This document shows positions 1 through 64,000 of a stretch of DNA of 64,000 nt, piece by piece. The translations under genes were made by a program, and so were the position numbers. The stretch covers positions 96,001-160,000 of the forward strand of contig CAVVXN010000005.1 of NCBI GenBank assembly GCA_963752285.1, given 5' to 3'. The notes beneath the pieces are model-generated. The model had not been told where the DNA came from, did not search any database, and saw only the letters and a program-made list of their open reading frames with translations. Within the stretch, counting starts at the first letter, position 1, and each line of letters begins with the position of its first letter. This DNA is from an uncultured Planctomycetota bacterium. Its GTDB lineage: Bacteria > Planctomycetota > PLA2 > JAEUHO01.

Positions 1-852
1 CATGGGGTGGGCGCCGCCCGGCACCGCGAGCGTCCACTGGACGTGACGCCGGAGCGCGGCCTCGCCCCGCGCCCGCGCGACGAGAACCCGCGCGCGGGCC
101 TCGGGCGACCCACGGAGCGGCTCGGCCAGCGCCTGCTCGGCGAGGAGCACGTCCGCGAGACCCATGAACGTGCCCGTCGGGTATGCGTCGAGCTGGGCGG
201 CCGCCGGCGCGCCCGGCAGGTAGTAGCCCCAGGAGCCGTCCTCGTTCTGCGCGCGCAAGAGCGTCTCGAGGTGACGGTCCCAGGCGTCGCGCGCGAGCGG
301 CGTGTCGAACCGCTCCGCCGCCCAGAGGCCCAGGGCGGCGAACTGGGAGGTCGAGAGGTTCGCCGGGGGCGTCCCGCCCTTGGGCTCGTAGTCCCAGTAG
401 CCGCCGCTCCGTCGCGGACCGAAGGCGAGCTGGTCGTGGATCTGCCGCAGGACCTTCGGGTGGCTCCGGTCCGCGGCGAGGAGCATCGCGGTGATCCCCG
501 CCTCGTACGTGCGGCGGAGCACGTCGGCGCCGTGCCAGCGCAGGATCCAGTTCAGTGCGCGGTGCGAAGCCTCGGTGCCGTCCGGCGTCCCGGTGTGGCG
601 GAGCGCGAGCGCCGCGAGCGCGGTGTATCCGAGGTTCTCCGCGAAGCTCCCGTCCTTCGACTGCCGGGCCCGGAGCGCGAAGATCCCCCGGCGGATCGCC
701 TGGTGGATCTGCTCTCGGAGCGCCGGGTCCACGCCCGCGGTCTTGAGGCGGATCTCGGTCTCGTCGTAGCCGTCGGCGCGGGCGCCGGGCATCCGGGTCC
801 AGCCGATCCCGAGGAGGACGACGCACCCGAGCCAGGCTGCGGATCGACGCAT
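1..852 (-). CDS. Secreted prenyltransferase/squalene-cyclase-repeat (alpha/alpha toroid) protein, truncated by the window edge
   Basis: Not in the ORF track. Read by hand: ATG at 852 after GGAGGG; MRRSAAWLGCVVLLGIGW (signal-like), then AIRRGIFALRARQSKDGSF, TALAALAL, NLSTSQFAALGLWAA and LLRAQNEDGSWGY (QW-like repeats). The frame stays open to base 1. Confidence 0.7.
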   Translation of the reverse strand, partial: MRRSAAWLGCVVLLGIGWTRMPGARADGYDETEIRLKTAGVDPALREQIHQAIRRGIFALRARQSKDGSFAENLGYTALAALALRHTGTPDGTEASHRALNWILRWHGADVLRRTYEAGITAMLLAADRSHPKVLRQIHDQLAFGPRRSGGYWDYEPKGGTPPANLSTSQFAALGLWAAERFDTPLARDAWDRHLETLLRAQNEDGSWGYYLPGAPAAAQLDAYPTGTFMGLADVLLAEQALAEPLRGSPEARARVLVARARGEAALRRHVQWTLAVPGGAHPM

Positions 853-974
853 CCGCCCTCCCGACGCCGGCCGGCTCCGGCGGGGGAGCGGCGAGGCGTC
901 GAGGCTGGGAACGCAGGGCCTTCGCCGTCGCCACCGCCGCGTCGCGAACGCCCGGATCCGCCGCGCGGGTCCGG

Positions 975-2255
975 TCACGCGACCTCGAGGCCGGAGGGGA
1001 CGCCCCGCGCGAGGTAGAGCGCGGGCGCCAGGCGGTCCCGGACGCGGGGTCCCGAGACCGCCCGTCCGGCCAGCGCGACTCCCCGGTCGCCGAGGCGCGC
1101 GGCGATCGCGGCGAGGCGGGCGCGGCGACCGGGGACGGGCGGATGGAGGTCCGCGCCCCGCCGGACCGTCGCCTCGCGCGGCCGGACGGGTCGGCCGATC
1201 GCGCGCGAGAGGTCCGCGATCGCGGCCTCCTTCCAGATCGGCGACGCGAGGTCCACCGCCGGCCGATCGGGGTCGCCGCCGTAGTGCAGGTCCACGACCG
1301 CCTCGTCGGGCGCGGTCGCCGCGGCGTCGAGGTTGGAGCGGACGACCGCGACGTTGGCGCGAGCGCGCGCGTCGGTCGCGAAGAGGAGACCGCGCACGGG
1401 GGGGAGACGCCTCGCGTCGGGGGGGCCGAGGCGGAGCGTGACCCAGAGGGTCGGTGCGGTCTCGATCGCGCGGAGCTCCTGGGCGGCGAGCGGGTCCAGG
1501 TCGTCGAGGAGTCGCGCCGCGTCGCGCGGGCCGAGCGCGAGGACCACCCGGCGCGCGACGAGGACCGAGTCGTCGGCGAAGTGAACGCGGGGGCAACCCG
1601 GCTCGGCCTCCGGCGCGGCCGAGAGGGAGCGCGCCGACACGTCGATCACCACGTCCACCCGAGGGACCGCCGCGCGGAGCGCCGACCCGAGCGCCGCCTC
1701 TCCGCCTTGGACGAGGCGCACGGCCGGGTCCTCGAGCGGGTGCACGAGGAGCGCGTTCGCCGCGCGGACGCCGCCCCGCGCGTGCGCGGCGACGACGTCG
1801 GGGAGCGCGTCGGCCGCGCCCAGCGCCGCCGCGCGCGGTCCGTAGATCGCGCGTGCGAGCGGGTGGAGCCACGCGCGCGCGTACGCGGGCCGGAAGGCGC
1901 GGTCCGCGAACGTCCCGAGCGTCTCGGGACGCCCGGCGCGGTCGCGACGTGCCCGCGCGAGGGGCACGCCGACCGGTTCCGCCAGCGGGGCGAGGCCCCG
2001 TCGGCGCACGACGAGCACGGGCCCGATCCCCTCGCGAGGGGTGGCGAACGGTGGGGGGCTCGGAAGCCCCGCGAGGAGGGCCTGGACCCTCGGGTCGCCC
2101 GTCTCGAGGAGGCAGGGGCAGTCGGCGCCGTCCCCGGTCGAGAGCGCGTCGTCTCCCGGAACGGAGACCAGACGGTCGGGACGCGCGGCGAGCGCCGCGG
2201 CCCAGCCGGCGAGGTCGTCGCCGATCACGACCCGGTCGGGGATCTCGTCCTCCAT
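975..2255 (-). CDS. Divergent FAD-dependent oxidoreductase, protoporphyrinogen/coproporphyrinogen oxidase (HemY)-like
   Basis: HemY-like segments TFADRAFRPAYARAWLHPLARAIYG, ARRVVLAL and GVALAGRAVSG. The N-terminal dinucleotide motif is degenerate (VIGDDLAG). TACGCT lies 6 nt before the ATG. Confidence 0.5.
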   Translation of the reverse strand: MEDEIPDRVVIGDDLAGWAAALAARPDRLVSVPGDDALSTGDGADCPCLLETGDPRVQALLAGLPSPPPFATPREGIGPVLVVRRRGLAPLAEPVGVPLARARRDRAGRPETLGTFADRAFRPAYARAWLHPLARAIYGPRAAALGAADALPDVVAAHARGGVRAANALLVHPLEDPAVRLVQGGEAALGSALRAAVPRVDVVIDVSARSLSAAPEAEPGCPRVHFADDSVLVARRVVLALGPRDAARLLDDLDPLAAQELRAIETAPTLWVTLRLGPPDARRLPPVRGLLFATDARARANVAVVRSNLDAAATAPDEAVVDLHYGGDPDRPAVDLASPIWKEAAIADLSRAIGRPVRPREATVRRGADLHPPVPGRRARLAAIAARLGDRGVALAGRAVSGPRVRDRLAPALYLARGVPSGLEVA

Positions 2256-2314
2256 GTCGCGAGCGTAACCGCCCGGCGGCTACACTGGTCGCGGAAGCAC
2301 CTCGGGAGAAGGTG

Positions 2315-4258
2315 ATGACGGGTACGTCGGGGATGACGGCTCTCGTGGGCGGTCTCGTGCTCGTGGGGGTGGGGTTCGGCGTGGGGTACGTCGTCGGAGG
2401 AGGCGGCCCGGCGGTCCCCGTGACGGGCACGGCGCTCGATCGACCCGCGGCCTCGGGGCCGTCGGTCCCGCCGCTCGCGAAGCTCGAGGGGGCGCCGGTT
2501 CCCGCAGCGCGCCTGGAGAGCGAGCGCGCCGCAGCGGTCGAGAGCCTCCGCCACGTGCTCGACGCGCTGCCTTTGCCCGAGGTCGAGAGAGGAACCGGGG
2601 TCATCACGGGGACGATCCTCACCGACGAGGGCGCACCCCTCGCGGGCGTCGAGGTCTCCGCGGTCCCCTCGTCGATGCCCGACGACCTCCAGCGGGGGCG
2701 TCCTCCGAACGACGGCGACGACCCGGACGTCGCGACGTCGGTTCGGTGGTACGTGGAGATGCTCCGCTGGCGGAAGCTCGCGCGCGTCGCGACGAGCACC
2801 GGCGCGGACGGTCGCTATCGTGTCGAGGGACTCCTCGACGCGCCCCAGGGCGTGCGGGCGAAGCTCGAAGGCTGGACCTTCCGGGCCAACACGCAGAACA
2901 CCTGGAAGGTCCGCCCGGGCGAGACCGTGGACTTCGTCGCGTCGCGGAGCTGGAGCCTGCGACTGGACCTCCGGCTGCCGAACGGGACGCAGCCGAGGTC
3001 CGCGACCGTGACGTATCGGACCGGCTCGGGGAGCAGCGGCATGGGATGGAGCCCCGAGCGTCCGACCTGGGACGTGGCGCCGGGGTCGTACGAGATCACG
3101 GCCGCGGCCGGAGACGCCCAGGAGTTCCAGTCGAAACCCGTCACGGTGACGGTGCCCCCCGAGGGCCCGGCCCCCGAGGTCCGGATCGACCTCGAGGGCC
3201 ATCCGGTGCTCCAGGGCCGGATCGTCTGGCCGCCGGGAGAGCGCGTTTCGAGCGCCCGCGTGCGGATCGTCCGGATCCCCGCCGGGAAGGCCGCCGATCC
3301 CGCGCTCCTCGCCTCGAGCGGGCAGGACCGCACGGTGTACAACGGCGACGCCTTCACCTTCGCGGACCTCCCGCCCGGAAGGTATCTCGTCGGGGTCACT
3401 CGGGGCTGGTCCGGCCCGCCGGCGGCGACGCAGGAGGTGGAGGTCGGGAACGGGATCACCGATGTCGACGTGAAGGTCCCTTCCCTCGCACCGGGCGAGT
3501 ACGTCCCCGTCCGAATCCTCGATCCGGACGGAAAGCCCGTCTCGAACGTGCAGATCACCGCGGGCTACCGCTCGAAGAACCGGAGCGGGTCGAGTGGCGC
3601 CATCGCGATCGATCGGCCGGGTGGGGAGAAGTGGGTGCTCACGGGCGTGGACGACCCGGACGTCGAGAAGGACGCGCGGTACTGGATCGCGGTGTCCAGT
3701 CCGGCCTACGGCACGAAGACCGTAGAGTACCAACCGGGCGCGACGGCTGCCGCCGAGGTGCGGTTCGAGGAGCCGGGGAAGGTGGACGTGGAGATCACGG
3801 GGCTTGCGGGGACGTCCTACGACGGCCGCGCGCGTGCGCACCTGGGACCGGCGCCCGGGGGTGACGTGCAGCGCGTCATGTCCATCTCGATCCCCGATCC
3901 CGGGCCGGACGGTCGGGTGACGCTCTCCGGAATCCAGCCCGGCGACTACGAACTCGTGCTCTCGCTGAGCTACGGTCGTGGGTCGTCTTCGACGATCGCG
4001 TCCAAGCCCCTGACCGTCCACTCCGGGCCGAATCGGGTCTCCATCGCGATGCCCGCGCTCTACGAGGTCACGATCGACGGCCTGGACCGGAACGCCTACG
4101 TCCGCCCGAAGGAGGGAAACCAGGGCGCGTTCCGGTCCCTCGAGGGGATGGACGGCCGCGCGGTCGTCGATGGTCTCCCGGCCGGCACGTACACGGTGCA
4201 GTCCGGAGCGAAGAAGTCGGACTTCACGGTGCCCGGCACGAGCACCGTCCATCTCTGA
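2315..4258 (+). CDS. Membrane-anchored carboxypeptidase-regulatory-like (beta-sandwich repeat) domain protein
   Basis: GGAGAAGG precedes the ATG at 2315. N-terminal TM segment; repeats of the type GTILTDEGAPLAGVEV...TGADGRYRVEGL and FTFADLPPGRYLV. The track ORF 1454..4258 has a spurious N-terminal extension. Confidence 0.7.
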   Translation: MTGTSGMTALVGGLVLVGVGFGVGYVVGGGGPAVPVTGTALDRPAASGPSVPPLAKLEGAPVPAARLESERAAAVESLRHVLDALPLPEVERGTGVITGTILTDEGAPLAGVEVSAVPSSMPDDLQRGRPPNDGDDPDVATSVRWYVEMLRWRKLARVATSTGADGRYRVEGLLDAPQGVRAKLEGWTFRANTQNTWKVRPGETVDFVASRSWSLRLDLRLPNGTQPRSATVTYRTGSGSSGMGWSPERPTWDVAPGSYEITAAAGDAQEFQSKPVTVTVPPEGPAPEVRIDLEGHPVLQGRIVWPPGERVSSARVRIVRIPAGKAADPALLASSGQDRTVYNGDAFTFADLPPGRYLVGVTRGWSGPPAATQEVEVGNGITDVDVKVPSLAPGEYVPVRILDPDGKPVSNVQITAGYRSKNRSGSSGAIAIDRPGGEKWVLTGVDDPDVEKDARYWIAVSSPAYGTKTVEYQPGATAAAEVRFEEPGKVDVEITGLAGTSYDGRARAHLGPAPGGDVQRVMSISIPDPGPDGRVTLSGIQPGDYELVLSLSYGRGSSSTIASKPLTVHSGPNRVSIAMPALYEVTIDGLDRNAYVRPKEGNQGAFRSLEGMDGRAVVDGLPAGTYTVQSGAKKSDFTVPGTSTVHL

Positions 4259-4315
4259 GCCGTGCGGAGTCACGCGTTCTTCGTCCGCGGCCGTGGCACG
4301 CGACCGCGGCGCGGC

Positions 4316-5662
4316 TCACCCGTAGCGCGCCAGCTTGTTGTAGAGGGTCTTCAGCGCGATGCCGAGCTCGGCCGCCGCGGCGCGCTTGTCTCCGCCGTGC
4401 GCGTTCATGGCCTGGAGGACCGCGAGGCGCTCGAGGTCGTCGAGGCACAGGGTGGGGAGGCTCTCTCCTCGCATCTTCCGCCGCCGCGCGACCAGGTCGT
4501 GCACGTCCTGCGCGCTGATGCGGGGCGCGCGCGCGAGCGTCCGCAGTCGGATCAGCGCGTTCTCGAGCTCGCGGACGTTTCCGGGCCAGTCCAGCGCGCA
4601 AAGGGCGGCCTCCGCGTCGGGCGTCAGCTCGTGCGGATCGTCGGGCGCGTCCTGCTTCAGGAAGTGCTGCGCGAGGAGAGGGATGTCGTCCCGTCGCTCG
4701 CGCAAGGGCGGGACCTGCAGGATGATCGGAGACAGCCGGTAGTAGAGGTCCTCCCGAAACCGCTCCTCCTCGATCTCGTGCTCGAGGTCGCGGTGCGTCG
4801 CCGAGAGGATCCGCACGTCCACGTGCCGGGTGCGTTCCGATCCGACGGGACGGATCTCGCCGAACTGGAGCACGCGAAGGAGCGCCGGTTGGACCGGGAG
4901 CGGCAGCTCGCCGACCTCGTCCAGGAACAGCGTCCCTCCAGCGGCGGCCTCCAGGAGCCCCGGCCGCCGTCGGTGCGCGCCGGTGAACGCGCCGCGCTCG
5001 TGACCGAAGAGCTCGCTCTCGACCAGGCCGTCGGGGATCGCGCCGCAGTGGATCACCACGAACGCCTGCTGGGCGCGGGAGCTCTCCGCGTGGATCGCGC
5101 GGGCGACCAGCTCCTTCCCGGTTCCGCTCTCGCCCTGGACGAGGACCGAGGCCTCCGCCGGCGCCACGCGACGGATCTGCTCCCGCAGCGCCTCGATCTG
5201 GGGGCTCGAGCCCAGGATGCGCCGCACACCCTCGGGCCCGCCGCCGTCGTCCACGGCCGCGAGCCGCTCGAGGCCGCGCACGCGCGTGGCCAGCTCGTGT
5301 CGCTCGCACGCCCGGCCGAGGACCTGCTCGATCTGGTCGAGGGAGGCCGGCTTGGCGAGGAAGTCGTACGCACCCAGGCGGATCGCCTGCACCGCCTCCG
5401 GCACCGACCCGTGTCCCGTGAGCATCACGACCGGAAGGTCCTCGTCGAGCGCCCGCAGGCGGGCCAGCAGCTCCATGCCGCCCATCCCGGGCAGCCGAAG
5501 GTCCACGAGCGCGACGTCGGGCGCCCATTCGCGGAGCGCGTCCTCCACTCCGTTCGCGTCGGGCAGGGAGCAGACCTTGTAGCCGAACCCTTCGATCTCC
5601 TTGTGGAGGACCCGGCGGAGCGTGTCGTCGTCGTCCACCAGCAGGACCAGTCGTTTCGTCAT
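4316..5662 (-). CDS. Sigma-54-dependent response regulator (NtrC family: REC-AAA+-Fis HTH)
   Basis: LLVDDD and DLRLPGMGG receiver motifs; GESGTGKE, ESELFGHERGAFTGA, LFLDEVGEL, WPGNVRELEN; C-terminal AAAELGIALKTLYNKL. Confidence 0.95.
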   Translation of the reverse strand: MTKRLVLLVDDDDTLRRVLHKEIEGFGYKVCSLPDANGVEDALREWAPDVALVDLRLPGMGGMELLARLRALDEDLPVVMLTGHGSVPEAVQAIRLGAYDFLAKPASLDQIEQVLGRACERHELATRVRGLERLAAVDDGGGPEGVRRILGSSPQIEALREQIRRVAPAEASVLVQGESGTGKELVARAIHAESSRAQQAFVVIHCGAIPDGLVESELFGHERGAFTGAHRRRPGLLEAAAGGTLFLDEVGELPLPVQPALLRVLQFGEIRPVGSERTRHVDVRILSATHRDLEHEIEEERFREDLYYRLSPIILQVPPLRERRDDIPLLAQHFLKQDAPDDPHELTPDAEAALCALDWPGNVRELENALIRLRTLARAPRISAQDVHDLVARRRKMRGESLPTLCLDDLERLAVLQAMNAHGGDKRAAAAELGIALKTLYNKLARYG

Positions 5663-7203
5663 GACGTCGCAACCCGTAGCGGCGCGGGGTAGACCACGAA
5701 CCGACAGCCGCCCTCCTCCCGGTCTCCCACCTCGATGCGTCCGCCCATCGCCTCGATCAGGCTCGACACGACGGCGAGCCCGAGTCCGGTTCCCTTTCCG
5801 GGGGCCTTCGTCGTGTAGAACGGATCGAAGATCCGGTCTCGCTGCGACGAGGGGACTCCGAGGCCCTCGTCCAAGACCTCGACGCGACACTCGGCCGCCG
5901 TCGTCGAGCACCGCACGACGATCTCGCCGCCCGGCGGGCTCGCGTCCTCCGCGTTTCGAAGCAGGTTGCTGAACACCTGCACGAAGGACTCCGAGTTGCC
6001 GTGGACCCACGGCGAGCTCTCGCAGCCCTCGAAGCGGAGCTTCAACCCGCGCTCTTCGATGTGGTGCCGAAACATGACCTCCAGGTGGCCCAGGACCAGA
6101 CGGAGGTCCACCATGCCCTGCTTCTCGTCCCCCGGCCTCGACATGGCGAGGAGCCGTTCGGTGATGCCCTTCGCGCGATAGGCTTCCGCCGCGATCGTCT
6201 GGAGGTACTCGCGCGCCTCCTTCGCGTCGAGCTCCCCCCGCCCGAGACGGCGCTCCAGACCCTCGGCCGAGCTGGCGATCGACGCGAGGGGGTTGTTGAT
6301 CTCGTGCGCCAGGCCGGCGGCGAGGACCCCGAGGTCCGCGAAGCGGGCGGCGCGGATGAAGTCCTGCGTCCGCTCGGCAAGACTCGCCTTCAGCTCGCCC
6401 TGGGTCTCTCCGATCCTCGCGGCCATGACGTTGAAGCTCGCGGCCAGCTCTCCGATCTCGTCGTGACGGACGACGGCCAGCCGGTGGCCCAGCTCGCCGC
6501 GGCCGAGCCGCTCGGCGCCGTCGCGCAGCTCGGTGATGGGCGTCGCGACGTGGCGGACGAAGTAGCGACTGATCCACACGAAACCGGCGACGGCGAGGCC
6601 GAGGGAGATCCAGAGCATCCAACGTGCGCCCTCGGCTCGGACGGTGAGGTCGGAGTCGTCGAGACCGGCCTCGTCCCGCGTCACGCGGTCGAGGACCATC
6701 GCGTAGCGGAGCGCGTCGTCCAGGTCGCCGGAGACCGACGCCCGCTCGGTCCGCTCGCCCTCGCTCGTCGTTCCGTCCGCCGCCGTCTGGGCGGTCGCGA
6801 GCGTCGTGTCGATCGAGTGCAGGTCGGTGAGGATCCGCCCGACGATCTGGTCCTCGGCGGCCTGGTGCTCGCCCCGGGAGGGGTCGCGGCCGGCGGAGCC
6901 GCCGCTGAAGTCGAGCAGGGAGCGTCGGAACCCGCGCAGCGAGGCGCGGAGCGCCACGATCTCGGGCGAGCCGCGCGCGAAGCCGTTCGGGTTGCGCGTC
7001 ACCTGCGCGTCGAGCTCGCGGATCCTCGAGCGGAGCTCGTTCGAGAGCAGCGACTCCCGCGTCTCCTCGACGAGCCGGCTCGCGTCCACCTCGATCGCGC
7101 GGAGCTCGAGCGCCGCCGTCGTCGCCGTGAGCGCCAGCAGGAGTCCGAGACAACAGAACAGGAGCCGGGTCTTGCCCTTCAGGCTGAGGAGGGGTCGTCG
7201 CAC
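5659..7203 (-). CDS. Membrane sensor histidine kinase (two TM, HAMP, HisKA, HATPase)
   Basis: HAMP (DEIGELAASFNVM), H-box LAHEINNPL, N-box QVFSNLLRNA, DEGLGV, FDPFYTTK, GTGLGL. GTG start at 7203 is inferred. The stop overlaps the regulator start (ATGA). Confidence 0.9.
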   Translation of the reverse strand: MRRPLLSLKGKTRLLFCCLGLLLALTATTAALELRAIEVDASRLVEETRESLLSNELRSRIRELDAQVTRNPNGFARGSPEIVALRASLRGFRRSLLDFSGGSAGRDPSRGEHQAAEDQIVGRILTDLHSIDTTLATAQTAADGTTSEGERTERASVSGDLDDALRYAMVLDRVTRDEAGLDDSDLTVRAEGARWMLWISLGLAVAGFVWISRYFVRHVATPITELRDGAERLGRGELGHRLAVVRHDEIGELAASFNVMAARIGETQGELKASLAERTQDFIRAARFADLGVLAAGLAHEINNPLASIASSAEGLERRLGRGELDAKEAREYLQTIAAEAYRAKGITERLLAMSRPGDEKQGMVDLRLVLGHLEVMFRHHIEERGLKLRFEGCESSPWVHGNSESFVQVFSNLLRNAEDASPPGGEIVVRCSTTAAECRVEVLDEGLGVPSSQRDRIFDPFYTTKAPGKGTGLGLAVVSSLIEAMGGRIEVGDREEGGCRFVVYPAPLRVATS

Positions 7204-8522
7204 GTCGAGTCGTCCCGATCGCAGGGTGGCCGAGGCCGGCAAACGGTCGCCCAGGGTATCCGCGGCCCTGGCGAGGGACCGGCGCGGCGCCGGAGCGCGG
7301 GGAGCAGGACGCGCGGTTCGAGCGCGCGAAGCGGAGAGATCGAGTCCCCCGTCACCGTCAGGAGCACGTCCATGAGGCCGGGGCGGGCGGAGAGGAGGTG
7401 GAGCACCCGGCGGGCCAGCCGCGGCCGCCGGACGCATCCTTGCAGAGCGCGCGCCATCCAGTTCCGCGGCCCGAGCTCTCGTCGGCGTGCGCGGGCGTAC
7501 GCTTCGAGAGCGCCCCGGTCTCGCCGGCCCGCGGCGAGGGCGCGGTCCAACACGGGCGCGAGCATCTGGGCGCCGCGCATCGCGAAGTAGAGCCCCTCTC
7601 CCGTCAGGGGATCGACGAAGCCGCACGCGTCGCCCACGAGGGCGGCGCCGTCGAACACCTGCTCGTGCGTGGCGGCGGCGAGGGGGCCGGTCGCGAGGAC
7701 CTCCCCGACCACCCGCGCGGACCCGAGCTTCGCCTCGAGGAGGGGCGCTTCCCGGATCCTCGCCCGCACGTAGGCGAGCCGGTCGGTGCCGCCGGTCCAG
7801 CGGTCCCGTTCGACGATGAGGTTCAGCGTCATCAGCCCGTGGTCGACCGGCGCGGCGATCAGGTAGCCGTGGTCGAGGAAGTGGACCTCGGCGAAGGGCT
7901 GCGACGGGACGCCCGCGAACCGGCAGACGAACGCGAGCTTGCGGGCGCGCGTGTCTTCGGCCCGCTGGGCGTGGAGCGCGCGGGCCACGACGCTTCGCAG
8001 GCCGTCCGCGCCGACGGTGAACGCCGCGCGAAGATCGAGCGTCGCCCCGCCGTGCGGGGAGAGCCGCACGCCCTCCACCGGCCCCGTGCCTTCGCGGAGG
8101 ATCCCGGCGACACGGCGCCCTTCGAAGAGCGTGACGCCCGGGTGCCGCGCCGCGGCGCGAAACGAGATCTCGTCCAACACCTCTCGGCGCAGCGCGAGAC
8201 CGTGGACGGAGCGACCCCCACGGAGGCTCGCGTCGAGGTAGCGCCCCCGCGCCGACCGTCCGAGACCGTGGAACTCCATGCGGGAGATCGAACAGGCGCC
8301 GGCGTCGAGGACGGGGCGGAGCAGACCCAGCTCCTCCAGCAGCCCGAGGCACGCCGGGCTCATGAACTCTCCACAGGGCTTCGGCCGGGGAAAGGTTCGC
8401 GCCTCGATCAGCGCCACCCGCCGCCCCAGGCGACCGAGGCGGAGCGCGAGGTGACTTCCGGCCGGGCCGCCGCCGACCACGGCCACGTCGTAGCGCTCGT
8501 CCGGGGGCGGGTGGGGGCTCAC
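7179..8522 (-). CDS. NAD(P)/FAD-dependent oxidoreductase (geranylgeranyl-reductase/flavin hydroxylase family)
   Basis: YDVAVVGGGPAGS, FPRPKPCGE, VGADGLRSVV, LVGDACGFVDPLTGEGLYFA. Confidence 0.85.
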   Translation of the reverse strand: MSPHPPPDERYDVAVVGGGPAGSHLALRLGRLGRRVALIEARTFPRPKPCGEFMSPACLGLLEELGLLRPVLDAGACSISRMEFHGLGRSARGRYLDASLRGGRSVHGLALRREVLDEISFRAAARHPGVTLFEGRRVAGILREGTGPVEGVRLSPHGGATLDLRAAFTVGADGLRSVVARALHAQRAEDTRARKLAFVCRFAGVPSQPFAEVHFLDHGYLIAAPVDHGLMTLNLIVERDRWTGGTDRLAYVRARIREAPLLEAKLGSARVVGEVLATGPLAAATHEQVFDGAALVGDACGFVDPLTGEGLYFAMRGAQMLAPVLDRALAAGRRDRGALEAYARARRRELGPRNWMARALQGCVRRPRLARRVLHLLSARPGLMDVLLTVTGDSISPLRALEPRVLLPALRRRAGPSPGPRIPWATVCRPRPPCDRDDSTCDDPSSA

Positions 8523-10486
8523 GGGCGTGCGGTCCCGGCGGCGGGACGGAGGAGCAGCGACGGGAGGAAGAGCACGTCGGCCAGGAGCGCGACCACCATC
8601 GTGCTCGACGAGAGCACGGCGAACTCACGGCTCGACTCGAGGGACCCCACGATGCAGACGAGGAAGCCGAGCGCCTCGACGAGCGTCGTGACGAGCACGG
8701 CCCGGCCTGCGACGCGAAAGCTCCGGGCGGTGGACACGAGCCGGCTCGAGCCGCGGCGCCGCGCCTCGCGGTAGCGGTAGAGCAGGTGGATCGAGTCGTC
8801 GACCGTGAGGCCGAGGAGAACCGACCCGATCATGGCCGACCCGACGGAGAGCGGGCGCCCGACGAGCGCGAGGCCGCCGTAGAGCACGACGGCGGGGACC
8901 AGGTTCGGGATGAGCCCGAGCAGGCCGAGGCGCGCGGAGCGAAGGCCGATCGCCATCGCGAGCCACAGGAACAGGAGCGTCAACCCCATGCTCCGAAGCT
9001 GCGAGGCGACGAGGTCGTTCGAGTCCTTCGCCTCGATCACCGGCGCGCCGGCGGTCACGGCCCCGGCCCACCCGAGCGCGCGCGCGCGGGTCTCGACCCG
9101 CGAGAACAGTCGCGCGCGGTCTCCCGTACCCGAGGGGCGCAAAAGGACGCGTTGCCGCTCGAGGCCCGAAGGCGAGCGCTCGAGGGGGCCGAGGACCTGC
9201 GCGACCAACGGTTCGTCGGCAAGGGCGCGTCGGAGCTCCCGGTACGCCGTCTCCTCGCCCGCGGGGGCGGCGCCCGGGAGCAGCACGTCGAAGCTCGCGA
9301 CGCCGCCGAGCGAGCGCGCGACGCTCTCCGTCTCGCGACGGAACGGGCTGTGGTCCGGCAGGAGGCGGAGGGGCTCGGTGTCGATCGAGAGGCCGGCCCA
9401 TTCCCAGGCGAAGAACGCGACGAGGAGCGTGCTGCCCGCCACGACGACGCGCGCCCGGCGGTCGAGCCAGATCGCGAGCCCGCCGGCCAGGTGGGCCCCG
9501 GCCGCGTTCGGGAGCCGGAGCCGCGCGATGCTCGACCCGCGCGCGAAGACCCGCAGGAAGGCGGGGAGCCACAAGAGCGTCAGACCGAACGTGAGGACCA
9601 CGCCCAGGCCGGCGAGAAGACCGAACTCGCGTACCGCGGGAATGCTGTTCCACACGAGCGCGAGGAACCCCGCGACGGTGGTGCTGATCGTGAGCGCCGC
9701 GGGCCGTACGAGCTCCCGAACGGCGTTTCGGACCGCGGCGTCCGCGTCGAGGCCCCGTGCGCGGTGCTTCAAGAAGGCCTCGACCAGGTGGACGGACCCC
9801 GCCACGCCCACGGTCAGGAGCACGGGCGGGAGCAGCGAGGAGATCGGGTCGACCTGGAGGGAGAGCAGCCACTGGATGCCTCCGAGCACCAGGATGCCGA
9901 GCAACGCGGACGCCAGGATGCCGACGCCGAGGGCCACGTGGCGGTACGTGACCAGGAGCAGGAGGAACAACGCGCCGAGAAGGATCGGGACGATGTGTCC
10001 CAGCTCGTCGGCCATGGCGCTCGAGATCGCGATCTCGCCGAGAGGCTGACCGGTCGCGTCGAATCGGTAGCCCGGAGGCCGGCGCTTCCACGCGAAGTCG
10101 ACGGTGGCCTGCACGCGGTCGAAGAACCGGCCGCTCTCGTCGTTCTCGATCGTGACGACGAGGTACAGGGCCTTGGGGCTGCTCTGGGGCAGCACGCTCG
10201 CCTGCGCCACCCAGCCGAGCCCGCGGATCTCCTCCGCCCACCTCGGCACGGACGCATCGTGGATCGGATCGAGGAGGCCGCCCGGCAGGGGCTCCAACAT
10301 GAAGAGGAGGGTGCTCTCGGGACCGAACGCCTTCTCCCGGAGCTCCTCCGCCGCCGCCTGGGCGGTGTGCCGGGAGATCATGCTGCGGTTCTCGCGATCG
10401 AGCTGCAGCGACTCGAAGCCGACGCCCGCGACCCCCGCCAGGAGGACGAGGCCCAGCAGCAGCGGGATGTCCACAGCGCGTCGCAC
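8519..10486 (-). CDS. MMPL/RND-family lipid transporter
   Basis: Two hydrophobic TM blocks with MMPL motifs (LTVGVAGSVHL, TISTTVAGFLAL, LGLTVDDSIHLL). GTG start at 10486 inferred from GAGGAG and the upstream sigma-54 promoter. Confidence 0.85.
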   Translation of the reverse strand: MRRAVDIPLLLGLVLLAGVAGVGFESLQLDRENRSMISRHTAQAAAEELREKAFGPESTLLFMLEPLPGGLLDPIHDASVPRWAEEIRGLGWVAQASVLPQSSPKALYLVVTIENDESGRFFDRVQATVDFAWKRRPPGYRFDATGQPLGEIAISSAMADELGHIVPILLGALFLLLLVTYRHVALGVGILASALLGILVLGGIQWLLSLQVDPISSLLPPVLLTVGVAGSVHLVEAFLKHRARGLDADAAVRNAVRELVRPAALTISTTVAGFLALVWNSIPAVREFGLLAGLGVVLTFGLTLLWLPAFLRVFARGSSIARLRLPNAAGAHLAGGLAIWLDRRARVVVAGSTLLVAFFAWEWAGLSIDTEPLRLLPDHSPFRRETESVARSLGGVASFDVLLPGAAPAGEETAYRELRRALADEPLVAQVLGPLERSPSGLERQRVLLRPSGTGDRARLFSRVETRARALGWAGAVTAGAPVIEAKDSNDLVASQLRSMGLTLLFLWLAMAIGLRSARLGLLGLIPNLVPAVVLYGGLALVGRPLSVGSAMIGSVLLGLTVDDSIHLLYRYREARRRGSSRLVSTARSFRVAGRAVLVTTLVEALGFLVCIVGSLESSREFAVLSSSTMVVALLADVLFLPSLLLRPAAGTARP

Positions 10487-10513
10487 GAGGCCGGCGCTCC
10501 TCGCCCCGGGTAC

Positions 10514-10529
10514 CGCAGATGTCGTGCCT
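10514..10529 (-). promoter_or_regulatory. Sigma-54 (-24/-12) promoter of the MMPL-oxidoreductase-kinase-regulator operon
   Basis: Minus strand AGGCACGACATCTGCG = GG-N10-GC with GGCAC and TGC, about 30 nt upstream of the MMPL start. Confidence 0.65.
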
Positions 10530-10601
10530 CGTGACGACGCGGGGGTCGCGGCGTCGAACGGCCGTCCCCGCGGGCCTCGCCCGGCGCGTTCGGCCGCGAA
10601 G

Positions 10602-10629
10602 TACAAGAAGGCTTGAAAGTCCTACAAGG
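10602..10629. promoter_or_regulatory. Candidate enhancer (UAS) for the NtrC-type activator
   Basis: AT-rich imperfect palindrome TACAAG-aagg-CTTGAAAG followed by CCTACAAGG, between two divergent sigma-54 promoters. The same words recur at 15037..15055. Confidence 0.55.
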
Positions 10630-10716
10630 GACGCGCGCCGCCGTCCCCGGGCGTGCGGATCGACGCTACGGCCATTCTCCGGACTCTGGGCGCCCCGCGC
10701 GGGGCGCCCCGCCGCG

Positions 10717-10732
10717 TGGCCCGAGCCTTGCA
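10717..10732 (+). promoter_or_regulatory. Sigma-54 (-24/-12) promoter of the YceI-lipoprotein-type III PKS operon
   Basis: TGGCCCGAGCCTTGCA = TGGC...TTGCA with exact GG-N10-GC spacing. The ATG follows at 10745. Confidence 0.75.
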
Positions 10733-10744
10733 CTCGGCCGCGCC

Positions 10745-12043
10745 ATGAACCGGAGAATCCTCACCATCGTCGGCGCCCTGTCCCTGCTGGTCTGGACCGT
10801 GGGCGGTCTGGTCGCCTGGGGGCTCACGAAGGAGGGCGTCAGCGTGACCGTGCGCGAGGGGAGCGCCCGCGACGCGGCGGACGACGGCCTTCACCTCCTC
10901 GAGGACCGCGTGGGCGCGCTCGAGAACGACCTGCGCGCGCTGGCCTCGACGCTCGAGACGAACTTCTCGGTCCTGCAGGCCAACGAGAAGCAGGACCTGG
11001 GCGCCCGCGCCGCCGAGATCGAGGCGCACGTGGAGGCGAGGCTCGGACAGAGCGTCGCCGCCCTCCAGACGTCCCTCGGCGCGGACCGCCAGGAGCGACG
11101 GGAGCAGGTCGAGGCGGCGACGGCGCGCGCCGACGAGACCGCGTCGCGCCTGCTGGCGGCGCTCCACGAGGTCGAGGCCGCCCGACGGCGGGAGACGCCT
11201 TCCGTCGTGGCGACCGCCGCGCGCGAGGCGCCCCGCGCGGACGCTCCGGCCCCCTCGGCGACCCAAGAGGCGCCGGTCGTCGCGGCTTCCCCGCCCCCTG
11301 CGGCCCTTCCGCCGCGCCCCGCCGCGACGCCGGCACCTCTTCCGCCGCCCGCCGTGGCGCCGGTCGCGGGCGCACCGGGGCCCGCGTCGCCGCCGGCCCT
11401 CGCCGCGGCGCGGTCCGCGCGGGCGCCGACGCCCGCGGCGACGCCCGCGGCGCCGGAGCCGCCTGCGCACGGCTTCCTCTCGTTCCAGCTCCCGAGCGAC
11501 GCGGTCCGGTTCGACCGGCGGCAGCGCTTCACGGTCGTCCCCTCCCTCTCGCGCGTCGGGTTCGACGGGAGCAGCACGCTGCACGGATTCACCGGCGTGA
11601 CCTCGACGCTGACCGGAACGGTGGAGGTGGACCTTTCGCACGCCGACCGCGACCCGCGGGCCGAGATCCACGTAGACGCCGCCACGCTCGACACGGGCGA
11701 GGCCTCGCGCGACGCGGAGATGCGCACGTCGCTCGGCACGGCCCAGCAGCCCGAGATGACCTTCCGTCTGCTCTCGTTCAGGCCCGAGCGCGTGGACGCC
11801 CGCGCGGAGCGGGTCGTCGGCGTCACCCACGGCCAGATGACGATCCACGGCGTGACCCGGGAGGTGGACATGCCGACCTCCCTCAGCCTCGACGCCTCGC
11901 GGCGCCTGCACGTGGACGGCGAGATGCCCCTCGACATGACGGCCTACGGCGTGACGCCGCCCAGCAAGCTCGGCGTGATCAACGTGGACCGCATGGTCAA
12001 GGTATGGATCCGCCTCCGGGCCCGGATCCAGGCGGGGTCGTAG
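10745..12043 (+). CDS. YceI-family (lipid/polyisoprenoid-binding) protein with N-terminal TM anchor, coiled coil and Pro/Ala linker
   Basis: C-terminal SRVGFDGSSTLHGFTG, VDAATLDTGEASRDAEMR, GQMTIHGVTREV and LDMTAYGVTPP are YceI hallmarks. Confidence 0.85.
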   Translation: MNRRILTIVGALSLLVWTVGGLVAWGLTKEGVSVTVREGSARDAADDGLHLLEDRVGALENDLRALASTLETNFSVLQANEKQDLGARAAEIEAHVEARLGQSVAALQTSLGADRQERREQVEAATARADETASRLLAALHEVEAARRRETPSVVATAAREAPRADAPAPSATQEAPVVAASPPPAALPPRPAATPAPLPPPAVAPVAGAPGPASPPALAAARSARAPTPAATPAAPEPPAHGFLSFQLPSDAVRFDRRQRFTVVPSLSRVGFDGSSTLHGFTGVTSTLTGTVEVDLSHADRDPRAEIHVDAATLDTGEASRDAEMRTSLGTAQQPEMTFRLLSFRPERVDARAERVVGVTHGQMTIHGVTREVDMPTSLSLDASRRLHVDGEMPLDMTAYGVTPPSKLGVINVDRMVKVWIRLRARIQAGS

Positions 12044-12045
12044 CG

Positions 12046-12507
12046 ATGCTCCGTGCCGTGTCCGTGACCCGTGGGCCTCGGCGTCGCGGATTCGCCGGCG
12101 TGCTGGTGCTCGCCCTCTCGTCGGCGCTCTTTGCCTGCGCATCCGCCTCGCCCCTCGCGCCCGCGGCGCGCGCGGTCGAGACGACCGCCGCCAACGTGCG
12201 CTGGCAGCCGGCCCACGCGACGAGCATTCCCGGTACCTACCGGTCGGAGACGATCGAGGGCGCGGCGGCGCCCTCGGTGATCGGGCTCTACTACCACTTC
12301 GAAGCCGACCGCTCGTACGCCGCCGCAGCCCTCCTGGCTTCGCATCCCCCGGCCTTCCAGGTCCGAAACGGCACGTGGAGCCTCGACCAGGGCAAGCTGT
12401 CGCTCGGGGACGGCTCGGAGCCGGCCGTGATCGAGGAGGCGGAGGGGCGCCTGCGTCTCACGACGAGCCAGGGCCGCGTCGTGCTCCATCGCGACGAGAT
12501 CCGCTGA
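12046..12507 (+). CDS. Hypothetical lipoprotein (small beta-rich, possibly lipocalin-like)
   Basis: Basic N-terminus, hydrophobic core, lipobox LFAC; IPGTYRSETIEG and GTWSLDQGKLSL. The stop overlaps the PKS start (TGATG). Confidence 0.7.
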   Translation: MLRAVSVTRGPRRRGFAGVLVLALSSALFACASASPLAPAARAVETTAANVRWQPAHATSIPGTYRSETIEGAAAPSVIGLYYHFEADRSYAAAALLASHPPAFQVRNGTWSLDQGKLSLGDGSEPAVIEEAEGRLRLTTSQGRVVLHRDEIR

Positions 12508-13568
12508 TGCGCATCGCCGCGGTGGGGACGGCGCTGCCGTCGAACGCCTACTCCCAGGAGGAGATCTTCGGCGCGCTCTCGGCCATCTGGCATCGGAGCG
12601 CGACGTTCAACTCGCGCGCGCGATCGCTCTTCGAGAACGTGCGCGTGCGTCGGCGTCACCTGGCGAGACCGCTCGAGTCGTACCTGCGGCGCTCCCGGTT
12701 CGGCGACACGAACGACCGCTGGATCGAGGACTCCCTGGACCTCGGCGAGCGGGCCATCTCGGACGCGCTGACCCGCGCCGGGCTGGGTCCGAAGGACGTG
12801 GACGCGCTGTTCGTCACCTCGGTCACCGGCATCTGCTCGCCGTCCCTGGACGCGCGCCTGTTCAACCGCATGGGGCTCCGGCCCGACCTGAAGCGGCTGC
12901 CTCTGTTCGGCCTGGGCTGCGTGGCCGGCGTGTCGGGTCTCGCGCGGGCCGCGGAGTACGTACGTGCGTTCCCCGACCAGGTCGCGGTCCTCCTCTCTGT
13001 CGAGCTCTGCTCCCTGACCTTCCAGTACGAGGACCTCTCCGTCGCCAACCTCATCGCGACGGGGCTCTTCGGGGACGGCGCCGCCGCGGTCGTCGTGGTG
13101 GGCGCGGACCGCGCGCAAACCCTCGCCTGCGAGGGGCCGAGCGTCGTAGACTCGCGCTCCAACATCTACCCCGACACCGAGGACGTCATGGGGTGGCACG
13201 TGAGCGAGCAGGGCTTCGAGCTCGTTCTGAGCGAAGGCGTCCCGCGGATGGCGCGGGAGGGACTCGGCCCCGACGTGGACCGCTTCCTCCGCGAGCGGGG
13301 CCTCGGGCGAAGCGACATCGACCACTGGGTCTGCCACCCGGGCGGTCCGGCCGTCCTCGCCGCGGTGCAGGAGGCGCTGGGCCTCGGCGACGAGCAGGTC
13401 GAAGCCTCGTGGCACGTGTTGGCGGAGCAGGGGAACCTCTCGTCCGTGTCCGTCCTCATGGTGCTGAGGCGCACCCTGGACGCGTGCCGCCCGGTCGCCG
13501 GGAGCCGCGGCCTCTTGCTCGCGATGGGGCCCGCCTTCTGCTCCGAGATCGTGCTCGTGAGGTGGTAG
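12507..13568 (+). CDS. Type III polyketide synthase (chalcone-synthase fold; alkylresorcinol/alkylpyrone synthase-like)
   Basis: Catalytic triad motifs FGLGCVAG (Cys), CHPGG (His) and GNLSS (Asn); also VELCSL, LFGDGAAA and AMGPAF. Confidence 0.95.
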   Translation: MRIAAVGTALPSNAYSQEEIFGALSAIWHRSATFNSRARSLFENVRVRRRHLARPLESYLRRSRFGDTNDRWIEDSLDLGERAISDALTRAGLGPKDVDALFVTSVTGICSPSLDARLFNRMGLRPDLKRLPLFGLGCVAGVSGLARAAEYVRAFPDQVAVLLSVELCSLTFQYEDLSVANLIATGLFGDGAAAVVVVGADRAQTLACEGPSVVDSRSNIYPDTEDVMGWHVSEQGFELVLSEGVPRMAREGLGPDVDRFLRERGLGRSDIDHWVCHPGGPAVLAAVQEALGLGDEQVEASWHVLAEQGNLSSVSVLMVLRRTLDACRPVAGSRGLLLAMGPAFCSEIVLVRW

Positions 13569-13589
13569 CGCCGCCCCGAGCCGCGAGGC

Positions 13590-14948
13590 TCACAGCCCCA
13601 TCACGGACCGCGCGATCTTCAGGCCCTCGAGGAAGCCGCCGCCCGAGTGGAACGCCCGCAAGGTCGCCTCGAGGGCGTCCACGAACCGATCCACGTCTTC
13701 CTCGGTCGCCGTGAGCGGGGGGCAGGCCTTGAGCACCATGTGGTTGTTGCCGCTCACCTGGGTGAGAACCCCGTTCTTGAACATCGTCCGGACGAGCATC
13801 TGCCCGAACAGGCCCGGATGGGCCATGCGGAACGTGTGATAGAGCATCTTGAGCTTCAGTGAGCGCGGCGGGCGGAACTCGATCCCGTTCATCAGGCCGA
13901 GACCGCGTACCTCCGCGAGCATCTCGTACGAGGGCGCGAGCGCGCGCACCCTCGCGCGCAGGATCTCGCCCAGCTCGACGGCGCGGTTCGCGAGGCCGTC
14001 GCGCTCGATGATGTCGAGGGTCGTGAGGGCTGCGCGCATCGACAGCGCGTTCTCGCCGAACGTGGAGGAGTTGACGAACGCGCGGTCCAACGAGTGGTGG
14101 ACCGAGTCCTCGATGTCCTCCGTCATGAGCACGGCGCCGACCGGCATCACGCCGCCGCTGAGCGCCTTGGCGAGGATCACCATGTCCGGCTCGATCCCCA
14201 GCTGCGCGGAGGCGAGAAACGTTCCGGTCCGGAAGACGCCCGTCTGGACCTCGTCCACCACGAACAGCGTCCCGTACCGCCGGCAGAGCTCCTGCGCGCG
14301 GACGAGCGTCTCGGGCGGGACCAGCTTGACGCCGCTCTCGCCCTGGATGGGCTCCGTGACGAAGGCCGCGTACGAGCGCGTCGAGAGGTGCTTCTCCAGC
14401 TCCGCGAGGTCGAGGAACGGCACGTCCTGCGTGTCGGGGAGGAACGGCCCGAACCCCGCCGCCCAGTCGGTGTGCTGCATGAGCGACATCGCGCCGCAGC
14501 TGATGCCGTGGAAGGCGCCCTGGCTGTAGAGGATCCCGCTGCGCTTCGTGTGCAGCCGCGCGTACTTGATCGCGGTCTCGACCCCCTCGCTCCCGGTGTT
14601 CGCGAACCAGACGCGCCTCAGTCGGCCGCCGGCGAGGTCCACGAGGCGTTGGGCGAGCCGTCCGGCCAGGCCGGGCACGTGGCTCTGCACGATCACCGGG
14701 CCCCGCCGGTCGAGCTCCTCGTGGAGCGCGCGGAGCACGTCCGGGTGGTTGTGTCCCACGTTGTGGACGCAGTACCCCGACAGGAAGTCGGTGTAGCAGT
14801 CGCCGCCTTCGACCCAGAGCTTCGTTCCCTCGCACCGGGTGTACGACACGTTCATCCCCAGCGAGTCCATGAGTCGGACCCACTGCCGGTTCACGTGCTC
14901 GGCGTAGAGCGCCGTGTCGGACATGGTCTCGGGGGCGCTGGTGGGCAT
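13590..14948 (-). CDS. Class III PLP aminotransferase, HpnO/acetylornithine-aminotransferase-like
   Basis: DFLSGYCVHNVGHNHP, NTGSEGVETAIK, FHG, EPIQGESG, DEVQTGVFRTG, AKALSGG (PLP Lys). The C-terminal GIEFRPPRSLKL...GLFGQML...LTQVSG resembles HpnO as I recall it. Confidence 0.9.
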   Translation of the reverse strand: MPTSAPETMSDTALYAEHVNRQWVRLMDSLGMNVSYTRCEGTKLWVEGGDCYTDFLSGYCVHNVGHNHPDVLRALHEELDRRGPVIVQSHVPGLAGRLAQRLVDLAGGRLRRVWFANTGSEGVETAIKYARLHTKRSGILYSQGAFHGISCGAMSLMQHTDWAAGFGPFLPDTQDVPFLDLAELEKHLSTRSYAAFVTEPIQGESGVKLVPPETLVRAQELCRRYGTLFVVDEVQTGVFRTGTFLASAQLGIEPDMVILAKALSGGVMPVGAVLMTEDIEDSVHHSLDRAFVNSSTFGENALSMRAALTTLDIIERDGLANRAVELGEILRARVRALAPSYEMLAEVRGLGLMNGIEFRPPRSLKLKMLYHTFRMAHPGLFGQMLVRTMFKNGVLTQVSGNNHMVLKACPPLTATEEDVDRFVDALEATLRAFHSGGGFLEGLKIARSVMGL

Positions 14949-14959
14949 GGAGCGGCCCG

Positions 14960-14975
14960 AGCACACGCCATGCCA
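14960..14975 (-). promoter_or_regulatory. Sigma-54 (-24/-12) promoter of the aminotransferase
   Basis: Minus strand TGGCATGGCGTGTGCT = GG-N10-GC, with the -12 C 13 nt before the ATG at 14948. Confidence 0.65.
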
Positions 14976-15036
14976 TCCTCGTCGCCGCCCCGCGGGCGCC
15001 ACGGATCGCCGTCCCTCGGGCCGCGCCGCGGACCTT

Positions 15037-15055
15037 CTTTCAAGATCCTTGTAGG
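15037..15055 (-). promoter_or_regulatory. Second copy of the candidate enhancer motif
   Basis: Minus strand CCTACAAG-gat-CTTGAAAG matches the words at 10602..10629. Confidence 0.55.
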
Positions 15056-15124
15056 AATGACAGCGGGGCGCGACCGTCGGCGATTCGGGGGCGACCGCCC
15101 CCAAACCCCGGCCAGGCGGCGCCC

Positions 15125-17416
15125 TCAGCGGTCGAGGAAGAGGCCGTAGAGCGGGGACCCGGCGGGGTTCTTCTCGTCGAACGCGCCCGTGCCCACCGTC
15201 GTGTCGTCCTTCCGACCCGACGAGTAGACGTCCCGGCCGCCGCCGAGGTCCAGCAGCGCCGAGAACGAGAAGACCTTGTCGGCGTCGTAGTGGTACTCGT
15301 TCCCGCCGCCCTGGCCCTGGGCCGACGCGGCGGCCGCCGCGTAGCGGTCGTCGCCGCCCTGGTCTGCGAGGATGGCGATCGCCTGCATCGCCGCACTGCC
15401 CTGTCCCAGGCCGTCGCAGCGGTAAGCGTCGTTCCCCGCGCGGTCGAGCAGGAGGCCGATCGACTGGTCCCACGTGCCCGCCTGGCTCGCGGCGGTCATC
15501 GACCAGTACGTGTCGCTGCCCTGATCGTCCACGAGGATCCCGATGGCCTCGTGGGCCGCGAAGGCCTGACCGTAGCGGTTGCCGTGGTAGAGGTCGTCGC
15601 CCGAGACGTCGTGGAGGAGGCCGAGGCCGAAGTAGTACCCGCCGGCCTGCGCGAACTCGCCCGCGTCGTAGCGGTCGTTCCCGCCGAGGTCCTCGATCGC
15701 GCCGAGGCCGCCGGCGGCGTAGCCCCGCACGCCGAAGCCGAACGCCTGGCTCATCGCCGCGTACACCGCGGGGGTCCCGTACGCCGAGGGCACGTCGGGC
15801 CCGTCCGCGACGTAGAGGTCGTTGCCGCGGCGGTCCACGATCGCGCCGATGCCGCGCGGTCCGCCCACGCCCTCGACGTAGCGCTCGCCGCGGTACACGT
15901 CGGCCCCGTCCTGGTCGATCAGGAGCCCCACGCCCCAGAACCCCGCGCCGAGGCCCCAGCCGGAGTCCTTGCCCATCGACTCGTACACGTCGTTCCCGCC
16001 GCGGTCGAGAAGCACGCCGACGCCCATGAGCCCCGCCCCGACGCCGAAGGGGGACTCGGTCCGGTACACGTCGTTCCCCGCCCGGTCGTCGAGCCACGAC
16101 AGGCCGAGCACCGTCGTCGCGGGGCCCTCGAAGGCCGCCTTCGCGAGGTGGCGGTCGTTTCCCGCGAGGTCGATCACGACGCGGAGGGCGAAGGGCGGGG
16201 ACGCCCCGTAGTCGTACTCGTCGTCTCCGCCGACGTCGTACACGGCGCCCAGCTTCGACATCTCGTACCGGTTCGGCCCCGGGCCGCCGACGACGGCGAG
16301 GTGGCCGAGCGGGTCCTTCCCGGCCCAGAGCACGTCGCCCTCCACCGCCGCGCGGACGTCGGGAGGCACCTCGGCGAGCGCCGTTGGGTCTGCGTGGGTC
16401 CGGGCCTCGGCCTCCCAGGCCGCCGGCGCGTGGCGCAGCAGGACGAGCGCGAGGGCCATCACCTCCCTCGCGTGGGGGCCGCCGATCCGGTTGATCGTCT
16501 CGACGTGCTGGTCGGCGTGCTCGTCGTAGACGTAGACGTCGTTCGTCAGCGTGCGGAGGAGCGTCTCGAGCGGCGAACGCCAGTCCTTGGCCCAGGTCTC
16601 GAGTCGGGCGCCCGCCTCGCGGACGAGCGCGTCGTCGTCGGGGTTCTCTCCCTCGCCGGCCGGGGGCGAAGGCTGGTCGAGCACCGCGCGAACCAGCGCC
16701 TCCACGTGCGCGGGGTCGCCGTCCTGGACGGCCTGGAGCGGAGGGTCGAGCCCGCGCGCGACCGCGTCGGCGCTGAGCGGCCGCCGGAAGCACTGCACGA
16801 CGGCGGAGAGCGAGTCCGGGTCGAGCGCGTCCTCCTGGACCTTCGCGAGGTAGGGGAGGAGCGCTTCGAGGCCTCCGCCCACGCCTTCCTTCCCGGTCCA
16901 CGCCCCGACGGCCTTCGCGCCCTCGATCAGGGTCTTCTCGAGTTCGCCCTCCGGCGTCGGGGGGACGACACGGCCTCCGAGCCCGCGGCCCACGCGTCCG
17001 GCCCAGCGGTCGCGCGAGCCGAGCGTCGCCTTCACGGTGAAGGGCTCGCCGCCCTCGCCGCCGTGGGGGACCGCGCTCTCGGGATTCGCCTCGCTCGAGC
17101 GACGCAGCACGAGCGTCACCTCGTCGCCCGGCTTCTTGGACCGGACGTAGGCCTTCAGTGCCTCGGCGTCCCGGGGCTCGCCGTCCACCGACACGAGGTT
17201 GTCGTCGCGCCGGACGCCCAAGGTGGACTCGGTGCCGCGTCCTCCCAAGGGCCCCGGCACGATCCACGAGACGACGGGACCGTGCGCGCCGTCGCGCACG
17301 TAGAGCCCGAGGAAGGGCTGCTCCGCCCACGGCCGCGGGTCGTCGTCGGCCGCACGGGCCATGCCGCCCGCGAGCAGAACCCCGAGCCCCACGACACCGA
17401 CGATCGCGCTCTGCAT
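15125..17416 (-). CDS. Secreted PDZ-domain protein with C-terminal DxxG(N/D)DxY glycine-rich repeats
   Basis: Signal peptide ending ARA; PDZ (PFLGLYVRD...GVRRDDNLVSVDG...KPGDEVTLVLRR); about 12 repeats such as DRAGNDVY, DRGGNDVY and DLGGNDRY. TATGCT lies 6 nt before the ATG. Confidence 0.75.
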   Translation of the reverse strand: MQSAIVGVVGLGVLLAGGMARAADDDPRPWAEQPFLGLYVRDGAHGPVVSWIVPGPLGGRGTESTLGVRRDDNLVSVDGEPRDAEALKAYVRSKKPGDEVTLVLRRSSEANPESAVPHGGEGGEPFTVKATLGSRDRWAGRVGRGLGGRVVPPTPEGELEKTLIEGAKAVGAWTGKEGVGGGLEALLPYLAKVQEDALDPDSLSAVVQCFRRPLSADAVARGLDPPLQAVQDGDPAHVEALVRAVLDQPSPPAGEGENPDDDALVREAGARLETWAKDWRSPLETLLRTLTNDVYVYDEHADQHVETINRIGGPHAREVMALALVLLRHAPAAWEAEARTHADPTALAEVPPDVRAAVEGDVLWAGKDPLGHLAVVGGPGPNRYEMSKLGAVYDVGGDDEYDYGASPPFALRVVIDLAGNDRHLAKAAFEGPATTVLGLSWLDDRAGNDVYRTESPFGVGAGLMGVGVLLDRGGNDVYESMGKDSGWGLGAGFWGVGLLIDQDGADVYRGERYVEGVGGPRGIGAIVDRRGNDLYVADGPDVPSAYGTPAVYAAMSQAFGFGVRGYAAGGLGAIEDLGGNDRYDAGEFAQAGGYYFGLGLLHDVSGDDLYHGNRYGQAFAAHEAIGILVDDQGSDTYWSMTAASQAGTWDQSIGLLLDRAGNDAYRCDGLGQGSAAMQAIAILADQGGDDRYAAAAASAQGQGGGNEYHYDADKVFSFSALLDLGGGRDVYSSGRKDDTTVGTGAFDEKNPAGSPLYGLFLDR

Positions 17417-17850
17417 GCGCGGAGCATACGCGGGCGAGACGACCCGTTCGCACCCGGAACGGAGCGGTGCCAACGGCGCGCGAGCGCGCCCGTCTGGGTC
17501 GGTGCCGTCCGGGACGTAGAGGGCCACGGGGGACGGAGCCGCTGCGTCGTCGTGGGGGGCGGCGCGGGTGCTCGGGCCCGACCGCGCGGACGCGGCGAGG
17601 GCGGGGTCTCGGCTCCCGGCGGATCCGTGGTGCGCGTCCCGCCCGCCGCCGACGACGCGTACGACGCGAGCGGGCGGCGCGACCTCGCGGCACCGTCGAG
17701 ACGACGGTGCGGTACGGGGCCGCGCGGCACACCGTGTCGGCGCCGGTCGTGGACGGGCGCGCCGAGCTCGTGCCGGGTCCCGACGGATCTCCCGGCTTGG
17801 GTCGTCGGGCCGCCGCGTGACCAAGACCCGGGCTCGTGCGATGTAGGCGT

Positions 17851-18072
17851 ATGCCGCTGTACCGGGAGGACCTCCAGGAACGTCGTCGCGACCCGCCCGA
17901 GCGTCAGAGCGCTCCCCCCGCCTCGAAGCTCTACCTCCATCCCCTGTGCCACCCCACGTCCCCGACATGGGTCTACTTCCGCCGCGATCTACTCACGGTC
18001 CTCTGCTCCGTTTGCCGGCGAAGGATCTGCTCGGTCGCGATCGCCTCGCGTCGGCGAGACGTGCCGACCTGA
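17851..18072 (+). CDS. Small (73 aa) putative zinc-binding protein
   Basis: Strong G/C third-position bias; LYLHPLCHP...LTVLCSVC (HxxCH and CxxC). It fills an otherwise empty gap. Confidence 0.55.
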   Translation: MPLYREDLQERRRDPPERQSAPPASKLYLHPLCHPTSPTWVYFRRDLLTVLCSVCRRRICSVAIASRRRDVPT

Positions 18073-18109
18073 GGTCCGACCCGCGGGCTCGGGAACCGCG
18101 GGTCCGACC
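18073..18109. terminator. GC-rich hairpin between convergent genes
   Basis: GACCCGCGG-N9-CCGCGGGTC with flanking GGTC/GACC; no U-tract. Confidence 0.3.
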
Positions 18110-18118
18110 GCCGCCGTG

Positions 18119-21100
18119 TCAGGGGGACTCGAGCTCGAACGACGCGATCGCGAGGTCGGGGCCGAACGTCGCGAAGCCGATCCGGTGCCGGTCGGGCACC
18201 CTCGCGATCCAGACGTGGTCGAAGAGCACGACCTCGCCGAGCGACACCGTCAGCCGGTCGCCCAGGAGCTCGAGGCGGAGCTTGCGGGACTCGGCGTCCG
18301 AGAGCTTCACCGGCACCGTCTGGTACTGGAGGTCCTCGTGGCGCTCGAGGCGCGCCTGGACCTCGTCCTTGCCCGTGGGGTGGAGGATCAGCGCCCAGCC
18401 CGCCAGCACGTCGGTCCCGCCCTCGGCCTGGAACGCGACGACGATCTTCGGGACGCCCCCGCTCTTCGGTACGAGATCGAGGGACAGCCGGAAGTCGGGC
18501 TCCTTCGCGGTCGCCTTCTCCTTCAGCCACGCGAGGTTCGAGGGCGCGTCGCGCGGGAACCCGGGCCGGACCGTGTACTTCCGCCACGGGACCTTCTGGT
18601 CGGTAGCCTGCCCCCGCAGGTGCTGGTTCTGCACCTGGAACGAGCCGACCGTGACCTCGAGCTTCGGCCCGAACGCCTTCACGCGAAAGTCGTGGCGCAG
18701 CCGGGCGTGCCACGTCGGGGGCTTCGAGGCCGGCTCCGGGTCGGCCGGGAGCAGGTCGGCGTGGAGGCCCGCGATCGGGGCGCCGTCGCGGCCACAGATC
18801 GCGAGCACGAACCCCGCGTCGCCCCAGCGGTTCTTGACCTTCACGAGCACGCGGTTCCGGCCCTCGCGCAGGTGGACGGGAAACCGCATCGCGTCGGGCG
18901 CCAGCGCGGCGGGCCCGCGCCAGGGGACGAGGCTGCTCGGGCTCGGGCCGAGGGGCGCGTAGCTCTCGACGCGCTCGCCGTTCAGGAACACCGTTACGTC
19001 GTCGTCCGCGCGCACGTGGACGAAGGCGTCCTCTGCGTGGTCCACGGTCACGTGGGTCAGGGCGTACGTGGCGGTGTCGTCCTGGTAGGCGTAGTGGATC
19101 CCGACCCACCCGATCGGGTCCACGGTCACCGCGGGCGCCTCGCCCGCCTTTCGCCACTGGCAGGCGTTGTTGCCGCTCACGTACTCGGCCTTCAGGTCGA
19201 TCGTCTGCTCCGGGGCGAACACGACGACGCGCGGGTCCGCGCGCGGGCTTCGAAACGGGCCGATCACCCACCAGTCGTGGACGATTCCCAGCTCCTCTTC
19301 GGCGAACTTCCTCACCTCGGCGGGGTCGTCGCTCCGGCGCGCGAGCCCGAGCAGCGCCCTCTCCACGAGGTCTCGGCGCAGGGGCGAGGACGGATGCGCG
19401 AGGAGCCTCTCGGCCTGTTGGAGGATGCTCCACTCGCCCCTCGCGAAGCCCTCGACCTCCGTGGCGAGGATGTCGCGGTCCGTCTCGACGAGGGGGAATC
19501 GAAACCTCACGAGGTCGTCGAACGCGCCCGGCCCGAACGCGCGAACGAGGTGATAGGCCAGCGCACGGACCACGTCCGGCTCCCGTCCGTCCTTGACGGG
19601 CATCGCGCGGTAGGCGCGGAAGAACCGCCGGTAGGGCTTCCAGTCGTGGCCGGTCGCCGTCTTCGCGTACTTCTCCTCGAACCACAGGAAGAACCCCGCG
19701 CTCGGCCCGTAGTCCTGGATGCGCCAGTACGGGATGTCGCGACCGACGTAGTCCTTCTCGAACGCCTCCAGGTTCGACTGGAACGCGTGGATCTCGTCCG
19801 CCTTCTGGCCGAGCGCCTCGAACGCGTACGCCGCGCCGAAGTTGGCCAGGCCCTCGCGGAAGCCGTGGTAGATGGGCGCGGTGTCGTCGATGCAGTGGGT
19901 GAGCTCGTGGTAGAGGAGGCCCGTGTCCACGCGTGTCCCTCGCACGTGCGGATCTGCGCGTCCGATGTCGATCCGCTTGCCGCCGCCCTGGCCGCCGCCG
20001 AAGTCCCAGAGCTCCTTGAAGAAGACCGTCACGCGGTCGCCCGCGGGATTCGGAAGTCGTCCGAAGAGATCGGTCAGGAACACGTACGCGAGGTCGTAGC
20101 GGAGCCGCGAGACCTCGGGGATCGACTCCACGAGCGTCTGGGGTCCGATGAACAGGAACGACTGCGACGGGACGACGGCGAGCCGGTTGAACGCCGGGTT
20201 TCCCACGGCGTCGTCCACCATCTGCTGTTCGTCCGGCGGCGTGTCGGCGAGCCAGGCCGCTTCGGTCTCGTCGAGCTTCGCGCGGGCTGCGGCCGCGAGG
20301 TCGTGGTCGCCGCTCGTGGCGATGCTGCGGAGCACGATCCGGGCACGCGCGTACGCCTTCGCCTGGAGCCAGGCCACGCCCTTCTCGAGGAGCTTTCTCG
20401 AGGTGCCGAGCGCGTCGATGGCCTGCTCGGCGGCGGCGCGGTCCTCGTCGGTCACGCGGGCGAGGATCCTCACCCTCAGGTCCTGGATGTCCTTCTCGGT
20501 CCGCTTGGCCTCCGCGAGCGCGCCGATCACCGCGCGATCGGCGTCCTCCTCGAGGGTCCCGCCGACCGCCTCGAGGAGACGGAGCGCGGCGAAGAGGTGG
20601 CCCTGGTCGAAGTACCGGCCCGACATCTGGCGGAGGTATCGGCGTTTCTCCTCGGCGATCCTCTCCCTGACGACGTCGTCTTCGATGAGGCTCGGCGGCG
20701 GGGCGGGCAGCGGGCCCGCCTGGAGGAGCGCGTCGCGAAACCGGCGCTTCGTCTCGTCCTCGGACGCGCGTCGGATCGCGCGGACGAGGAGTCGCCACGC
20801 GCCCGATCTGTCGCCGCTCTTCACGCGCTCGGCCGCGCCGAGGAGGACCCGCTCCACCGCCGCGGGGCCGTCCGCCTCGGCCTGCGGGGGCACGACGAGC
20901 TGGGCCGCGAGGAAACGGCCGACGCCGAGGCCCTCGCCGCCCGCCGGCGGTACGAGGTCGCCCGTGGCGGGGTCCACGAACGCGAGTCGCAGGTCGAGCG
21001 TCGTGCCCGGGGCGACGGCCTCGTCGAGCGGGACCGGGACGTCGATCGTCTCGGTGACCGCCCGGCCCTTCCTCCACGTGGTGGTCGGCGGCTCGGGCGC

Positions 21101-21397
21101 GTGGTCGAGCGACAGGACCTCGCGACCCACGTCTTCGAGGCGCAGGTAGAGGCCGTACGCCGGGTGGACGTCCTCCGACGGGAGGAACGTCAGTGTGACG
21201 CGCCAGCGTCCGAGGGCCGCGGCGTCGGTCGCGTCCACCTTCGCCGAGACGGCGACCGGGACGGTCCGGGGGCCCTCGTCGTCGTGGTCCTCGGCGCGGC
21301 CCGCGGGCGGCCGAACCGCGAGGACGAGGAGGGCGAAGGCCGCGCCGAGGAGGAGCCGGCGCGGGCTCGGGGTCGTGGGGGCGGCCGAAGATCGCAC
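18119..21397 (-). CDS. Large secreted multidomain protein with an HExxH zinc-peptidase motif and C-terminal beta-sandwich (PA14/LamG-like) domains
   Basis: Signal peptide; LLYHELTH...FREGLANF (gluzincin-type HExxH plus EG); WWVIGPF...ADDDVTVFLNG...HLREGRNRVLVKVKN. Confidence 0.65.
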   Translation of the reverse strand: MRSSAAPTTPSPRRLLLGAAFALLVLAVRPPAGRAEDHDDEGPRTVPVAVSAKVDATDAAALGRWRVTLTFLPSEDVHPAYGLYLRLEDVGREVLSLDHAPEPPTTTWRKGRAVTETIDVPVPLDEAVAPGTTLDLRLAFVDPATGDLVPPAGGEGLGVGRFLAAQLVVPPQAEADGPAAVERVLLGAAERVKSGDRSGAWRLLVRAIRRASEDETKRRFRDALLQAGPLPAPPPSLIEDDVVRERIAEEKRRYLRQMSGRYFDQGHLFAALRLLEAVGGTLEEDADRAVIGALAEAKRTEKDIQDLRVRILARVTDEDRAAAEQAIDALGTSRKLLEKGVAWLQAKAYARARIVLRSIATSGDHDLAAAARAKLDETEAAWLADTPPDEQQMVDDAVGNPAFNRLAVVPSQSFLFIGPQTLVESIPEVSRLRYDLAYVFLTDLFGRLPNPAGDRVTVFFKELWDFGGGQGGGKRIDIGRADPHVRGTRVDTGLLYHELTHCIDDTAPIYHGFREGLANFGAAYAFEALGQKADEIHAFQSNLEAFEKDYVGRDIPYWRIQDYGPSAGFFLWFEEKYAKTATGHDWKPYRRFFRAYRAMPVKDGREPDVVRALAYHLVRAFGPGAFDDLVRFRFPLVETDRDILATEVEGFARGEWSILQQAERLLAHPSSPLRRDLVERALLGLARRSDDPAEVRKFAEEELGIVHDWWVIGPFRSPRADPRVVVFAPEQTIDLKAEYVSGNNACQWRKAGEAPAVTVDPIGWVGIHYAYQDDTATYALTHVTVDHAEDAFVHVRADDDVTVFLNGERVESYAPLGPSPSSLVPWRGPAALAPDAMRFPVHLREGRNRVLVKVKNRWGDAGFVLAICGRDGAPIAGLHADLLPADPEPASKPPTWHARLRHDFRVKAFGPKLEVTVGSFQVQNQHLRGQATDQKVPWRKYTVRPGFPRDAPSNLAWLKEKATAKEPDFRLSLDLVPKSGGVPKIVVAFQAEGGTDVLAGWALILHPTGKDEVQARLERHEDLQYQTVPVKLSDAESRKLRLELLGDRLTVSLGEVVLFDHVWIARVPDRHRIGFATFGPDLAIASFELESP

Positions 21398-21455
21398 GCG
21401 GCCGGGATTATGCCCGACGCGCGGGACCTCCGGCTCGGGCGTCTGCCCGGGGCCT

Positions 21456-22529
21456 TCACTTCGGGGCGGCGGACTTCGCGAGCTGTAGCGCCAGCTCGTA
21501 CGCGCCGCGCCGCCCGAGGGCGGCCAGCGCCTTCTTGGCCGCGAAGATCTCCGAGAGGTCGGCGCCCGCGCCCGTTCCGACCCAGGTCGCCACGACCTCC
21601 CCGGTCGTCGTCCGGTACGCGCGGACCTCGACGCGCGCGCGGCACGACACGAACCGACCCACGCGGCCGCCGTACTCGCTGAACGCCTCGCCGACGACCG
21701 CCAGGTCCGCCGGGAGCGACTTCGGGGCGGGGAAGCTCGCCTTCTGCTTGCCGGCGTCGTCGAGCCACGTCCGCTCCCGCTCGCTCGTGACGGGCGCGAT
21801 CTCGAAGTCGAGCCGGCGGAACGCCGCGAGCATCTCCGTCTCGGCGGCGGGGTCCGCGACGCGAGGCGCCTGGACGTGACGCTCCGGCACCGCGAGCGCG
21901 ATGCGCGGCCGCGTGACGCCGAGCTTCTCGATTGCCTCCCTCAGCGCCTTCTCCCGCGCCGCGTCCTCGGGCGTGGCCGCCGGGAGGATCTCGCCACCCC
22001 GCTCGACGAGGAGGTCCAGGACCCGAGCCGCGAGCTGCGCCGCGAGCTCGGTGCCGGGCGCGTCGGCGCCGCCGCGCACGAGCGCCGGGAGGTACGCGCC
22101 GGTCTCCGCGCCGATGGCTTTCGCAGAGAGGAGCACCTCGCCCTCCACGGAGGAGACGCGGCCGACGACGAGCACCTCCGCGCCGACGAGCTTCCCCACG
22201 TCCGCGCCCTTCCCCTCCTCGACCAGCCCTGCGAAGCTGAGCGCCTGCTCCTCCTGGATGCGGTCGAGGTCCGCGCGCGTGACGAGCCGGAGCTTCTTCG
22301 ACTCGGCGAGCTTCGCTTCGAGGAGGCGCGGCAGCGCCTGGGTCAGCTCCCGGAGGGTGTCCTTCGGGCCCTGGAAGTCCAGCACGGCCACGACGAGAGG
22401 CGCCGGTACGTTCGCCGGTGCGGCGGCGGGCGGCGGGGGCGCGGGCTCGTCGGCCCGCGCGAGGCCCGTTCCCGCCAAGAGCACGAGGGCCGCGAGCCCG
22501 CCGAGGGAGGTGGGGTGGAAGGTCTTCAT
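21456..22529 (-). CDS. CsgG/HfaB (TolB_N/FlgO-like) domain secreted protein
   Basis: GGAGAG RBS; signal peptide ending ARA; VAVLDF...LVTRADLDRIQEEQALSFAGLV...VGKLVGAEVLVVG. Confidence 0.75.
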   Translation of the reverse strand: MKTFHPTSLGGLAALVLLAGTGLARADEPAPPPPAAAPANVPAPLVVAVLDFQGPKDTLRELTQALPRLLEAKLAESKKLRLVTRADLDRIQEEQALSFAGLVEEGKGADVGKLVGAEVLVVGRVSSVEGEVLLSAKAIGAETGAYLPALVRGGADAPGTELAAQLAARVLDLLVERGGEILPAATPEDAAREKALREAIEKLGVTRPRIALAVPERHVQAPRVADPAAETEMLAAFRRLDFEIAPVTSERERTWLDDAGKQKASFPAPKSLPADLAVVGEAFSEYGGRVGRFVSCRARVEVRAYRTTTGEVVATWVGTGAGADLSEIFAAKKALAALGRRGAYELALQLAKSAAPK

Positions 22530-23475
22530 CGTTCTCTCCAGAAGGCGCCGTCCGACGCGTCGGGCGCGCGGGCGGCGAAGTCGTGAAGCCACGGGGCGCA
22601 CGCGACGACCGCGCGAAGCCGCGCGACGAGGAGCGCCGCGAGGGGTTCGTCCGCGAGGGCCCCGACGAGGCGCAGACGCGCGACGAGCACGCAGCCCTCT
22701 CCGACGAAGGCGAGGCGGACGAGACCCGGCACGAGCTCCAGGTGCGCGCCCGCGGGCGGCCGGAGCGGCCGTTTCGCGATGCCGTCCGAGGCGCCCCACC
22801 GGACGAGCGCGCCCGGAGGGAGGTCGTAAAGGAGGAGCCCGGCGGGCGGCGGGGAGGGCGGGCGCCCCTCCGAGACCCATGGCGCCGCATCGGCGCCCAG
22901 CGCGAGCACGGTCCCGCCCCCGCGCGCGAAGCCGAGGAGCGCGGGGACGAGGGGCGTCACGTCGCCCGCGCCGGGGGCGAGCACGATCGTGCGTCCCCGA
23001 AAGCGGGAGATCGCGGTCGCCGTCCCGAGGGACACGCGCTCGATCTCGATCGGCGTCGCGCCCGCGCGACCGGGCGGGGGCGCGCCGACCCAGCCGACGC
23101 GCGCGCGGCCGAAGGGCGCCGCGGGCGGCGCCGCGTAGACGAGGACGTCGGTGACGCTGCATTCGCCGTCCCTCGCGCAAAGCTCGAGGCGGGCCGGGAT
23201 CGTCCGGCGGACCGCCGGCACCTCGACACGGAGCCCGAAGCGTCTTCGAGCGCGTCACCGCGCCCCTCCGCGATCACCGCGCCGAACGCGACGAGGCGCC
23301 ACGACGGCCCGCCCGCGTCCGACCCGTCGGCGACCGCGAGGCGCCGGACGACCGTCGTGCCGCCGTACCAGCGCGCGCCGCCGACGAGCGCGGTCCCGGC
23401 GGCGTCGTCCGCCGCGACGGGCGCCGCGACGATCGCGCTAGCGAGCAGCAGCGTAGAGGGCCAGCGCACGGCCAC
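22526..23475 (-). pseudogene. Hypothetical secreted protein interrupted by an apparent frameshift near 23240
   Basis: The 5' frame (signal peptide...AEGRGDALE) and the 3' frame (RFGLRVEVPAVRR...FWRER) each have coding-like codons and join with a single indel. The stop overlaps the next start (ATGA). Could be an assembly error. Confidence 0.5.
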
Positions 23476-24145
23476 CGGTTCGGACCTCGCCGACGAGGAC
23501 TCGTTCGCCGCTCGCCACGGTCGGGAGCGTGGCGGCGATCTTCGCGCCGTCCTCGAACGTGGCGGCGCAGGCGATCTCGACGCGATTCGAGGAGGGCTTC
23601 GTCGCCCGGACAGAGAGGCTCGGCATCGACGGGAGGTCCACCGCGACCTCCGCTCCGTCGGGCACGACGAGGCGGGGCGCTTCGAGGACGTGTCCCTCGG
23701 CGTCGCGCAATTCGAGGAACACGACGCGTCGCTCGTCGTCGGAGGCGCGCGGAGTGAAGCCGATCACGACCTCGCCGCCGGAGGACGCGATCCACGACAC
23801 GCGCTCGCCGAGGCCCTGGTCGATCGCCTCGAGGACCTTCCGTTCGTGCTCGGCCCACGCGAGGGGCACCGGCGACTCCGCCGTCGCGGCCCGGGGACGG
23901 AGCGCGAGCCCCGCGCCGACGCCGACGCCCACGAGCACGACGGCGGCGGCGGCGAGGACCGCGACGCGACGTCGCGTCCCGAGCGCGCGGCGGGCCAGGA
24001 GCGCACCGAGGAGGGCGTCCTCGGCGCCGGCGCGCGGTTCGGGCGCGCGGTCTCGGTCGCGCTGGTCCCAGCGATCGAACGCCAGGACGGCGTGGTCGGG
24101 CGGCGCGTCGTCGTGCGGCTGGGGTCGGGGATCAGACGTGGTCAC
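23438..24145 (-). CDS. Putative single-TM anti-sigma factor
   Basis: Directly downstream of and overlapping an ECF sigma gene. Short cytoplasmic N-terminus, TM (VAVLAAAAVVLVGVGVGAGLAL) and an extracytoplasmic domain. Confidence 0.6.
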   Translation of the reverse strand: MTTSDPRPQPHDDAPPDHAVLAFDRWDQRDRDRAPEPRAGAEDALLGALLARRALGTRRRVAVLAAAAVVLVGVGVGAGLALRPRAATAESPVPLAWAEHERKVLEAIDQGLGERVSWIASSGGEVVIGFTPRASDDERRVVFLELRDAEGHVLEAPRLVVPDGAEVAVDLPSMPSLSVRATKPSSNRVEIACAATFEDGAKIAATLPTVASGERVLVGEVRTGGRALALYAAAR

Positions 24146-24671
24146 GGAGCACCTCTCCGAGGCGGCGCTTCGCCTCGTGGACGCGCCAGGAGACGGTCCC
24201 CTCCGCGCACGAGAGGCAGCGTGCGGCCTCGGCGTGCGAGTAGCCCGCGAAGGTGGTCAGGACGATCGCGGTGCGGAGGTCGTCGGGCAGGCCGCGCATC
24301 GCCTCGTGGACGAGGCGGGAGCGCTCCTCGTGCTGGACGTCCTGGACCAGACTTCGCGGACCGGGGCGGGCGTCGCCGTCGAGCCCCGTCGTCGGACGGC
24401 GGCGACGGCGGTCGTTGAGGTACAGGTGGATCCCGATCTTCGTGATCCAGCTCCCGAGCGCGGCCTCGCCGCGGTACGTGCCGAGACGCTCGAGCGCCCG
24501 CCCGAACGTCTCCTGGCAGAGGTCGTCCGTCTGGTCGGGGTCGCGGGTGAAGCGCCAGAGCGTCTTCCAGACGGGTCGGTAGTGGCGCTTCACGATCTCG
24601 CTCCGGGCCAGGGGGTCTCCTCGCCGCGCGCGTCCGAGCAGGACCGCGAGATCCAGGTCGTCCGGCGTCAT
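24132..24671 (-). CDS. ECF RNA polymerase sigma factor
   Basis: DDLCQETFGRAL, YRGEAALGSWITKI (region 2); LPDDLRTAIVL...YSHAEAARCLSCAEGTVSWRVHEAKRRL (region 4). Confidence 0.92.
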   Translation of the reverse strand: MTPDDLDLAVLLGRARRGDPLARSEIVKRHYRPVWKTLWRFTRDPDQTDDLCQETFGRALERLGTYRGEAALGSWITKIGIHLYLNDRRRRRPTTGLDGDARPGPRSLVQDVQHEERSRLVHEAMRGLPDDLRTAIVLTTFAGYSHAEAARCLSCAEGTVSWRVHEAKRRLGEVLRDHV

Positions 24672-24732
24672 CGGCGTCGAGGACCTCCGCTCCGTTCGAC
24701 ACGGGGTCGGCGCGGTTCCTTGGCGCTGGCCG

Positions 24733-27072
24733 TCAGCGCCCACCCGTCGCCTCCTTCCCGAGCCACGGCTTCGTCGCGCGCTGCCGGGCCTGGACCGTCT
24801 GCTCGAAGGTCGTCCACGTGTCCGGGCGGGCCTCCGGCTTCGGGACCTCGTCCTCCGGGATGCCCAGTCGGGCGGCCAGGCGCGTCAGCCCGTCCTGGAA
24901 GCCCCGGACGACCGTCGGGTCGCGCCACCCCGCGACGGCGCGGTCCCAGAACGGGAAGACGTCCGGGAGGTCCATCTCGCCGAGGTCCGAGAGCACGCGC
25001 GCACGCCCGTCCGACGGGAGGCCGTCGTACCCGCGGACGACGTCGTCGAAGCGCGCCTTCCGCCGCGCCAGCTCGTGGATCCACCGGGCCGCGAGGTCGG
25101 GCGCGGGACCCTGTCCCCAGGTCCATCCGACCGAGCTGGGCGACACGCGTCGCACGAGCTCCCGGAACGGGTCCAGGCGCCCCGGCGCGAGGTACAGGCG
25201 GTAGACCTCGGCCTGCTCGCCCGAGAGGGTGCGTTCCTGCTTCGCGTACCACGCGGCCAGCCGGTCGGCGGTCGCCCCCGGGTCGGGCCCGCCGCCCGCC
25301 ACCGCCAGGAGCGCGTACTGGAGGAGCTCGGCGTCCTCGTCGAACGCGTCGAGGAGCGCCCACGCCTCCTTCGCGGCGGCCTCGGGGTCGGCGGCGCCGA
25401 GGAGCAGGAGCCCCGCCGTGCGCTCGCTGGAGCGGGAGGACGCGAGGAGGTCTCGGCCGAGGTCGGCGGCGCCGGGCGGCCGGGCGTCCAGGTACCGGAC
25501 CAGCTCGAGCGCGTCGTCGGGGAACCGGCGCGAGGCAACGATCTCACCGGCGCGCTCCGTGGCGCGTCGATGGAGCTCGGCCTCCCGATCGTAGGTCTCC
25601 TTCGTGGTGGCCCCGGTGGTGAGTCCCGCGCCCGAGCAGAACGCGAACCGGGCGGCCTTGCGGAGCTCCGCCGACGGGTCGTCGAGCAGCGCGAGGAGCG
25701 CGTCGGCGACGGGAGGGACCTTCGTGGCCCACGGCGCGAGCTTCGAGACGAGCTGGGCGCGGTACCGGGCGGTGAAGGCGCCGTCCCCGAGACGAGACGC
25801 GAGCCGGGCGACGAGGGCCGCGTCGAGCGGGACCTGCGACACGCCCTCGAGCGAGACGGTCTCGTCGGGACTCGCGGCCGCCTCGGACTCCGCGTCCCGG
25901 ATCGCCGCGAGGACCTCGGAGGAACGGAGGTGGGGCCCGACGGCGTCGAGGAAGCGGGCCACCGGGTCGCGCTCCTCCGGACGCGCGGCGAGGAGGCCCC
26001 GCGCGAACCGGGCCGCGCGCTCGGGGGTGAACAGCTCGCGGAAGCGATCCAGGGCGCCGTGCTCGAAGAGCCACAAGGACGTGGGCTCGTGGGCGAAGAC
26101 GTAGACGAATCGGTCCGGATCGCGGTCGGCGATCGCGAGGAGGATCCGGGAGGCCAGCTCGGACTCGATCGCGTAGGGGAGCGCCGCCTCGAGCTCGGGG
26201 AGCGACGTCTTCGGGTCGTCCGTCGCGCGGGTCACGGCGCGGACCCGCTCGTCGTCGTCCGCGCCCGAGACGAGCACCTCCGCGAGCGAGGGCGGGGACG
26301 CCGTCGGGACCGATCGGCCTGCCTCGTCGCCCGCGATCCGGGAGAGCGCCTTCTCGGCGGACGCACGAAGGGCCCCGTCGGGCGCCGCGGCCAGATAGGA
26401 GCGAAACGAGATCTCCGCGTGTCCCGGCTGCCCGAGCGCGAGGTACGCCTCGCCGGTCCAGTACGAGGTCTCGGGGAAGCGGACGGCGAGGTGCGCGGCC
26501 TGGAGCAGCTCGCCGATCGCCTCGGCGGCGCGGCCCGTCCGGAGGTGCGCCAGGCCGCGCAGGTAGTGGAGCGAGGCGGCCGCGGTCCGGTCCGCGGCGG
26601 GCCGCGTGGCGGGAGCGGGTCGGCCGAGGCGCTCCGCGACCGCCGCCGCGGCCGTTCGCGCCGCGCCTTCGAGGTCGCCGGTCGCGTCCACGGTGCCGAC
26701 GAGCGCTCCGTCCGGGACGGAGAGGACGCGGAGCACGTAGCGCCAGCGACCCTCCTCGAGCGCGACGGTGCCCGTCACCGCGCGGGTGGCGGCGAGGAGG
26801 TGGCCGATCCGCACCGCGTCGGTCGCGCCGGCCGCCGTGGCGAGCCCCTGTTCGGCGAGCGCGCGGTCCACGTCCGCGCGGTCCACGAGCGTGACGCCCT
26901 CGATCGTGCCGAGCGAGGCGGAGAGCACGTCCGTCGCGGCAGGGCCCAGGTCCGACGACGTGGATCCTCCGGCGGCCTCGAGCGGCCACACGAGCAGGGT
27001 CGCGGCGTCGTCCGCCGCCGCCGGTCGCGCGAGGCCCAGGATCGCGACGAGTAGGAGGAGCCGGCGCCTCAC
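24733..27072 (-). CDS. Secreted CsgG-like + TPR + HEAT-like repeat protein
   Basis: GTG at 27072 starts a complete signal peptide (RRRLLLLVAILGLARPAAA); LVDRADVDRALAEQGL (CsgG-like); HYLRGLAHL...YWTGEAYLALG (TPR). It is the 3' half of the 1791-aa track ORF. Confidence 0.65.
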   Translation of the reverse strand: MRRRLLLLVAILGLARPAAADDAATLLVWPLEAAGGSTSSDLGPAATDVLSASLGTIEGVTLVDRADVDRALAEQGLATAAGATDAVRIGHLLAATRAVTGTVALEEGRWRYVLRVLSVPDGALVGTVDATGDLEGAARTAAAAVAERLGRPAPATRPAADRTAAASLHYLRGLAHLRTGRAAEAIGELLQAAHLAVRFPETSYWTGEAYLALGQPGHAEISFRSYLAAAPDGALRASAEKALSRIAGDEAGRSVPTASPPSLAEVLVSGADDDERVRAVTRATDDPKTSLPELEAALPYAIESELASRILLAIADRDPDRFVYVFAHEPTSLWLFEHGALDRFRELFTPERAARFARGLLAARPEERDPVARFLDAVGPHLRSSEVLAAIRDAESEAAASPDETVSLEGVSQVPLDAALVARLASRLGDGAFTARYRAQLVSKLAPWATKVPPVADALLALLDDPSAELRKAARFAFCSGAGLTTGATTKETYDREAELHRRATERAGEIVASRRFPDDALELVRYLDARPPGAADLGRDLLASSRSSERTAGLLLLGAADPEAAAKEAWALLDAFDEDAELLQYALLAVAGGGPDPGATADRLAAWYAKQERTLSGEQAEVYRLYLAPGRLDPFRELVRRVSPSSVGWTWGQGPAPDLAARWIHELARRKARFDDVVRGYDGLPSDGRARVLSDLGEMDLPDVFPFWDRAVAGWRDPTVVRGFQDGLTRLAARLGIPEDEVPKPEARPDTWTTFEQTVQARQRATKPWLGKEATGGR

Positions 27073-29634
27073 CGCGGGATCTCCGTGGTGAGCACCCACG
27101 TGCCCGTGCCCCAGGAGGTCGTGACCAGCGTGCTGCACGGTGTCGTCGGGGCCGACCCACACGTCCTTCGGCATCGACTCGGCCTCCGTGAGGTGCGGAC
27201 CCGTCCACGCCGCGCCGTCCCGGGACGTGAACAGCCCGAACGCGCCGTCGGCCGTGCGATCCCAGAGGACCAGCGTTCCGTCGGGGGCACGGCCGAGGAC
27301 GGGACCCCAGAGGTAGCGAGAGAGGACGCCGGCCGTTCCCGTAACGGCGAGCTCCTGTGGCGCGCCGGCGCGGGGCCACCGCGTCACTCGGATCTCCCGG
27401 CCCATCGCGCGCGACGCGACGAGGACGGCTCCGTCCGGCAACGCGACGGCGGTGCCTCGCGCATCTTCGCCCACGAGCAGACGGGGTGCGCTCCAGGTCA
27501 TGCCGTCGGACGTGTCGATCTCGTAGATGCCGGCGCCGTCCGGCCCCTGGGCCGAGCGGAGGATCACCCGGCTCTCGCCGAGGTCACCCTCGAGGATCTG
27601 CACGTCCCCCTCGGCGAGGAACACCTGGGTCCCCGCCGCGGGTCCCAGGTAGGTGCGTTCCGCGTCGTGACCACGAATCGGGAACGCGATCCGCCGTGGC
27701 CACGACCATTCGACGAGATCGTCCGAGGTGGAGGCGTAGAGGCACGCCCACGTCGGGTTCCCCCGATTGGAGATCCAGACCAGGAGCCACCGTCCGTCGG
27801 CCATTCGCCCCAGGGCCGGGTGATCGTCGTACGCCGAGGACGACACCGAGAGCCGCCTCGGCGCGCCGAACGTCCGGCCGCCGTCGCTCGACGAGACGAG
27901 CCAGAGGTCGGGGTCCACCCACGGGTCGAGATGGGCCGGCGGGTCGTCCGGCTCGCCCCACCAGCTACCCCGTGCCGCCGCCAGCACGACGTGGACCGCG
28001 CCCTGCGGCCCCGTGGCGACGCGCAGGTGCTCGATCGGGCGGCCGAGCTCCGGCGCGAGCGGTGCCGCCCCGCCGATCGAGGGCGCGGGCCCGTCGCGCG
28101 CGTGGGCTCCCTCGGGGACGAGCTCGGCTCGCGTCTCGATCGAGTCGAGTCGGACACCCCGGGGCTCGGCCGAGACCCACACCTGGGCCACCGGAGGAGA
28201 GAACCGCATCGTCCGATCGACCGGCTCGGCGTCCCCGGCGGGAACGGTGATCTCCGTGACGACGTGCTGCGGACCGTTTACGCCGCCCCATCCGGACAAG
28301 AGGAGCGTCCCGGAGGATGCGTCGTCGTCTCGATGCGCCCCGACGTGCCAGTCGAGTCGCGAGATTCGCAGCCCGCGCGCGGCGAGGATCTGGAGCCCGG
28401 CGGGGAGGGAGGGGCCGCCCGGTTGGGGCGCCGGATCGACGGAAAGCGAACACCGCGGTGCGCTCGCGGACAGGACGACGCAGCCCGGAGGCACGGGTGT
28501 CGTCGGATCGACGGCGCGGACCGCGCGCGCGTACAGGGCGGCGTAGAGTCCGCCCAGGCCCGCGGCGACGCCGTGGAGCTCCTCCCAGGCATGGGTGGAC
28601 CAGAGGGCCTTCATGCGCTCGACGCTGGCGCTCCTCGCGAGGTCGGGCTGGAAGTGCACGTCGCGGGCCTGGCAGAGCTTCCATCGCGCGTAGACGAAGG
28701 CGAGGGCGTCGCTCCAGCGACCCTTCCGAGCGAGATCGAGCGCCAGGCGGCCGACGAGCGCGGAGGTCTCGGGGTGGTAGGGGAAGCGCTCGATGGCTCG
28801 CGCGAGGGTCTCCTCCGCGCCGTCAGCACGGCCGGGCTCTCCTTCGATCGCATCGGCGGCGAGCCGGGCCGCGCGCACGACCGCGTTCGGGTCGCGCGAG
28901 GTCCGGACGAGCTCCTCCCACGTGAGGGCGGCGTGCGCGTGCTGACCGAGATCCTGGTAGAGCCGCCCGAGCGCGAGCGCGGCGTCGGTGAAGGCCGGCT
29001 CCGCCTCCAGCGCGTGCGTCAGCCCGACGAACGCGCGGGGGTAGTCCGCGTCGTCCTCGGCGGCCAGTGCCCGGTAGTACGCGGCCATCGCCTCGACCGA
29101 GACCGGCGGCAGCAGGACGGCCGGCTCGAGCCCCTCGGCGCCGAAGACGGCCTGCGTCATGTCCGCGACGAGCCGGCCGAGCGTCGGGACCGTGCCGTGG
29201 AGCCGCCGGCTCCGAAGCGGCGTCCCCGCGTGCGCGTCCACGACCGCGAGGTCCACGTCCACGTCGTCGCCGTTCGCCGCGAAGGTGCCGAACACCGCCC
29301 AGTCGGCGTCGGCGACCCGCGCGAGGCTCGTCGCGTCCTCGGGTCGGAGGAGGCCCACGGCCGCGAGGTCGCGCTCTCGCAGCAGCTCGGCGACGCCCTC
29401 GCGCTCGACCACGACGACGCCGGGCTTCCCGGCGAGCGCGCCCGAGAGGAGCGTCCCGAGCGCCGAGCCGAGCCAGTCGTGCGCGGGGTCCTCGGCCCGG
29501 GGCGCGAAGCGGAGCACGGCGACCTGCAGGGTCTGGGGCCGGGCCGCGGGTTCGCCGTCGGCCCGGGCCCGCGCGGTCGAGACGAGGAGCGCGAGCACGA
29601 GACCGGCCCCGGCCCACAGCGCGCCCTTCGCCAT
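27069..29634 (-). CDS. Secreted CsgG-like + TPR + BNR/Asp-box (sialidase-like propeller) protein, with an apparent +1 indel near 27130
   Basis: Signal peptide MAKGALWAGAGLVLALLVSTARA; VVEREGVAELLRE (CsgG-like); TPR helices; Asp-boxes SSDGGRTF, TSDDLVEWS, TSDGMTWS and SRDGAAWT. The natural end appears to be TLVTTSWGTGTWVLTTEIPR* at 27069. Confidence 0.65.
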
Positions 29635-29981
29635 CGAGGAGTTGGACACCCTCCCGGGCCGATTCTTGGCCGGCCCCATTCTGGCGTCGCTCGTCCCGGG
29701 CCCATCGGAGCAGCCCGTTCGTCCGTGCGCAACGACGCTTCGGGGTGGGGGAGGTCGAACGCGAGGCCCCCGGATCCACGTGCCGGCCCGCGAGGGCGCG
29801 GGCCGCGTGAACGGACGAGCCGGGGCCGCAGGGAGCCGCATGGGCCGAGCCGCGGCGCGGAGACCTCCGGCGCTGGCAAGCGTGGCGACGGGGCGCGGCG
29901 CCGGCCGCGAACGGGGTTCGGCATGCCCTCCCGAGCCCGGATTCAGGGGCTCTGGGGGCCGACCGGCGGGGCCCCCGGGAC

Positions 29982-30003
29982 TGTCGGTGGTTCGTTTTAT
30001 GTT
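29982..30003 (+). promoter_or_regulatory. PafBC/RecA-NDp-type DNA-damage-inducible promoter motif
   Basis: TGTCGG-TGGTTCGTTT-TATGTT = TGTCGG-N10-TAnnnT, including the extended TGTCGGTG, 40 nt before the ATG at 30044. Confidence 0.65.
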
Positions 30004-30043
30004 AGGTGGATCGGACCGCGCTACCACCTTGGGGGATCTCCTC

Positions 30044-32521
30044 ATGCAAGCCGTCGAAGACGTCCGCCGCGCCCTCTCGTCGATCGACCTCGTCCAGGGC
30101 CTCTCCATCCACCACGTCGAGACCCACCTCGAGATGGGGCTCCGCCTCGGGGACGTGGGGCAACGCGTCCTCGCCTTCTACCTCCTGGAGATGGAGACGC
30201 GGGGGCTCCACCAGGCGCTCGGCTACGCCACGACCGCCTACTACGCCGAGGACCGGCTCGGTCTCGACCGCCGCCGAACGGCGGAGCTGCTGCGGGTCGG
30301 GCGACGGCTCCTGGAGCTCCCGGAGATCGACCAGGCCTTCTGCGAGGACCGGCTCCCGTGGTCCAAGGTGCTCCTCCTCTCGCGGGTCGTCGAGCCCGCG
30401 CACGAGGCGGCCTGGCTCGCGCGCGCGCTCGCGCTCACGAAACGGGACCTGGAGCAGGAGGTCCGCGTCGTCAGGCCCGGCGCGCCGCCGCCCGCGTCCG
30501 GGGAGCGGATGGGACTTCCGCAGGTCCGCTTCACGGTCGAGATGAAGGTCTCGCCGCTCGTCCAGGCGAAGCTCGAGCAGGCGAAGGCGCGGGTCGAGTC
30601 GGAGCGCGAGACCCCGATCGGCGACGCGGAGCTCCTGGACGTCGTCCTCGACACGTTCCTCTCCTTCGAGGACGACGGGACGATCCCCGGGAAGAAGCGC
30701 GTCGCGCGTTCGCTCTACCAGATCGTGCTCCGCGAGGAGGCGTGGCCCGACGAAGGCACGCCGGGGGGAGTACCTGGAGAGCAGGGCCGAGACGAAAGTG
30801 ACGAAAGCGACGGAGGCGGCGGCGCGGCGCCGGACGACCGGACCCGCGAGTCGCTGGGGGACGCGAGGCCGCCGGGGGACGCGAGGCCGCCGGGCGACGC
30901 GAGGCTGCCGGGCGACGCGAGGCTGCCGGGCGACGCGAGGCTGCCGCCGATGCCGCGACTCCTCCTCGAGAGCGGCATCCCGCTCGCCGAGGCGTGGAGC
31001 GCGGCGGTGCGCTGCGACGCCGAGGTCTCGGGCTGCCGGCAGGACGTGCCCCACGAAGAACGCGACCCGAAGACGCCGCGCTGGATGCGGAGGCGGGCGC
31101 TCGCGCTCGACGGCCACCGGTGTCGATCGTGCGGCTCGCGCTACCGGCTGATGGTCCACCACGTCGCCTTCCGGCGCCGAGGCGGGAAGACGAGGCTCCA
31201 GAATGTCGTGACCCTCTGCGTTCGCTGTCACGCGCTGGTCCACGAGGGGCTCCTCGAGGTCGAGGGACGAAGCGGAGGGGAGGTCCGGCTCGCGGGGATC
31301 GACGGGCGGTCGATCCGGACGCCCCTCGCGCCCGCCGACCGGAGGGCGGTGATCGGGATCCCGTCCACCCGCAACGGGTCGGAGTCCGACGGACGGGCGC
31401 GCGCCTCGCCCGCGCCTTCGCTCCCGCCGCGCGTGGCCCTCGCGGACGTGCCCCTGGAGATCGACGCCGCGTGGTGGCACCGGCACCGGGACCTCGTCCG
31501 GTTCCGGAGCGAGACGGAGGTCGAGCTCGAACCGGGACGGCCCAAGGCCGAAGCGACGAACGAGGCGCGTGGCGAGGCGGGCCCGCCATCGCAAGCGGGC
31601 GTGTCCTTCGAGGAGGCGTTCGAGGGTCTCGTCGGGCAGGAGGACCTGCTCCGGCGGATCGAGGTGGCCTTCGAGGGATCCAAGGCGCGGGGCCGCGCGG
31701 TCCCGCACCTCCTCCTGGTCGGTCCCCCGGGGACCGGCAAGACCACGATCGCCCGGCGTCTCTCCACGCTCGAAGGCGCGCGGCTCGTGGAGGCGAATGG
31801 CGCGTTCCTGGACGCGCCGGGTTCGCTCGTGCGGATCCTCGCGGGACTCCGGGACGGCGACGTCCTCTTCGTGGACGAGGTCCACGCGCTCGCGCCGGCG
31901 GCGCAGGAGGTCCTCTACCCGGCGATGGCCGAGGGGCGGCTCGGGCTCGTGTTCGGACGGGGATCCGAGACCCGGACGGTCTCGTTTTGGCTCCCGCGCT
32001 TCACGCTCGTCGCCGCGACGACGGAGGAAGCGAAGGTGTCGGGTCCGCTTCGCTCGCGGTTCGGGCTCGTGGAGACGCTCGGGTTCTACGAGGAGGCCGC
32101 GCTGGTGCGGCTGGTGGACGAGCACGCGCGAAGGGAGGGCGTAGACCTCCCGGTGGAGTCGGCCGAGGCGCTCGTCCGCGTGGCCCGCGGGACGCCCCGG
32201 GAGGCGCTCCGGCTCCTCGAGCGGACGCTCGACCTCGCGGCGGCGGAGGGCGTGCCCCGGGTCTCACCGGAGATCGTAAAGGAGGCGCTCCGGATGCTCG
32301 GGTTCGACGCGGACGGCCTGAACCCTGCCGAGCGGCGCTACCTCGCGCTGCTCCGGGGGCGTCGCGGACCCGTGCCCCTCGCGCGGCTCGCGCGGATGCT
32401 CGGGACGAGCGCCGTGGCGGTGGCGCGGCAGATCGAGCCGTACCTGTGTCTTCGAGGCTTCGTCCAGGTGACGGCGATGGGTCGGCTGGCGTCGTACCGG
32501 CCGCGGATCGCGCAAGCCTGA
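30044..32521 (+). CDS. DUF222-like - HNH endonuclease - RuvB-like AAA+ ATPase fusion protein (825 aa)
   Basis: N-terminus LGYATTAYYAEDRLGL...LLELPEIDQAFCEDRLPWSKV (DUF222-like). HNH at about 31085..31250: CRSC...VHHV...GG...NVVTLCVRCHALVH. RuvB from about 31600: VGQE, HLLLVGPPGTGKTT, LFVDEVH, EVLYPAM, FTLVAATT, PLRSRFG, RGTPR, IEPYL...GR. Confidence 0.9.
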   Translation: MQAVEDVRRALSSIDLVQGLSIHHVETHLEMGLRLGDVGQRVLAFYLLEMETRGLHQALGYATTAYYAEDRLGLDRRRTAELLRVGRRLLELPEIDQAFCEDRLPWSKVLLLSRVVEPAHEAAWLARALALTKRDLEQEVRVVRPGAPPPASGERMGLPQVRFTVEMKVSPLVQAKLEQAKARVESERETPIGDAELLDVVLDTFLSFEDDGTIPGKKRVARSLYQIVLREEAWPDEGTPGGVPGEQGRDESDESDGGGGAAPDDRTRESLGDARPPGDARPPGDARLPGDARLPGDARLPPMPRLLLESGIPLAEAWSAAVRCDAEVSGCRQDVPHEERDPKTPRWMRRRALALDGHRCRSCGSRYRLMVHHVAFRRRGGKTRLQNVVTLCVRCHALVHEGLLEVEGRSGGEVRLAGIDGRSIRTPLAPADRRAVIGIPSTRNGSESDGRARASPAPSLPPRVALADVPLEIDAAWWHRHRDLVRFRSETEVELEPGRPKAEATNEARGEAGPPSQAGVSFEEAFEGLVGQEDLLRRIEVAFEGSKARGRAVPHLLLVGPPGTGKTTIARRLSTLEGARLVEANGAFLDAPGSLVRILAGLRDGDVLFVDEVHALAPAAQEVLYPAMAEGRLGLVFGRGSETRTVSFWLPRFTLVAATTEEAKVSGPLRSRFGLVETLGFYEEAALVRLVDEHARREGVDLPVESAEALVRVARGTPREALRLLERTLDLAAAEGVPRVSPEIVKEALRMLGFDADGLNPAERRYLALLRGRRGPVPLARLARMLGTSAVAVARQIEPYLCLRGFVQVTAMGRLASYRPRIAQA
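30857..30946 (+). repeat. In-frame 18-bp tandem repeat x5 (GDARPP x2, GDARLP x3)
   Basis: GG(G/C)GACGCGAGGC(C/T)GCCG repeated five times. Confidence 0.95.
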
Positions 32522-32750
32522 CGGAGGGAGGGAGGAGGAGCGCCCGCACGAACACGAGCAGGGAGCGGGAAGAGCGGGCCCCCGCACGGTAGAGGGCGGC
32601 CGACCAGGTCGCGCGAGCGAGGGCGGGGGATCCCGGCCTCGGGCGCGCGGGCGTCGGGCGTCGCTCGGCGCGAGCTTGGTGGCCGAGCTCGGTGGCTCGG
32701 CGTGCGTCGGGCGGCTCTTTGTAAAGACGCGCGCGCGCCGAACGTTCGGC

Positions 32751-32771
32751 AAACCCGACCGGCGGGTCGGG
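32751..32771 (-). terminator. Candidate intrinsic terminator of the hem operon
   Basis: Minus strand CCCGACC-cgcc-GGTCGGG-TTT, starting 13 nt after the hemN stop. The U-tract is short. Confidence 0.4.
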
Positions 32772-32783
32772 ATTGGGGCCGGT

Positions 32784-34235
32784 TCAGACCGTGCGGCTGT
32801 AGCGGGGGCGGGTCGGGCCTTCCTCGTCGCGGCGGGCTCGTTCGGCGCGGAGGTGCGCGTCGAAGACCATGCACACGTTTCGGACGAAGAGGCGGCCGAG
32901 CGGCGTGAGGCGGATGCCCTCGGCGTCCACCTGGACGATGCCGTCGTCGGCCATCGCCCGGAGCTCCTCGGCCTCCTCCGGGTAGCGCTCGCGCCAGTCA
33001 CCCCCGCCCGCGGGGATGTCGGGAAGGAGGTGCGTGCGGCCGACGCGACCGTTGCACATGAGCTCCTGGATGATCCGGCCCCGGAGCTCGTCGTCCGGCG
33101 TACGTCGGTAGCCGCGGTGTACGGGGAGCTCACCCGCCTGGATCGCGTGCTCCCACTGGGTGAGCTTCGCGTGGTTCTGCACGTACACGCCCCGCGCATC
33201 GCCGATGCCCGTGATCCCGAGCGCGACCATGTCGGTGCCCGCGCGCGTGTGGAAGCCCATGAAGTTCCGGTGGAGCGTCCCCTCCGCGCGCGCACGCGTG
33301 AGCTCGTCGTCGGGGCGGGCGAAGTGGTCCATGCCGATGAACTCGTAGCCCGCGCCGACGAACGTCTTGACGCCCGCCTGGAACAGCGCGAGGCGTTCGC
33401 GCGCCTTCGGGAGCGCCGCCTCGTCGATCTTGCGCTGGTGGGCCTTGAGCCACGGCACGTGCGCGTAGCCGAAGAGGCTCACGCGGTCGGGCCGGATGCG
33501 TTCGACCACCACGTCGAGCGTCTTCTGGAAGTCCTCGGGCGTCTGGTGGGGGAGTCCGTACATGAGGTCCACGTTGACGCTCGTGAAGCCCTCCTCGCGG
33601 CAGAACTCCACCAGCGCGAGGGTCTGCTCGACCGACTGCACGCGGTTGACGGCCTCCTGGACCTTCGGCGTGAAGTCCTGAACGCCCATGCTCACACGCC
33701 ACCAGCCGAGGCGACGGAGGGTCGAGACGTGCTCCCGCGTGGTCACGCAGGGATCGACCTCGAGCGCGATCTCCGCGTCACCGAGGATCTCGAAGCGATC
33801 GGCGATCTTCGCGTGGATCTGCTCGAGCGCCTCGGCGGGAAAGTACGTCGGCGTCCCGCCGCCCAGGTGGAGCTGCGCGAGGCGGCGGTTGCCCGCCGAG
33901 AGCGCGTCGGCGACCAGGTCGATCTCGGGCAGGAGCGCGGCGAGGTACCGGTCCACGATCGCGCGGTCGCGGCTCACGATCACGTTGCACCCGCAGTAGG
34001 TGCACATCGCCTCGCAGAAGGGGAGGTGGAGGTACAGGCTCAGCGGCGGCGCGTCGGGACCGCGCGACCGGTAGACCTCGAGCGCCTCGGCGGGGCCGAT
34101 CTCGGGTCCGAAGTGCGGCGCGGGCGGGTACGAGGTGTAGCGCGGACCCGGGCGGTCGTAGCGCGGCGTGAGCTCGACGGCACGCGCGAGGTCCGCGGCG
34201 TCGGGCGGACGATCGGGGACGCCGGGCTCGGTCAT
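32784..34235 (-). CDS. hemN: Oxygen-independent coproporphyrinogen III oxidase (radical SAM)
   Basis: GPRYTSYP, LYLHLPFCEAMCTYCGC, HLGGGTPT, IGMDHFA, LHRNFMG. Confidence 0.95.
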   Translation of the reverse strand: MTEPGVPDRPPDAADLARAVELTPRYDRPGPRYTSYPPAPHFGPEIGPAEALEVYRSRGPDAPPLSLYLHLPFCEAMCTYCGCNVIVSRDRAIVDRYLAALLPEIDLVADALSAGNRRLAQLHLGGGTPTYFPAEALEQIHAKIADRFEILGDAEIALEVDPCVTTREHVSTLRRLGWWRVSMGVQDFTPKVQEAVNRVQSVEQTLALVEFCREEGFTSVNVDLMYGLPHQTPEDFQKTLDVVVERIRPDRVSLFGYAHVPWLKAHQRKIDEAALPKARERLALFQAGVKTFVGAGYEFIGMDHFARPDDELTRARAEGTLHRNFMGFHTRAGTDMVALGITGIGDARGVYVQNHAKLTQWEHAIQAGELPVHRGYRRTPDDELRGRIIQELMCNGRVGRTHLLPDIPAGGGDWRERYPEEAEELRAMADDGIVQVDAEGIRLTPLGRLFVRNVCMVFDAHLRAERARRDEEGPTRPRYSRTV

Positions 34236-35278
34236 CGCGCCTCCGAGGGAGCCGGCACGGGTCGGAAGCGGTGGACCGCCTCCACGAATGCGCGCGCGTT
34301 GTCCGGGGGCGTGTCCTTGAGGATCCCGTGGCCCAGGTTCGCGAGGTGGGGGCGGCCGGGGGGCACGGACGCGCACATCTTCGTCGTCGCCTCATGGACC
34401 GTGCGCTCGTTCGTGAGGAGCACGGTCGGGTCGAGGTTCCCCTGCAGCCGCACGCGGCCTTCGACGCGGGCGTACGCGGCCCCGAGGTCGGTCCGCCAGT
34501 CGAGCGAGAGCGCCTCGACGCCCGTGAGGAGCGCGTCCTCGAGGCGCGCGGCCGTGCCGAGACCGGGGAAGAGGATCACCGGCGGTCGGTGCGGCCCCAG
34601 GCCTTCGACGACGCGACGCACGGACGGCACCACGATCTCGCGGAAGAGGTCCGGCGAGAGGACGCCGGCCCAGGTGTCGAAGAGCTGCAGGACCTGCGCG
34701 CCACAGGCCGCCTGCTCCCGGAGGTAGGGCACCAGCGCGTCGGCCGCGCGGTCCACCAGCTCCCGAAACGCGCGCGGATGCGCGTGGAGGAAGCGCCGCG
34801 TGGTCTCGAAGTCCCGGCTCGTCCCGCCCTCGACCATGTACGCACAGAGGGTGAAGGGCGCGGCCGAGAAGCCGATCAGCGCGACGCGGTCGGGGAGCGC
34901 GCGGCGCAGGATCGACACGGTCTCGAAGACCGCCCGCACCCGCGACGGGTCGGGCGCGTGGACGCGCTGGACGTCGGCCGGCGAGCGGATGGGATGGACG
35001 ATCCGCGGGCCGCCGTCGGGGAACTCGACCGTGACGCCCATGGCGTCGGCCGTGAGCAGGATGTCGGCGAAGACGATCGCCGCGTCCACGTCGAACCGCT
35101 CGACGGGCTCGAGCGTCACCTCGGCGGCCAGCTCCGGCGTGCGGCAGAGGTCCAGGAACGAGGTCTTGGCGCGGACGCGCTGGTAGCCGGGGAGGTAGCG
35201 TCCCGCCTGGCGCATCATCCAGACGGGGAAGCGATCGACCGGCTCGCCCTGGAGCGCGCGGAGGAAGAGCGGGGTCAC
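34232..35278 (-). CDS. hemE: Uroporphyrinogen decarboxylase
   Basis: PVWMMRQAGRYLP, DAAIVFADIL, LIGFSAAPFTL, QLFDTWAG, QGNLDP, NLGHGI. The GTG overlaps the hemA stop. Confidence 0.95.
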   Translation of the reverse strand: MTPLFLRALQGEPVDRFPVWMMRQAGRYLPGYQRVRAKTSFLDLCRTPELAAEVTLEPVERFDVDAAIVFADILLTADAMGVTVEFPDGGPRIVHPIRSPADVQRVHAPDPSRVRAVFETVSILRRALPDRVALIGFSAAPFTLCAYMVEGGTSRDFETTRRFLHAHPRAFRELVDRAADALVPYLREQAACGAQVLQLFDTWAGVLSPDLFREIVVPSVRRVVEGLGPHRPPVILFPGLGTAARLEDALLTGVEALSLDWRTDLGAAYARVEGRVRLQGNLDPTVLLTNERTVHEATTKMCASVPPGRPHLANLGHGILKDTPPDNARAFVEAVHRFRPVPAPSEAR

Positions 35279-36543
35279 GGCGCGGGCTCCTCGGGCTCGC
35301 CGAGACCGAAGAGCGAGCGGAGGTGCTCGGCCGTCGGCATCGAGGGGTCTTCCTTCTCCATGCCCTTCACCACACGCGCGGTGGGTCGGGCGAGGAGCTT
35401 CTGGACGAGGCGCTTCGTCAGCTTCTCGACCGCCGCGCGGACCTCGCCGTTCACGTGCTCCGGGAGGTACGAGAGCTCGCTCTGTCGCACCTGCTCGGCC
35501 CAGGCCGTGATGGTCTGGATCGTCGGCATCGCCGCGAGCGTGCGGTACCACGCGCGGAACTCGCCGTACTCCTGGGCGAGGATCGTCTCGACCTCGGGCA
35601 CGGCCTCGCGGCGCTGCGAGAGCGAGCTCGCGACGATCTCCTCGAGCGCGTCGAGGTGGTAGAGGAACACGCCGGGCAGGTCGCCGATCGACGGTTCGGC
35701 GATGCGCGGTACACAGAGGTCCACGATGAGGAGCGGGTCGCGACGCTTCGTGAGGGCGGTCTCGACCGCGGTGCGGTCGAGCGGCCGCGCGCCGCCGGCC
35801 AGCACGACGACGTGCGTGCGCGCGATCTCGGACGGCACGTCCTCGAGCCCGAGGACCCCCGCCCGAGGGAGCATCCCCGCCAGCTCCTCGGCGTGCGACC
35901 GGGTGCGGTTCGCGACCATGTAGCGTCCGTCGCCGGAGGCCGCGAGCGCCAGCGCCGTCTGCCGCGCCATCTGTCCCGCGCCCACGACGAGCACGTCGCG
36001 GCCGGCCACGCTGCCGAACACACGCTGCGCCACGCGTGCCGCGGCGCTGCCGTGCGAGACGCCCCCGGACGAGATCCGCGTCTCGCTCCGCGCGCGCTTG
36101 CCGGCGCGGAGCGCGCTTCGGGCGAGCCGGTCGAGCACCTTGCCGGCCGTGCTCGCCTTGAGCGCCGCCTCGTGCGCGGCGCTCACCTGGCCCTGGATCT
36201 CGGTCTCGCCGAGGATCGCCGACTCGAGGCCCGCGGCGACGCGGAAGAGGTGGCGCGCCGCGGTCTCGCCCTCGCGCACGCGGAGCACGGTGGTGTCGAG
36301 GCCCTTCGCGCCCGGGAGCACGTCGCCGAGCGCCTCCACGACGAGGTCCGAACCGTCCGCGCGCGCCGTCACGACGTAGAGCTCCGTGCGGTTGCACGTC
36401 GCGACGAGCATCGCCTCGTCGGCCCACGACCGGGCGCAGACCTGACGCAGGAGGTCGGAGATGCCGCCCGGCGGGACCGCGAGCCCGTCGCGCACCTCGA
36501 TGGGCGCGACGTGGTGGTCGATGCCGACGAGGAAGAGGTCCAC
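35275..36543 (-). CDS. hemA: Glutamyl-tRNA reductase
   Basis: ATCNRTELY, HLFRVAAGLESAILGETEIQGQV, VGAGQM, ANRT, DLCVPR. Confidence 0.95.
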   Translation of the reverse strand: MDLFLVGIDHHVAPIEVRDGLAVPPGGISDLLRQVCARSWADEAMLVATCNRTELYVVTARADGSDLVVEALGDVLPGAKGLDTTVLRVREGETAARHLFRVAAGLESAILGETEIQGQVSAAHEAALKASTAGKVLDRLARSALRAGKRARSETRISSGGVSHGSAAARVAQRVFGSVAGRDVLVVGAGQMARQTALALAASGDGRYMVANRTRSHAEELAGMLPRAGVLGLEDVPSEIARTHVVVLAGGARPLDRTAVETALTKRRDPLLIVDLCVPRIAEPSIGDLPGVFLYHLDALEEIVASSLSQRREAVPEVETILAQEYGEFRAWYRTLAAMPTIQTITAWAEQVRQSELSYLPEHVNGEVRAAVEKLTKRLVQKLLARPTARVVKGMEKEDPSMPTAEHLRSLFGLGEPEEPAP

Positions 36544-36546
36544 GGC

Positions 36547-37344
36547 CTACCCCCAGGCCACCAGCGGGTGGACGAGGAGCAGCGCGACGAGCACGACCAC
36601 GAGGCCCATGAGGTTGAGCCATGCCGCCATGCGCCCGCGGAGCGGGCGCCGCCACCAGATCCACGACGCGGCGAGGAGGAGGAGGAAGCACGCGGCCGTG
36701 AGGCCCACGAGCACGGTCGTCCCGGGAGGCGCCTCCTCGTTTCGGGCCACGACCACGCCCAGCACCAGGGCCGGCCCCAGCAGGAACACGCCCAGGAACG
36801 AGGCGCGCCGGTCGAGTCGTTCGAAGCCGCGGAGGGAGGGCCCTTCGGCACCGTCTTGTCCGAGCACGCCGCGCTTCACCCTCCGGTACTGGCCGAGGTA
36901 GCCGCCCGCGAGGAGCCCGCCCGCGAGGACGGCGGCGGTGCCCATCAGCGAGAGCCCGACGTGGAACGTGCGGATCGTGTCGTGGGCCATGTCCGCCGCG
37001 CGTCCCGCGTGGATCAGGCCCGGAGCGCCGAGGGCCGCGAGCAGCGTCGCCGCCGCGTAGAAGCCCCCGCCGTGCGTCGCGACGCGGCTCGTCGCCTCGA
37101 GCACCAGGTAGAGCGCGCCGAGCGAGAACGCGAGGAACGAGAGCGACTGGCTCGGTGTGGCGAACGGGCTCCGGCCGATGATCCGCGAGAGCAGGATCAG
37201 GCCCAGGAGGTGCGCTCCGACCGCCAGCGGGCCGAGGAGTCGGGCCCACACGGGCGGCGGCTCGCGGCGGCGGCGGGCCTCCAGGTACGCGGTGGCGACG
37301 GCGGAGTACAGCGCCACCACCAGGACCAGGATCGGGGTGCCCAT
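36547..37344 (-). CDS. CcsA/HemX-family cytochrome c assembly membrane protein
   Basis: About 8 TM segments; PFAT, FHVGLSLMG and PSLRGFERL motifs; typical position directly upstream of hemA. Confidence 0.75.
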   Translation of the reverse strand: MGTPILVLVVALYSAVATAYLEARRRREPPPVWARLLGPLAVGAHLLGLILLSRIIGRSPFATPSQSLSFLAFSLGALYLVLEATSRVATHGGGFYAAATLLAALGAPGLIHAGRAADMAHDTIRTFHVGLSLMGTAAVLAGGLLAGGYLGQYRRVKRGVLGQDGAEGPSLRGFERLDRRASFLGVFLLGPALVLGVVVARNEEAPPGTTVLVGLTAACFLLLLAASWIWWRRPLRGRMAAWLNLMGLVVVLVALLLVHPLVAWG

Positions 37345-37437
37345 TCCGGCCCATGTTCGCGGACGATCCGGGGAGGGGGAAGGGAAGCCCGTGCGTCACG
37401 CGGGGTCCCTTCACGAGGGGCGAGAGCGTGAGCCGGA

Positions 37438-37489
37438 GGGGGTGCGGGGGAGGCACGCGGGGGAGCGGGGGAGTCGGGGGAGCCGGGGG
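37438..37489 (+). repeat. Six closely spaced G5 runs (potential G-quadruplex)
   Basis: GGGGG starting at 37438, 37446, 37459, 37467, 37476 and 37485, with 3-8 nt loops. Confidence 0.7.
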
Positions 37490-37537
37490 TGCGGAGGCGG
37501 CCCGGGGCGCGGGGCGGCGCGTGGTAGGGTTCCCCCC

Positions 37538-37834
37538 ATGCCCGCGAAGAAGGCCGGTCCGCCGCCTGCCCCCGTCGCCGCCGAGGGCCCGTCTTTCGAG
37601 GAGCGACTGGCCGCCCTCGAAGGCGTCGTGAAGGACCTCGAGGGCGAGGATCTCTCCCTCGAGGCGTCGATCGCCCGCTATCGGGAGGGCGTCCGGCACC
37701 TCGAGGCCTGCCGCGCGCTCCTCGACGAGGCGGAACGCCGACTGGTCGAGCTGACACGGGGCGCCGCCGGCGAGACGGCCGAGCGCGCCCTCCGGGTCGG
37801 CGACGAGGGCCTCGAGCCCGACGACCCGGCGTGA
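37538..37834 (+). CDS. xseB: Exodeoxyribonuclease VII small subunit
   Basis: SFEERLAALEGVVKDLEGEDLSLEASIARYREGVRHLEACRALLDEAERRL. TAGGGT lies 7 nt before the ATG. Confidence 0.92.
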   Translation: MPAKKAGPPPAPVAAEGPSFEERLAALEGVVKDLEGEDLSLEASIARYREGVRHLEACRALLDEAERRLVELTRGAAGETAERALRVGDEGLEPDDPA

Positions 37835-37862
37835 CGGCCCGCGCGGCGGGCGTGCCGCGCGA

Positions 37863-38771
37863 TCAGCGATCGCGGTGGGTCACGAGGCGCGCGAGCTCGT
37901 CGAGGAGGCGCGCCCCCGGGAGCGAACGGACCGCCTCCACGGCCGCGGCGACCTCGGCCTCGGCCTTCGCGCGGGCGCCCTCCACGCCGGCGAGGGACAC
38001 CCACGTCATGCGGTGCTCGACCGCGTCCTTGCCCGGGGTCTTGCCCAGGGCCTCCGCGGTCCCCACCACGTCGAGCACGTCGTCGATCATCTGGAACGCG
38101 AACCCGAGGTGCGTCCCGTAGCGACCGAGGGCGTCCACCTGCTCCGGGTTGCCCCCGCCGACGAGGCCGCCGCCCCGACACGCGCCGCGGATCAGCGCCG
38201 CGGTCTTGCCGGCCTGCACGCGGCGCAGCGTCTCCTCGTCGGGCGCGTGGCCGCTCGCGGCGAGGTCCTCGGCCTGTCCGCCGACCATGCCCTTCGGGCC
38301 GGCCGCGTGGGCGAGCTCGTACGCGACCGCCCGGCACACGTCGGGCGGCCCGAGGCTCTCGAGGAGGTGCTCGAACGCGAACGTGTGGAGCGCGTCGCCC
38401 GCGAGGATCGCCATCGCCTCGCCGAACACCTTGTGGCTCGTGGGTCGGCCCCGCCGCAGGTCGTCGTCGTCCATCGCCGGGAGGTCGTCGTGGATCAAGG
38501 AGTACGTGTGGATCATCTCGAGCGCGGCGCCGAAGGGGAGCGTCGGCCCCGGCGTGCCGCCGACCGCTTCGGCGCTCGCCATCGCCAGCGCGGGACGGAG
38601 CCGCTTCCCGCCCGCGAGGACCGAGTAGCGCATCGCCTCGGCGAGCGGGGCGAGCGGGCCCTCGACCGAGGGAAGCACGCGATCCAGATACGCGTCCACC
38701 GCCCGGCGCGCGGTCTCGAGGAACGCGCGCGCGTCGGTGGGCCCGTCCGGGGTCGCGGCCGCGTGGGTCAT
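37863..38771 (-). CDS. ispA: Farnesyl/geranylgeranyl diphosphate synthase
   Basis: GGKRLRP, HTYSLIHDDLPAMDDDDLRRGRPTSH, KT, FQMIDDVLD. The start could instead be 38783. Confidence 0.93.
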   Translation of the reverse strand: MTHAAATPDGPTDARAFLETARRAVDAYLDRVLPSVEGPLAPLAEAMRYSVLAGGKRLRPALAMASAEAVGGTPGPTLPFGAALEMIHTYSLIHDDLPAMDDDDLRRGRPTSHKVFGEAMAILAGDALHTFAFEHLLESLGPPDVCRAVAYELAHAAGPKGMVGGQAEDLAASGHAPDEETLRRVQAGKTAALIRGACRGGGLVGGGNPEQVDALGRYGTHLGFAFQMIDDVLDVVGTAEALGKTPGKDAVEHRMTWVSLAGVEGARAKAEAEVAAAVEAVRSLPGARLLDELARLVTHRDR

Positions 38772-38859
38772 TTGGGGCGCCATCTTCGGGCCGGACGGGG
38801 GCGCGGCCAAGTCAAAGCGCCGCGATCGCCGGCGCGAGGGCCGAGCCCCGCTGGCAATC

Positions 38860-40176
38860 TCAGTACCGATAGGCGTCCGGCTTGTAGGGACCGTCCTGCG
38901 GGACGCCGAGGTACGCGGCCTGCGCGTCGGAGAGTCGCGTCAGATGCACGCCGAGCTTCTCGAGGTGCAGGCGGGCGACCTCCTCGTCGAGGCTCTTCGG
39001 GAGCACGTGGACGCCGAGGGGGAGCGGCGGCTTCGACGTCCAGAGGAGGATCTGCGCGAGGACCTGGTTCGTGAACGAGGCCGACATCACGAACGAGGGG
39101 TGACCCGTCGCGCAACCGAGGTTCACGAGACGACCCCGCGCGAGGAGGATCAGGTACCGCCCGTCGGCCCGGCGGAAGCGGTCCACCTGGGGCTTCACGC
39201 TCTCCTCGGTGATGCCGCCGGTGGTCTCGAGCCAGTGGACGTCGATCTCGTGGTCGAAGTGGCCGATGTTGCAGAGGATCACGTTGTCCTTCATCGCGAG
39301 CATGTGCTCGCTCCGGACCACGTCCTTGCAGCCGGTGGCGGTGACGAAGATGTCGCCGACGGGGGCGGCCTCCTCCATCGTCACGACCTCGTACCCCTCC
39401 ATGGCCGCCTGGAGCGCGCAGATCGGGTCGATCTCGGTGACGAGCACGCGCGCGCCGAGGCCGCGCATCGACTGGCAGCAGCCCTTGCCGACGTCGCCGT
39501 ACCCGGCGACGACGACGACCTTCCCGGCCACCATCACGCCCGTCGCGCGCTTCAGTCCGTCGGCGAGCGACTCTCGGCAACCGTACAGGTTGTCGAACTT
39601 CGACTTCGTGACCGAGTCGTTCACGTTCACGGCGGGGATCCGGAGCGTGCCTCTCTCGTGGGCCTGGTAGAGGCGGTGGACGCCCGTCGTCGTCTCCTCG
39701 GAGAGGCCCTGGACGCCGGGGACCAGCTCGGGGTGCCGGTCGTGGACGATCCAGGTGAGGTCGCCGCCGTCGTCGAGGAGCAGGTTCGGACCGCGGCCGT
39801 CGGGCCACTGGAGCGTCTGCTCGATGCACCACTCGTACTCCTCGAGGGTCTCGCCCTTCCAGGCGAAGACGGGGACGCCGGCCTTCGCGACCGCGGCCGC
39901 CGCGTGGTCCTCCGTCGAGTAGATGTTGCAGGACGACCACCGAACCTCGGCCCCGAGGTGCACGAGCGTCTCGATCAGGATCGCCGTCTCGACGGTCATG
40001 TGGAGGCATCCGGCGATCCGCGCGCCGGCCAGGGGCTTCGTCTTCCCGTACCGCTCGCGGAGCGCCATCAGCCCGGGCATCTCGGGCTCGGAGATGGCGA
40101 TCTCCATGCGTCCGGCCCCGGCCAGGGCGATGTCCTTCACCTTGTAGTCGGTGGGGGTCGTGGTCATCGGCGTCAT
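38860..40176 (-). CDS. ahcY: Adenosylhomocysteinase
   Basis: [80 protein letters not shown] before the ATG at 40176. Confidence 0.97.
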
Positions 40177-40294
40177 CGATCGTCCTCGGGTTCGAAGGCG
40201 CCGCGGTACGCGGCGCGCGACCTGCCTGCAACCCTCGGCGAGGCCGCTCGGCGGGGGCGAGCCGGGCCACGCACCCTGGTATGGTACGCGGCCC

Positions 40295-41233
40295 ATGGGG
40301 CCCGATCGCTTCGCCGTCGCCGAGCTCCGGGAGTCCCTCGGCCGCCCTCTGCCCGAGCTCCCCTGCAAGTACCTCTACGACGATCGGGGGAGCGAGCTCT
40401 TCGACGAGATCACGACGCTCGAGGAGTACTACCCCACCCGCGTCGAGACCTCGATCCTCGAGGGATCGGGCGACGCCATCATCGAGGCCGTCCGCCCCCG
40501 CGAGCTGGTCGAACTCGGCTCGGGCGCGGGCCGGAAGATCCAGATCCTCCTCGACGCGATGGCCCGCCGCGGGCTCTTGGAACGGGTCCTCCTCCTCGAG
40601 ATCAACGAGCGGTTCCTCGCGACCTCGGTGCAGTCGCTCGAGGCCGGTCACCCGGGGCTCCGGGTCGTCGGGATCCCCGGCGACTTCGAGCGCGACCTCA
40701 TCCGGCTCGGCCTCGGCGGAGACCGGCTGATCCTGCTCCTCGCGAGCACGATCGGGAACCTCGCGCCCGACGAGGCGGGGCGGTTCGTCGGGCGCGTCGC
40801 GCGTCAGATGGCCGCGCGGGACGCCTTCCTCGTCGGATTCGACCTGATCAAGGACAAGGCCGTCCTCGAACGCGCCTACAACGACGGGCGTGGCGTGACC
40901 GCCGCGTTCAACCGGAACATCCTCCGCGTGGTGAACGCGCGCTTCGGCGGCGACTTCGACGTGGACGCCTTCGAGCACGTCGCGTTCTACGACGAGGCGA
41001 ACGCGTGGATCGAGATGCGGCTTCGCGCCACGAAGCCGACGCGCGCGCGCGTCGATGCCGTCGGCGTGTCGCTCGCCTTCGACGCCGGCGACGAGATCCG
41101 GACCGAGATCTCGTGCAAGTACGACCGCGCGCGGGCCGAGGCCGTCGCCAGGGTCGGCGGGCTCGTCCTCGATCGCTGGGACACCGACCCGGAGGGTCGG
41201 TTCGCCCTCGGGCTCCTGCGTCGCGCCTCGTGA
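40295..41233 (+). CDS. egtD: L-histidine N-alpha-methyltransferase (EgtD family)
   Basis: [58 protein letters not shown]. Confidence 0.9.
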
Positions 41234-41294
41234 ACGGGGCCGCACGAACGTCCTCCGGCTTCCGCCCCGGGGCCGGGGCGGTACCCTTCCTCCG

Positions 41295-42182
41295 ATGAAG
41301 CGCACCGTCCTGATCGTCGGCGACCGGCGGAAGCAGGGCGTTGCGGAGGCGGTGGCCACCCACCGCCCCGCCCTCGAGCGCGTCTTGGACGTCGTGGGCG
41401 TGGACCTCGACGAGGAGATCGACCTCGCCACGGCCGAGGCCGACCTCGTCCTCGTGTTCGGCGGCGACGGCTCGATCCTCCACGTTGCCCGTCGCCTCGG
41501 GAGGAACCCCCTCCCGGTGCTCGGAGTGAACTACGGGCACATCGGGTTCCTCGCCGACCTCGAGCCCCAGGACCTCGACCAGGGCATCCGGCGGTGGCTC
41601 GAGGGACGCCACGTCCTGTCCGAACGCCGACGCTTCCTCGTCCGTTTCCTCCGGAACGGCGAGGAGGTCTGGAAGCTCCTCGCGTTCAACGACGTGGTGG
41701 TCGGACGCCGGCAGCTGGGAGGGATGGTGGACGTGGACGTCGGCATCGACGGGCGGCCCGCCGTCACCTTCTCGGGGGACGGGCTCATCGTGGCCACGGC
41801 GTCGGGCTCCACCGCACACGCGCTCGCCGCGGGCGGGCCGCTGGTCGAGCCGACGACCGACGCGGTGCTCCTGGTCCCGATCGCGCCCCACGCTCTGAGC
41901 GCGCGGTCCCTCGTGTTGCAGAGCATGCGGCGGATCCAGCTCTCCGTGCGGAGCCGGCACCGGCTCGGCGACGTCACGGTGGACGGGGCGCCCCCGCAGC
42001 CGCTCGAGCCCGGCGACGTCGTGGACGTCAGCGACGCGAAGGCGCCGCTCCGGCTCGTCCACGCGTCCGGGCGCTCCTTCTACGACGCGCTGCGGCACAA
42101 GCTCGGGTGGCGCGGCCGCTCGAACTACGGCCGTCACGGCGGGGAGGCGTGGGAAGAGGAAGCGGAGCCGCCCGCCCCGTGA
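41295..42182 (+). CDS. nadK: NAD(+) kinase
   Basis: GGDGSIL, GVNYGHIGFL, FND, GDGLIVATASGSTAHALAAGGP, PIAPH. Confidence 0.93.
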   Translation: MKRTVLIVGDRRKQGVAEAVATHRPALERVLDVVGVDLDEEIDLATAEADLVLVFGGDGSILHVARRLGRNPLPVLGVNYGHIGFLADLEPQDLDQGIRRWLEGRHVLSERRRFLVRFLRNGEEVWKLLAFNDVVVGRRQLGGMVDVDVGIDGRPAVTFSGDGLIVATASGSTAHALAAGGPLVEPTTDAVLLVPIAPHALSARSLVLQSMRRIQLSVRSRHRLGDVTVDGAPPQPLEPGDVVDVSDAKAPLRLVHASGRSFYDALRHKLGWRGRSNYGRHGGEAWEEEAEPPAP

Positions 42183-43081
42183 AGACCTCGCGCGCCCCCG
42201 CGCCGATCGGTTCCGAGATCGACCCGGTCCTCTTCCCGCCGGCCTTCCTCCGACTCCTGGCGGTCGTGCCGCGCGCGGTCGAGCGCCTGAGGACCGGCGT
42301 CGCGGAAGGGCGGCGCGCGTCGCCCGGCGAGGGGGGGCGCTACCTGTTCCGCGGCCACCGCGCCTACCGGCCCGGCGACGACCCCCGGCGCGTGGACTGG
42401 AAGGTGGCGGCGCGGCTCGGCCGCCTCCTCGTCCGCCAGTTCGACGCCGAGCGCGACGCGCTCACGGAGGTCTGGCTCGACGGCAGCGCGTCGATGGCGC
42501 CGCTCGGCGGCCGCGTCGCGAGCGCGCGCGCCGCGGCCATCGCCTGCGCGGTGGGCCTCGCGTCCGAGGGGCGCGCGCGGCTCGGCATCGTCGCGGACGG
42601 ACACGCGGACCTCCTGCTCGAGGCCGACCGACCCGGTCGGTTGCGCGCGTTCCTCGGCGCGCTCTCGGCGCGCGCGCCCGGCGGACGCGCGGACCTCGCG
42701 CAGGCGCTTCCGCGACTCGTCCGCCGCGTGCCGTGGGGCGCGCGGCTCCTCTTCGTTTCCGACCTCCTCTCGCGCGCGGACCCCGGCGTGCTCCACACCC
42801 TCGCCGGACGCGGCCTCCGCGGCGCGGTGCTCCACCTGCGCCTGCCCGAGGTGTACGCGCCCGAGCCGACGGAGGGCGTGACCGTGCGCGACGCCGAGAC
42901 GGGCGAGGAGCGGGCGCTCGCGCTCGACCGGGCGGGCGCCGCGCGCGTCGCCGCCGCCGCCGCCCGGCACGGCGACCGCTGGGCGCGGCACGCCGCCGCC
43001 GTGGGGCTCCTCTACCTGCCGTTCGCCCCGAGCACGCCCGAAGAGGTGCTCCTCCGGCGGCTCGTGGAGGAGGTCCCATGA
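42179..43081 (+). CDS. DUF58 domain protein (vWA-like)
   Basis: FRGHRAYRPGDDPRRVDWKVAAR, LDGSASM, VSDL, VRDAETGE. The GTG overlaps the nadK stop. Confidence 0.88.
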   Translation: MKTSRAPAPIGSEIDPVLFPPAFLRLLAVVPRAVERLRTGVAEGRRASPGEGGRYLFRGHRAYRPGDDPRRVDWKVAARLGRLLVRQFDAERDALTEVWLDGSASMAPLGGRVASARAAAIACAVGLASEGRARLGIVADGHADLLLEADRPGRLRAFLGALSARAPGGRADLAQALPRLVRRVPWGARLLFVSDLLSRADPGVLHTLAGRGLRGAVLHLRLPEVYAPEPTEGVTVRDAETGEERALALDRAGAARVAAAAARHGDRWARHAAAVGLLYLPFAPSTPEEVLLRRLVEEVP

Positions 43082-44620
43082 GCCTCGCGGCGCCCTGGGC
43101 GCTCGCCGGGCTCGTCGTCCTCCCGGTGCTGTACCTCCTCCACCGACGCCGCCGTCGCGTGCCGCCGGTCGTGATGCCGTCGCTCCTCTTCCTCTCGGAC
43201 GAGGCGACGGCGCACCCGCCGCGTCGGCGCCGGGTGGACGCCGAGCTCCTCCTGACGCTCGCGGCCGGGCTGCTCCTGGTCGCCGCCGCGACCGGTCCGT
43301 CGATCGTCGTCAACCCCGCGTCGCGCACGTTCCGCGTCGTGGTGTCGGGGGGCGCGCCGCTCCTCGCACGGAGCGTACGCGCGGCGTCGGACGGCGTCGT
43401 CGGCGCGATCGAGGCGGCCCGTCGTCCCGGCGACCGCGTGGACGTCCACGTCGTGCCCGAGGCGGGGCCCGACCGACCGCGGCCCGACGCGGGCGACCTG
43501 ATCGGCGTCGCGTGCGCCGGTGAGGCCGCCTGGCGCGCGGTCGTGTCGGACCGCCCGTCGCCCCCGACGCCCGGCGTCCACTGGATCGAGGTCGGCCGGG
43601 CCGAGACGCGAAACGCCGGGATCGTGCACGCGACGGTCCTGCCCGCGGAGGGGGGGCTCCAGGTCTTCGCGAACGTCGGCGTCGTCGCGCCGGAGGCCCT
43701 CGATCTCGAGGTCGTCGTCACGGCGGACGGGCGGGAGGCCGGACGGCGGGCCGAGCGTCTCGAGGACGGCGGCTACCTCGCCGCGACGTTCGCGGTGCCC
43801 GCCGAGACCGAGGACGTCGAGGTGCGCCTCGCGTCCTCCGACGGCGGCGCGTGGTCGGACGCGCTCCCGGCCGACGACGTCGTGCGCCTCTCCCGCCGGC
43901 CGCTCGCGCTCTACGTGGCGCCGGACGTGCCGCCGGCGATCGCGAGCGCGTTCTCGCGCGCCCTCGTCGCGGCGGTCGGCGCGGGCGGTGTCCGCGAGGT
44001 CCCCGAGGCGGATTCGGAGCTCGCCGTGCAGGTCGCGCCGCCCTCCGAAGGACACGGGCGGCTGGTCGTTGGTCCTCCATCCGCTCGCGCCGGGCGAGGC
44101 CGCGGTCTTCGCGCCCGACGCCCCCGACCTCCTTCGTCCCGACCCCCTCGTCCGCGACCTCTCCACGGCGGGCGTGACGCTCCGCTACGCGCGCTCCGCA
44201 CTCGGAGTCGGGGGCGAGGTGCTTCTCGGCCGCGGCGCGGCCTGGCCCGTCGTGGTCCGGACGGGGCGCGTCGTCCACTTCCTCCCCGACCCGGTCTCGG
44301 GCGCGCCGTCGCCCGCGGACGCCCCGCTCTGGCCGCTCTTCGTGGACGACCTCGCCCGGGTCGTGCACGGGCGCGCGGCGGGGTCCGCGCCGGGCTGGCG
44401 CGTGACCGGGCTCCTCGACCCCGACGCGAGCGCCCTCGGACGCCGCGCGTCGCCCTTCGACACGGGGACGCTCGCCGACGTGCCACCGGACCGCGCGCCC
44501 GACCGCATCCCGCTCCGCGTCCCGCTGGCCCTCGCGGCCCTCCTCGCGCTCGCGGGGCTCTGGATCGCGCCCGCGCTCCGGGTCGGCGAGCGGCGCCGTT
44601 TCGTCCCCCGCACCGACTGA
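43078..44620 (+). pseudogene. BatA N-terminal-domain membrane protein with an apparent frameshift near 44045
   Basis: PWALAGLVVLPVLYLLHRRRR...PSLLFL (BatA N-terminus). Coding character moves to the 43520..44620 frame (KDTGGWSLVL...PLWPLFV...C-terminal TM). Probably an intact gene with an assembly indel. Confidence 0.65.
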
Positions 44621-44636
44621 CGGTACCCTCGACCGC

Positions 44637-45563
44637 ATGACCGGCGTGCCCCCGTCCCTCGAAGACCGCGCCCGCGGGGCGCTCCTCGGGCTCGCGTGCG
44701 GCGACGCGCTCGGCGCGCCGCTCGACGGCATGGGAAGGGAGTCGGCCCGCATCCGTCACGGCCGGGTGGACCGGTTCCTCGGCGGCGGGCAGCACCTCCT
44801 CGCGCCGGGCGACGTGACCGCGCGGGCGCTCCTCGCGCGTGCGCTCGCGACCACGCTCCTCGAGGGGCCGCCGTCCGTCGAGCGGGCGCTCGACGCGTAC
44901 GAGGCGGTGGCGCGCTCGGGCGCGGTCGGCCTCGGCGACGTCACGCGCGCCGTGCTGTCGCGGATCGCGTCGGGCACGGACCGCGCCGTCGCCGTCGCAG
45001 AGGCGCATGCAACGCTCGAGCGTCGTTCCGCGGGGATTGGGCCGGCGATCCGCGCCGTGCCCCTCGCGCTCCGGCTCCACGCCGAGCCCGAAGCGCTCGT
45101 CGAGGCGGTGCTCGCGGACGCGCGGTCCACCCACGCCGATCCGCGCGCGCACGCCGCGGCGGTCGCGCTCGCGCTCTGGGTGCGCGCGCACCTCGCCGGC
45201 GAGGACGACCCGGTCGTCGCGCTCGACGCGGTCCGCGAGGCGATGGCGCTCCGTCCCGAGCTGCCCGACGTGCTCCCCGCGCCGGCCGCGGTGTCGGGGT
45301 ACCCGGTCCGCGCGACGGCCTTCGCACCGGACGTGCTCCACGCCGTCGCCCGCCACGTCCTCGGCGCGCGGACCGTGGAGGCCGCCATCGTCGGCGCGGC
45401 GAACGAGGCCGGGCAGGCGTCCGCGATCGGAGCCGCCACGGGCGCGGTGGCCGGCGCACGGTTCGGCGCGGCGGCGCTGCCGAGGCGGTGGACCACGCTC
45501 CTCCGCGGAGCCGCGACGTGGCGGGCGCTCGCCGACCGGCTCGTCGCGGTCCCCGCGGCGTAG
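44637..45563 (+). CDS. ADP-ribosylglycohydrolase-family protein lacking the metal-binding acidic residues
   Basis: DRARGALLGLACGDALGAP, STH and GAVAGARFGAAALP are retained; TDD is replaced by TAR, GNG by GIG and DxDT by QASA. Confidence 0.85.
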   Translation: MTGVPPSLEDRARGALLGLACGDALGAPLDGMGRESARIRHGRVDRFLGGGQHLLAPGDVTARALLARALATTLLEGPPSVERALDAYEAVARSGAVGLGDVTRAVLSRIASGTDRAVAVAEAHATLERRSAGIGPAIRAVPLALRLHAEPEALVEAVLADARSTHADPRAHAAAVALALWVRAHLAGEDDPVVALDAVREAMALRPELPDVLPAPAAVSGYPVRATAFAPDVLHAVARHVLGARTVEAAIVGAANEAGQASAIGAATGAVAGARFGAAALPRRWTTLLRGAATWRALADRLVAVPAA

Positions 45564-45566
45564 CGC

Positions 45567-46835
45567 GTGCGACCGCTCGCACTCCTCGGTCTCGCGGGGC
45601 GCCGGCTGCTCGGCCGGCCGGTCCGCTCGTTCCTGCTCCTCCAGGGCACGGTGTGGGGCGTGGCGGTCGCGATCTTCCCGAGCGCCGTGATCGAGGGCTC
45701 GCGCGTCGCGATGCGCGAGCACGCGGCGCGGTACGGCGCCGACCGCGTCTCGATCGCGCCCGACCCGACCGCGCCGGGCGGCGCGCGCTTCGACCGAAGC
45801 GACCTCCTCGCGGTCGGGCGCGCGCTCGACGACGCGGGGGACGCGCCCGAGGCGATCGCCGGCGCGAAGGTCCTCGCGGTCGTGGGCGATCCCTCGGGCG
45901 ACCCCGAGAAGGCTGCGGCGCTCGTCGCGGCGACGCCGGGCGCGACGCGCGCGCGCGACCTCGTCCTCGCGCTCGGCCGCGCGCTCGCCCCGGGTGACGG
46001 TCCCGACGACTGCGTCGTCGAGGCGGGTGTCGCCCGGTGGCTCGGGCACGACGCCCTCCGGCCCGGCGACGACGTCGTCTGGCCGGGCGACGGCCGGCGC
46101 CTCCACGTCGTCGGCGTGCTCGCGCCCCCGGACGAAGTCCTGGCCCACACGAACGACATCGGCTTCGACGTGGACCACCCGCTCTACGCGAGCGTCGGGC
46201 GCGGCCTGCTCTACGCGCTCGGCGTGCCGATCGTGGCCGACGGGTGGAAGCGCTCGTCGCGCACCGTGTGGACGCCGCTCCAGGGCGACGACCTCGACTG
46301 GATCTTCCTCTCGGAGCCCGCGACGCGCGTCCGCGACGCGGCGGCGACCGCCTCGCGGGCCCTCGTCGCGCGCGGCCGGGCCCCCGTGACGCTCCACGCC
46401 CTCGTGATGCCGTTCCTCCTGGGCGAGCAGGTGGACCGCTTCGGCGCCGTCCGCGTCGCGCTCTTCCTCGCGTGCCTCGCGATGGGCGCGGTCGTGATGA
46501 CGAACCTGGGCCTCCTGACCGTGCTGAGGCGACGGCGCGAGATCGCGATCCGCCGTGTCGAGGGGGCGACCCGCGGCGACATCGCGGCGCAGGTGTTGTG
46601 GGAGGGCTTGCTCCTCTCGATCGTGGGCGCGGTCGTCGGATCGGGCCTCGGGATGCTCCTCGCGCGCCTCCGCGTCGCCCTGGAGGCGGCGTCGGGCTTC
46701 ACGTGGACGTTTCCGTGGCGGGACGCGTCGATCGCGATGGGCGTCGCACTCGCGATCGGGGCCCTCGCGTCGGCGATCCCCGCGCTCGAGGCCGCGCGCG
46801 CCGATCCCGTCGAGGGGCTGATGGACGATGCGTAG
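45567..46835 (+). CDS. ABC transporter permease (MacB/FtsX-like)
   Basis: One TM, a large periplasmic domain, then three TM; TVLRRRREIAIRRVEGATRGDI...E, PALEAARADPVE. Confidence 0.88.
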   Translation: MRPLALLGLAGRRLLGRPVRSFLLLQGTVWGVAVAIFPSAVIEGSRVAMREHAARYGADRVSIAPDPTAPGGARFDRSDLLAVGRALDDAGDAPEAIAGAKVLAVVGDPSGDPEKAAALVAATPGATRARDLVLALGRALAPGDGPDDCVVEAGVARWLGHDALRPGDDVVWPGDGRRLHVVGVLAPPDEVLAHTNDIGFDVDHPLYASVGRGLLYALGVPIVADGWKRSSRTVWTPLQGDDLDWIFLSEPATRVRDAAATASRALVARGRAPVTLHALVMPFLLGEQVDRFGAVRVALFLACLAMGAVVMTNLGLLTVLRRRREIAIRRVEGATRGDIAAQVLWEGLLLSIVGAVVGSGLGMLLARLRVALEAASGFTWTFPWRDASIAMGVALAIGALASAIPALEAARADPVEGLMDDA

Positions 46836-48129
46836 CCCGCGCGTCCTCCTCCTCCACGCGCCGCGGCTCGTGCGCCTCCTCGGTGTCGCGGCCGAGGGCC
46901 GGCGTCAGATCTTCCGCCATCCGCTCCGGAGCGTCCTCACCGCCGCGACCAGCGCGGTCGCCATCGCGGTCACCGTGAACGTGATCTCGCTCGTGTACGG
47001 GCTCGACCAGGACCTGCGCCAGGACGTGGCGCGCTTCGGCCGGCGCACGGTGGACGTCGGACGGCTGCCCGTGATCGCGCCCGGTCTCGAGCGGATGCCG
47101 CTCGGGCCGGACCAGGTGAAGGAGGTCGAGGACGCACTCGGCGGGCTCGACGTGACGATCGCGACGCGCCGGCTCGTGCGCGGGCGCGCGCGAGGCGACG
47201 CGGAGGAAGACCACCTGTCGTTCGCCGCGGTGCCCCCGGCGTACCTCCGGACGTTCGACGTGTCCCTCGCCGCCGGCCGGTTCCTCGAGGACGCGGACGA
47301 CCCGGCGTCGGTCGCCGTCCTCGACGCGAGCGTGGCCCGCGCGCTCTTCCCCGGCGTGCCGCTCGACCGGGTGATCGGGCGGTCGATCGAGACCACGACC
47401 ACCGCCGGCGCGGGCACCCGTCGCGTCGTCGGCGTGCTCGAGGACCCGATCCGCTACCGCGGCATGTTCGAGTCGTTCGACGAGGCCCGCGGCGCGCGGA
47501 CGCTCACGAGCGGCCTCCTCTCGTTCCGGAACGTCTACCTGCCGCGCCACGCGCTCGGCGAGGGCGAGCTCGCGGGCGTGAGCGTCGTGGCGGCGCGCGA
47601 GGAGGACGTCGGCGAGATCGCGCGTCGCCTCCGTCGCCTCTGGCCGCCCCGCTCGTCGGACCCGCTCCTCTCGCTCCAGAGCGTCGGCGTGTTCGTGCGG
47701 CGCGAGTGGATGGACCTCTTCGGGCAGAACACCCAGACGGGCGCGTTCCTCGGGAACGTGGTGTGGATCATCGTCGTGGGCGTCGCCGTGATCATGCTGA
47801 CGACCCTCGCGCTCCTGACGATCCGCGAGCGCTACGACGAGCTCGCGATCCGCCGCGTGGAGGGGGCCACGCGGAGCGACGTAGCCTGGCAGGTCACGGT
47901 CGAGGGCACGATCCTCTCGCTCGTCGGGGGCCTGGCGGGGCTCCCGGTGGGCCTCGTGGGCGCCGAGCTCCTGAAGCGCATCGTGGATTTCCCGTTCCGC
48001 TTCGAGACCCGCTACGCCCTGATCGCCACGGGCGTCTCGGTGGCTCTGGGGCTCGCGGCCTCCGTGCTGCCCGCGCGGCGCGCGGCGTCGCTCGAGCCCG
48101 CGCGTGTGCTCTCGCGGAGGCTCACGTGA
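46828..48129 (+). CDS. ABC transporter permease (MacB/FtsX-like)
   Basis: HPLRSVLT, LAAGRFL, TIRERYDELAIRRVEGATRSDV, LPARRAASLEP. Confidence 0.88.
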   Translation: MRSPRVLLLHAPRLVRLLGVAAEGRRQIFRHPLRSVLTAATSAVAIAVTVNVISLVYGLDQDLRQDVARFGRRTVDVGRLPVIAPGLERMPLGPDQVKEVEDALGGLDVTIATRRLVRGRARGDAEEDHLSFAAVPPAYLRTFDVSLAAGRFLEDADDPASVAVLDASVARALFPGVPLDRVIGRSIETTTTAGAGTRRVVGVLEDPIRYRGMFESFDEARGARTLTSGLLSFRNVYLPRHALGEGELAGVSVVAAREEDVGEIARRLRRLWPPRSSDPLLSLQSVGVFVRREWMDLFGQNTQTGAFLGNVVWIIVVGVAVIMLTTLALLTIRERYDELAIRRVEGATRSDVAWQVTVEGTILSLVGGLAGLPVGLVGAELLKRIVDFPFRFETRYALIATGVSVALGLAASVLPARRAASLEPARVLSRRLT

Positions 48130-48797
48130 GCGAGGCCCTGATCCGCTTGGAGGCGGTGTCGCGCACGTACCTCGGCGCCGCGCAACCGGTACCGGCGCTC
48201 CGCCCGCTCTCGCTCGAGGTGGCGCGGGGCGAGATGCTCGCCGTGACCGGTCCCTCCGGCTCGGGGAAGTCCACGCTCCTCCATCTCCTCGGCTGCCTCG
48301 ACCGCCCGACGACCGGGCGCTACCTCCTCGACGGCCGCGACGTGTCGGCGCTCTCCGACCGGGTCCTCGCGCGGATCCGAAACGCCACGATCGGCTTCGT
48401 GTTCCAGCGCTTCCACCTCCTGCCCGACGAGTCGGCGCTCTCGAACGTGACGCTGCCGCTCCTCTACGCGGGGGTCGAGCGCGGCGAGCGGCGCCGTCGC
48501 GCGCTCGAGGCGCTGGAGCGCGTGGGGCTCGGGGCCCGCGCCGGGCACCGTCCGGGTCACCTCTCGGGCGGCGAGCAGCAGCGCGTGGCGATGGCCCGCG
48601 CGCTCGTGAAGCGGCCCACGCTCCTCCTCGCCGACGAGCCCACGGGGAACCTCGACAGCGCCGCCGGCGGTCGGGTGCTCGATCTCGTGGACGAGGCGAA
48701 CCGCGAGGGGACGACGGTCGTGCTCATCACGCACGAGCCCGCGGTCGCCGCCCGCGCGGGCCGGAGGATCCGCCTCGAGGACGGCGCCGTCGTCTGA
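48126..48797 (+). CDS. ABC transporter ATP-binding protein (LolD/MacB-like)
   Basis: GPSGSGKST, IGFVFQ, LSGGEQQRVA, LLADEPTGNLD, ITH. Confidence 0.95.
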   Translation: MSEALIRLEAVSRTYLGAAQPVPALRPLSLEVARGEMLAVTGPSGSGKSTLLHLLGCLDRPTTGRYLLDGRDVSALSDRVLARIRNATIGFVFQRFHLLPDESALSNVTLPLLYAGVERGERRRRALEALERVGLGARAGHRPGHLSGGEQQRVAMARALVKRPTLLLADEPTGNLDSAAGGRVLDLVDEANREGTTVVLITHEPAVAARAGRRIRLEDGAVV

Positions 48798-48836
48798 CGC
48801 CCGCCTGCCGGGGGGGCTGAGCGGTGCGGCGGGCCC

Positions 48837-48875
48837 TTGACAGGAGCCGGTCGAAGTATAAGTAGGTGCTTATGC
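48837..48875 (+). promoter_or_regulatory. Sigma-70-type promoter with overlapping ArsR/SmtB-type operator
   Basis: TTGACA at 48837; imperfect inverted repeat GTATAAGTA-GG-TGCTTATGC (48856..48875) covers the AT-rich -10 region and the start codon. Confidence 0.7.
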
Positions 48876-49378
48876 GTTCAGGCGGGTGCTGTTCGGGGGG
48901 GGCCGGGCTCGAGGTCGCGGCGACGGCGAAGTTCTTCCGCGGGCTGGGCGACGCGTCGCGGCTCCGGATCGCGGTCGCTCTCCTCGAGGGGCCGTGCTCC
49001 GTCGGCGAGCTCGTGCGGGCGACGGGGCTGTCGCAGCCCAACGCCTCGACGCATCTGGCGTGCATGCGGTGCTGCGGGCTCGTCGAGTTCGAGCAGCGGG
49101 GGCGCCGCCGCTACTACAGGCTCGCGGACGCCGAGCTCGTGAAGATGCTCGGGATGGCCGGCGCCATCGTGCAGCGGGCCCGCGAGTCGATCCTCGCCTG
49201 CAGCCGCTACGAGTCGGAGTCGCGCGCCGACGGGAGGACCTCGAATGCGGACGGTCGTGCTCCTCGGGCTCGCGAGCGCGCTCGGCGGCTGCGCCGTGCC
49301 GCCGCCTCCGGCGCCGAGCCTGGCGACGTCGCCCGCGGTCGCCCCCGTCGTCCTGTCCGCGTCCGGCCCGGCGGCTAG
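48872..49378 (+). CDS. ArsR/SmtB-family metal-responsive repressor (CmtR-like Cys pattern)
   Basis: FFRGLGDASRLRI, SQPNASTHLACMRCCGLV, GRRRYYRL, ILACSRY. The last 134 nt overlap the next gene, so the true stop may be lost. Confidence 0.88.
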   Translation: MRSGGCCSGGAGLEVAATAKFFRGLGDASRLRIAVALLEGPCSVGELVRATGLSQPNASTHLACMRCCGLVEFEQRGRRRYYRLADAELVKMLGMAGAIVQRARESILACSRYESESRADGRTSNADGRAPRARERARRLRRAAASGAEPGDVARGRPRRPVRVRPGG

Positions 49379-50582
49379 GTCGGGGGCTCCCGAGGGCGAT
49401 CCGGCGGTCGCGAGGCTCTTGGCGCTGACGGATCGGGCGAATCCCGTCCTGGCCGCGGAGCGAAAGGGGATCGACGTGGCCACCGCCGCGGTCTGGCAGG
49501 CCGAGCTCGCCCCGAACCCCACGCTGGAGGCGGAGGTCGAGGACTACCGTCTCGGCGTCGGCTCGTGGCACGGGTCCACGCGGCGCGTCGGCGTGAGCGT
49601 TCCGCTCGTCGTGAGCGGAAGGCTTCGGGCGGCCCGCACCGCCGCGGAGGCGGAGCGGGACGTGAAGCGGCTCCAGTACGTCTCGAAGCGCGAGGAGGTG
49701 TTCCTCGAGGTCCGCCGGGCGTACGTGGACCTCGCGGCGGCGCGCCGGCTCCACGAGGTGGCGGTCGCGGCGCGAGACCTCGCCGCGGGGCTGGTCGAGA
49801 CGGTGCGGGCCCGCCACCAGGCGGGGGTGGCGCCCGAGTCCGAGGTGTGGCGCACCGAGATCGAGCGATCGAGGGCCGAGAGCGACGTCGAAACCACGGC
49901 CCGCGACGTCGAGGCCGCCCGGCGCGTGCTCGACGCGGCCGTGGGGGCGCCCGTTCCCGGCGCCGTCGCCGACGCCTCCGTGCTCGCGGCGGGCTACGAG
50001 GTCCCCTCGTGGGAGGCCCTCCGGGCCTTGACGGCCAAGCACCGCGAGGTCGGCGTGGCGAGGTCCGAGGCGGTCGCCGCGCGCACGCGGATCGAGCTCG
50101 CCCAAGCGGAGACGTTTCGCGATCCCGACCTGCACGTGAGCGCCGGCGAGAACGAGGCCGGCGACTCCGTCGTCGGCCTCGGCGTGGGCGTGCCTCTGCC
50201 CTTGAACGACCGGGGGCAAGCCCGCCTCGCCTCGGCGCGGGCCGCCTACGAGGCCGCGGTCCTCCGCGTGGAGGGCGTCCGACGGGACGTAGAGCGTAGA
50301 GGCGCGGGTCTCTACCGCGACTTCGTCACGGCGGAGGAGCGCGCGCGCCGGTACGAGAACGAGATCCTGCCCGCCGCCGAGAAGGCGCTCGAGCAGACAC
50401 GCGCGGGGTACGAGGTGGGCAAGCTCCCGTATCTCGAGGTGCTCGACGCGCGCCGGACCCTCGCCGAAGCCCGCGTGGCGCACGTCCAGGCCCTGGCTGA
50501 CATGAATCGAGCCGCACAGGAGATCGAGTCGTTCCTCTGCGTGTATCTGGTCCCCACGACTCGGGAGGAGATGAGCTCGTGA
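49245..50582 (+). CDS. TolC-family outer membrane efflux lipoprotein (CzcC-like)
   Basis: GGAGG RBS; lipobox LGGC; PNPTL, VPLPLNDRGQ, YEVGKLPYLEVLDARRTL. Confidence 0.9.
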   Translation: MRTVVLLGLASALGGCAVPPPPAPSLATSPAVAPVVLSASGPAARSGAPEGDPAVARLLALTDRANPVLAAERKGIDVATAAVWQAELAPNPTLEAEVEDYRLGVGSWHGSTRRVGVSVPLVVSGRLRAARTAAEAERDVKRLQYVSKREEVFLEVRRAYVDLAAARRLHEVAVAARDLAAGLVETVRARHQAGVAPESEVWRTEIERSRAESDVETTARDVEAARRVLDAAVGAPVPGAVADASVLAAGYEVPSWEALRALTAKHREVGVARSEAVAARTRIELAQAETFRDPDLHVSAGENEAGDSVVGLGVGVPLPLNDRGQARLASARAAYEAAVLRVEGVRRDVERRGAGLYRDFVTAEERARRYENEILPAAEKALEQTRAGYEVGKLPYLEVLDARRTLAEARVAHVQALADMNRAAQEIESFLCVYLVPTTREEMSS

Positions 50583-51040
50583 AGCGCACGTTCGTGATCC
50601 TGACGACGCTGGCCTGTCTCGCGGGGGGTCTCGCGCGGGCCGGGGACCCGCCCGCGGAGCTCCGCAAGAACGACCAGCGCATCCAGATCCCCGGCAAGCT
50701 CGTGAGCATCGGAGAGACCCTCGGGTCCCTCGGCGCGAACGCCCAAGACTCCCTCTACACGCGCGGCGCCCTCGGCCTGCTCGCCCCGGACGGGGAGCTC
50801 TGGTCGTTCGTGGACAACCAGAAGGGGCACGGCGTCCTGACGAACGAGCGGTGGAAGGGGAAGGAGACCCGCATCCTCGGCTGGAAGTACCCGAAGACGC
50901 GGTACATCGAGATCTCGAAGCTCGAGCTCCGGGACGGCGACGCCTGGGTGGCGTACGACTACTGCAAGTCCTGCGGGTGGGAGCCCGGAGACAACCACGA
51001 CCGCGACCTCTGCGAGGACTGCGCCGAGGAGGAGAAGTAG
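50579..51040 (+). CDS. Hypothetical exported protein with C-terminal CxxC...CxxC
   Basis: Signal peptide ending ARA; YDYCKSCGWEPGDNHDRDLCEDCAEEEK; GTGA overlap with the upstream gene. Confidence 0.75.
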   Translation: MKRTFVILTTLACLAGGLARAGDPPAELRKNDQRIQIPGKLVSIGETLGSLGANAQDSLYTRGALGLLAPDGELWSFVDNQKGHGVLTNERWKGKETRILGWKYPKTRYIEISKLELRDGDAWVAYDYCKSCGWEPGDNHDRDLCEDCAEEEK

Positions 51041-51043
51041 GCC

Positions 51044-52345
51044 GTGCTGGCGCGACTCCTCCACGGCCTGATGACGCTCGCGGTCTTCGCCGGGCTCGGC
51101 AACGCGTTCTACGCCGTGGGGCACGAGGGGCGGTGGCCCTGGCAGGAGCCGCCCGGCCACGGCACCGACTGGTGCGAGGCGCACGGGGTGCCGCTCTCCC
51201 AGGACGAGCAGTGCAACCGGGAGCTCGCCCGCGGGGGTCTTCTTCTCGTCCGCGACGGCGAGCCGCGCGAAGGGGAGTGTCCGAACACGTACGTGCGCAT
51301 CACGATGCCTCCGGAGGTGGTGGAGAACGCCGGCATCGAGACCCGCGAGGTCGAACCCGTCCTCGTGACGGAGTCGATCCGCGCCACCGCCGAGACCGAC
51401 TATCTGCCCGGCGCGTACGCGCGCGTCGCGCCGCGCGTCGTCGGCGCGGTGACCGAGGTGCGCGCGAGCGTGGGGATGTCCGTCGCCGCGGGCGAGGTGG
51501 TCGCCGTGATCGACTCGCAGGCGGTCGGGGAGTCGGTCGCGGAGCTCCGCCGGGCGCAGGCGATCTTCCGCCTCCGCGAGCGGACGTACGCCCAGGAGGA
51601 GGAGCTCAGCCGGAAGGACATCGGCACGAGGCGCGACCTCCTGGAGGCGGAAGCCGGCCTCGACGAGGCCCGCGTCGAGCTCGGGGCGGCCCGGCAACGC
51701 CTGCGCGTCCAGGGCCTGGGCTCGGCGGAGATCGAACGGCTGGCGACCTCCGACGAGGTGGCGACCAGCGTGGAGGTCCGGGCGCCGATCGCCGGCACCG
51801 TGCTCGACGTTGGCGCGGTCGTCGGGGACACGGTCGGTCCGGAGCGCGCGCTCTGCGCGATCGCCGACGTCTCCCGCCTGCGCCTCGACATCGACGTCTA
51901 CGAGCAGGACCTGCCGAAGATCGAGAGCGGGCAGCGGGTGGTGTTCCGACTGGACGGCCTGCCCGGGCAGCACTTCGTGGGCCACGTCCAGTCGGTCGGG
52001 GGGGCCGTGGACGAGGCGACGAGGACGATCCCCGTGGTCGCCGACGTGAAGAACAAGGAGGGCCTCCTGCACGCGAGGATGTTCGGGCACGCCGAGATCC
52101 GCGTACGACCCGCGGAGCCGAAGATCGTCGTGCCGGAGTCGGCGGTCCAGACCGACGGGGACTGCTGGTTCGTCTTCACGAACCCCGTGCCGAACGTCTT
52201 CAAGACCCGGGCCGTGGAGCTCGGCGCCGCCTACAGCGGTGGCTTCGAGATCCGGGGCGGCCTCGCGAAGGGCGACCGCATCGTCACGACCGGGAGCTTC
52301 CAGCTCAAGACGGAGGTGCTCCGGGGCGAGATGGGCGCGGGGTGA
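51044..52345 (+). CDS. Efflux RND periplasmic adaptor (CzcB/CusB-like)
   Basis: VRAPIAGTV, DVYEQDL, VDEATRT, VPESAVQ, GGLAKGDRIVTTGSFQLK; N-terminal DWCEAHGVP...C motif. Confidence 0.92.
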   Translation: MLARLLHGLMTLAVFAGLGNAFYAVGHEGRWPWQEPPGHGTDWCEAHGVPLSQDEQCNRELARGGLLLVRDGEPREGECPNTYVRITMPPEVVENAGIETREVEPVLVTESIRATAETDYLPGAYARVAPRVVGAVTEVRASVGMSVAAGEVVAVIDSQAVGESVAELRRAQAIFRLRERTYAQEEELSRKDIGTRRDLLEAEAGLDEARVELGAARQRLRVQGLGSAEIERLATSDEVATSVEVRAPIAGTVLDVGAVVGDTVGPERALCAIADVSRLRLDIDVYEQDLPKIESGQRVVFRLDGLPGQHFVGHVQSVGGAVDEATRTIPVVADVKNKEGLLHARMFGHAEIRVRPAEPKIVVPESAVQTDGDCWFVFTNPVPNVFKTRAVELGAAYSGGFEIRGGLAKGDRIVTTGSFQLKTEVLRGEMGAG

Positions 52346-52411
52346 TGCGTCGAGAAGTGAGCCGCGGTCGCGGCTGAGGACGCGTTCCCGGGAAGCACGA
52401 GACGAGAGCCC

Positions 52412-55573
<3,162 letters not shown>

Positions 55574-57006
55574 GCGTGACCGGGACGGTCTCGTCGCCGC
55601 GCCGGACGTCGAGGGGGACCGTGCCCTTCGCCGCGGCGAGGACCGCGCGGAGCTCGTCCGCGTCGCGGACCGGCGTGCCCGCGCTCGCGACGATCACGTC
55701 GCCGCGACGAAGGCCCGCGATCGCGGCCGCTTTCCCGGCGTCGACGGAGCGGACGACGACGCCCGAGGCCGAGGCGTCCATCCCGAGGAACGCCGCGAGC
55801 TCCGGTCCGAGCGTCACGATCTCGAGGCCCAGCGCGTCGGGGCTCACGAGGCGCGCGCGCGCCTCGCTCCGGTCTCCGAGGGTCACCTTCACCTCCCGGC
55901 GCCCGTCGTCGCCCTCCACGCGGAGCACGACGTCGTCCCCCGGACGGCGGAGCGCGAGCGCCCGCGTGAGCCCCGCGGAGTCGGGGACGGCCACGCCGTC
56001 GAGCGCGAGGACCGAGTCGCCCTCGCGAAGGCCCGCTCTCGCGGCCGGCGAGTCCGGCAGGACCGACATCAGGCGCGCGCGCGGCTCGCCTTCCTCCGCC
56101 GACACGTCGCCGAGCACGACGCCCACGTACGCGGAGCGGATCCGGCCGCTCGCGTCGAGATCCTCGATCGCCCGCCGGATCGCCGCGGCGGGGACGGTCC
56201 CGCCCCGTCCCCGTTCGGGATCGGACCCGCGCCGCGAACACGGCGCCGTAGACCCAATCCTGCTCTCGTGTTCGTGTGGAGGCGAGGCAGCGTCACCCGG
56301 ACGGGCTCCACGGGGACGACCGCGCCCGAGATCTCCGCGCCCGAGATCTCCCTTCCGTTCCCGTCCAGCACGTATGCCGCGTCGAGCCGTGGGACGACGC
56401 GGAGAAGCGACCCCGCCGAGAGGAAGCGGGCCCTCGTGGCACCCGGCGCGCGTTCCACGGCGATTCCCGCGAGCTCGCCCCTCGTCGTGACGAGCGCTCC
56501 GCCCGCGTCGCTCGCCTCGACCTTCGGCGCACGCGTCAGCGGGTCCACGCCGCCCACGACGAGGAGCCGCGGGCGTTCGCCGGCCGAGAGGACGAGCGTG
56601 CCCCGGCGGACGGCGTCGTCGGGCGCGAGCGCGAGGCCGTGGACCTCGCGCGCGGCCGTCTCGGGGAGCGCGTACACGGCGACCCCCAGCTCGTCGTCGG
56701 CGGCGACGAGCGTCGCCTCGACCTCGAGCGCGTTCTCGAGGACCGCGTGGAGCGTCCTCTCGCCGCGCGAGACGAGCCAGGCCACGACGAGTCGCGGCGG
56801 CGAGCCGACGAGGACGCCCTGCGCCTCGCCCTCGTCGGTCCGGACGCGGGCCGTGGCACCGTCCGCCCGGTCGGCGAGCGCGACCGTCTCGGCGTTCAGC
56901 CGCTCGAGGAGGGAGTCGGGCTCGTCGGCGCGGGCGCCCGGGGGCGGGAGGAGGAGCGCGAGCAGGAGGGCGGCGAAGGGGAGCAGGTGCTTCGGCATGT
57001 CGGGCC

Positions 57007-57429
57007 TCAACGGATGCGCCGCGGCGTGAGCGGCAGGAGCACGGGTTCGACGGGGACGGTGGGACGGGCGAACGACTCGCGCGCGTCCGCGCTCGAGGCT
57101 CTGGGCCCCGGCGCGCGACTCGTCACGACGAGCGTCACGACGACGCCGGCGGCGAACGCCGCGACGTGGCCGAGCGCGAGGCGCACCGCGCGTCGTGGCG
57201 CGCGGGGGGCCGGCGCGCGCGCCCGGATCCGCGACGCGAGGTCCATCGGCGGCCCGGGCACCTCGTACGGTCGGTAGAGCCGCGCCCGGTCCGCGGCGTG
57301 CCGTCGCGCCTCCTCGGCGCAGGACGTGCAGCCTTCGAGGTGCGCGCGCACGCGTCGTGCGCGCTCGGGCGCGAGAAGGTCGTCGAGGTGGTCCGGGAGG
57401 AGGGCGCGGACTTCCGAGCAGTCGTTCAT
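57007..57429 (-). CDS. Zinc-binding (zf-HC2) anti-sigma factor
   Basis: CSEVRALLPDHLDDLL...HLEGCTSC (HxxxCxxC) and one TM; ATGA overlap with the sigma gene. Confidence 0.9.
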   Translation of the reverse strand: MNDCSEVRALLPDHLDDLLAPERARRVRAHLEGCTSCAEEARRHAADRARLYRPYEVPGPPMDLASRIRARAPAPRAPRRAVRLALGHVAAFAAGVVVTLVVTSRAPGPRASSADARESFARPTVPVEPVLLPLTPRRIR

Positions 57430-57917
57430 CGTTCGTCCTCGAGGAGGGAGCCGAGTCGGCGGGCGAGGGTCTCGCGAGCGCGGCGGAAGCGGTCCTTCGC
57501 CGCGCGCTCGCTGACGCCGAGCGCGGCGGCGACCTCGCGGTAGGGGAGCTCGTGGTGCGCGCGGAGCAGGAACGCGCTCCGAAGCTCCGGATCGAGCCGG
57601 AGCACCTCGTCCCGCACGCGGCGGTCGAGGTCGCGCAGGTCGGACGAGGGCGCCGTGGGATGGGCCGGCGGCTCGCCGACGAGCGCGCCGCCGCGTCGCC
57701 GTCGGAGCGCGTCGATCCCCAGGTTCGTCGCCACCTTGAAGAGCCACGGGCCGAGCGAGCCGTTCGCGCCGGCGAGGCGGCGCTCGTGCGCGAGGTAGCG
57801 GAGGAAGGCCTCCTGTGCGAGCTCTTCCGCGAGGGCGCGGTCGCCGGTCAGGCGCGCGAGGTACGCGTAAATCGGGCCGCCGTAGCGGCCGTAGACCTCG
57901 TCGAAGGATCGGCCCAT
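57426..57917 (-). CDS. ECF RNA polymerase sigma factor
   Basis: AEELAQEAFL, WLFKVATNLGIDALRRR, LPYREVAAALGVSERAAKDRFRRARETL. The start is 57917 or 57926. Confidence 0.92.
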   Translation of the reverse strand: MGRSFDEVYGRYGGPIYAYLARLTGDRALAEELAQEAFLRYLAHERRLAGANGSLGPWLFKVATNLGIDALRRRRGGALVGEPPAHPTAPSSDLRDLDRRVRDEVLRLDPELRSAFLLRAHHELPYREVAAALGVSERAAKDRFRRARETLARRLGSLLEDER

Positions 57918-57996
57918 GCACCCCATCCCACGGACGGCGGGGGGGCCGGGGGAAGCGAAATCCCCCGCGGCGGGGTCCGACGCGCTCGCGCGGGGG

Positions 57997-58761
57997 TCAG
58001 AAGGCCATGACGATGGCGCCCGCGGCGAACGCCATCACCGCGAGGCTGAACAGCACGAACGCGAACAGGAGGATCACGCGCGCGGCCCCGCAGCGGAGCG
58101 CCGCGCTCGCGCAGCTGATCCACACGACGCTCTCGACGGGCAGCACCCAGATGGCGCGGTCCGCGCGGAGCATGGTGTCGTAGAAGAGCATGTCCGCGCC
58201 GAGCATGCCGCCGAGGACGATCGCGAGGAACGACGCGCGGAAGAAGCCGAGCAGCTCGATCTCCGCGAGACGTCCGCCCAGCGCCACCAGCGCGTAGAGC
58301 GCGGCGAAGAGCAGGAGTCCGAGCGAGGTCCGCCCGCCGAGCGACGTCGGGATCGACATCTTGGCCACGCGGGCCAGCCGCCGGAAGAACCCCTCCTCGC
58401 GGACGTCGGGCTCCTCCGCGGGGAGCCGCTCCGCCGGCGCCTCCGTCGGCGTCGCGCTGGGGTCGATGGACTGCGCCGCCGCGGACCAGTCCGAGAACGC
58501 GCTGTCCTGGTGGTCCTTGTGGCTCTCGGCCCGGACGGGGACGAAGCGGCTCACGATCCGCGCCTTCTGGACCGTGACCGTGGCGTCTCGGCCGAAACCG
58601 GAGAGGCGGAGCTCGACCTCCCCGTCCCGCTCCTGCACGACGTGTCCGCGGAAGACCGCGCCATTGTCGAGGACGATGATCTCCTCGGACGCGTGGGCCG
58701 CGGTCGCAAAGGCGCCGAGCGCGAGGAGGAGGAGGACGGCGGTCAGCAGGCGGCTGGGCAT
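57997..58761 (-). CDS. Hypothetical membrane protein
   Basis: Signal peptide, small beta domain (IIVLDNGAVFRGHVV) and about four C-terminal TM segments. Confidence 0.7.
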   Translation of the reverse strand: MPSRLLTAVLLLLALGAFATAAHASEEIIVLDNGAVFRGHVVQERDGEVELRLSGFGRDATVTVQKARIVSRFVPVRAESHKDHQDSAFSDWSAAAQSIDPSATPTEAPAERLPAEEPDVREEGFFRRLARVAKMSIPTSLGGRTSLGLLLFAALYALVALGGRLAEIELLGFFRASFLAIVLGGMLGADMLFYDTMLRADRAIWVLPVESVVWISCASAALRCGAARVILLFAFVLFSLAVMAFAAGAIVMAF

Positions 58762-58990
58762 CGGTTCGTGTCCCTATCGGCAGGGAGCCCGCCCGGCGTA
58801 GAGCCTCTTCGTTCGGTCCCGACGAGGGGCCACGCGTGCGGGCTTCGCGGGGGGGGGCGGCCCCGGGACGCCTACAATCCGGGCCCGCCCGTCCGTGAGC
58901 TCCCGTGACCCCGTTCGACCCCGCGTCCCTCGACCCCGTCCCCCCCGAGCCCGGGCCGAAGGCCCCCGCCCCGGCGCGCTGAGGTCCCGG

Positions 58991-59545
58991 ATGCCGCCCG
59001 CCACGGTCGCGACGCTGGGGGTGCTCGGCCTCTTCGCTCTCTGGGGCGCCCGGCGGGGGAGCCTTCGCCAGCTGGCCGCTCTGGGGGTCCTGGCCGTCGC
59101 CTTCCTGGTCGCGGCGCGGCTCGGGCCCCGCCTCCACGCGAGCGTCGAGAAGGCGATCACGCTGGGGGGCCGCGACCTCGCGCTCGTCGCCTGGTCGGCC
59201 GCGTTCCTCGGCGTGCTCCTCGCGGGCGCCGCGGTCCTCGCGCTGGTCGGCCCGTGGCTCTCCCGTGCGCGGCTCGGGTTCGGGGAGCGGACCGTGGGCG
59301 CGCTCCTCGGCCTCGTGCACGGCCTCGTGATCGTGACCCTGATCCTCCAGGGCGTTCGCGCGGCGTGGCCCCTGCCCGCGTCGCGCCCGATCTGGCTCCG
59401 CGTCGAGGGGACGCCGCTCTCGGACGGGGCGGACGCGGTCGGAGGGACGCTCGCGGGCGTCCTCCCCACGCCCCGCTGGCTCGCCGGGCCGCGCGGTCGG
59501 GTCCGGCGGTCCGGCGAGGGGGGCGCCGCGCCCGCGCCCCCGTAG
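58991..59545 (+). CDS. cvpA: CvpA (colicin V production) family membrane protein
   Basis: ALWGARRGSLRQL and LGFGERTVGALLGLVHG motifs; about four TM. An alternative GTG start lies at 58895. Confidence 0.75.
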   Translation: MPPATVATLGVLGLFALWGARRGSLRQLAALGVLAVAFLVAARLGPRLHASVEKAITLGGRDLALVAWSAAFLGVLLAGAAVLALVGPWLSRARLGFGERTVGALLGLVHGLVIVTLILQGVRAAWPLPASRPIWLRVEGTPLSDGADAVGGTLAGVLPTPRWLAGPRGRVRRSGEGGAAPAPP

Positions 59546-59595
59546 GTCGGCACGCGAGGTCGGCGTCCAAGCGCGAGGGGTACGATCGGCGCGAC

Positions 59596-62370
59596 ATGGG
59601 ACGCGAAGGCTGGATCTACGGGCTCGTCTTCGTCGCCATCCTGGGGGCGGGGGCGCTGATGCTGGGACCCCGGCTCGTGCGGCTCGCGGCGCCGGGGGTG
59701 CCGGCGCCCGGCGCCGCCCCCGGGGACGCGGGCGCGGTCCCGCCGCGCGCGAGATCGCCCGAAGGCCCCTCGGCGCCCGCCGGGCCATCGCCGGGCGGGG
59801 CGACCGCGGAGCCGGAGCCGCCTGCCGCGGCGGCGCCGATGCCCTGGATCGAGGTCCGGCTCCGTGGGCCCGCGGGCCCGCTCCGGGGCCCCGTGAAGCC
59901 GGTCGGCGGCGCGGAGGTCGATCGGTCGCCCGACACCTTGGACCCCGACGTGCTGGTCGTGCGCGCGACGGCGGACGTCGTCCGCTTCGGCGCGAGCGGG
60001 CACCAGTGGGTGTCGGTCGCGCGCGCGGCGCTCCACCCCGGGCTCGAGGTGGTCCTCCCCGAGGCGGCGCCGCCGATCGTGCTCCGCGTGCGCGAGGTGG
60101 ACGGTCGGCCGGCCCCGGGCGTGCCCGTCCTGGTGCTGCCGGCCGCGCCGGGACCGCTCCCCCGCACGGACGCGGGCGGGACGGTCGTGCTCGACGACCT
60201 GGCCCCGGGCCTCGTGGTCGTGGACGTGGGTGGACGGGAACGCCGGGGCCCGACGCTTCGGCTCCTCGCGGGCTCGGACCTCGACACGAAGGCCGTCCTG
60301 GAGCCCGCGTGGCGCATCACGGGCCGCGCGGTGGACGCGGGCGGGCGAGCGCTTGCGGGTACGCACGTGGACGCCGTCGCGGAAGACGGCCCGGTGGGCG
60401 GCCCGACCATGACGGACGAGGAGGGGCGCTTCACGTGGACGGGCCCCGTCCGGGACGCCGTCTCGCTCCGGCTCCGTGGCGACGCGTGCGCCCCGCGGGA
60501 GGTCGAGGTCCGCGCGCCGTCGCTCGGCGCGCTGGCCACCGACCTCGCCGACGTCGTGCTGGCGCGCCCGGGCGGGTCGATCGAGGGGCGCGTGACGGGC
60601 GTCACCGCCGTGTCGGCGGCGAAGGCCGAGGTCCGCGTCGAGCCGGCGGTCGCCGCGCTCCTCGGCGAGCTGTTCGGCCCGGACGCGGCGCTCGTGGAGC
60701 CGCGGCGCGTCCCGGTCGGTCCGGACGGCCGCTTCGAGGTGGACGACCTCCGCGCGGGGATCCCGCTACGGGTCTCGCTCCGCGGCCTGGGTCTCCCCCT
60801 CGACCAGCGCGTGACGCTCACCGACGGCGAGAAGATGTCGCTCGAGCTCGTGCCCGCGACCGGGCTCTCGCTCTCGGGGCGCGTGCTCGACGGCGGAGGC
60901 GGCGCGCCCGTCTTCGACCTCGCGCTGCTGGTCTCGACGGATCCCGCCGAGGGGGACGCCCGCCCGTCCGATCGCGAGGTGCGCACGGACCGCGCGGGGC
61001 GGTTCTCCGTCGGCGGGCTCTCCTCGGGGCCCGTCTACCTGCGCGCCGCGGTCCCGGGGCGCGGGGCGCTCGCCGTGGAGGCCTCCGTGCCTGCCGCGGC
61101 GCCGCTCGAGATCCAGCTCCCCCCGGCGGGATCGGGCCCCGCGCTCGAGGGCGTCGTCGTGGACGACGGGAACACGCCGCTTCTCGACGTGACGGTGCGC
61201 GCCGCGGGGCTTCGCACGCGCACGGGGGCGGACGGGCGCTTCCGCCTGGCCGGCGTCCGTTCGTTCGGCGACGCGGTGGACGTGACCGCGGCGTACGCGC
61301 CGGGTCCGGTGGCCTCCGGCGTCGATCCCCGACCCTTCGCGGACGGGGTCCGGCGTCGCGCGCGGCCCGCCGACGGTCCCGTGCGCCTCGTGCTGCCGCG
61401 CACGCGGTCCGTGAGCTTCACCGCGCTCGACGGCCTCGACGACGCGCCGCTCGCCTTCGTGCACGTCGTCGCGCGCACGGACGGGGGCGACGTCGTCGCC
61501 GACCGCGCGATCGCGCTCTCGTCGGGCGCCGGCCGCGTGGACGGGCTCCCGCCCATGACCGGGTACACGTTCGCCCTGTTCACGGCGCAGCACCGCAAGG
61601 TCGTGGTCGTGCCCCTGCGTTCGGACCTCGCGCCGGCTGCCGAGAGCGGTCTCGGCGTCGTGCGCCTCGGCCGGGGGATGCGCGTCCACGGCACCGTCGT
61701 GGACGCCGACGGGAAGCCGATCGCGCACGCGCGCGTCGGCGCGCTGGAGCCGGGGTGGCTCCGCACCCGGAGCTCCGACCCCGCGCTCGGACGCGAGCTC
61801 CTCGACCGCTGGGTGGACGCGGACGCGTCGGGGCGATTCCTGCTCCAGGGGCTCGACCCGCGACAGCCCGCGCCGCTCGCCGCGTGGGCGCCCGGCTACG
61901 CGCCGGTGGCGTGGCGCGCGCGCCTCGAGGAGTTCCGGGACGACCCCGACGTGTCGATCCAGATCCGTCTGCGCCGCGGCGGGTACCTCGACGTGGACCT
62001 CGTCGAGAGCGACGGGACGACGCCCGTCCCCGGGGCGATCCTCGACCTCGAGGACGCGCGCACGGGCTCCGACTACCTCGACGCGCTCCGCCGCGGGATG
62101 CTCGGCGGCCCGGTCGCCTCGGACGAGGACTGGCAGCTCGCCTCCGAGCACTACCTCTTCGAGCACGAGAAGAACGGGACCTACCGCCTCGGCCCGATCG
62201 CGCCGGGCCCGTACGACGTGTGGGTGGAGCGCCCCGGCTACCGTCCGCTCGAGCGCCGCCTCACCATCCTCGACCCGAGCGAGAGCGACGCGCTGATCGA
62301 CGTGGTCGCCGGCCGCGAGCGTCCCCTCGAGATGCTGACGCTCACCTGGACGCTCGAGGCGGCGCGCTGA
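59596..62370 (+). CDS. Membrane-anchored carboxypeptidase-regulatory-like repeat protein
   Basis: N-terminal TM; repeated units ITGRAVDAGGRALAG...TDEEGRF, LEGVVVDDGNTPL...TGADGRFRL and VHGTVVDADGKPIAHARV. TACGAT lies 9 nt before the ATG. Confidence 0.75.
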   Translation: MGREGWIYGLVFVAILGAGALMLGPRLVRLAAPGVPAPGAAPGDAGAVPPRARSPEGPSAPAGPSPGGATAEPEPPAAAAPMPWIEVRLRGPAGPLRGPVKPVGGAEVDRSPDTLDPDVLVVRATADVVRFGASGHQWVSVARAALHPGLEVVLPEAAPPIVLRVREVDGRPAPGVPVLVLPAAPGPLPRTDAGGTVVLDDLAPGLVVVDVGGRERRGPTLRLLAGSDLDTKAVLEPAWRITGRAVDAGGRALAGTHVDAVAEDGPVGGPTMTDEEGRFTWTGPVRDAVSLRLRGDACAPREVEVRAPSLGALATDLADVVLARPGGSIEGRVTGVTAVSAAKAEVRVEPAVAALLGELFGPDAALVEPRRVPVGPDGRFEVDDLRAGIPLRVSLRGLGLPLDQRVTLTDGEKMSLELVPATGLSLSGRVLDGGGGAPVFDLALLVSTDPAEGDARPSDREVRTDRAGRFSVGGLSSGPVYLRAAVPGRGALAVEASVPAAAPLEIQLPPAGSGPALEGVVVDDGNTPLLDVTVRAAGLRTRTGADGRFRLAGVRSFGDAVDVTAAYAPGPVASGVDPRPFADGVRRRARPADGPVRLVLPRTRSVSFTALDGLDDAPLAFVHVVARTDGGDVVADRAIALSSGAGRVDGLPPMTGYTFALFTAQHRKVVVVPLRSDLAPAAESGLGVVRLGRGMRVHGTVVDADGKPIAHARVGALEPGWLRTRSSDPALGRELLDRWVDADASGRFLLQGLDPRQPAPLAAWAPGYAPVAWRARLEEFRDDPDVSIQIRLRRGGYLDVDLVESDGTTPVPGAILDLEDARTGSDYLDALRRGMLGGPVASDEDWQLASEHYLFEHEKNGTYRLGPIAPGPYDVWVERPGYRPLERRLTILDPSESDALIDVVAGRERPLEMLTLTWTLEAAR

Positions 62371-62389
62371 TCGGCGCGCGACCGGCGCC

Positions 62390-63898
62390 TCAGCGGCCGT
62401 TCCGGCCGTTCGCGCCGACCGAGAGCGCCGTCCGCGCCTCCCGGCTCCGCTCCGACTCGATGGTCCGTAGCACCTGCGACGTCACGTCGCCGGTCGGGTA
62501 CACGCCGTCCATGCACGCCATGCAGAAGCGCTCCACGCGCTTCATCGGACCGCGCACGGCCTTCGCCATCTCGTCGATGGTCATGTACACGACCGCGTCG
62601 GCGCCGATCGCCTTCGCCACGCGCTCGTCGGTGCTCTCGCGCCGCGCGAGGAACTCGCCCTTCGTCTGCATGTCGATGCCGTACACGCACGGATGCTGGA
62701 TGCGGGGCGCCGTGATGCCGACGTAGACCTCCGCCGCGCCGGCCTGCCGCACCATCTCGACCACGGCCCGCGTGGTGGTCCCGCGCACGAGGCTGTCGTC
62801 CACCAGGAGGACGCGCTTGCCTTCGAGCTCCATCGGGAGCGTCGTGAGCTTCGCCCGGACGCTCTTCGCGCGGTTCACGCCCTGCGGCATGATGAAGGTG
62901 CGACCGATGTACCGGTTCTTGAGCAGGCCCTCGCGGTAGCGGACGTCGAGCGCGCGCGCACACTCCAGCGCCGCCGGGCGTGCCGAGTCGGGCACGGGGA
63001 CGACCACGTCGGCCGCGATGCCGCGCGCGAGCACGAGCCCGGCGAGGGCTTCGCCGAGGCGCAGGCGCGCCTTGTACACGCTGATGTCGTCGATCACGCT
63101 GTCGGGTCGCGCGAAGTAGATGTACTCGAACACGCACGGCCGGTGCTTGCCGCGCCCGCGCCCGTTCAGGACCTTGTTCTGGAGCCGGCCCGACGGCGTG
63201 ACGAGCACCACCTCGCCGGGATCGAGGTCGCGGACGAGCTCGAAGCCGATGGCGGCGAGCGCCGCGCTCTCGCTCGCGACCGCCCACTCCGTGCGCCGCC
63301 CGCGACGCCGCGAACCGAGCACGGCCGGCTTGATGCCGTACGGGTCGCGGAAGGCGAGGAGCCCCTTCCCGCCGACGATCGCGACGCCGCTGTACGAGCC
63401 GTGCACGCGGCGAAACACGTCCTGCATCGCGTGGAAGGCGGCGTTGGGCCAGCCGCGCCCGCGCTCCTGCGCCAGGCCCGCGGCGAACACGTTGAGGATC
63501 GCCTCCACGTCGCAGGCGGTGCCGAGGCGCCGGCGGTCGCGCGTCGCGAGCTCGCGCTTCAGGGCGGGGAAGTTCGTCACGTTGCCGTTGTGGGCCATCG
63601 CGATGCCGTACGGCGCGTTCACGTAGAGCGGCTGCGCGTCCGCGGACGTTCCGCTCCCGACCGTGGGGTACCGCGTGTGCCCGATCGCCACCCGGCCCTT
63701 GAGCGACGGCAGGTTCGTCGCGTCGTCCAGCCGGAAGACCTCGCTGACGAGGCCCTGGTTGCGAACGGTGTGGAAGGTCTCCCCGTCGAACGAGGTAATG
63801 CCCGCGGCGTCCTGGCCGCGGTGCTGCAGCGCGAGGAGGGCGTCCGCGACCTCGAGGGCCGCGTCGGGACCGGCGTGGATGCCGAAGAAGCCGCACAT
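62390..63898 (-). CDS. purF: Amidophosphoribosyltransferase
   Basis: MCGFFG (N-terminal Cys), QHRGQD, GHTRYPT, HNGN, CVFEYIYFARPDS, LVDDSLVRGTT, FCMAC. Confidence 0.97.
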   Translation of the reverse strand: MCGFFGIHAGPDAALEVADALLALQHRGQDAAGITSFDGETFHTVRNQGLVSEVFRLDDATNLPSLKGRVAIGHTRYPTVGSGTSADAQPLYVNAPYGIAMAHNGNVTNFPALKRELATRDRRRLGTACDVEAILNVFAAGLAQERGRGWPNAAFHAMQDVFRRVHGSYSGVAIVGGKGLLAFRDPYGIKPAVLGSRRRGRRTEWAVASESAALAAIGFELVRDLDPGEVVLVTPSGRLQNKVLNGRGRGKHRPCVFEYIYFARPDSVIDDISVYKARLRLGEALAGLVLARGIAADVVVPVPDSARPAALECARALDVRYREGLLKNRYIGRTFIMPQGVNRAKSVRAKLTTLPMELEGKRVLLVDDSLVRGTTTRAVVEMVRQAGAAEVYVGITAPRIQHPCVYGIDMQTKGEFLARRESTDERVAKAIGADAVVYMTIDEMAKAVRGPMKRVERFCMACMDGVYPTGDVTSQVLRTIESERSREARTALSVGANGRNGR

Positions 63899-64000
63899 CC
63901 GAGGAGGATCTCCAGTTCCGAAGGGCCGTAGAGTGTACGACCACCTCCTGCGTGGAGACCGTCTGGCGAGCGAGAGGGCGTTCGGCCCGCGGGTCGGCGC

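Follow-up and report, generated by a model that had tools for sequence, protein, structure and literature searches.

A conserved PafBC-like promoter arrangement with a tandem GTTCGTA repeat upstream of HNH–RuvB fusion genes in Planctomycetota

The HNH–RuvB fusion gene and its upstream region

The window, a 64-kb stretch of DNA with a G+C content of about 74%, contains a gene for a protein of 825 residues (P0001) in which an HNH nuclease domain is fused to a RuvB-like motor. The gene stands alone because its upstream neighbour is divergent and its downstream neighbour convergent. The following features were located in and around the gene:

29635–29981, no strand: remaining GC-rich divergent intergenic region, from the codon-position GC profile
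29982–29987, plus strand: TGTCGG, candidate upstream promoter element at the position of the PafBC ‘-26 element’ (position counted from the -10 hexamer)
29988–29997, plus strand: 10-nt spacer TGGTTCGTTT between both hexamers, containing the first repeat unit
29990–30007, plus strand: tandem repeat GTTCGTT-TTAT-GTTAGGT with an 11-bp period, overlapping the spacer and the -10 hexamer; putative repressor operator
29998–30003, plus strand: -10 hexamer TATGTT (TAnnnT type), ending 40 nt before the ATG
30010, plus strand: predicted transcription start (A), placed 7 nt past the -10 hexamer from the position of the latter
30031–30036, plus strand: Shine–Dalgarno-like GGGGGA, 7 nt before the ATG
30044–32521, plus strand: HNH–RuvB fusion gene (P0001), 825 residues, ATG at 30044–30046
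30044–30733, plus strand: DUF222-like N-terminal domain, residues ~1–230
31121–31243, plus strand: HNH domain (PF01844, E 2e-8), residues 360–400
31616–32494, plus strand: RuvB-like AAA+ module (RuvB_N, AAA_lid_4 and RuvB_C in Pfam), residues 525–817
32737–32750, no strand: palindrome GCCGAACGTTCGGC, 216 nt past the stop codon, with a CGAAC core as in the promoter repeats

The minus-strand gene upstream begins near 29634 or 29679, its open reading frame being coding-like only below about 29680 according to the codon-position GC profile, and the intergenic region upstream of the fusion gene is about 365–410 nt long. The sole A+T-rich spot of this region is the motif patch, which reads GGGAC TGTCGG TGGTTCGTTT TATGTT AGG on the plus strand (29977–30006), with TG as an extension directly after TGTCGG (29988–29989). 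The original prediction had described an exact TGTCGG-N10-TATGTT motif of the PafBC/RecA-NDp type at 29982..30003, 40 nt before the ATG of the HNH–RuvB gene, and had seen no TTGACA-like -35 element. Both coordinates and sequence are as claimed, and a scan of positions 29500–30150 with the sigma-70 consensus (TTGACA-16-18-TATAAT type) gave no promoter-like site. With a gap of just 10 nt to the -10 hexamer, TGTCGG lies much too close for sigma region 4 to recognize it as a -35 element. There is no terminator at the site, and no Rfam family reached its gathering score in the window.

The strict pattern TGTCGG-N10-TANNNT occurs once on both strands of the window (0.07 expected), and at least one match was obtained in 7 of 100 shuffles. 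The loosest form, TGTC-N12-TANNNT, also matches once (0.32 expected, at least one match in 28 of 100 shuffles). As shuffled sequences yield such matches as well, the site in the window is suggestive at most when taken alone.

The host had been thought not to be an actinobacterium. The window encodes typical diderm functions (OEP/TolC, AcrB, HlyD and CsgG, identified by Pfam), and the best nine organism-named matches of its S-adenosylhomocysteine hydrolase, at 77–83% identity, all come from metagenome-assembled genomes (MAGs) of Planctomycetota or Planctomycetes. These matches confirm a planctomycete as the source of the DNA, and not an actinobacterium.

The start codon of P0001 agrees with the starts of its homologues in an alignment with 24 of them. 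Invariant in all 24 are the HNH residues CxxC...HH...N...CxxCH as well as Walker A (G-GxGK) and Walker B ((D)E) of the motor. The metal-binding and catalytic residues of the HNH domain, which lies C-terminal to the DUF222-like domain, are intact. Residues 525–819 align with residues 27–323 of a solved RuvB chain of 336 residues (E 2e-60). Walker motifs, lid and winged helix, the hallmarks shared with the RuvB Holliday-junction motor, are all present, whereas the about 520 N-terminal residues including the HNH nuclease are an addition of P0001. The protein misses the cut-offs of the NCBIfam RuvB equivalogs (NF000868, 260.5 versus 282; TIGR00635, 245.5 versus 299.05). In terms of these profiles, the motor is a RuvB-like paralogue and not the housekeeping RuvB.

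The conserved N-terminal domain of P0001 has no match to PF02720 (DUF222), even at E≤1, nor to any other Pfam family. Its relative P0153, a protein of 369 residues with 34% identity to P0001 over 388 columns (E 6e-55), scores 24.7 bits against PF02720 at a cut-off of 24.4. A HMMER search with residues 1–420 retrieved 10,190 cluster representatives at E≤0.001, of which 1,602 had E≤1e-10 and 188 had E≤1e-30. Stand-alone relatives were represented by 52 matches of 345–496 residues chosen from the best 150; 48 of them have an HNH domain and six have DUF222 (E≤0.01). The ESM Atlas cluster nearest to residues 1–240 (score 0.96) carries DUF222 on 15% of its members, its commonest phylum being Myxococcota. 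By these measures the N-terminal module may fairly be called DUF222-like, albeit marginally.

A reading of the fusion as part of a defence system was rejected, the AAA and HNH matches in PADLOC being weak (best 4.7e-6). Each of the 61 records of a plasmid collection which matched the fusion did so via the RuvB part only. Among the papers listed by a literature search, none dealt with an HNH–RuvB fusion.

Conservation of the promoter among the fusion genes

A word-based search identified 27 homologues. Those with organism names belong to MAGs of Planctomycetia or Planctomycetes, apart from one partial protein from a Polyangiaceae MAG. A genome scan with one genome per species gave 80 loci (numbered with the prefix L below), none of them from the genome of the window itself. 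Twenty-one of these match the N-terminal and/or HNH part plus RuvB, and all 21 are assigned to Planctomycetota, Planctomycetia or Planctomycetales. In the remaining 59 the match is confined to the RuvB part, and they represent ordinary ruvB genes from many phyla. Full fusions were found only in MAGs of Planctomycetota, some of which have several copies: four loci are in one MAG and two in each of three others. The fusion proteins are 33–48% identical to that of the window (closest in the genome scan 46%), and the neighbouring genes, 180 open reading frames altogether, differ among the loci.

Upstream DNA was available for 17 of the 21 fusion loci, which together with the window form a set of 18 promoters. 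TGTC[GC][GCT]-N9-10-TAnnnT is found at the same place in 13 of them. The strict form TGTCGG-N10-TAnnnT accounts for seven (window, L001, L003, L004, L005, L014 and L015), TGTCC[CGT]-N10-TAnnnT for four (L007, L009, L010 and L011) and TGTCCC-N9-TAGTAT for two (L012 and L076). L002 has only a looser version (N12, TCATGT), and TGTC...TAnnnT is absent from the remaining four of the 18 promoters (L008, L013, L017 and L078). TGTC is invariant in the 13 motif-bearing promoters; it is followed by C instead of G in six of these. Eleven of the 13 have a spacing of N10, and L012 and L076 one of N9.

Motif frequencies were determined on both strands of the window plus the 21 fusion loci (356,837 nt) and compared with 100 dinucleotide shuffles. 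The strict motif occurs seven times, versus a mean of 0.33 and a maximum of two in the shuffles. All seven matches are at fusion promoters, on the gene strand and 37–67 nt upstream of the predicted start codon, and there is no further strict site in the 357 kb. For the relaxed motif, 14 matches were observed (3.3 expected), 13 of which are at fusion promoters, the exception being at L009:6306. The other 59 loci (844 kb) contain five strict matches, in genomes of 43–49% G+C, none of them planctomycete. Nor was the motif found in 90,410 nt of planctomycete DNA around ordinary ruvB genes, taken as five loci from other MAGs. Among the genes of the window and of the fusion loci, no recA, uvr or ordinary ruv gene was seen whose promoter could be compared. 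Since the motif was seen before no other gene, it may be specific for this gene rather than the mark of a regulon.

The promoters were further compared in a TGTC-anchored alignment of 10 sequences. In this alignment TA...T is invariant, and only TGTC, TA...T and a tandem repeat, which is described below, are retained. Upstream of TGTC no column is conserved, and over 100 nt the flanks of different loci are 18–44% identical, which corresponds to chance at such a composition. The distance from the -10 hexamer to the predicted start codon is 37–40 nt in eight of the 13 promoters and 43–74 nt in the other five, and in the relatives a GGAG-type site follows the -10 hexamer at the same place as in the window. 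In the protein tree, the motif-bearing genes are spread over four or more deep groups, the terminal branches being about 0.5–1 change per site long.

Flanks with chance identity, next to genes for proteins that are 33–48% identical, indicate a selected promoter that travels with its gene. As judged from these alignments, the pattern of conservation is one of purifying selection on the promoter and not of recent common descent of the DNA. The whole arrangement, including the repeat, is very probably a functional and conserved promoter/operator module. With more than 12 diverged promoters that retain nothing but the functional bases, the family would also offer a clean natural test set. A sigma-54 promoter was considered because of a TGGCAT before TGTC in L007 and L010; this was discarded upon visual inspection, as GG-N10-GC is missing in the window and most other promoters.

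A tandem repeat at the -10 hexamer

The tandem GTTCGTA repeat which overlaps the spacer and the -10 hexamer had been missed in the original prediction. Two GTTCGTA-like units at a distance of 11 bp are present in all but a few of the promoters. In the window and in L010, L011 and L015, the units are located within the spacer and across the -10 hexamer. In the largest clade (L001–L005 and L014) they have the opposite orientation, ACGAAC-N5-ACGAAC, and are located directly after the -10 hexamer. Degenerate copies occur in L001, L005, L008, L012 and L076, those of L012 and L076 being after the -10 hexamer. L008 has the repeat without TGTC, while L007 and L009 have TGTC...TAnnnT without a clear repeat. 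The three loci without either element include L013 and L017, which form a well-supported pair in the protein tree.

The second unit in the window is degenerate (GTTAGGT), and GTTC-N7-GTTA of the window is not significant alone (37 one-mismatch sites versus 36.9 expected). Across the 357 kb, GTTCG-N6-GTTCG was observed seven times versus 1.67 expected, although one shuffle also reached seven. The exact form is present in seven related loci, in each case at the promoter. A spacing of the GTCG-N6 type proved to be inapplicable, the repeat being GTTCG-N6-GTTCG.

The repeat keeps overlapping the footprint of the polymerase while it switches side and orientation, and in this respect it behaves like the operator of a repressor. 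Its CGAAC core is the half-site of the LexA palindrome of Gram-positive bacteria, and the LexA motif of Verrucomicrobia is a direct repeat, TGTTC-N4-TGTTC. The LexA box of alphaproteobacteria is GTTC-N7-GTTC (PMC8565304), and of the LexA motif of Planctomycetes it is reported only that it is not that of Escherichia coli (PMC3108266). With the alphaproteobacterial box the repeat shares the direct repetition of GTTC, the period of 11 bp and the overlap with the core promoter. The planctomycete unit, however, is longer (GTTCGTA), the phylum is a different one and the copy in the window is mismatched (GTTA). From the actinobacterial LexA site, a palindrome, the putative planctomycete site differs by being a direct repeat.

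A repeat in the form of the alphaproteobacterial LexA box implies a repressor, and the circuit is then probably not independent of LexA. By analogy, the repeat is probably a LexA-type operator. The interpretation given in the original prediction is partly supported: it had suggested that either a LexA-independent circuit or a promoter carried with the gene extends beyond Actinobacteria. The second of these suggestions fits the occurrence of the motif in 13 of the 18 promoters, in several deep clades and in unrelated contexts, whereas the GTTCGTA repeat with its LexA-box form makes it unlikely that the first holds in full.

Comparison with WYL-dependent promoters and a model for regulation

PafBC promoters have the consensus tGTCgg(N10)tA(N3)T; their -26 element acts together with the -10 hexamer in place of a -35 element. 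At such promoters PafBC is placed between sigma region 4 and the DNA, with the GTC triplet as the conserved read-out. This ‘sigma adaptation’ has been described only for Actinobacteria, in which its authors suggest that it may be widespread (PMC8635444). A search of the available literature found no work which links PafBC to planctomycetes in such a sense.

The planctomycete promoters and the PafBC/RecA-NDp promoters have in common the 22-nt arrangement tGTCgg-N10-tAnnnT, the lack of a -35 element, a housekeeping-type -10 hexamer and a half-site that is single and not palindromic. The window, L003 and L004 also contain TGTCGGTG, reportedly the extended form of the RecA-NDp motif according to Gamulin et al. 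in 2004. At the level of sequence, the window and its relatives have every characteristic of a PafBC promoter, and they appear to be a genuine and conserved variant, in a new phylum, of a promoter type already known. There are also differences: the host belongs to Planctomycetota, and neither pafBC genes nor a Pup-proteasome context were seen in the window or the related loci. PafBC controls about 150 genes, whereas the planctomycete motif has so far been found before one gene family only. Unlike PafBC promoters, those of the planctomycetes have a built-in tandem-repeat operator, and TGTCC replaces TGTCG in six of 13.

Outside Actinobacteria, damage responses driven by WYL proteins are already on record for DriD of Caulobacter and DdaA of Acinetobacter (PMC13004042, PMC13010146, PMC12392091). 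DriD binds ATACGAC-N7-GTCGTAT and DdaA binds CGWCA-N5-TGWCG. Comparison of these sites (CGAC-N7-GTCG in the case of DriD) with tGTCgg of PafB reveals a (T)GTCG half-site that is common to all three characterized WYL damage activators. Like PafBC, both are activators of a damage response with GTCG or TGWCG half-sites, acting on promoters without a good -35 element. Their sites, however, are inverted repeats which are bound by homodimers and located further upstream, while the planctomycete promoters have a single half-site at 10 nt from the -10 hexamer; the anchored alignment revealed no conserved inverted partner for TGTCG upstream. What would be new here is the PafBC-type arrangement of -26 element and -10 hexamer, and not the existence of WYL circuits.

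WYL proteins have been listed for planctomycetes in Supplementary file 4 of PMC6789036, where 67 rows are assigned to Planctomycetes. All of the first 30 such rows are of class A (HTH-WYL-WCX, the architecture of PafBC), several genomes having two or three copies.

A further parallel is the 13E12 (DUF222-HNH) family of Mycobacterium tuberculosis. It is damage-induced, with LexA ChIP peaks for six members and the RecA_NDp motif for four others (PMC3381160), and recA of M. tuberculosis is itself under dual control by LexA and PafBC (PMC8682763). Both families are multi-copy HNH families with a DUF222-type N-terminal domain and, by analogy, apparently follow the same dual logic. They differ in that the planctomycete HNH domain is fused to a RuvB motor and in that the DUF222 match is marginal.

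We propose the following model. The site would be the core promoter of the monocistronic HNH–RuvB fusion gene, embedded in a control region of composite build that has been conserved along with the gene family. In the undamaged cell, a dimeric repressor would occupy the repeat and block RNA polymerase; most likely this would be LexA or a LexA-like protein that reads the CGAAC half-sites as a direct repeat. With the repressor removed upon DNA damage, a WYL-domain activator of the winged-helix type that carries single-stranded DNA would bind the single TGTCG half-site and bridge it to the housekeeping sigma factor in a PafBC-like ‘sigma adaptation’. Transcription from near 30010 would yield a leader about 34 nt long. 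The product, with its DUF222-like domain, intact HNH domain and nearly complete RuvB motor, would presumably be induced by damage and act on branched DNA.

We give this full mechanism, with a repressor and a WYL activator on a conserved composite promoter, about an even chance. More tentatively, Planctomycetota may combine a PafBC-like sigma adaptation, with a WYL protein on TGTCG at -26, and LexA on the tandem GTTCGTA repeat at the same promoters, in which case the mycobacterial dual control of DUF222-type HNH elements would be old and cross-phylum. If the model is correct, the PafBC-type reading of promoters extends to a distant diderm phylum, and a first handle is available on the regulation of the DNA-damage response and on the LexA motif in planctomycetes. 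The HNH–RuvB fusions represent an undescribed multi-copy family, likely of damage-induced DNA-processing enzymes; dual control would then drive an expanded family of self-contained nuclease-plus-branch-migration motors.

The activator might be of another kind. The promoter would then be real and conserved, with TGTC read by a non-WYL factor, for instance another activator of the class II type or a planctomycete sigma factor of an unusual kind, and the likeness to PafBC would be convergent. A gene with a WYL or a LexA/S24 domain is found neither among the 51 open reading frames of the window nor among the 180 neighbouring ones of the related loci, which likewise lack lexA and recA, as does the window. 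The lack of a WYL gene suits such a factor, as do the two ECF-type sigma genes in the window, the occurrence of the motif before one gene family only, as a dedicated regulator would give, and the fact that just four to six bases are common with the PafBC box. This reading is nevertheless somewhat unlikely, because the 10-nt gap between TGTCGG and the -10 hexamer matches no known -35/-10 pair of the sigma-70 family, the -10 hexamer is a housekeeping-type one, three separate clades of WYL activators share the TGTCG half-site and the spacing is exactly N10 in 11 of the 13 motif-bearing promoters.

It is distinctly unlikely that the fusion is an ordinary SOS gene, for which the tandem GTTCGTA repeat as LexA operator provides all regulation and TGTC merely strengthens the promoter without a damage-sensing partner. 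A promoter with neither a -35 element nor an adaptor should be very weak, TGTC is conserved as strictly as the -10 hexamer, and L007 and L009 retain TGTC...TAnnnT in the absence of a clear repeat. These arguments have to be set against the known LexA-box form of the repeat, which always overlaps or abuts the -10 hexamer, against the presence of the repeat without TGTC in L008, and against the direct LexA control of most 13E12 genes in M. tuberculosis (PMC3381160).

The elements could also act not in transcription but in moving or maintaining a selfish HNH cassette of several copies, for instance as sites of recognition or recombination. Several copies per genome (four loci in one MAG, two in each of three others), varying genomic contexts and a CGAAC-core palindrome beside the genes in four of 22 sequences (window plus 21 loci) are in line with such a cassette, and the 13E12 repeats of M. 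tuberculosis have been described as insertion elements with phage attachment sites (PMC3381160). In most loci, however, the elements are at a fixed 37–40 nt before the start codon with the ribosome-binding site in between, which is promoter-like, and no convincing terminal repeats flank the gene in the window. We regard this possibility as very improbable. A chance match without function, for which the shuffles of the window alone might speak, is hardly credible in view of the recurrence at the same position before homologous genes with unrelated flanks.

The palindrome core CGAA[CT]GTTCG is present in seven copies in the 357 kb, one in the window and two each in L005, L010 and L011, all of them beside or inside fusion genes.

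A palindrome associated with the HNH-RuvB fusion gene

A palindromic core, CGAA[CT]GTTCG, occurs seven times in 357 kb (the window plus 21 fusion-gene loci, designated by L-numbers, from a scan of one genome per species), each time adjoining or within an HNH-RuvB gene. It was found at the following positions:

Window 32737-32750, GC-rich palindrome GCCGAACGTTCGGC
L005, 188 and 978, palindromes with this core
L010, 228 and 303, palindromes with this core
L011, 9844 and 11834, palindromes with this core

The window palindrome lies 216 nt 3' of the fusion-gene stop; in L005, L010 and L011 the position is 140-220 nt 5' of the fusion-gene start. The palindrome shares its CGAAC unit with the promoter repeats, the tandem GTTCGTA-like units at fusion-gene promoters. 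It might form a hairpin, bind a protein or mark the edge of a cassette.

Internal repeats and copy number of the fusion gene

Inside the window fusion gene, an 18-nt unit is repeated in tandem:

Window 30853-30946, four to five copies, encoding peptide repeats (P)PGDAR(L/P)

All 23 aligned homologues are gapped at the linker holding the repeats, so this stretch is a lineage-specific insertion.

Up to four fusion loci were present in a single MAG (L001, L002, L005 and L016); pairs from one MAG are L007 and L011, L009 and L017, and L069 and L078. The genomic contexts of these multi-copy genes are unrelated. The copy in L009 is broken and adjoins an IS21-type IstB fragment.

Sigma factor genes and tRNA-like calls in the window

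Two genes for ECF-type sigma factors (Sigma70_r2 and r4_2) and two tRNA-like ARAGORN calls of 91-93 nt were found:

24135-24884 (-), ECF sigma factor
57429-58034 (-), ECF sigma factor
1899-1991 (-), tRNA-like, Ala-cgc
16423-16513 (+), tRNA-like, Asp-atc

The first sigma gene is located directly 3' of the gene for a 1,600-residue secreted CsgG/BNR protein, which is divergent from the fusion gene. Rfam at gathering score detected no tRNA in the window, and the second call sits within a long coding-like ORF; in DNA this rich in GC, both tRNA calls are probably false positives.

Neighbouring genes in related loci

In L003 (121-5697, minus strand), at a distance of 4-10 kb on the 5' side of the fusion gene, a helicase with DEAD, Helicase_C and MrfA Zn-binding domains adjoins an exonuclease of the RNase_H_2 type; together the two resemble MrfAB, the mitomycin-repair pair. 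TIR and FGE-sulfatase domains are joined in single ORFs in L012 (18316-20211) and L076 (17857-19875). The L020 record is titled Candidatus Kuenenia stuttgartiensis but has 72% G+C; since the G+C content of that organism is far lower, the source record may have been misbinned.

Follow-up and report, generated by a model that had tools for sequence, protein, structure and literature searches.

In its familiar role, RuvB is a host motor that depends on RuvA for loading onto Holliday junctions. In the 64,000-nucleotide stretch of planctomycete DNA analyzed here (the window), a first-pass annotation had described a single gene in which a DUF222-like N-terminus and an HNH nuclease are followed by a complete RuvB, and had read it as a RuvA/RuvC-independent repair enzyme, a selfish HNH element that captured ruvB for its own homing, or a translocating anti-phage nuclease. 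The locus thus raises the question of what a recombination motor does at the end of a nuclease chain, and for whose benefit. The parts of the gene are the following.

30044..32521, + strand: fusion gene of 825 aa with the order HTH domain, Zn-HNH, small linker domain, RuvB (ORF, Pfam, AlphaFold model)
30098..30487, + strand: likely ParB/Spo0J/KorB-like helix-turn-helix DNA-binding domain, aa 19-148, remotely DUF222-related (structure alignment, Foldseek)
30521..30733, + strand: conserved extended segment and two helices, aa 160-230 (alignment A2; helices 171-188 and 194-206 in the models)
30740..30973, + strand: disordered linker (pLDDT <50 for aa 233-310) with an 18-bp x 5.3 tandem coding repeat at 30852-30946
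31049..31303, + strand: zinc-binding HNH nuclease domain (residue conservation)
31439..31534, + strand: small family-specific folded domain with a WW motif, aa 466-497, between HNH and RuvB (pLDDT ~95)
31616..32494, + strand: captured RuvB motor with large and small ATPase domains, pre-sensor hairpin and winged helix (Pfam, alignment of 109)

The fusion gene is genuine and intact, and belongs to planctomycete bacteria that are uncultured. The annotated ORF is single, stop-free and in frame between HNH and RuvB in the assembled sequence, its codons end in G or C as had been claimed (GC3 of 0.86-0.98 across all full 50-codon blocks, also in the linkers), and the motifs quoted for it were all found at the positions given. 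It also stands alone: the divergent gene upstream starts 410 bp away (ATG at 29634), and a convergent hemN ends at a distance of 262 bp (stop at 32784). Pfam matched HNH at residues 360-400 (E 2e-8), RuvB_N at 525-678 (5e-41), AAA_lid_4 at 682-755 and RuvB_C at 758-817, and the AlphaFold model of the protein has a mean pLDDT of 81. Two further full-length, single-frame fusions in the same genome rule out an assembly artefact or chance read-through. The fusion is present in many other genomes: a protein search with it returned both the HNH and the RuvB family in 23 of 27 matches, 22 of the 25 loci with all three domains are in one frame, and the layout is common to 109 non-redundant relatives, in which the residues of the ATPase core and of the HNH hardly vary. 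Four DNA read runs (7-9% of words), with no RNA run among the matches, assembled to scattered short contigs, none bridging HNH to RuvB, and were uninformative either way. The IscB model of RNA-guided IscB/OMEGA nucleases gave 38 versus 175 bits, on the HNH part only, with no RuvC match on the protein, and Rfam found no RNA guide or ncRNA at the locus beyond one sub-threshold match inside the ORF. As far as its sequence can be read, the gene joins a predicted DNA-binding domain and a predicted DNA-cutting domain to a captured recombination motor, RuvB.

The N-terminus is helical as annotated, but its identity as DUF222 is only remote, because the Pfam DUF222 model misses the fusion protein and matches only 4 of 27 aligned family N-domains (best E 4.4e-6). 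When the modelled N-domain was compared with known structures using VIA-align, ParB/KorB entries made up four of the top five rows, including Spo0J 1vz0 (Z 9.9, rmsd 2.6, 104 aligned), ParB-parS 6s6h (Z 9.2, rmsd 3.7, 114 aligned) and KorB 1r71 (Z 7.7, rmsd 3.3, 107 aligned); the top Foldseek rows were likewise ParB/Spo0J/Noc (E 0.08-0.5). A ParB-like HTH fold is thus likely for aa 19-148 in the model, and short of proven, because this is a helical fold at middling Z. ParB, Spo0J and KorB domains bind palindromic sites (parS, the KorB operator), according to the titles of the structure entries; they differ from the domain studied here in that only the HTH region aligns, at 14-21% identity, and not the CTP-binding N-domain. 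The segment at aa 160-230 may possibly be a dimerisation unit.

The zinc-binding HNH is intact, as had been claimed, its zinc and catalytic residues being kept in 81-87 of 87 aligned proteins: C360, C363, H373 and H396 are invariant, and H372 (86), N387 (81), C392 (86), C395 (82) and H400 (86) nearly so. In the small domain that follows, W477 and W478 of the WW motif are conserved in 65 and 62 of the 87 proteins, respectively. That this domain mimics RuvA domain III was ruled out, as it gave no HMM match.

The RuvB part has its three domains, Walker A and B, sensor 1, arginine finger and sensor 2, so that it is complete in the annotated sense; it is not fully canonical, since the nucleotide-gate Arg (q522) and its partner, the signature Glu (q629), are gone from this protein. 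It resembles RuvB of the RuvAB-RuvC resolvasome (PDB 7pbl, 9dx3, 1in4) in all three domains and the catalytic set; the residues named in PMC9477746, Lys65, Thr66, Asp110, Arg171 and Arg218, are matched in the fusion, with the mapping made through an E. coli alignment and the numbering offset inferred from motifs. Among the 109 fusions, K566, E612, T659, R672 and R719 are invariant, as is T/S567, and D611 (108) and R814 (98) are nearly so. The Arg21/Glu128 gate pair is complete in 45 of 45 canonical RuvBs and in 20 of 109 fusions, and the two residues are lost as a pair, Glu being kept in 19 of 20 fusions with the Arg motif versus 15 of 89 without it, although these kin are not independent; in sequence terms this paired loss looks like remodelling. 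Residues fixed in canonical RuvB are in fact gone from most fusions (R615 in 8/109, R661 near 0, the gate motif in 20/109), and the motor may therefore work differently. The protein also misses the curated RuvB cut-offs, scoring 260.5 vs 282 bits for PRK00080 and 245.5 vs 299.05 bits for TIGR00635. Relaxed selection was not seen, and two close pairs gave omega values of 0.08 and 0.13, which are purifying (35 synonymous to 7 non-synonymous changes, omega 0.076; 6 to 2, 0.13). The RuvB tree groups all 109 fused sequences in a single clade (support 0.81), next to the RuvBs of planctomycetes (0.99). Whereas the resolvasome RuvB is stand-alone, single-copy and serves RuvA and RuvC, the present one is the C-terminal part of an 825-aa fusion that is multicopy and has a clade of its own.

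The annotated absence of ruvA and ruvC from the window proved to be local. The genome holds ruvA, ruvC and a separate canonical ruvB (C5:725781-726716) elsewhere, together with three dispersed fusion copies, so the fusion is not the host's RuvB. These copies are mostly old (36-55% protein identity). The N-domain occurs in 17 of 29 family genomes, at 1-5 copies each and patchily within genera (1/3, 2/3, 1/6); it was not found in the other 12, which include 7 of the 11 best-quality ones, and the phylum-wide count is 33 of 301 genomes. No shared neighbour gene or defence cluster was found among 53 neighbour ORFs of 20 loci, and the fusion gene is missing from the 3' flank of hemN in all four relatives compared, where hemN is followed by different genes. 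Genome G009 has two copies, located at unrelated sites, with 97.1% identity over 2425 bp, in a shared unit that begins just before the promoter and ends at the palindrome centre; this is the only recent fusion pair seen, and both members are frameshifted, possibly through assembly errors. Five sister copies in genome G120 have only the promoter and ORF in common. The copy in G007 and G024 represents vertical descent, since its downstream flank is shared by both genomes.

Direct traces of insertion were sought as well. The left neighbour of the fusion was matched in 1 of 5 relatives only, weakly; the flanks of the g7 copy were not found joined in genome G020, nor were both flanks found joined in any relative. 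The junctions of the G009 copies and of the G120 sisters showed neither target duplications nor terminal inverted repeats, and Pfam placed no transposase family on the fusion protein. Phage and plasmid collections yielded ordinary ruvB matches only, none covering 80% of the protein, with no N-domain match, and a search of the genome contigs with the single N-domain as query returned nothing. A 135-bp repeat upstream of the G007 copy is dispersed in G007 and G024 and was not found in G020. Because of its terminal inverted repeats and the absence of the palindrome, it was set aside as a probable MITE, whose co-occurrence may reflect nothing more than kinship.

The damage-type promoter that had been annotated upstream of the gene is real and of the PafBC type.

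29982..30003, + strand: PafBC-type (RecA-independent DNA-damage) promoter, TGTCGG-N10-TA-N3-T (consensus match)
29990..30004, + strand: GTTC-N7-GTTA direct repeat overlapping the promoter (locus counts)

The GTTC-N7-GTTA repeat, which we take to be a candidate LexA-type operator, is found at 13 of the 35 loci of the fusion and at 9 of the 26 loci of its sisters, the expectation being 0.013 per 450 bp; lexA is present in the genome, with no exact copy of the repeat evident upstream of lexA itself. The promoter matches the PafBC consensus tGTCgg(N10)tA(N3)T (PMC8635444), and sites of this type number 12 in the 4.64-Mb genome, whereas other spacings gave 0-5. All three fusion copies have such a site, as do recA (identified by Pfam) and ssb, and topoisomerase VI B and thyX have the same promoter, the last three names being read from sequence. 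A relaxed form stands upstream of 21 of 35 fusion loci, and an HTH-WYL-WCX activator of the PafBC-regulon type is encoded in the genome. The promoter cannot tell host genes from passengers, because RuvB-less short relatives use it too.

Short palindromes were found both beside the gene and away from it.

32710..32780, - strand: copy of a ~65-bp dispersed repeat comprising a hairpin (32754-32771), the 14-bp palindrome GCCGAACGTTCGGC (32737-32750) and a TCTTTACA tail (repeat HMM)
27865..27878, no strand assigned: second, imperfect palindrome GCCGAACGTCCGGC inside the upstream gene, of uncertain membership (weak repeat-HMM match only)

The repeat HMM, built from 11 of these same copies, gave 15 strong matches in this genome (E < 1e-9), and two of the 15 lie after the fusion copy on C1. 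Of 11 aligned copies, five have A-T and five have G-C at the inner pair of the palindrome, with symmetry retained. The candidate for binding by the N-domain, also noted as GCCGRACGTYCGGC, is presumably unlike parS. The 14-bp palindrome is at 13 of 29 loci and missing at 16, and its density is 23 sites in 89.6 kb at genes versus 7 in 269 kb of flank, an enrichment that is partly circular because both palindrome patterns were read off these loci. The form GCCGRAYRTYCGGC has 19, 28 and 39 copies in three genomes with at least three gene copies and 0-7 in 38 others; in another family, genome G236 has a different palindrome of its own, GGCGCARYTGCGCC, with 18 copies, 7 of them at its three gene copies, and 0-3 in 25 others. 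Genome G011 carries a variant form of the palindrome. Palindromic repeats both beside the gene and dispersed were seen in G000, G004, G009 and G236, and 13 of 16 element-bearing genomes, including G016 with 5 copies, are without clear expansion of the GCCGRAYRTYCGGC form. The repeats also stand alone as tandem clusters, such as 5 x 115 bp at C1:643050-643580. RNA folding of the 65-bp repeat was no better than that of shuffles (z -1.7 and -1.0).

Sister proteins of the fusion that lack RuvB end in a RuvA domain-III tail. This part of RuvA binds RuvB and stimulates its ATPase according to PMC9477746. The sister tails align with domain III of the host RuvA (hhalign 95.8%, E 6.9e-9), their top PDB match is RuvA 7x7p_C (E 0.0019), and 80 relatives of one sister include 16 with Pfam RuvA_C and 18 with DUF222. 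Among 261 proteins, 32 have the domain-III tail, 146 have RuvB and none has both. Relatives thus carry either a RuvB motor or a predicted RuvB-recruiting hook, a sequence pattern that points to undescribed damage-triggered mobile DNA. For the order of events, RuvB fusion versus domain-III tail, the N-domain tree offers 147 columns with long branches and an unreliable root. Sister families with RuvA domain III occur in Planctomycetota and Myxococcota.

We consider it slightly more probable than improbable that the fusion belongs to a damage-induced selfish element whose protein binds its own palindrome, nicks DNA and drives strand exchange with RuvB. The selfish part of the annotated reading is favoured because the gene is multicopy, dispersed and patchy, has unrelated neighbours, and forms a minimal unit of promoter and ORF with associated palindromic repeats; classical homing is not supported, because a cognate empty site was not found. 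The minimal element would consist of a damage promoter, one ORF and short palindromic sites, and would belong to the wider DUF222-HNH lineage; as part of this explanation, a planctomycete ruvB would have been captured once by the element lineage. DNA damage would turn the element on through the host's PafC-type WYL activator, for which both motif and activator are present. The ParB-like domain would then bind the 14-bp palindrome and anchor the complex, and the Zn-HNH, with its residues intact, would nick DNA nearby. RuvB rings, tethered covalently rather than via RuvA, would pump duplex DNA against this anchor and, to judge from the ATPase core and its selection, cause strand exchange or branch migration. 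As an outcome, the element and palindromic mini-repeats would be copied or moved to new sites during damage repair. In the sister elements, host RuvB would instead be recruited by the domain-III tail, as the homology and the either/or pattern suggest.

A weakness of this explanation is that purifying selection, and a promoter that recA and ssb also use, are just as compatible with a host function. Also counting against it are the age of most copies, the vertical descent of the G007/G024 copy, the loci without the palindrome and the genomes without its expansion, and the lack of fusions in the phage and plasmid collections. A domesticated, damage-inducible enzyme, acting as a one-gene RuvA/RuvC-independent processor of junctions or stalled forks with ordinary paralogues as its extra copies, would also account for the rare promoter common to recA, ssb, topoisomerase VI B and thyX, the strong selection on the RuvB part, the single frame of 22/25 three-domain loci and the vertically inherited G007/G024 copy. 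We regard it as unlikely, though deserving of weight, because neither an empty site nor terminal repeats were found and activity is only predicted; against it, the host already has ruvA, ruvB and ruvC, 12/29 family genomes (7 of the 11 best among them) appear to lack the gene, its position is not conserved and has no repair-gene neighbours, the N-domain resembles sequence-specific ParB/KorB domains rather than the junction-binding RuvA core, and the same promoter serves the RuvB-less short relatives. Less likely still is a site-specific chromosome tool, a protein that amplifies, resolves or rearranges dispersed palindromic repeats, much as RAYT acts on REP sequences, from a gene that is itself rarely mobile. 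Repeat expansion confined to gene-bearing genomes, the stand-alone tandem clusters, the position of all eight G240 sisters in 70-bp arrays and the lack of such a repeat near the sole Y1 transposase of this genome (on C1) fit such a tool, but the tested patterns are not expanded in most element-bearing genomes, one G009 palindrome lies ~700 bp from a Y1 transposase, so that another mobiliser is possible, and the idea overlaps the selfish element, the main difference being who benefits.

The anti-phage reading, extended to plasmids, draws on patchy presence and on the coupling of HNH to a motor ATPase, a common defence design. It found no support from neighbours or PADLOC and we hold it to be very improbable: PADLOC matches were weak, the best (E 4.7e-6) spanning 68 ATPase residues; apart from an HNH_2 gene and an IS, no defence neighbours were seen among the 53 ORFs; and the genes are single, dispersed and under a damage promoter. 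There is even less to recommend a RuvB part that has lost motor function and decays as a passenger of the HNH element. Long branches, the loss of several canonical arginines and glutamates and the close RuvB-less relatives in G126 would suit decay, but five catalytic residues persist in 109/109 sequences at <50% identity, omega is ~0.1 in close pairs, and the two gate residues are lost together in a remodelling-like manner, albeit among kin that are not independent.

Among the known systems closest to this one are the REP13E12/DUF222-HNH repeats of actinobacteria, which share the helical N-domain and Zn-HNH, dispersed multicopy genes and a remote sequence link. To our knowledge, how these repeats spread is not known. 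We take the damage-induced HNH genes of M. tuberculosis to be DUF222 genes. Damage induction of M. tuberculosis HNH genes is given in PMC8151990, and DUF222-HNH/REP13E12 are listed as repetitive elements in PMC10589994. No RuvB or RuvA part has been described for them; their proteins end after HNH, where RuvB follows here, and the fusion protein itself, unlike them, falls below the DUF222 model.

RAYT-REP systems likewise combine one nuclease gene with short palindromic repeats that adjoin it and are dispersed, as at some of the fusion loci; RAYT is an HUH/Y1 transposase, whereas the fusion is an HNH, HTH and AAA+ motor protein that is multicopy and under a damage promoter, and Pfam found no Y1_Tnp match on it. 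Free-standing HNH homing endonucleases are selfish single genes that rely on recombination-repair intermediates, as proposed here, but they return to one cognate allele with host recombination enzymes, whereas the present sites are unrelated and the motor is brought or recruited. Helitron/IS91, IS21 (IstB) and Tn7 (TnsC) are mobile elements that likewise bring a helicase or AAA+ ATPase of their own, and rolling-circle elements such as Helitron/IS91 also lack terminal inverted repeats; these systems differ in having HUH or DDE nucleases and ATPases of other clades, and we know of none among them that uses RuvB. Full-text searches, over a collection with few subscription journals, found no paper on an HNH-RuvB fusion. 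What is novel here is the RuvB-coupled design; the HTH-HNH part itself is derived from a known family that lacks an assigned function.

One HNH lineage is linked to RuvB along two separate routes, fusion and the RuvA domain-III hook, and none of 261 proteins combines them. This indicates what the long-unexplained repeats of the DUF222-HNH type probably depend on for their action. Whether it is a mobile element or a repair enzyme that works alone, the two leading readings, the system is undescribed as far as the literature search reached. With a nuclease and a motor in a single chain of 825 aa and a 14-bp site defined, it offers a direct assay, and the natural RuvB variants, in which both residues of the Arg21/Glu128 gate are lost together but the catalytic residues are kept, provide a test of the published RuvAB nucleotide cycle. 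We tentatively propose, as an idea that is plausible but falls somewhat short of probable, a class of mobile elements that moves by nicking and motor-driven strand exchange, in which an HTH-HNH protein would replace RuvA and RuvC at its own palindromic site, RuvB would be fused or borrowed from the host via RuvA domain III, and damage-timed activity would spread non-autonomous palindromic repeats and arrays. If true, this would be the first mechanism for the wider DUF222-HNH/REP13E12 repeats.

The fusion gene encodes a single protein of 825 aa with a GC3 of ~0.9 over its whole length, and the uninterrupted HNH-RuvB frame with G/C-ending codons described in the first-pass annotation was thus borne out.

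Window 30044-32521, + strand: fusion gene, 825 aa
aa 360-400: HNH domain (Pfam)
aa 525-817: three RuvB domains (Pfam)

A PDB sequence search with the protein matched RuvB only (aa 524-819). In the AlphaFold model (pLDDT 81), a helical N-region leads through a disordered linker to the HNH, and a small additional domain separates the HNH from RuvB. The N-terminus had been called DUF222-like; its helical character stood in the model and Pfam DUF222 matched 4 of 27 N-domains of the family, but not that of the 825-aa protein itself. The N-domain model instead gave the HTH domains of Spo0J/ParB/KorB as best matches. The neighbouring genes are a divergent BNR/TPR gene and a convergent hemN. Two large secreted-type genes (CsgG-like, TPR, BNR repeats) occupy window 24733-29634 on the - strand, preceded by an ECF sigma/anti-sigma-like pair. 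A search of 5 relatives with one of the two gave a weak match at most, and this scarcity suggests that the fusion borders on a variable region.

The fusion is a family of genes rather than an accident. All three parts were present in 116 of 173 collected proteins; the named relatives were uncultured Planctomycetota, both at 13 of 13 loci and in an Atlas cluster of 123 members. Among genomes, 17 of the 29 from the taxonomic family and 33 of the 301 from the phylum carried the N-domain, the incompleteness of these genomes limiting claims of absence. The source genome (89% complete) carries three full fusions on three contigs, with 55% and 36% identity, and away from them canonical ruvB, ruvA (the first reading had proposed to check for a separate ruvAB) and ruvC, which are mutually unlinked (C5:725781-726716, C5:1763314-1763493 and C4:123273-123719, where C denotes its contigs). 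An IS3-type transposase (L002:3437-4603, in locus coordinates) lies ~1.2 kb upstream of the C2 copy. Four further frames share the same weak N-domain-profile match (C1:577663-578916, C2:500722-502020, C4:69617-72229 and C5:1363757-1366255); one was tested against Pfam, with no family found, and they are probably another multicopy element.

The metal and catalytic residues of the HNH were kept in 81-87 of 87 sequences, and K566, E612, T659, R672 and R719 of the RuvB part were each present in 109 of 109, the set for tree and residue counts after a long RuvB match was required, duplicates were removed and loci were added. With numbering transferred via PDB-sequence alignment, these are counterparts of the Walker, sensor and Arg-finger residues given in PMC9477746. 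Simple NG86 estimates of omega for the RuvB part were 0.076 and 0.13 in close pairs, and the relaxed selection that would have told against the first reading was not seen; in distant pairs, with third positions saturated, fused RuvB gave 0.24-0.49 versus 0.12-0.32 for canonical ruvB. Judged by sequence, both catalytic parts look alive. The Arg21/Glu128 gate occurs in 45 of 45 canonical RuvB proteins, whereas just 20 of the 109 fusions have the Arg motif at its position, with the Glu kept in 19 of these 20 versus 15 of the 89 others; the 825-aa protein has neither, and two more arginines (its residues 615 and 661) are almost always lost in fusions. By these residues, the fused motor is remodelled. 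In a long-branched tree with just two non-planctomycete outgroups, the fused domains formed one clade (support 0.81) that grouped with 39 planctomycete RuvBs (0.99); ruvB was likely captured once.

The fusion shares a PafBC-type promoter with recA and ssb. TGTCGG-N10-TA-N3-T, the PafBC consensus in PMC8635444 and PMC8151990, occurs 12 times in the source genome; it stands before recA and ssb, before each of the three fusions and before two short relatives that lack RuvB, in agreement with the damage-type promoter first read here. That genome also encodes lexA and a PafC-type HTH-WYL-WCX gene (C5:740161-741270). The sites and the PafC-type activator suggest that this planctomycete has a damage regulon of PafBC type. 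Of 35 fusion loci, some of them close kin, 21 have a relaxed motif upstream (12 of these the strict one) versus 3 of 26 loci of RuvB-less sisters, and a GTTC-N7-GTTC-type repeat precedes 13 of the 35. Sites of PafBC type also stand before topoisomerase VI B, thyX, a LysM gene and a ferritin-like gene (names read from sequence, except that of recA). Four shorter N-domain relatives with diverged HNH (C1:172672-174378, C5:1725299-1727272, C5:2143409-2144707 and C5:1809710-1810936; L073-L076) have neither RuvB nor RuvA tail, and carry the PafBC promoter at two and the GTTC-type repeat at three.

RuvB coupling takes two forms, fusion and a RuvA domain III tail, in an either/or pattern. The first lead was an Atlas cluster carrying HNH and RuvA_C (47% of 70 members, Myxococcota), and RuvB-less relatives from an N-domain profile search end in a three-helix tail. 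Individual sister tails score below the Pfam threshold (2 of 6 gave E 0.04-0.07); their alignment matched host RuvA domain III (hhalign 95.8%) and ranked a RuvA chain top in the PDB. According to PMC9477746, this domain binds and stimulates RuvB. A search with one sister, restricted to 238-760 aa, returned 80 proteins, among whose JGI names is 'HNH endonuclease/Holliday junction resolvase RuvA-like protein'; the fusion N-domain profile matched all 80, Pfam RuvA_C 16 and DUF222 18. The tail HMM, partly built from sisters, matched 32 of 261 proteins, tail and RuvB occurred together in 0 of the 261, and many relatives have neither, so RuvB coupling is not universal. In genome G126, five close relatives (L143-L147) have N-domain and HNH only, L145-L147 being 92-94% identical among themselves; L143 retains the linker domain and a palindrome but has no RuvB, so RuvB may have been lost secondarily. 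In genome G240, all eight RuvA-domain-III-type HNH genes (L135-L142) lie inside 70-bp tandem arrays of 4-50 copies, on both sides in seven; at L141 the units on one side are related to those on the other, in inverted orientation. These arrays may be sites that the element targets, or its products.

At 216 bp past the fusion stop lies a 14-bp palindrome, part of a 65-bp repeat of which the source genome has 15 strong copies; the other two fusions of that genome likewise have the palindrome on the 3' side. Such palindromes are associated with the gene in some lineages: across 29 loci they were ~10-fold denser at genes than in flanks, but present at just 13, and since the patterns were derived from these same loci, the independent part is the genome-wide counts. 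The palindrome is expanded only in the source genome, G004 and G009, each with at least three gene copies, and numbered at most 7 in all 25 searched genomes where the gene was not found. G236, which belongs to another family, has 18 copies of a palindrome that is similar in outline but different in sequence, 7 of them at its elements, a form absent from seven other gene-bearing genomes searched; a third form stands at both ends of locus L055. Clusters of the 65-bp repeat also stand away from the fusions (C1:643050-643582, C5:1981782-1982873, C5:2052449-2052624, C3:96285-96338 and C5:1496155-1496207), and include a 5 x 115-bp tandem array. In G009, palindrome pairs 38 or 90 bp apart occur in dispersed repeats of 200-420 bp that make up at least two families (L150-L157, L163). 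A 135-bp repeat with terminal inverted repeats, sometimes head to tail (L037:8907-9040, genome G007), is a probable MITE, with two dozen or more matches in each of G007 and G024 and none found in G020.

Two G009 fusion copies share 97.1% identity over a stretch that begins shortly before the promoter and runs to the axis of a palindrome, and they diverge beyond it; five sisters in genome G120 share promoter and ORF only, two ending within a terminal hairpin. The congener G001 has a single frameshifted copy at another place, and its hemN end carries neither fusion gene nor repeat. Frameshifts occur in 3 of 25 loci holding all three domains. No terminal inverted repeats, target duplications or true empty site were found, and no gene was common to the neighbourhoods in a scan of 53 of 77 candidate neighbour ORFs at 20 loci.

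Architecture, conserved catalytic residues, selection, promoter, distribution, the either/or pattern with RuvA domain III and, in some lineages, the association with palindromes are shown by the data, and the readings concern what such a gene does. A motor in decay is very improbable beside the low close-pair omega, for all the loss of gate residues. A role in defence is scarcely more credible; the fusions are dispersed single genes behind a damage-type promoter, and the neighbourhoods have no gene in common. The dispersed repeats might point to an enzyme that processes them, which we consider improbable. A domesticated repair enzyme would suit the promoter; we nevertheless regard it as unlikely, since the sisters, palindromes and distribution shifted our reading toward a mobile element.

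We thus lean, somewhat beyond an even chance, toward a selfish element. The fusion resembles RAYT-REP or homing elements in lifestyle and RuvAB in its motor, and departs from RAYT, canonical RuvB, IscB and classical IS in a defining feature of each; no description of it was found in the full-text literature searched. As a selfish element, the fusion protein would bind the palindrome, its HNH would nick DNA, and its RuvB part would form a ring, the motor of which may drive strand exchange for the spread of the element.

Follow-up and report, generated by a model that had tools for sequence, protein, structure and literature searches.

The window, by which we mean the whole 64-kb stretch of DNA that was analysed, contains a one-gene fusion of an HNH nuclease with a RuvB-type motor. 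This fusion is genuine and conserved, and selection acts on it. The gene lies at 30044..32521 on the plus strand (825 codons and a stop), and all protein features described below are on that strand too. It encodes, in order, an N-domain, a linker, the HNH domain, a conserved block referred to here as the WW segment, and the RuvB-like motor. RuvB itself is the textbook case of a ring motor that needs both RuvA as its loader and RuvC as a separate nuclease. A preliminary description of the same DNA, made from the sequence alone, knew of no characterised HNH-RuvB fusion, and none is described in the literature that we searched.

An intact gene and its family

The reading frame runs open from 30044 to the stop codon at 32519-32521 and holds no internal stop. 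GC3 within the gene is 0.82-0.98 per 180-nt window, across both linkers, against approximately 0.7-0.78 in the flanks; the preliminary description had likewise reported an uninterrupted frame with G/C-ending codons over both linkers. In the alignment, the ATG at 30044 coincides with the start position of most homologues, and an alternative in-frame ATG lies at 29999. A GGGGGA stretch about 9 nt upstream of the ATG at 30044 is a possible ribosome-binding site.

Full-length homologues share 32-51% identity with the protein. Of 59 strong full-length matches, 55 are annotated with HNH as well as RuvB_N in precomputed Pfam data, and our own HMMs recovered the N-domain, HNH and RuvB architecture in 116 of the 205 proteins collected. 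Since at least 116 database clusters have this architecture, the gene is not an assembly artefact, nor is the fusion confined to one genome, an outcome that the preliminary description had named as fatal to its own proposal. This uncharacterised bacterial family is rare, with 197 of 1.84 billion clusters matching at E<=1e-30. Its named relatives are mostly Planctomycetota, which is also the commonest phylum in an Atlas cluster of 123 members.

Some relatives lack the motor altogether: these N-domain-HNH proteins, 350-550 aa in length, end right after the WW segment. Some other copies (P0330, P0128 and P0224) appear to be frameshifted despite the length of their contigs; P0224, from a contig of 690 kb, begins within the WW segment, which suggests a frameshift or a mis-called start. 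Close short RuvB-like proteins were considered as split forms of the fusion and rejected, as they come mostly from contigs of 1-3 kb and are thus fragments. No family member was found by tblastn among 72,556 plasmids and 50,697 phages, where 13 and 8 records, respectively, matched the HNH core alone (8-17% of the query). PHROGs returned generic clamp-loader and HNH families only, and no system model in PADLOC-DB 2.0 matched over most of the length, the best matches being to the P-loop stretch (mad8, residues 554-621) and the HNH core (DpdF, residues 353-403).

The motor is a paralogue of RuvB

The motor belongs to a separate clade of RuvB paralogues in which the ATPase engine is kept while conservation has relaxed at the hairpin that docks RuvA and at most of the DNA-contacting head arginines. 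It aligns end to end with residues 28-323 of E. coli RuvB, and Pfam finds in it all three RuvB domains that had been read from the sequence: the RuvB-like large ATPase domain (RuvB_N, PF05496, 140.5 bits; residues 525-678, 31616..32077), the AAA+ lid or small ATPase domain (AAA_lid_4, PF17864, 39.3 bits; residues 682-755, 32087..32308) and the winged-helix head (RuvB_C, PF05491, 37.5 bits; residues 758-817, 32315..32494). The motifs named in the preliminary description are present as well, namely Walker A (560-567), Walker B (611-612, within DEVH 611-614), sensor-1 (T659, within ATT 658-660), the Arg finger (R672) and sensor-2 (R719, within GTPR 716-719), together with a 20-residue presensor-1 beta-hairpin of canonical length (residues 632-651, 31937..31996) and TAMGR at 810-814. 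The Walker A lysine, Walker B glutamate, sensor-1 threonine, Arg finger and sensor-2 arginine are each found in 99 of 99 family modules.

To call this module a complete RuvB, as was done at the outset, overstates the case. Its score falls short of both NCBIfam equivalog cut-offs (NF000868, 260.5 bits against 282; TIGR00635, 245.5 against 299.05) and has shed canonical hallmarks, with about 45 positions that are at least 90% conserved in canonical RuvB relaxed in the family. The presensor-1 hairpin, described in an extract of one report as the docking element for RuvA domain III in canonical RuvB (PMC9477746), is deleted in 13 of the 99 family modules versus none of 80 canonical ones, and the D, G, P and A of the canonical hairpin are not conserved in the family. 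In the head domain, RTPRGR has become VTAMGR in the fusion protein (V809, M812, R814); the three positions hold arginine in 78, 75 and 80 of 80 canonical sequences versus 6, 47 and 93 of 99 in the family. The same extract gives these arginines as DNA contacts in RuvB (PMC9477746), and with two of the three replaced, a RuvB-like grip on DNA could perhaps have been lost. It also describes a trans-acting acidic pair as needed for hydrolysis (S. thermophilus E128/D129; PMC9477746). This E-D pair is present in 80 of 80 canonical sequences but varies in the family (first position A40/E24/D12, second E42/D31) and reads A629/E630 here. Because the first of these residues is alanine, ATPase activity is predicted for this protein rather than assured.

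Phylogenetic analyses agree on the placement of the motor. The fusion motors form one clade in a tree with 80 canonical RuvBs (SH-like 98), their own clade in a tree with 181 canonical RuvBs in which the closest short database proteins were included (support 99), and again their own clade under IQ-TREE C20 with a 35+35 subsample (SH-aLRT 100). Mean depth of the family clade was 1.81 versus 0.98 for the canonical sequences in the tree with 80 of these. The idea that a bona fide ruvB was captured must therefore give way to that of a separate, fast-evolving paralogue clade. A genome-contig search with a Walker B peptide pattern yielded canonical ruvB loci, the best 80 of 597 being kept; two of those 80 loci were inspected (L004 and L035) and both are ordinary ruvB.

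These data also bear on a reading in which the gene is the organism's own RuvB orthologue with an N-terminal extension, or else an artefactual fusion of two genes. The RuvB part is certainly recognisable (NF000868, E 1.8e-77), and high-GC assemblies yield frame errors, as some of the relatives suggest. The architecture nevertheless recurs with alignable junctions in those 116 of 205 proteins, which come from many sources, the coding signal is continuous through both linkers, and the motor falls below both equivalog cut-offs and outside the canonical clade. We regard this reading as largely refuted and give it very little probability.

HNH nuclease and N-domain

The Zn-binding HNH nuclease, with a conserved beta extension, spans residues 340-412 (31061..31279). 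Its Pfam match (PF01844) covers residues 360-400 at 34.7 bits, above the cut-off of 21.4, and the beta-beta-alpha-metal His/Asn/His and the CxxC...CxxC zinc site of that family are both present. Each motif listed in the preliminary description could be located (CxxC 360/363, HH 372/373, N387, CxxCH 392-396, H400). Residues C360, C363, H372, H373, C392, C395, H396 and H400 do not vary among the 29 aligned sequences and N387 is conserved in at least 90%; across the wider set, 166-179 of 179 relatives retain the metal-binding and catalytic Cys, His and Asn residues. McrA, TagI, Cas5-HNH and Gme HNH are among the Foldseek matches of this domain, as is the HNH domain of ZRANB3 (rank 24, prob 0.90).

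The N-domain (residues 1-231, 30044..30736) is all-helical, with 12 helices in an AF2 model of pLDDT 88.3. The ten best Foldseek matches of this model in the PDB are all ParB/Spo0J/Noc DNA-binding domains, with prob 0.95-1.00, E 0.05-0.17 and TM 0.36-0.65 by target, and modest TM values of 0.31-0.38 by query. BFVD matches include phage proteins annotated as Spo0J/ParB. Searching PDB and Pfam with the N-domain sequence gave nothing meaningful. The N-terminus had been described as DUF222-like and helical. Its helical character holds, but the DUF222 profile (PF02720) has no match in this protein, either with the whole sequence at E<=0.1 or with the N-domain alone at E<=10, and the likeness is a distant one that runs through relatives: 2 of 36 scanned pass the DUF222 cut-off (P0055 and P0172, profile positions 24-117) and 3 more are sub-threshold. 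On the model and its fold matches, the N-domain looks like a ParB/Noc-like DNA-binding fold that is a distant relative of DUF222.

Between the N-domain and the nuclease lies a variable, acidic, Pro/Gly-rich linker (residues 232-339, 30737..31060) that is not alignable across the family. An 18-nt tandem repeat within it (30853-30946, repeat family D1) encodes GDAR(P/L)P. A weak Pfam match to the DUF1388 repeat also falls in this linker.

The WW segment and the presensor-1 hairpin

The WW segment (residues 460-502, VPLEIDAAWWHRHRDLVRF...LEPGRP; 31421..31549) is a small conserved block made up of a helix and a beta-hairpin, modelled with pLDDT 87-92. A Pfam search of the segment found no match and no known family. 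It forms the C-terminal end of the RuvB-less relatives, and in the proteins with a motor its presence follows that of the presensor-1 hairpin. Among 99 modules, 81 have both elements, 13 have neither, 5 have the hairpin alone and none has the WW segment alone. This co-loss is a new observation of the present analysis. The corresponding Fisher value of 1.4e-12 ignores relatedness. On the tree, the WW and hairpin states require approximately 10 and 11 changes, and supported branches provide 5 independent pairs, of which about 3 run in the same direction and 0 in the opposite one, for an underpowered sign test (p 0.25). The co-loss could also merely mirror general shortening in compact variants.

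The pattern nonetheless suggests a specific interaction that is open to direct testing. The WW segment would dock in cis on the presensor-1 hairpin and take over the regulatory role of RuvA domain III. In a bolder form of this idea, which we consider rather unlikely, the WW segment is a mimic of RuvA domain III, the RuvB-less N-domain-HNH-WW proteins recruit a RuvB hexamer in trans, maybe the cell's own, and the fusion hard-wires this arrangement into one site-directed chain that pumps and cuts DNA without RuvA or RuvC. If true, such mimicry would be an unrecognised way to harness a RuvB motor and would supply a mechanism for the large DUF222-type HNH family.

A solitary gene among housekeeping genes

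The fusion gene stands alone, as the preliminary description had noted. Upstream, a divergent intergenic region of ~410 bp (29635..30043) separates it from a neighbour with a likely start at ~29634; downstream, a 262-bp spacer (32522..32783) leads to a convergent hemN-like gene and contains a weak terminator-like hairpin at 32695-32712. A terminator scan gave 2 terminator-like sites versus 0.8 expected. In the Atlas, the hemN-like gene matched only broad clusters in which Pseudomonadota predominate. Neither a sigma-70 scan of the upstream region (0 sites) nor an Rfam search of 29635..30043 returned a match. The damage-type promoter proposed earlier was not confirmed. Its single nameable candidate, GTTC-N7-GTTA within the AT-richer GTTCGTTTTATGTTA at 29990-30004, belongs to a motif that occurs at chance frequency (GTTCN7GTTC with one mismatch, 37 in the 64-kb window versus 36.9 expected). 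GTTCN7GTTC is, we presume, the SOS box of alphaproteobacterial LexA work and may not suit this host.

As first described, ruvA and ruvC are absent from the window: no such Pfam match occurs in the 27 ORFs scanned, and when RuvC and RuvA from locus L004 were run against the window by tblastn, the best E values were 7.3 and 0.047, respectively. The neighbours are housekeeping genes, and no defence, phage or mobile genes were found among the 27 ORFs. Base composition of the gene is native and matches the host. Such composition and neighbourhood fit a resident function, such as repair, equally well. Nothing at the locus or in the PADLOC, plasmid and phage searches points to defence.

The locus weighs on the suggestion that this is a selfish HNH element, a homing or repeat nuclease of DUF222 type whose RuvB paralogue drives branch migration at the element's own break. 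Such an origin would suit the existence of an N-domain and HNH core (with or without the WW segment) that lacks RuvB and is distantly DUF222-like, as well as the frameshift-looking copies in the family and the DUF222/HNH/REP13E12 genes that an extract of one report lists as repeated elements in mycobacteria (PMC10589994). The locus itself gives it no support. Flanking inverted or direct repeats, and terminal repeats in particular, are limited to weak, GC-rich matches of 70-83%, typical of 74% G+C DNA; no second copy lies within the 64-kb window; no integrase, transposase, intron or intein context was found at the locus; and the composition is host-like. The age and monophyly of the motor clade also speak against recent capture, and we judge a selfish origin to be improbable.

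Proposed function

We favour, at roughly an even chance, a self-contained and RuvA-independent ATP-driven translocase-nuclease of duplex DNA that acts as an accessory enzyme and not as the core Holliday-junction motor. The RuvB-like modules would assemble on duplex DNA, as RuvB does, into a hexameric ring, the N-domains would direct this ring to a site or structure in the DNA, and the tethered HNH domains would nick or cut the DNA as it is pumped. Its role may be to keep foreign or selfish DNA in check, or to process DNA in some specialised way. The accessory character is suggested by the rarity of the family, its RuvB-less lineages and frameshift-looking copies, and the mycobacterial DUF222/HNH repeats listed in the extract cited above (PMC10589994).

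The main competitor, which we hold to be only about half as probable, is a core repair or recombination enzyme acting on Holliday junctions or stalled forks, where the N-domain plays the part of RuvA, the motor that of RuvB and the HNH domain that of RuvC. The three activities required for junction processing, as predicted from the domains, are present and conserved, the three-domain layout of RuvB is kept along the whole E. coli alignment, and the gene stands as one transcription unit of native composition among housekeeping genes. The ZRANB3 match of the HNH domain further offers a eukaryotic analogue. A core repair gene, however, would be an odd member of a family that is rare, patchy and about twice as fast evolving as canonical RuvB, and repeated segment loss with RuvB-less and frameshift-looking members is likewise atypical. 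Furthermore, the N-domain is similar to ParB domains, which bind sites on duplex DNA, and not to the RuvA tetramer fold, and the SOS-type motif upstream is at chance frequency.

Under the accessory translocase-nuclease that we prefer, a conserved RuvB paralogue that carries a DNA-binding domain and a nuclease on the same chain, with loss of the hairpin tolerated, would show how such a motor can be re-targeted. To our knowledge, the role of DUF222-type HNH proteins has been unclear for decades, and the fusion would offer a first functional handle on them. Should it prove to translocate and to cut at defined sites, the enzyme may represent a new single-gene class of translocating nucleases in defence or repair.

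Comparison with known systems

The closest known relative of the motor is RuvB (TIGR00635/NF000868; structures 9dx3 and 7pbl), with which it shares the three-domain layout, 35-42% identity to 80 canonical RuvBs and identical Walker A/B, sensor-1, Arg finger and sensor-2 residues. Canonical RuvB differs in having no fused DNA-binding domain and nuclease and in keeping the E-D pair, the RTPRGR arginines, GGPVG and some 40 further positions. The canonical ruvB of locus L004 lies in the order ruvC-ruvA-ruvB, unlike the fusion gene, which has no ruvA or ruvC within the 64-kb window.

DUF222-HNH proteins, such as those associated with REP13E12 in mycobacteria, share the helical N-domain followed by a CxxC...HH...N...CxxCH nuclease, whereas the RuvB-like motor and an occurrence mainly in Planctomycetota-type metagenome bins, not in Actinobacteria, are features of the fusion family; DUF222 genes are, we assume, mostly actinobacterial. 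The likeness to ParB/Spo0J/Noc is one of fold in the N-domain model, with no sequence-level similarity, and the N-terminal CTP-binding domain of ParB has no Pfam match in the fusion protein.

ZRANB3 and McrBC, which we take to be NTP-driven double-stranded DNA motors coupled to a nuclease, provide the nearest parallels in design. ZRANB3 joins a SNF2 translocase to a C-terminal HNH domain and thus has the same motor-nuclease coupling, with a motor from an unrelated family. McrBC follows a common coupling logic of AAA+ translocase and nuclease, but with the unrelated McrB GTPase as its motor and a PD-(D/E)xK nuclease carried on a separate subunit.

Reading frame of the fusion gene

The gene occupies 30044–32521 on the + strand, where its frame is open from far upstream to a stop codon at 32519–32521. 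Read from the ATG at 30044, the frame encodes 825 residues with zero internal stops. GC3 stays at 0.82–0.98 in all 180-nt windows of the gene, its two low-complexity linkers included, and falls to about 0.7–0.78 in both flanks; a single continuous coding frame is thus well supported, in agreement with the uninterrupted run of G/C-ending codons across both linkers reported in the preliminary description. Because long spurious ORFs are typical of DNA at 74% G+C, the value for the window, ORF length alone is no evidence for a gene here. Between 28000 and 34500, the non-coding frames of both strands contain many long overlapping ORFs, the longest of 1,238 codons. The ATG at 30044 shares its alignment column with the start of most homologues, and an alternative in-frame ATG lies at 29999.

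The damage-type promoter proposed earlier did not rise above background. Its one nameable candidate is GTTCGTTTTATGTTA at 29990–30004, and the pattern occurs 37 times in the window versus 36.9 expected. A sigma-70 scan found no site. A terminator-like hairpin with a T-run at 31966–31984, inside the gene where the presensor-1 hairpin is encoded, is probably due to chance (2 sites versus 0.8 expected).

Domain organization

Pfam places an HNH domain at residues 360–400 (34.7 bits, cut-off 21.4), followed by RuvB_N at 525–678 (140.5 bits), AAA_lid_4 at 682–755, and RuvB_C at 758–817. Every HNH and RuvB motif named from the sequence alone is in place in the translation and alignments. The HNH domain is intact, with McrA, TagI, Cas5-HNH, and Gme HNH as its fold matches, and its zinc and catalytic residues are retained in 166–179 of 179 relatives, the misses being mostly truncated sequences.

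The N-domain (residues 1–231), described at first as DUF222-like, has no Pfam match to DUF222 in this protein, even when searched alone at E ≤ 10. Two of the 36 relatives scanned do pass the DUF222 cut-off of 24.4 bits (P0055 at 30.0 and P0172 at 26.8, profile positions 24–117), with sub-threshold matches in three more, and we regard the link to DUF222 as indirect. The AF2 model of the N-domain is confident and all-helical (pLDDT 88.3). Each of the ten top-ranked PDB matches to this model is a ParB/Spo0J/Noc DNA-binding domain (probability 0.95–1.00, E 0.05–0.17), with TM scores of 0.36–0.65 by target and 0.31–0.38 by query. Against a viral library, uncharacterised phage proteins ranked best, and DUF3102 and Spo0J/ParB-annotated proteins lower down. 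Since neither PDB nor Pfam gave a match to the N-domain sequence, the ParB likeness suggested by the model would be one of fold only.

The linker between N-domain and HNH is unconserved across the family. In this gene it contains five in-frame 18-nt tandem repeats (30853–30946) that encode GDAR(P/L)P; at the same place, relative P0055 has GGHLT four times and P0048 has GGDAS/GGNAS-like repeats. As different members bear different short repeats there, the linker seems prone to repeat expansion.

A family of fusion proteins

A search among 5.8 billion clusters for full-length homologues, restricted by length, returned 59 strong matches (E 2e-189 to 2e-73, 32–51% identity, 535–1042 aa), and a precomputed Pfam column lists both HNH and RuvB_N for 55 of them. 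The fusion therefore recurs in other genomes and is a family, not an accident. The few named matches carry the labels “AAA family ATPase” or “RuvB”, which annotation pipelines already give to family members, and come from Planctomycetota, Planctomycetia, and Desulfuromonadales bins. In the ESM Atlas, the protein (score 0.99) falls in a cluster of 123 “hypothetical proteins”, with Planctomycetota the commonest phylum among the 42 members of known phylum.

An exhaustive HMMER search of 1.84 billion representatives with residues 1–520 found 10,232 proteins at E ≤ 1e-3, a number that fell to 1,626 at E ≤ 1e-10 and to 197 at E ≤ 1e-30. The 205 proteins collected at that point were sorted with HMMs cut from the family alignment. 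The full arrangement of N-domain, HNH, WW segment (a conserved block described below), and RuvB was found in 90, and N-domain–HNH–RuvB in 26. Another 49 were N-domain–HNH and 13 N-domain–HNH–WW; the rest were N-domain only (14, mostly fragments), RuvB-type only (11, RarA-like weak matches), or N-domain–RuvB (2). Searches of 72,556 plasmids and 50,697 phage records turned up no family member, with matches to the HNH core alone. PHROGs and PADLOC searches with the protein gave generic HNH or P-loop matches only.

Four short relatives, P0058, P0128, P0224, and P0330, are clearly fragments or frameshift-looking. P0128, P0224, and P0330 lie on contigs of 51, 690, and 866 kb. The sequences of these members either change to Arg/Ala/Pro-rich, out-of-frame-looking text past the N-domain or start inside the WW segment. 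Such copies may reflect pseudogenes or errors of frame in the assembly of high-GC DNA.

The motor module compared with canonical RuvB

The motor aligns end to end with residues 28–323 of E. coli RuvB, and it shares 35.5–42.1% identity with RuvB from 80 genomes that span many phyla. The preliminary description had called it a complete RuvB; all the RuvB domains and named motifs are indeed present, but the module reaches neither of the two NCBIfam equivalog cut-offs for RuvB and belongs to a separate clade. In a FastTree phylogeny of 99 fusion modules (the motor parts of family members) and 80 canonical RuvBs, the split between them had an SH-like support of 98. Adding the 118 closest short database proteins gave 99; 17 of these fell inside the fusion clade (fragments on 1–3 kb contigs) and 101 with canonical RuvBs. 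An IQ-TREE analysis (LG+C20) of a random 35+35 subsample gave SH-aLRT 100. With the fusion modules in their own clade in all three trees, the motor is best read as a RuvB paralogue, not an ordinary RuvB. The fusion clade is also about twice as deep (1.81 versus 0.98 substitutions per site, FastTree).

Walker A Lys, Walker B Glu, sensor-1 Thr, the Arg finger, and sensor-2 Arg are each retained in 99/99 fusion modules, whereas about 45 positions conserved at ≥90% in canonical RuvB are relaxed. Among the relaxed features are residues with roles assigned in PMC9477746. The trans-acting acidic pair, E and D in 80/80 canonical RuvBs, becomes A40, E24, D12 at its first position and E42, D31 at its second in the family (here A629 and E630). 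The three head arginines, canonical in 78/80, 75/80, and 80/80, are kept in 6/99, 47/99, and 93/99 fusion modules (here V809, M812, and R814). The presensor-1 hairpin, the dock for RuvA domain III, is deleted in 13/99 fusion modules versus 0/80 canonical RuvBs; here it is present, at 20 residues. Invariant ATPase residues and relaxed positions elsewhere together argue for a selected and very probably active ATPase, the partner and DNA surfaces of which appear to differ from those of RuvB.

The WW segment

The interval between HNH and motor contains a conserved 40-residue block (WW segment, residues 460–502) with the family consensus VPxxVDxxWWxRHAHL...GLxFxxGxP. It matches no Pfam family, and the model confidently gives it a helix followed by a small hairpin (pLDDT 87–92). 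RuvB-less relatives form supported clades of their own in an N-domain+HNH tree (12 rows at 97 and 4 rows at 95). Many stop naturally 20–40 residues past a WW-like motif (for example P0094, P0100, P0104, P0114, P0127, P0131, P0133, and P0180), which argues that the segment was part of the ancestral nuclease protein and not of the motor.

Presence of the WW segment tracks that of the presensor-1 hairpin. Both were detected in 81 of the 99 fusion modules, and both were absent in 13; five had the hairpin with WW undetected (two with a degenerate WW), and none had WW with the hairpin absent. When the hairpin columns are left out of the tree, the pattern requires about 10 changes in the hairpin and 11 in WW. 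As the Fisher value of 1.4e-12 ignores relatedness, and just five supported independent pairs were available (about three in the same direction, 0 opposite, p 0.25), this association is suggestive and not established.

Genomic context and role

The gene is surrounded by ordinary chromosomal functions. Upstream and divergent is a gene of about 1,633 codons (24733–29634, −) with a weak CsgG-like stretch and a BNR/sialidase-like repeat region; its ORF is open up to 30177, with the coding signal gone near 29600. Its start looks signal-peptide-like by eye. Downstream lies a tetrapyrrole cluster (32784–37395, −) of a hemN-like radical-SAM gene convergent with the fusion gene, URO-D (hemE, 412.6 bits), glutamyl-tRNA reductase (hemA), and a cytochrome c assembly protein. 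Further neighbours are polyprenyl synthetase, AdoHcy hydrolase, an EgtD-type methyltransferase, NAD kinase, MacB-type and RND efflux, an ECF sigma factor, and purF. The EgtD-type histidine methyltransferase (40148–41233; Methyltransf_33, 306.6 bits) lies beside AdoHcy hydrolase (38860–40374), partly overlapping its stop-to-stop frame, a possible ergothioneine-related pairing. ARAGORN called a 93-nt tRNA-Ala(cgc) at 1899–1991 and a 91-nt tRNA-Asp(atc) at 16423–16513, inside long high-GC3 ORFs; Rfam detected no tRNA at either place and no family in the window, and both calls are probably false positives.

The window lacks ruvA and ruvC, as first described: tblastn with RuvC and RuvA from a canonical ruvC-ruvA-ruvB locus (L004) gave best E values of 7.3 and 0.047, and the sole RuvB-like stretch was the gene itself. 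The earlier suggestion of a selfish HNH element finds no support at this locus, with no convincing flanking repeats around the gene and no part of the protein encoded a second time in the 64-kb window.

A repair role is kept alive by the housekeeping neighbourhood, by base composition and codon bias that agree with those of the neighbours, and by the lack of a defence signature: PADLOC matches were generic, and no phage, transposon, integrase, or defence gene was found among 27 ORFs scanned in the window. Against a core function of this kind, several features point to an accessory role: rarity (197 proteins at E ≤ 1e-30), fast evolution of the motor clade, repeated loss of the hairpin and WW segments, the existence of RuvB-less and frameshift-looking members, and kinship to a nuclease family, REP13E12/HNH/DUF222, counted among repeated elements in PMC10589994.

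Comparison with known systems

A full-text literature search, with subscription journals and supplements outside its scope, returned no description of an HNH–RuvB fusion; an earlier mention in a comparative-genomics table is possible. PMC3592412 mentions, with no detail given, some HNH enzymes with an AAA NTPase domain or DUF222, and PMC7824862 describes phage RuvC as uncoupled from a RuvB-like ATPase. We rate the present protein as a motor-coupled nuclease in which a RuvB paralogue serves as the motor, and think that it acts as a self-contained, RuvA-independent translocating nuclease. Its RuvB-like modules would form a ring on duplex DNA and translocate, with the ParB-like domains providing targeting and the HNH domains cutting the DNA. 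The WW segment may contact the presensor-1 hairpin in cis, at the place that RuvA domain III takes in RuvAB.
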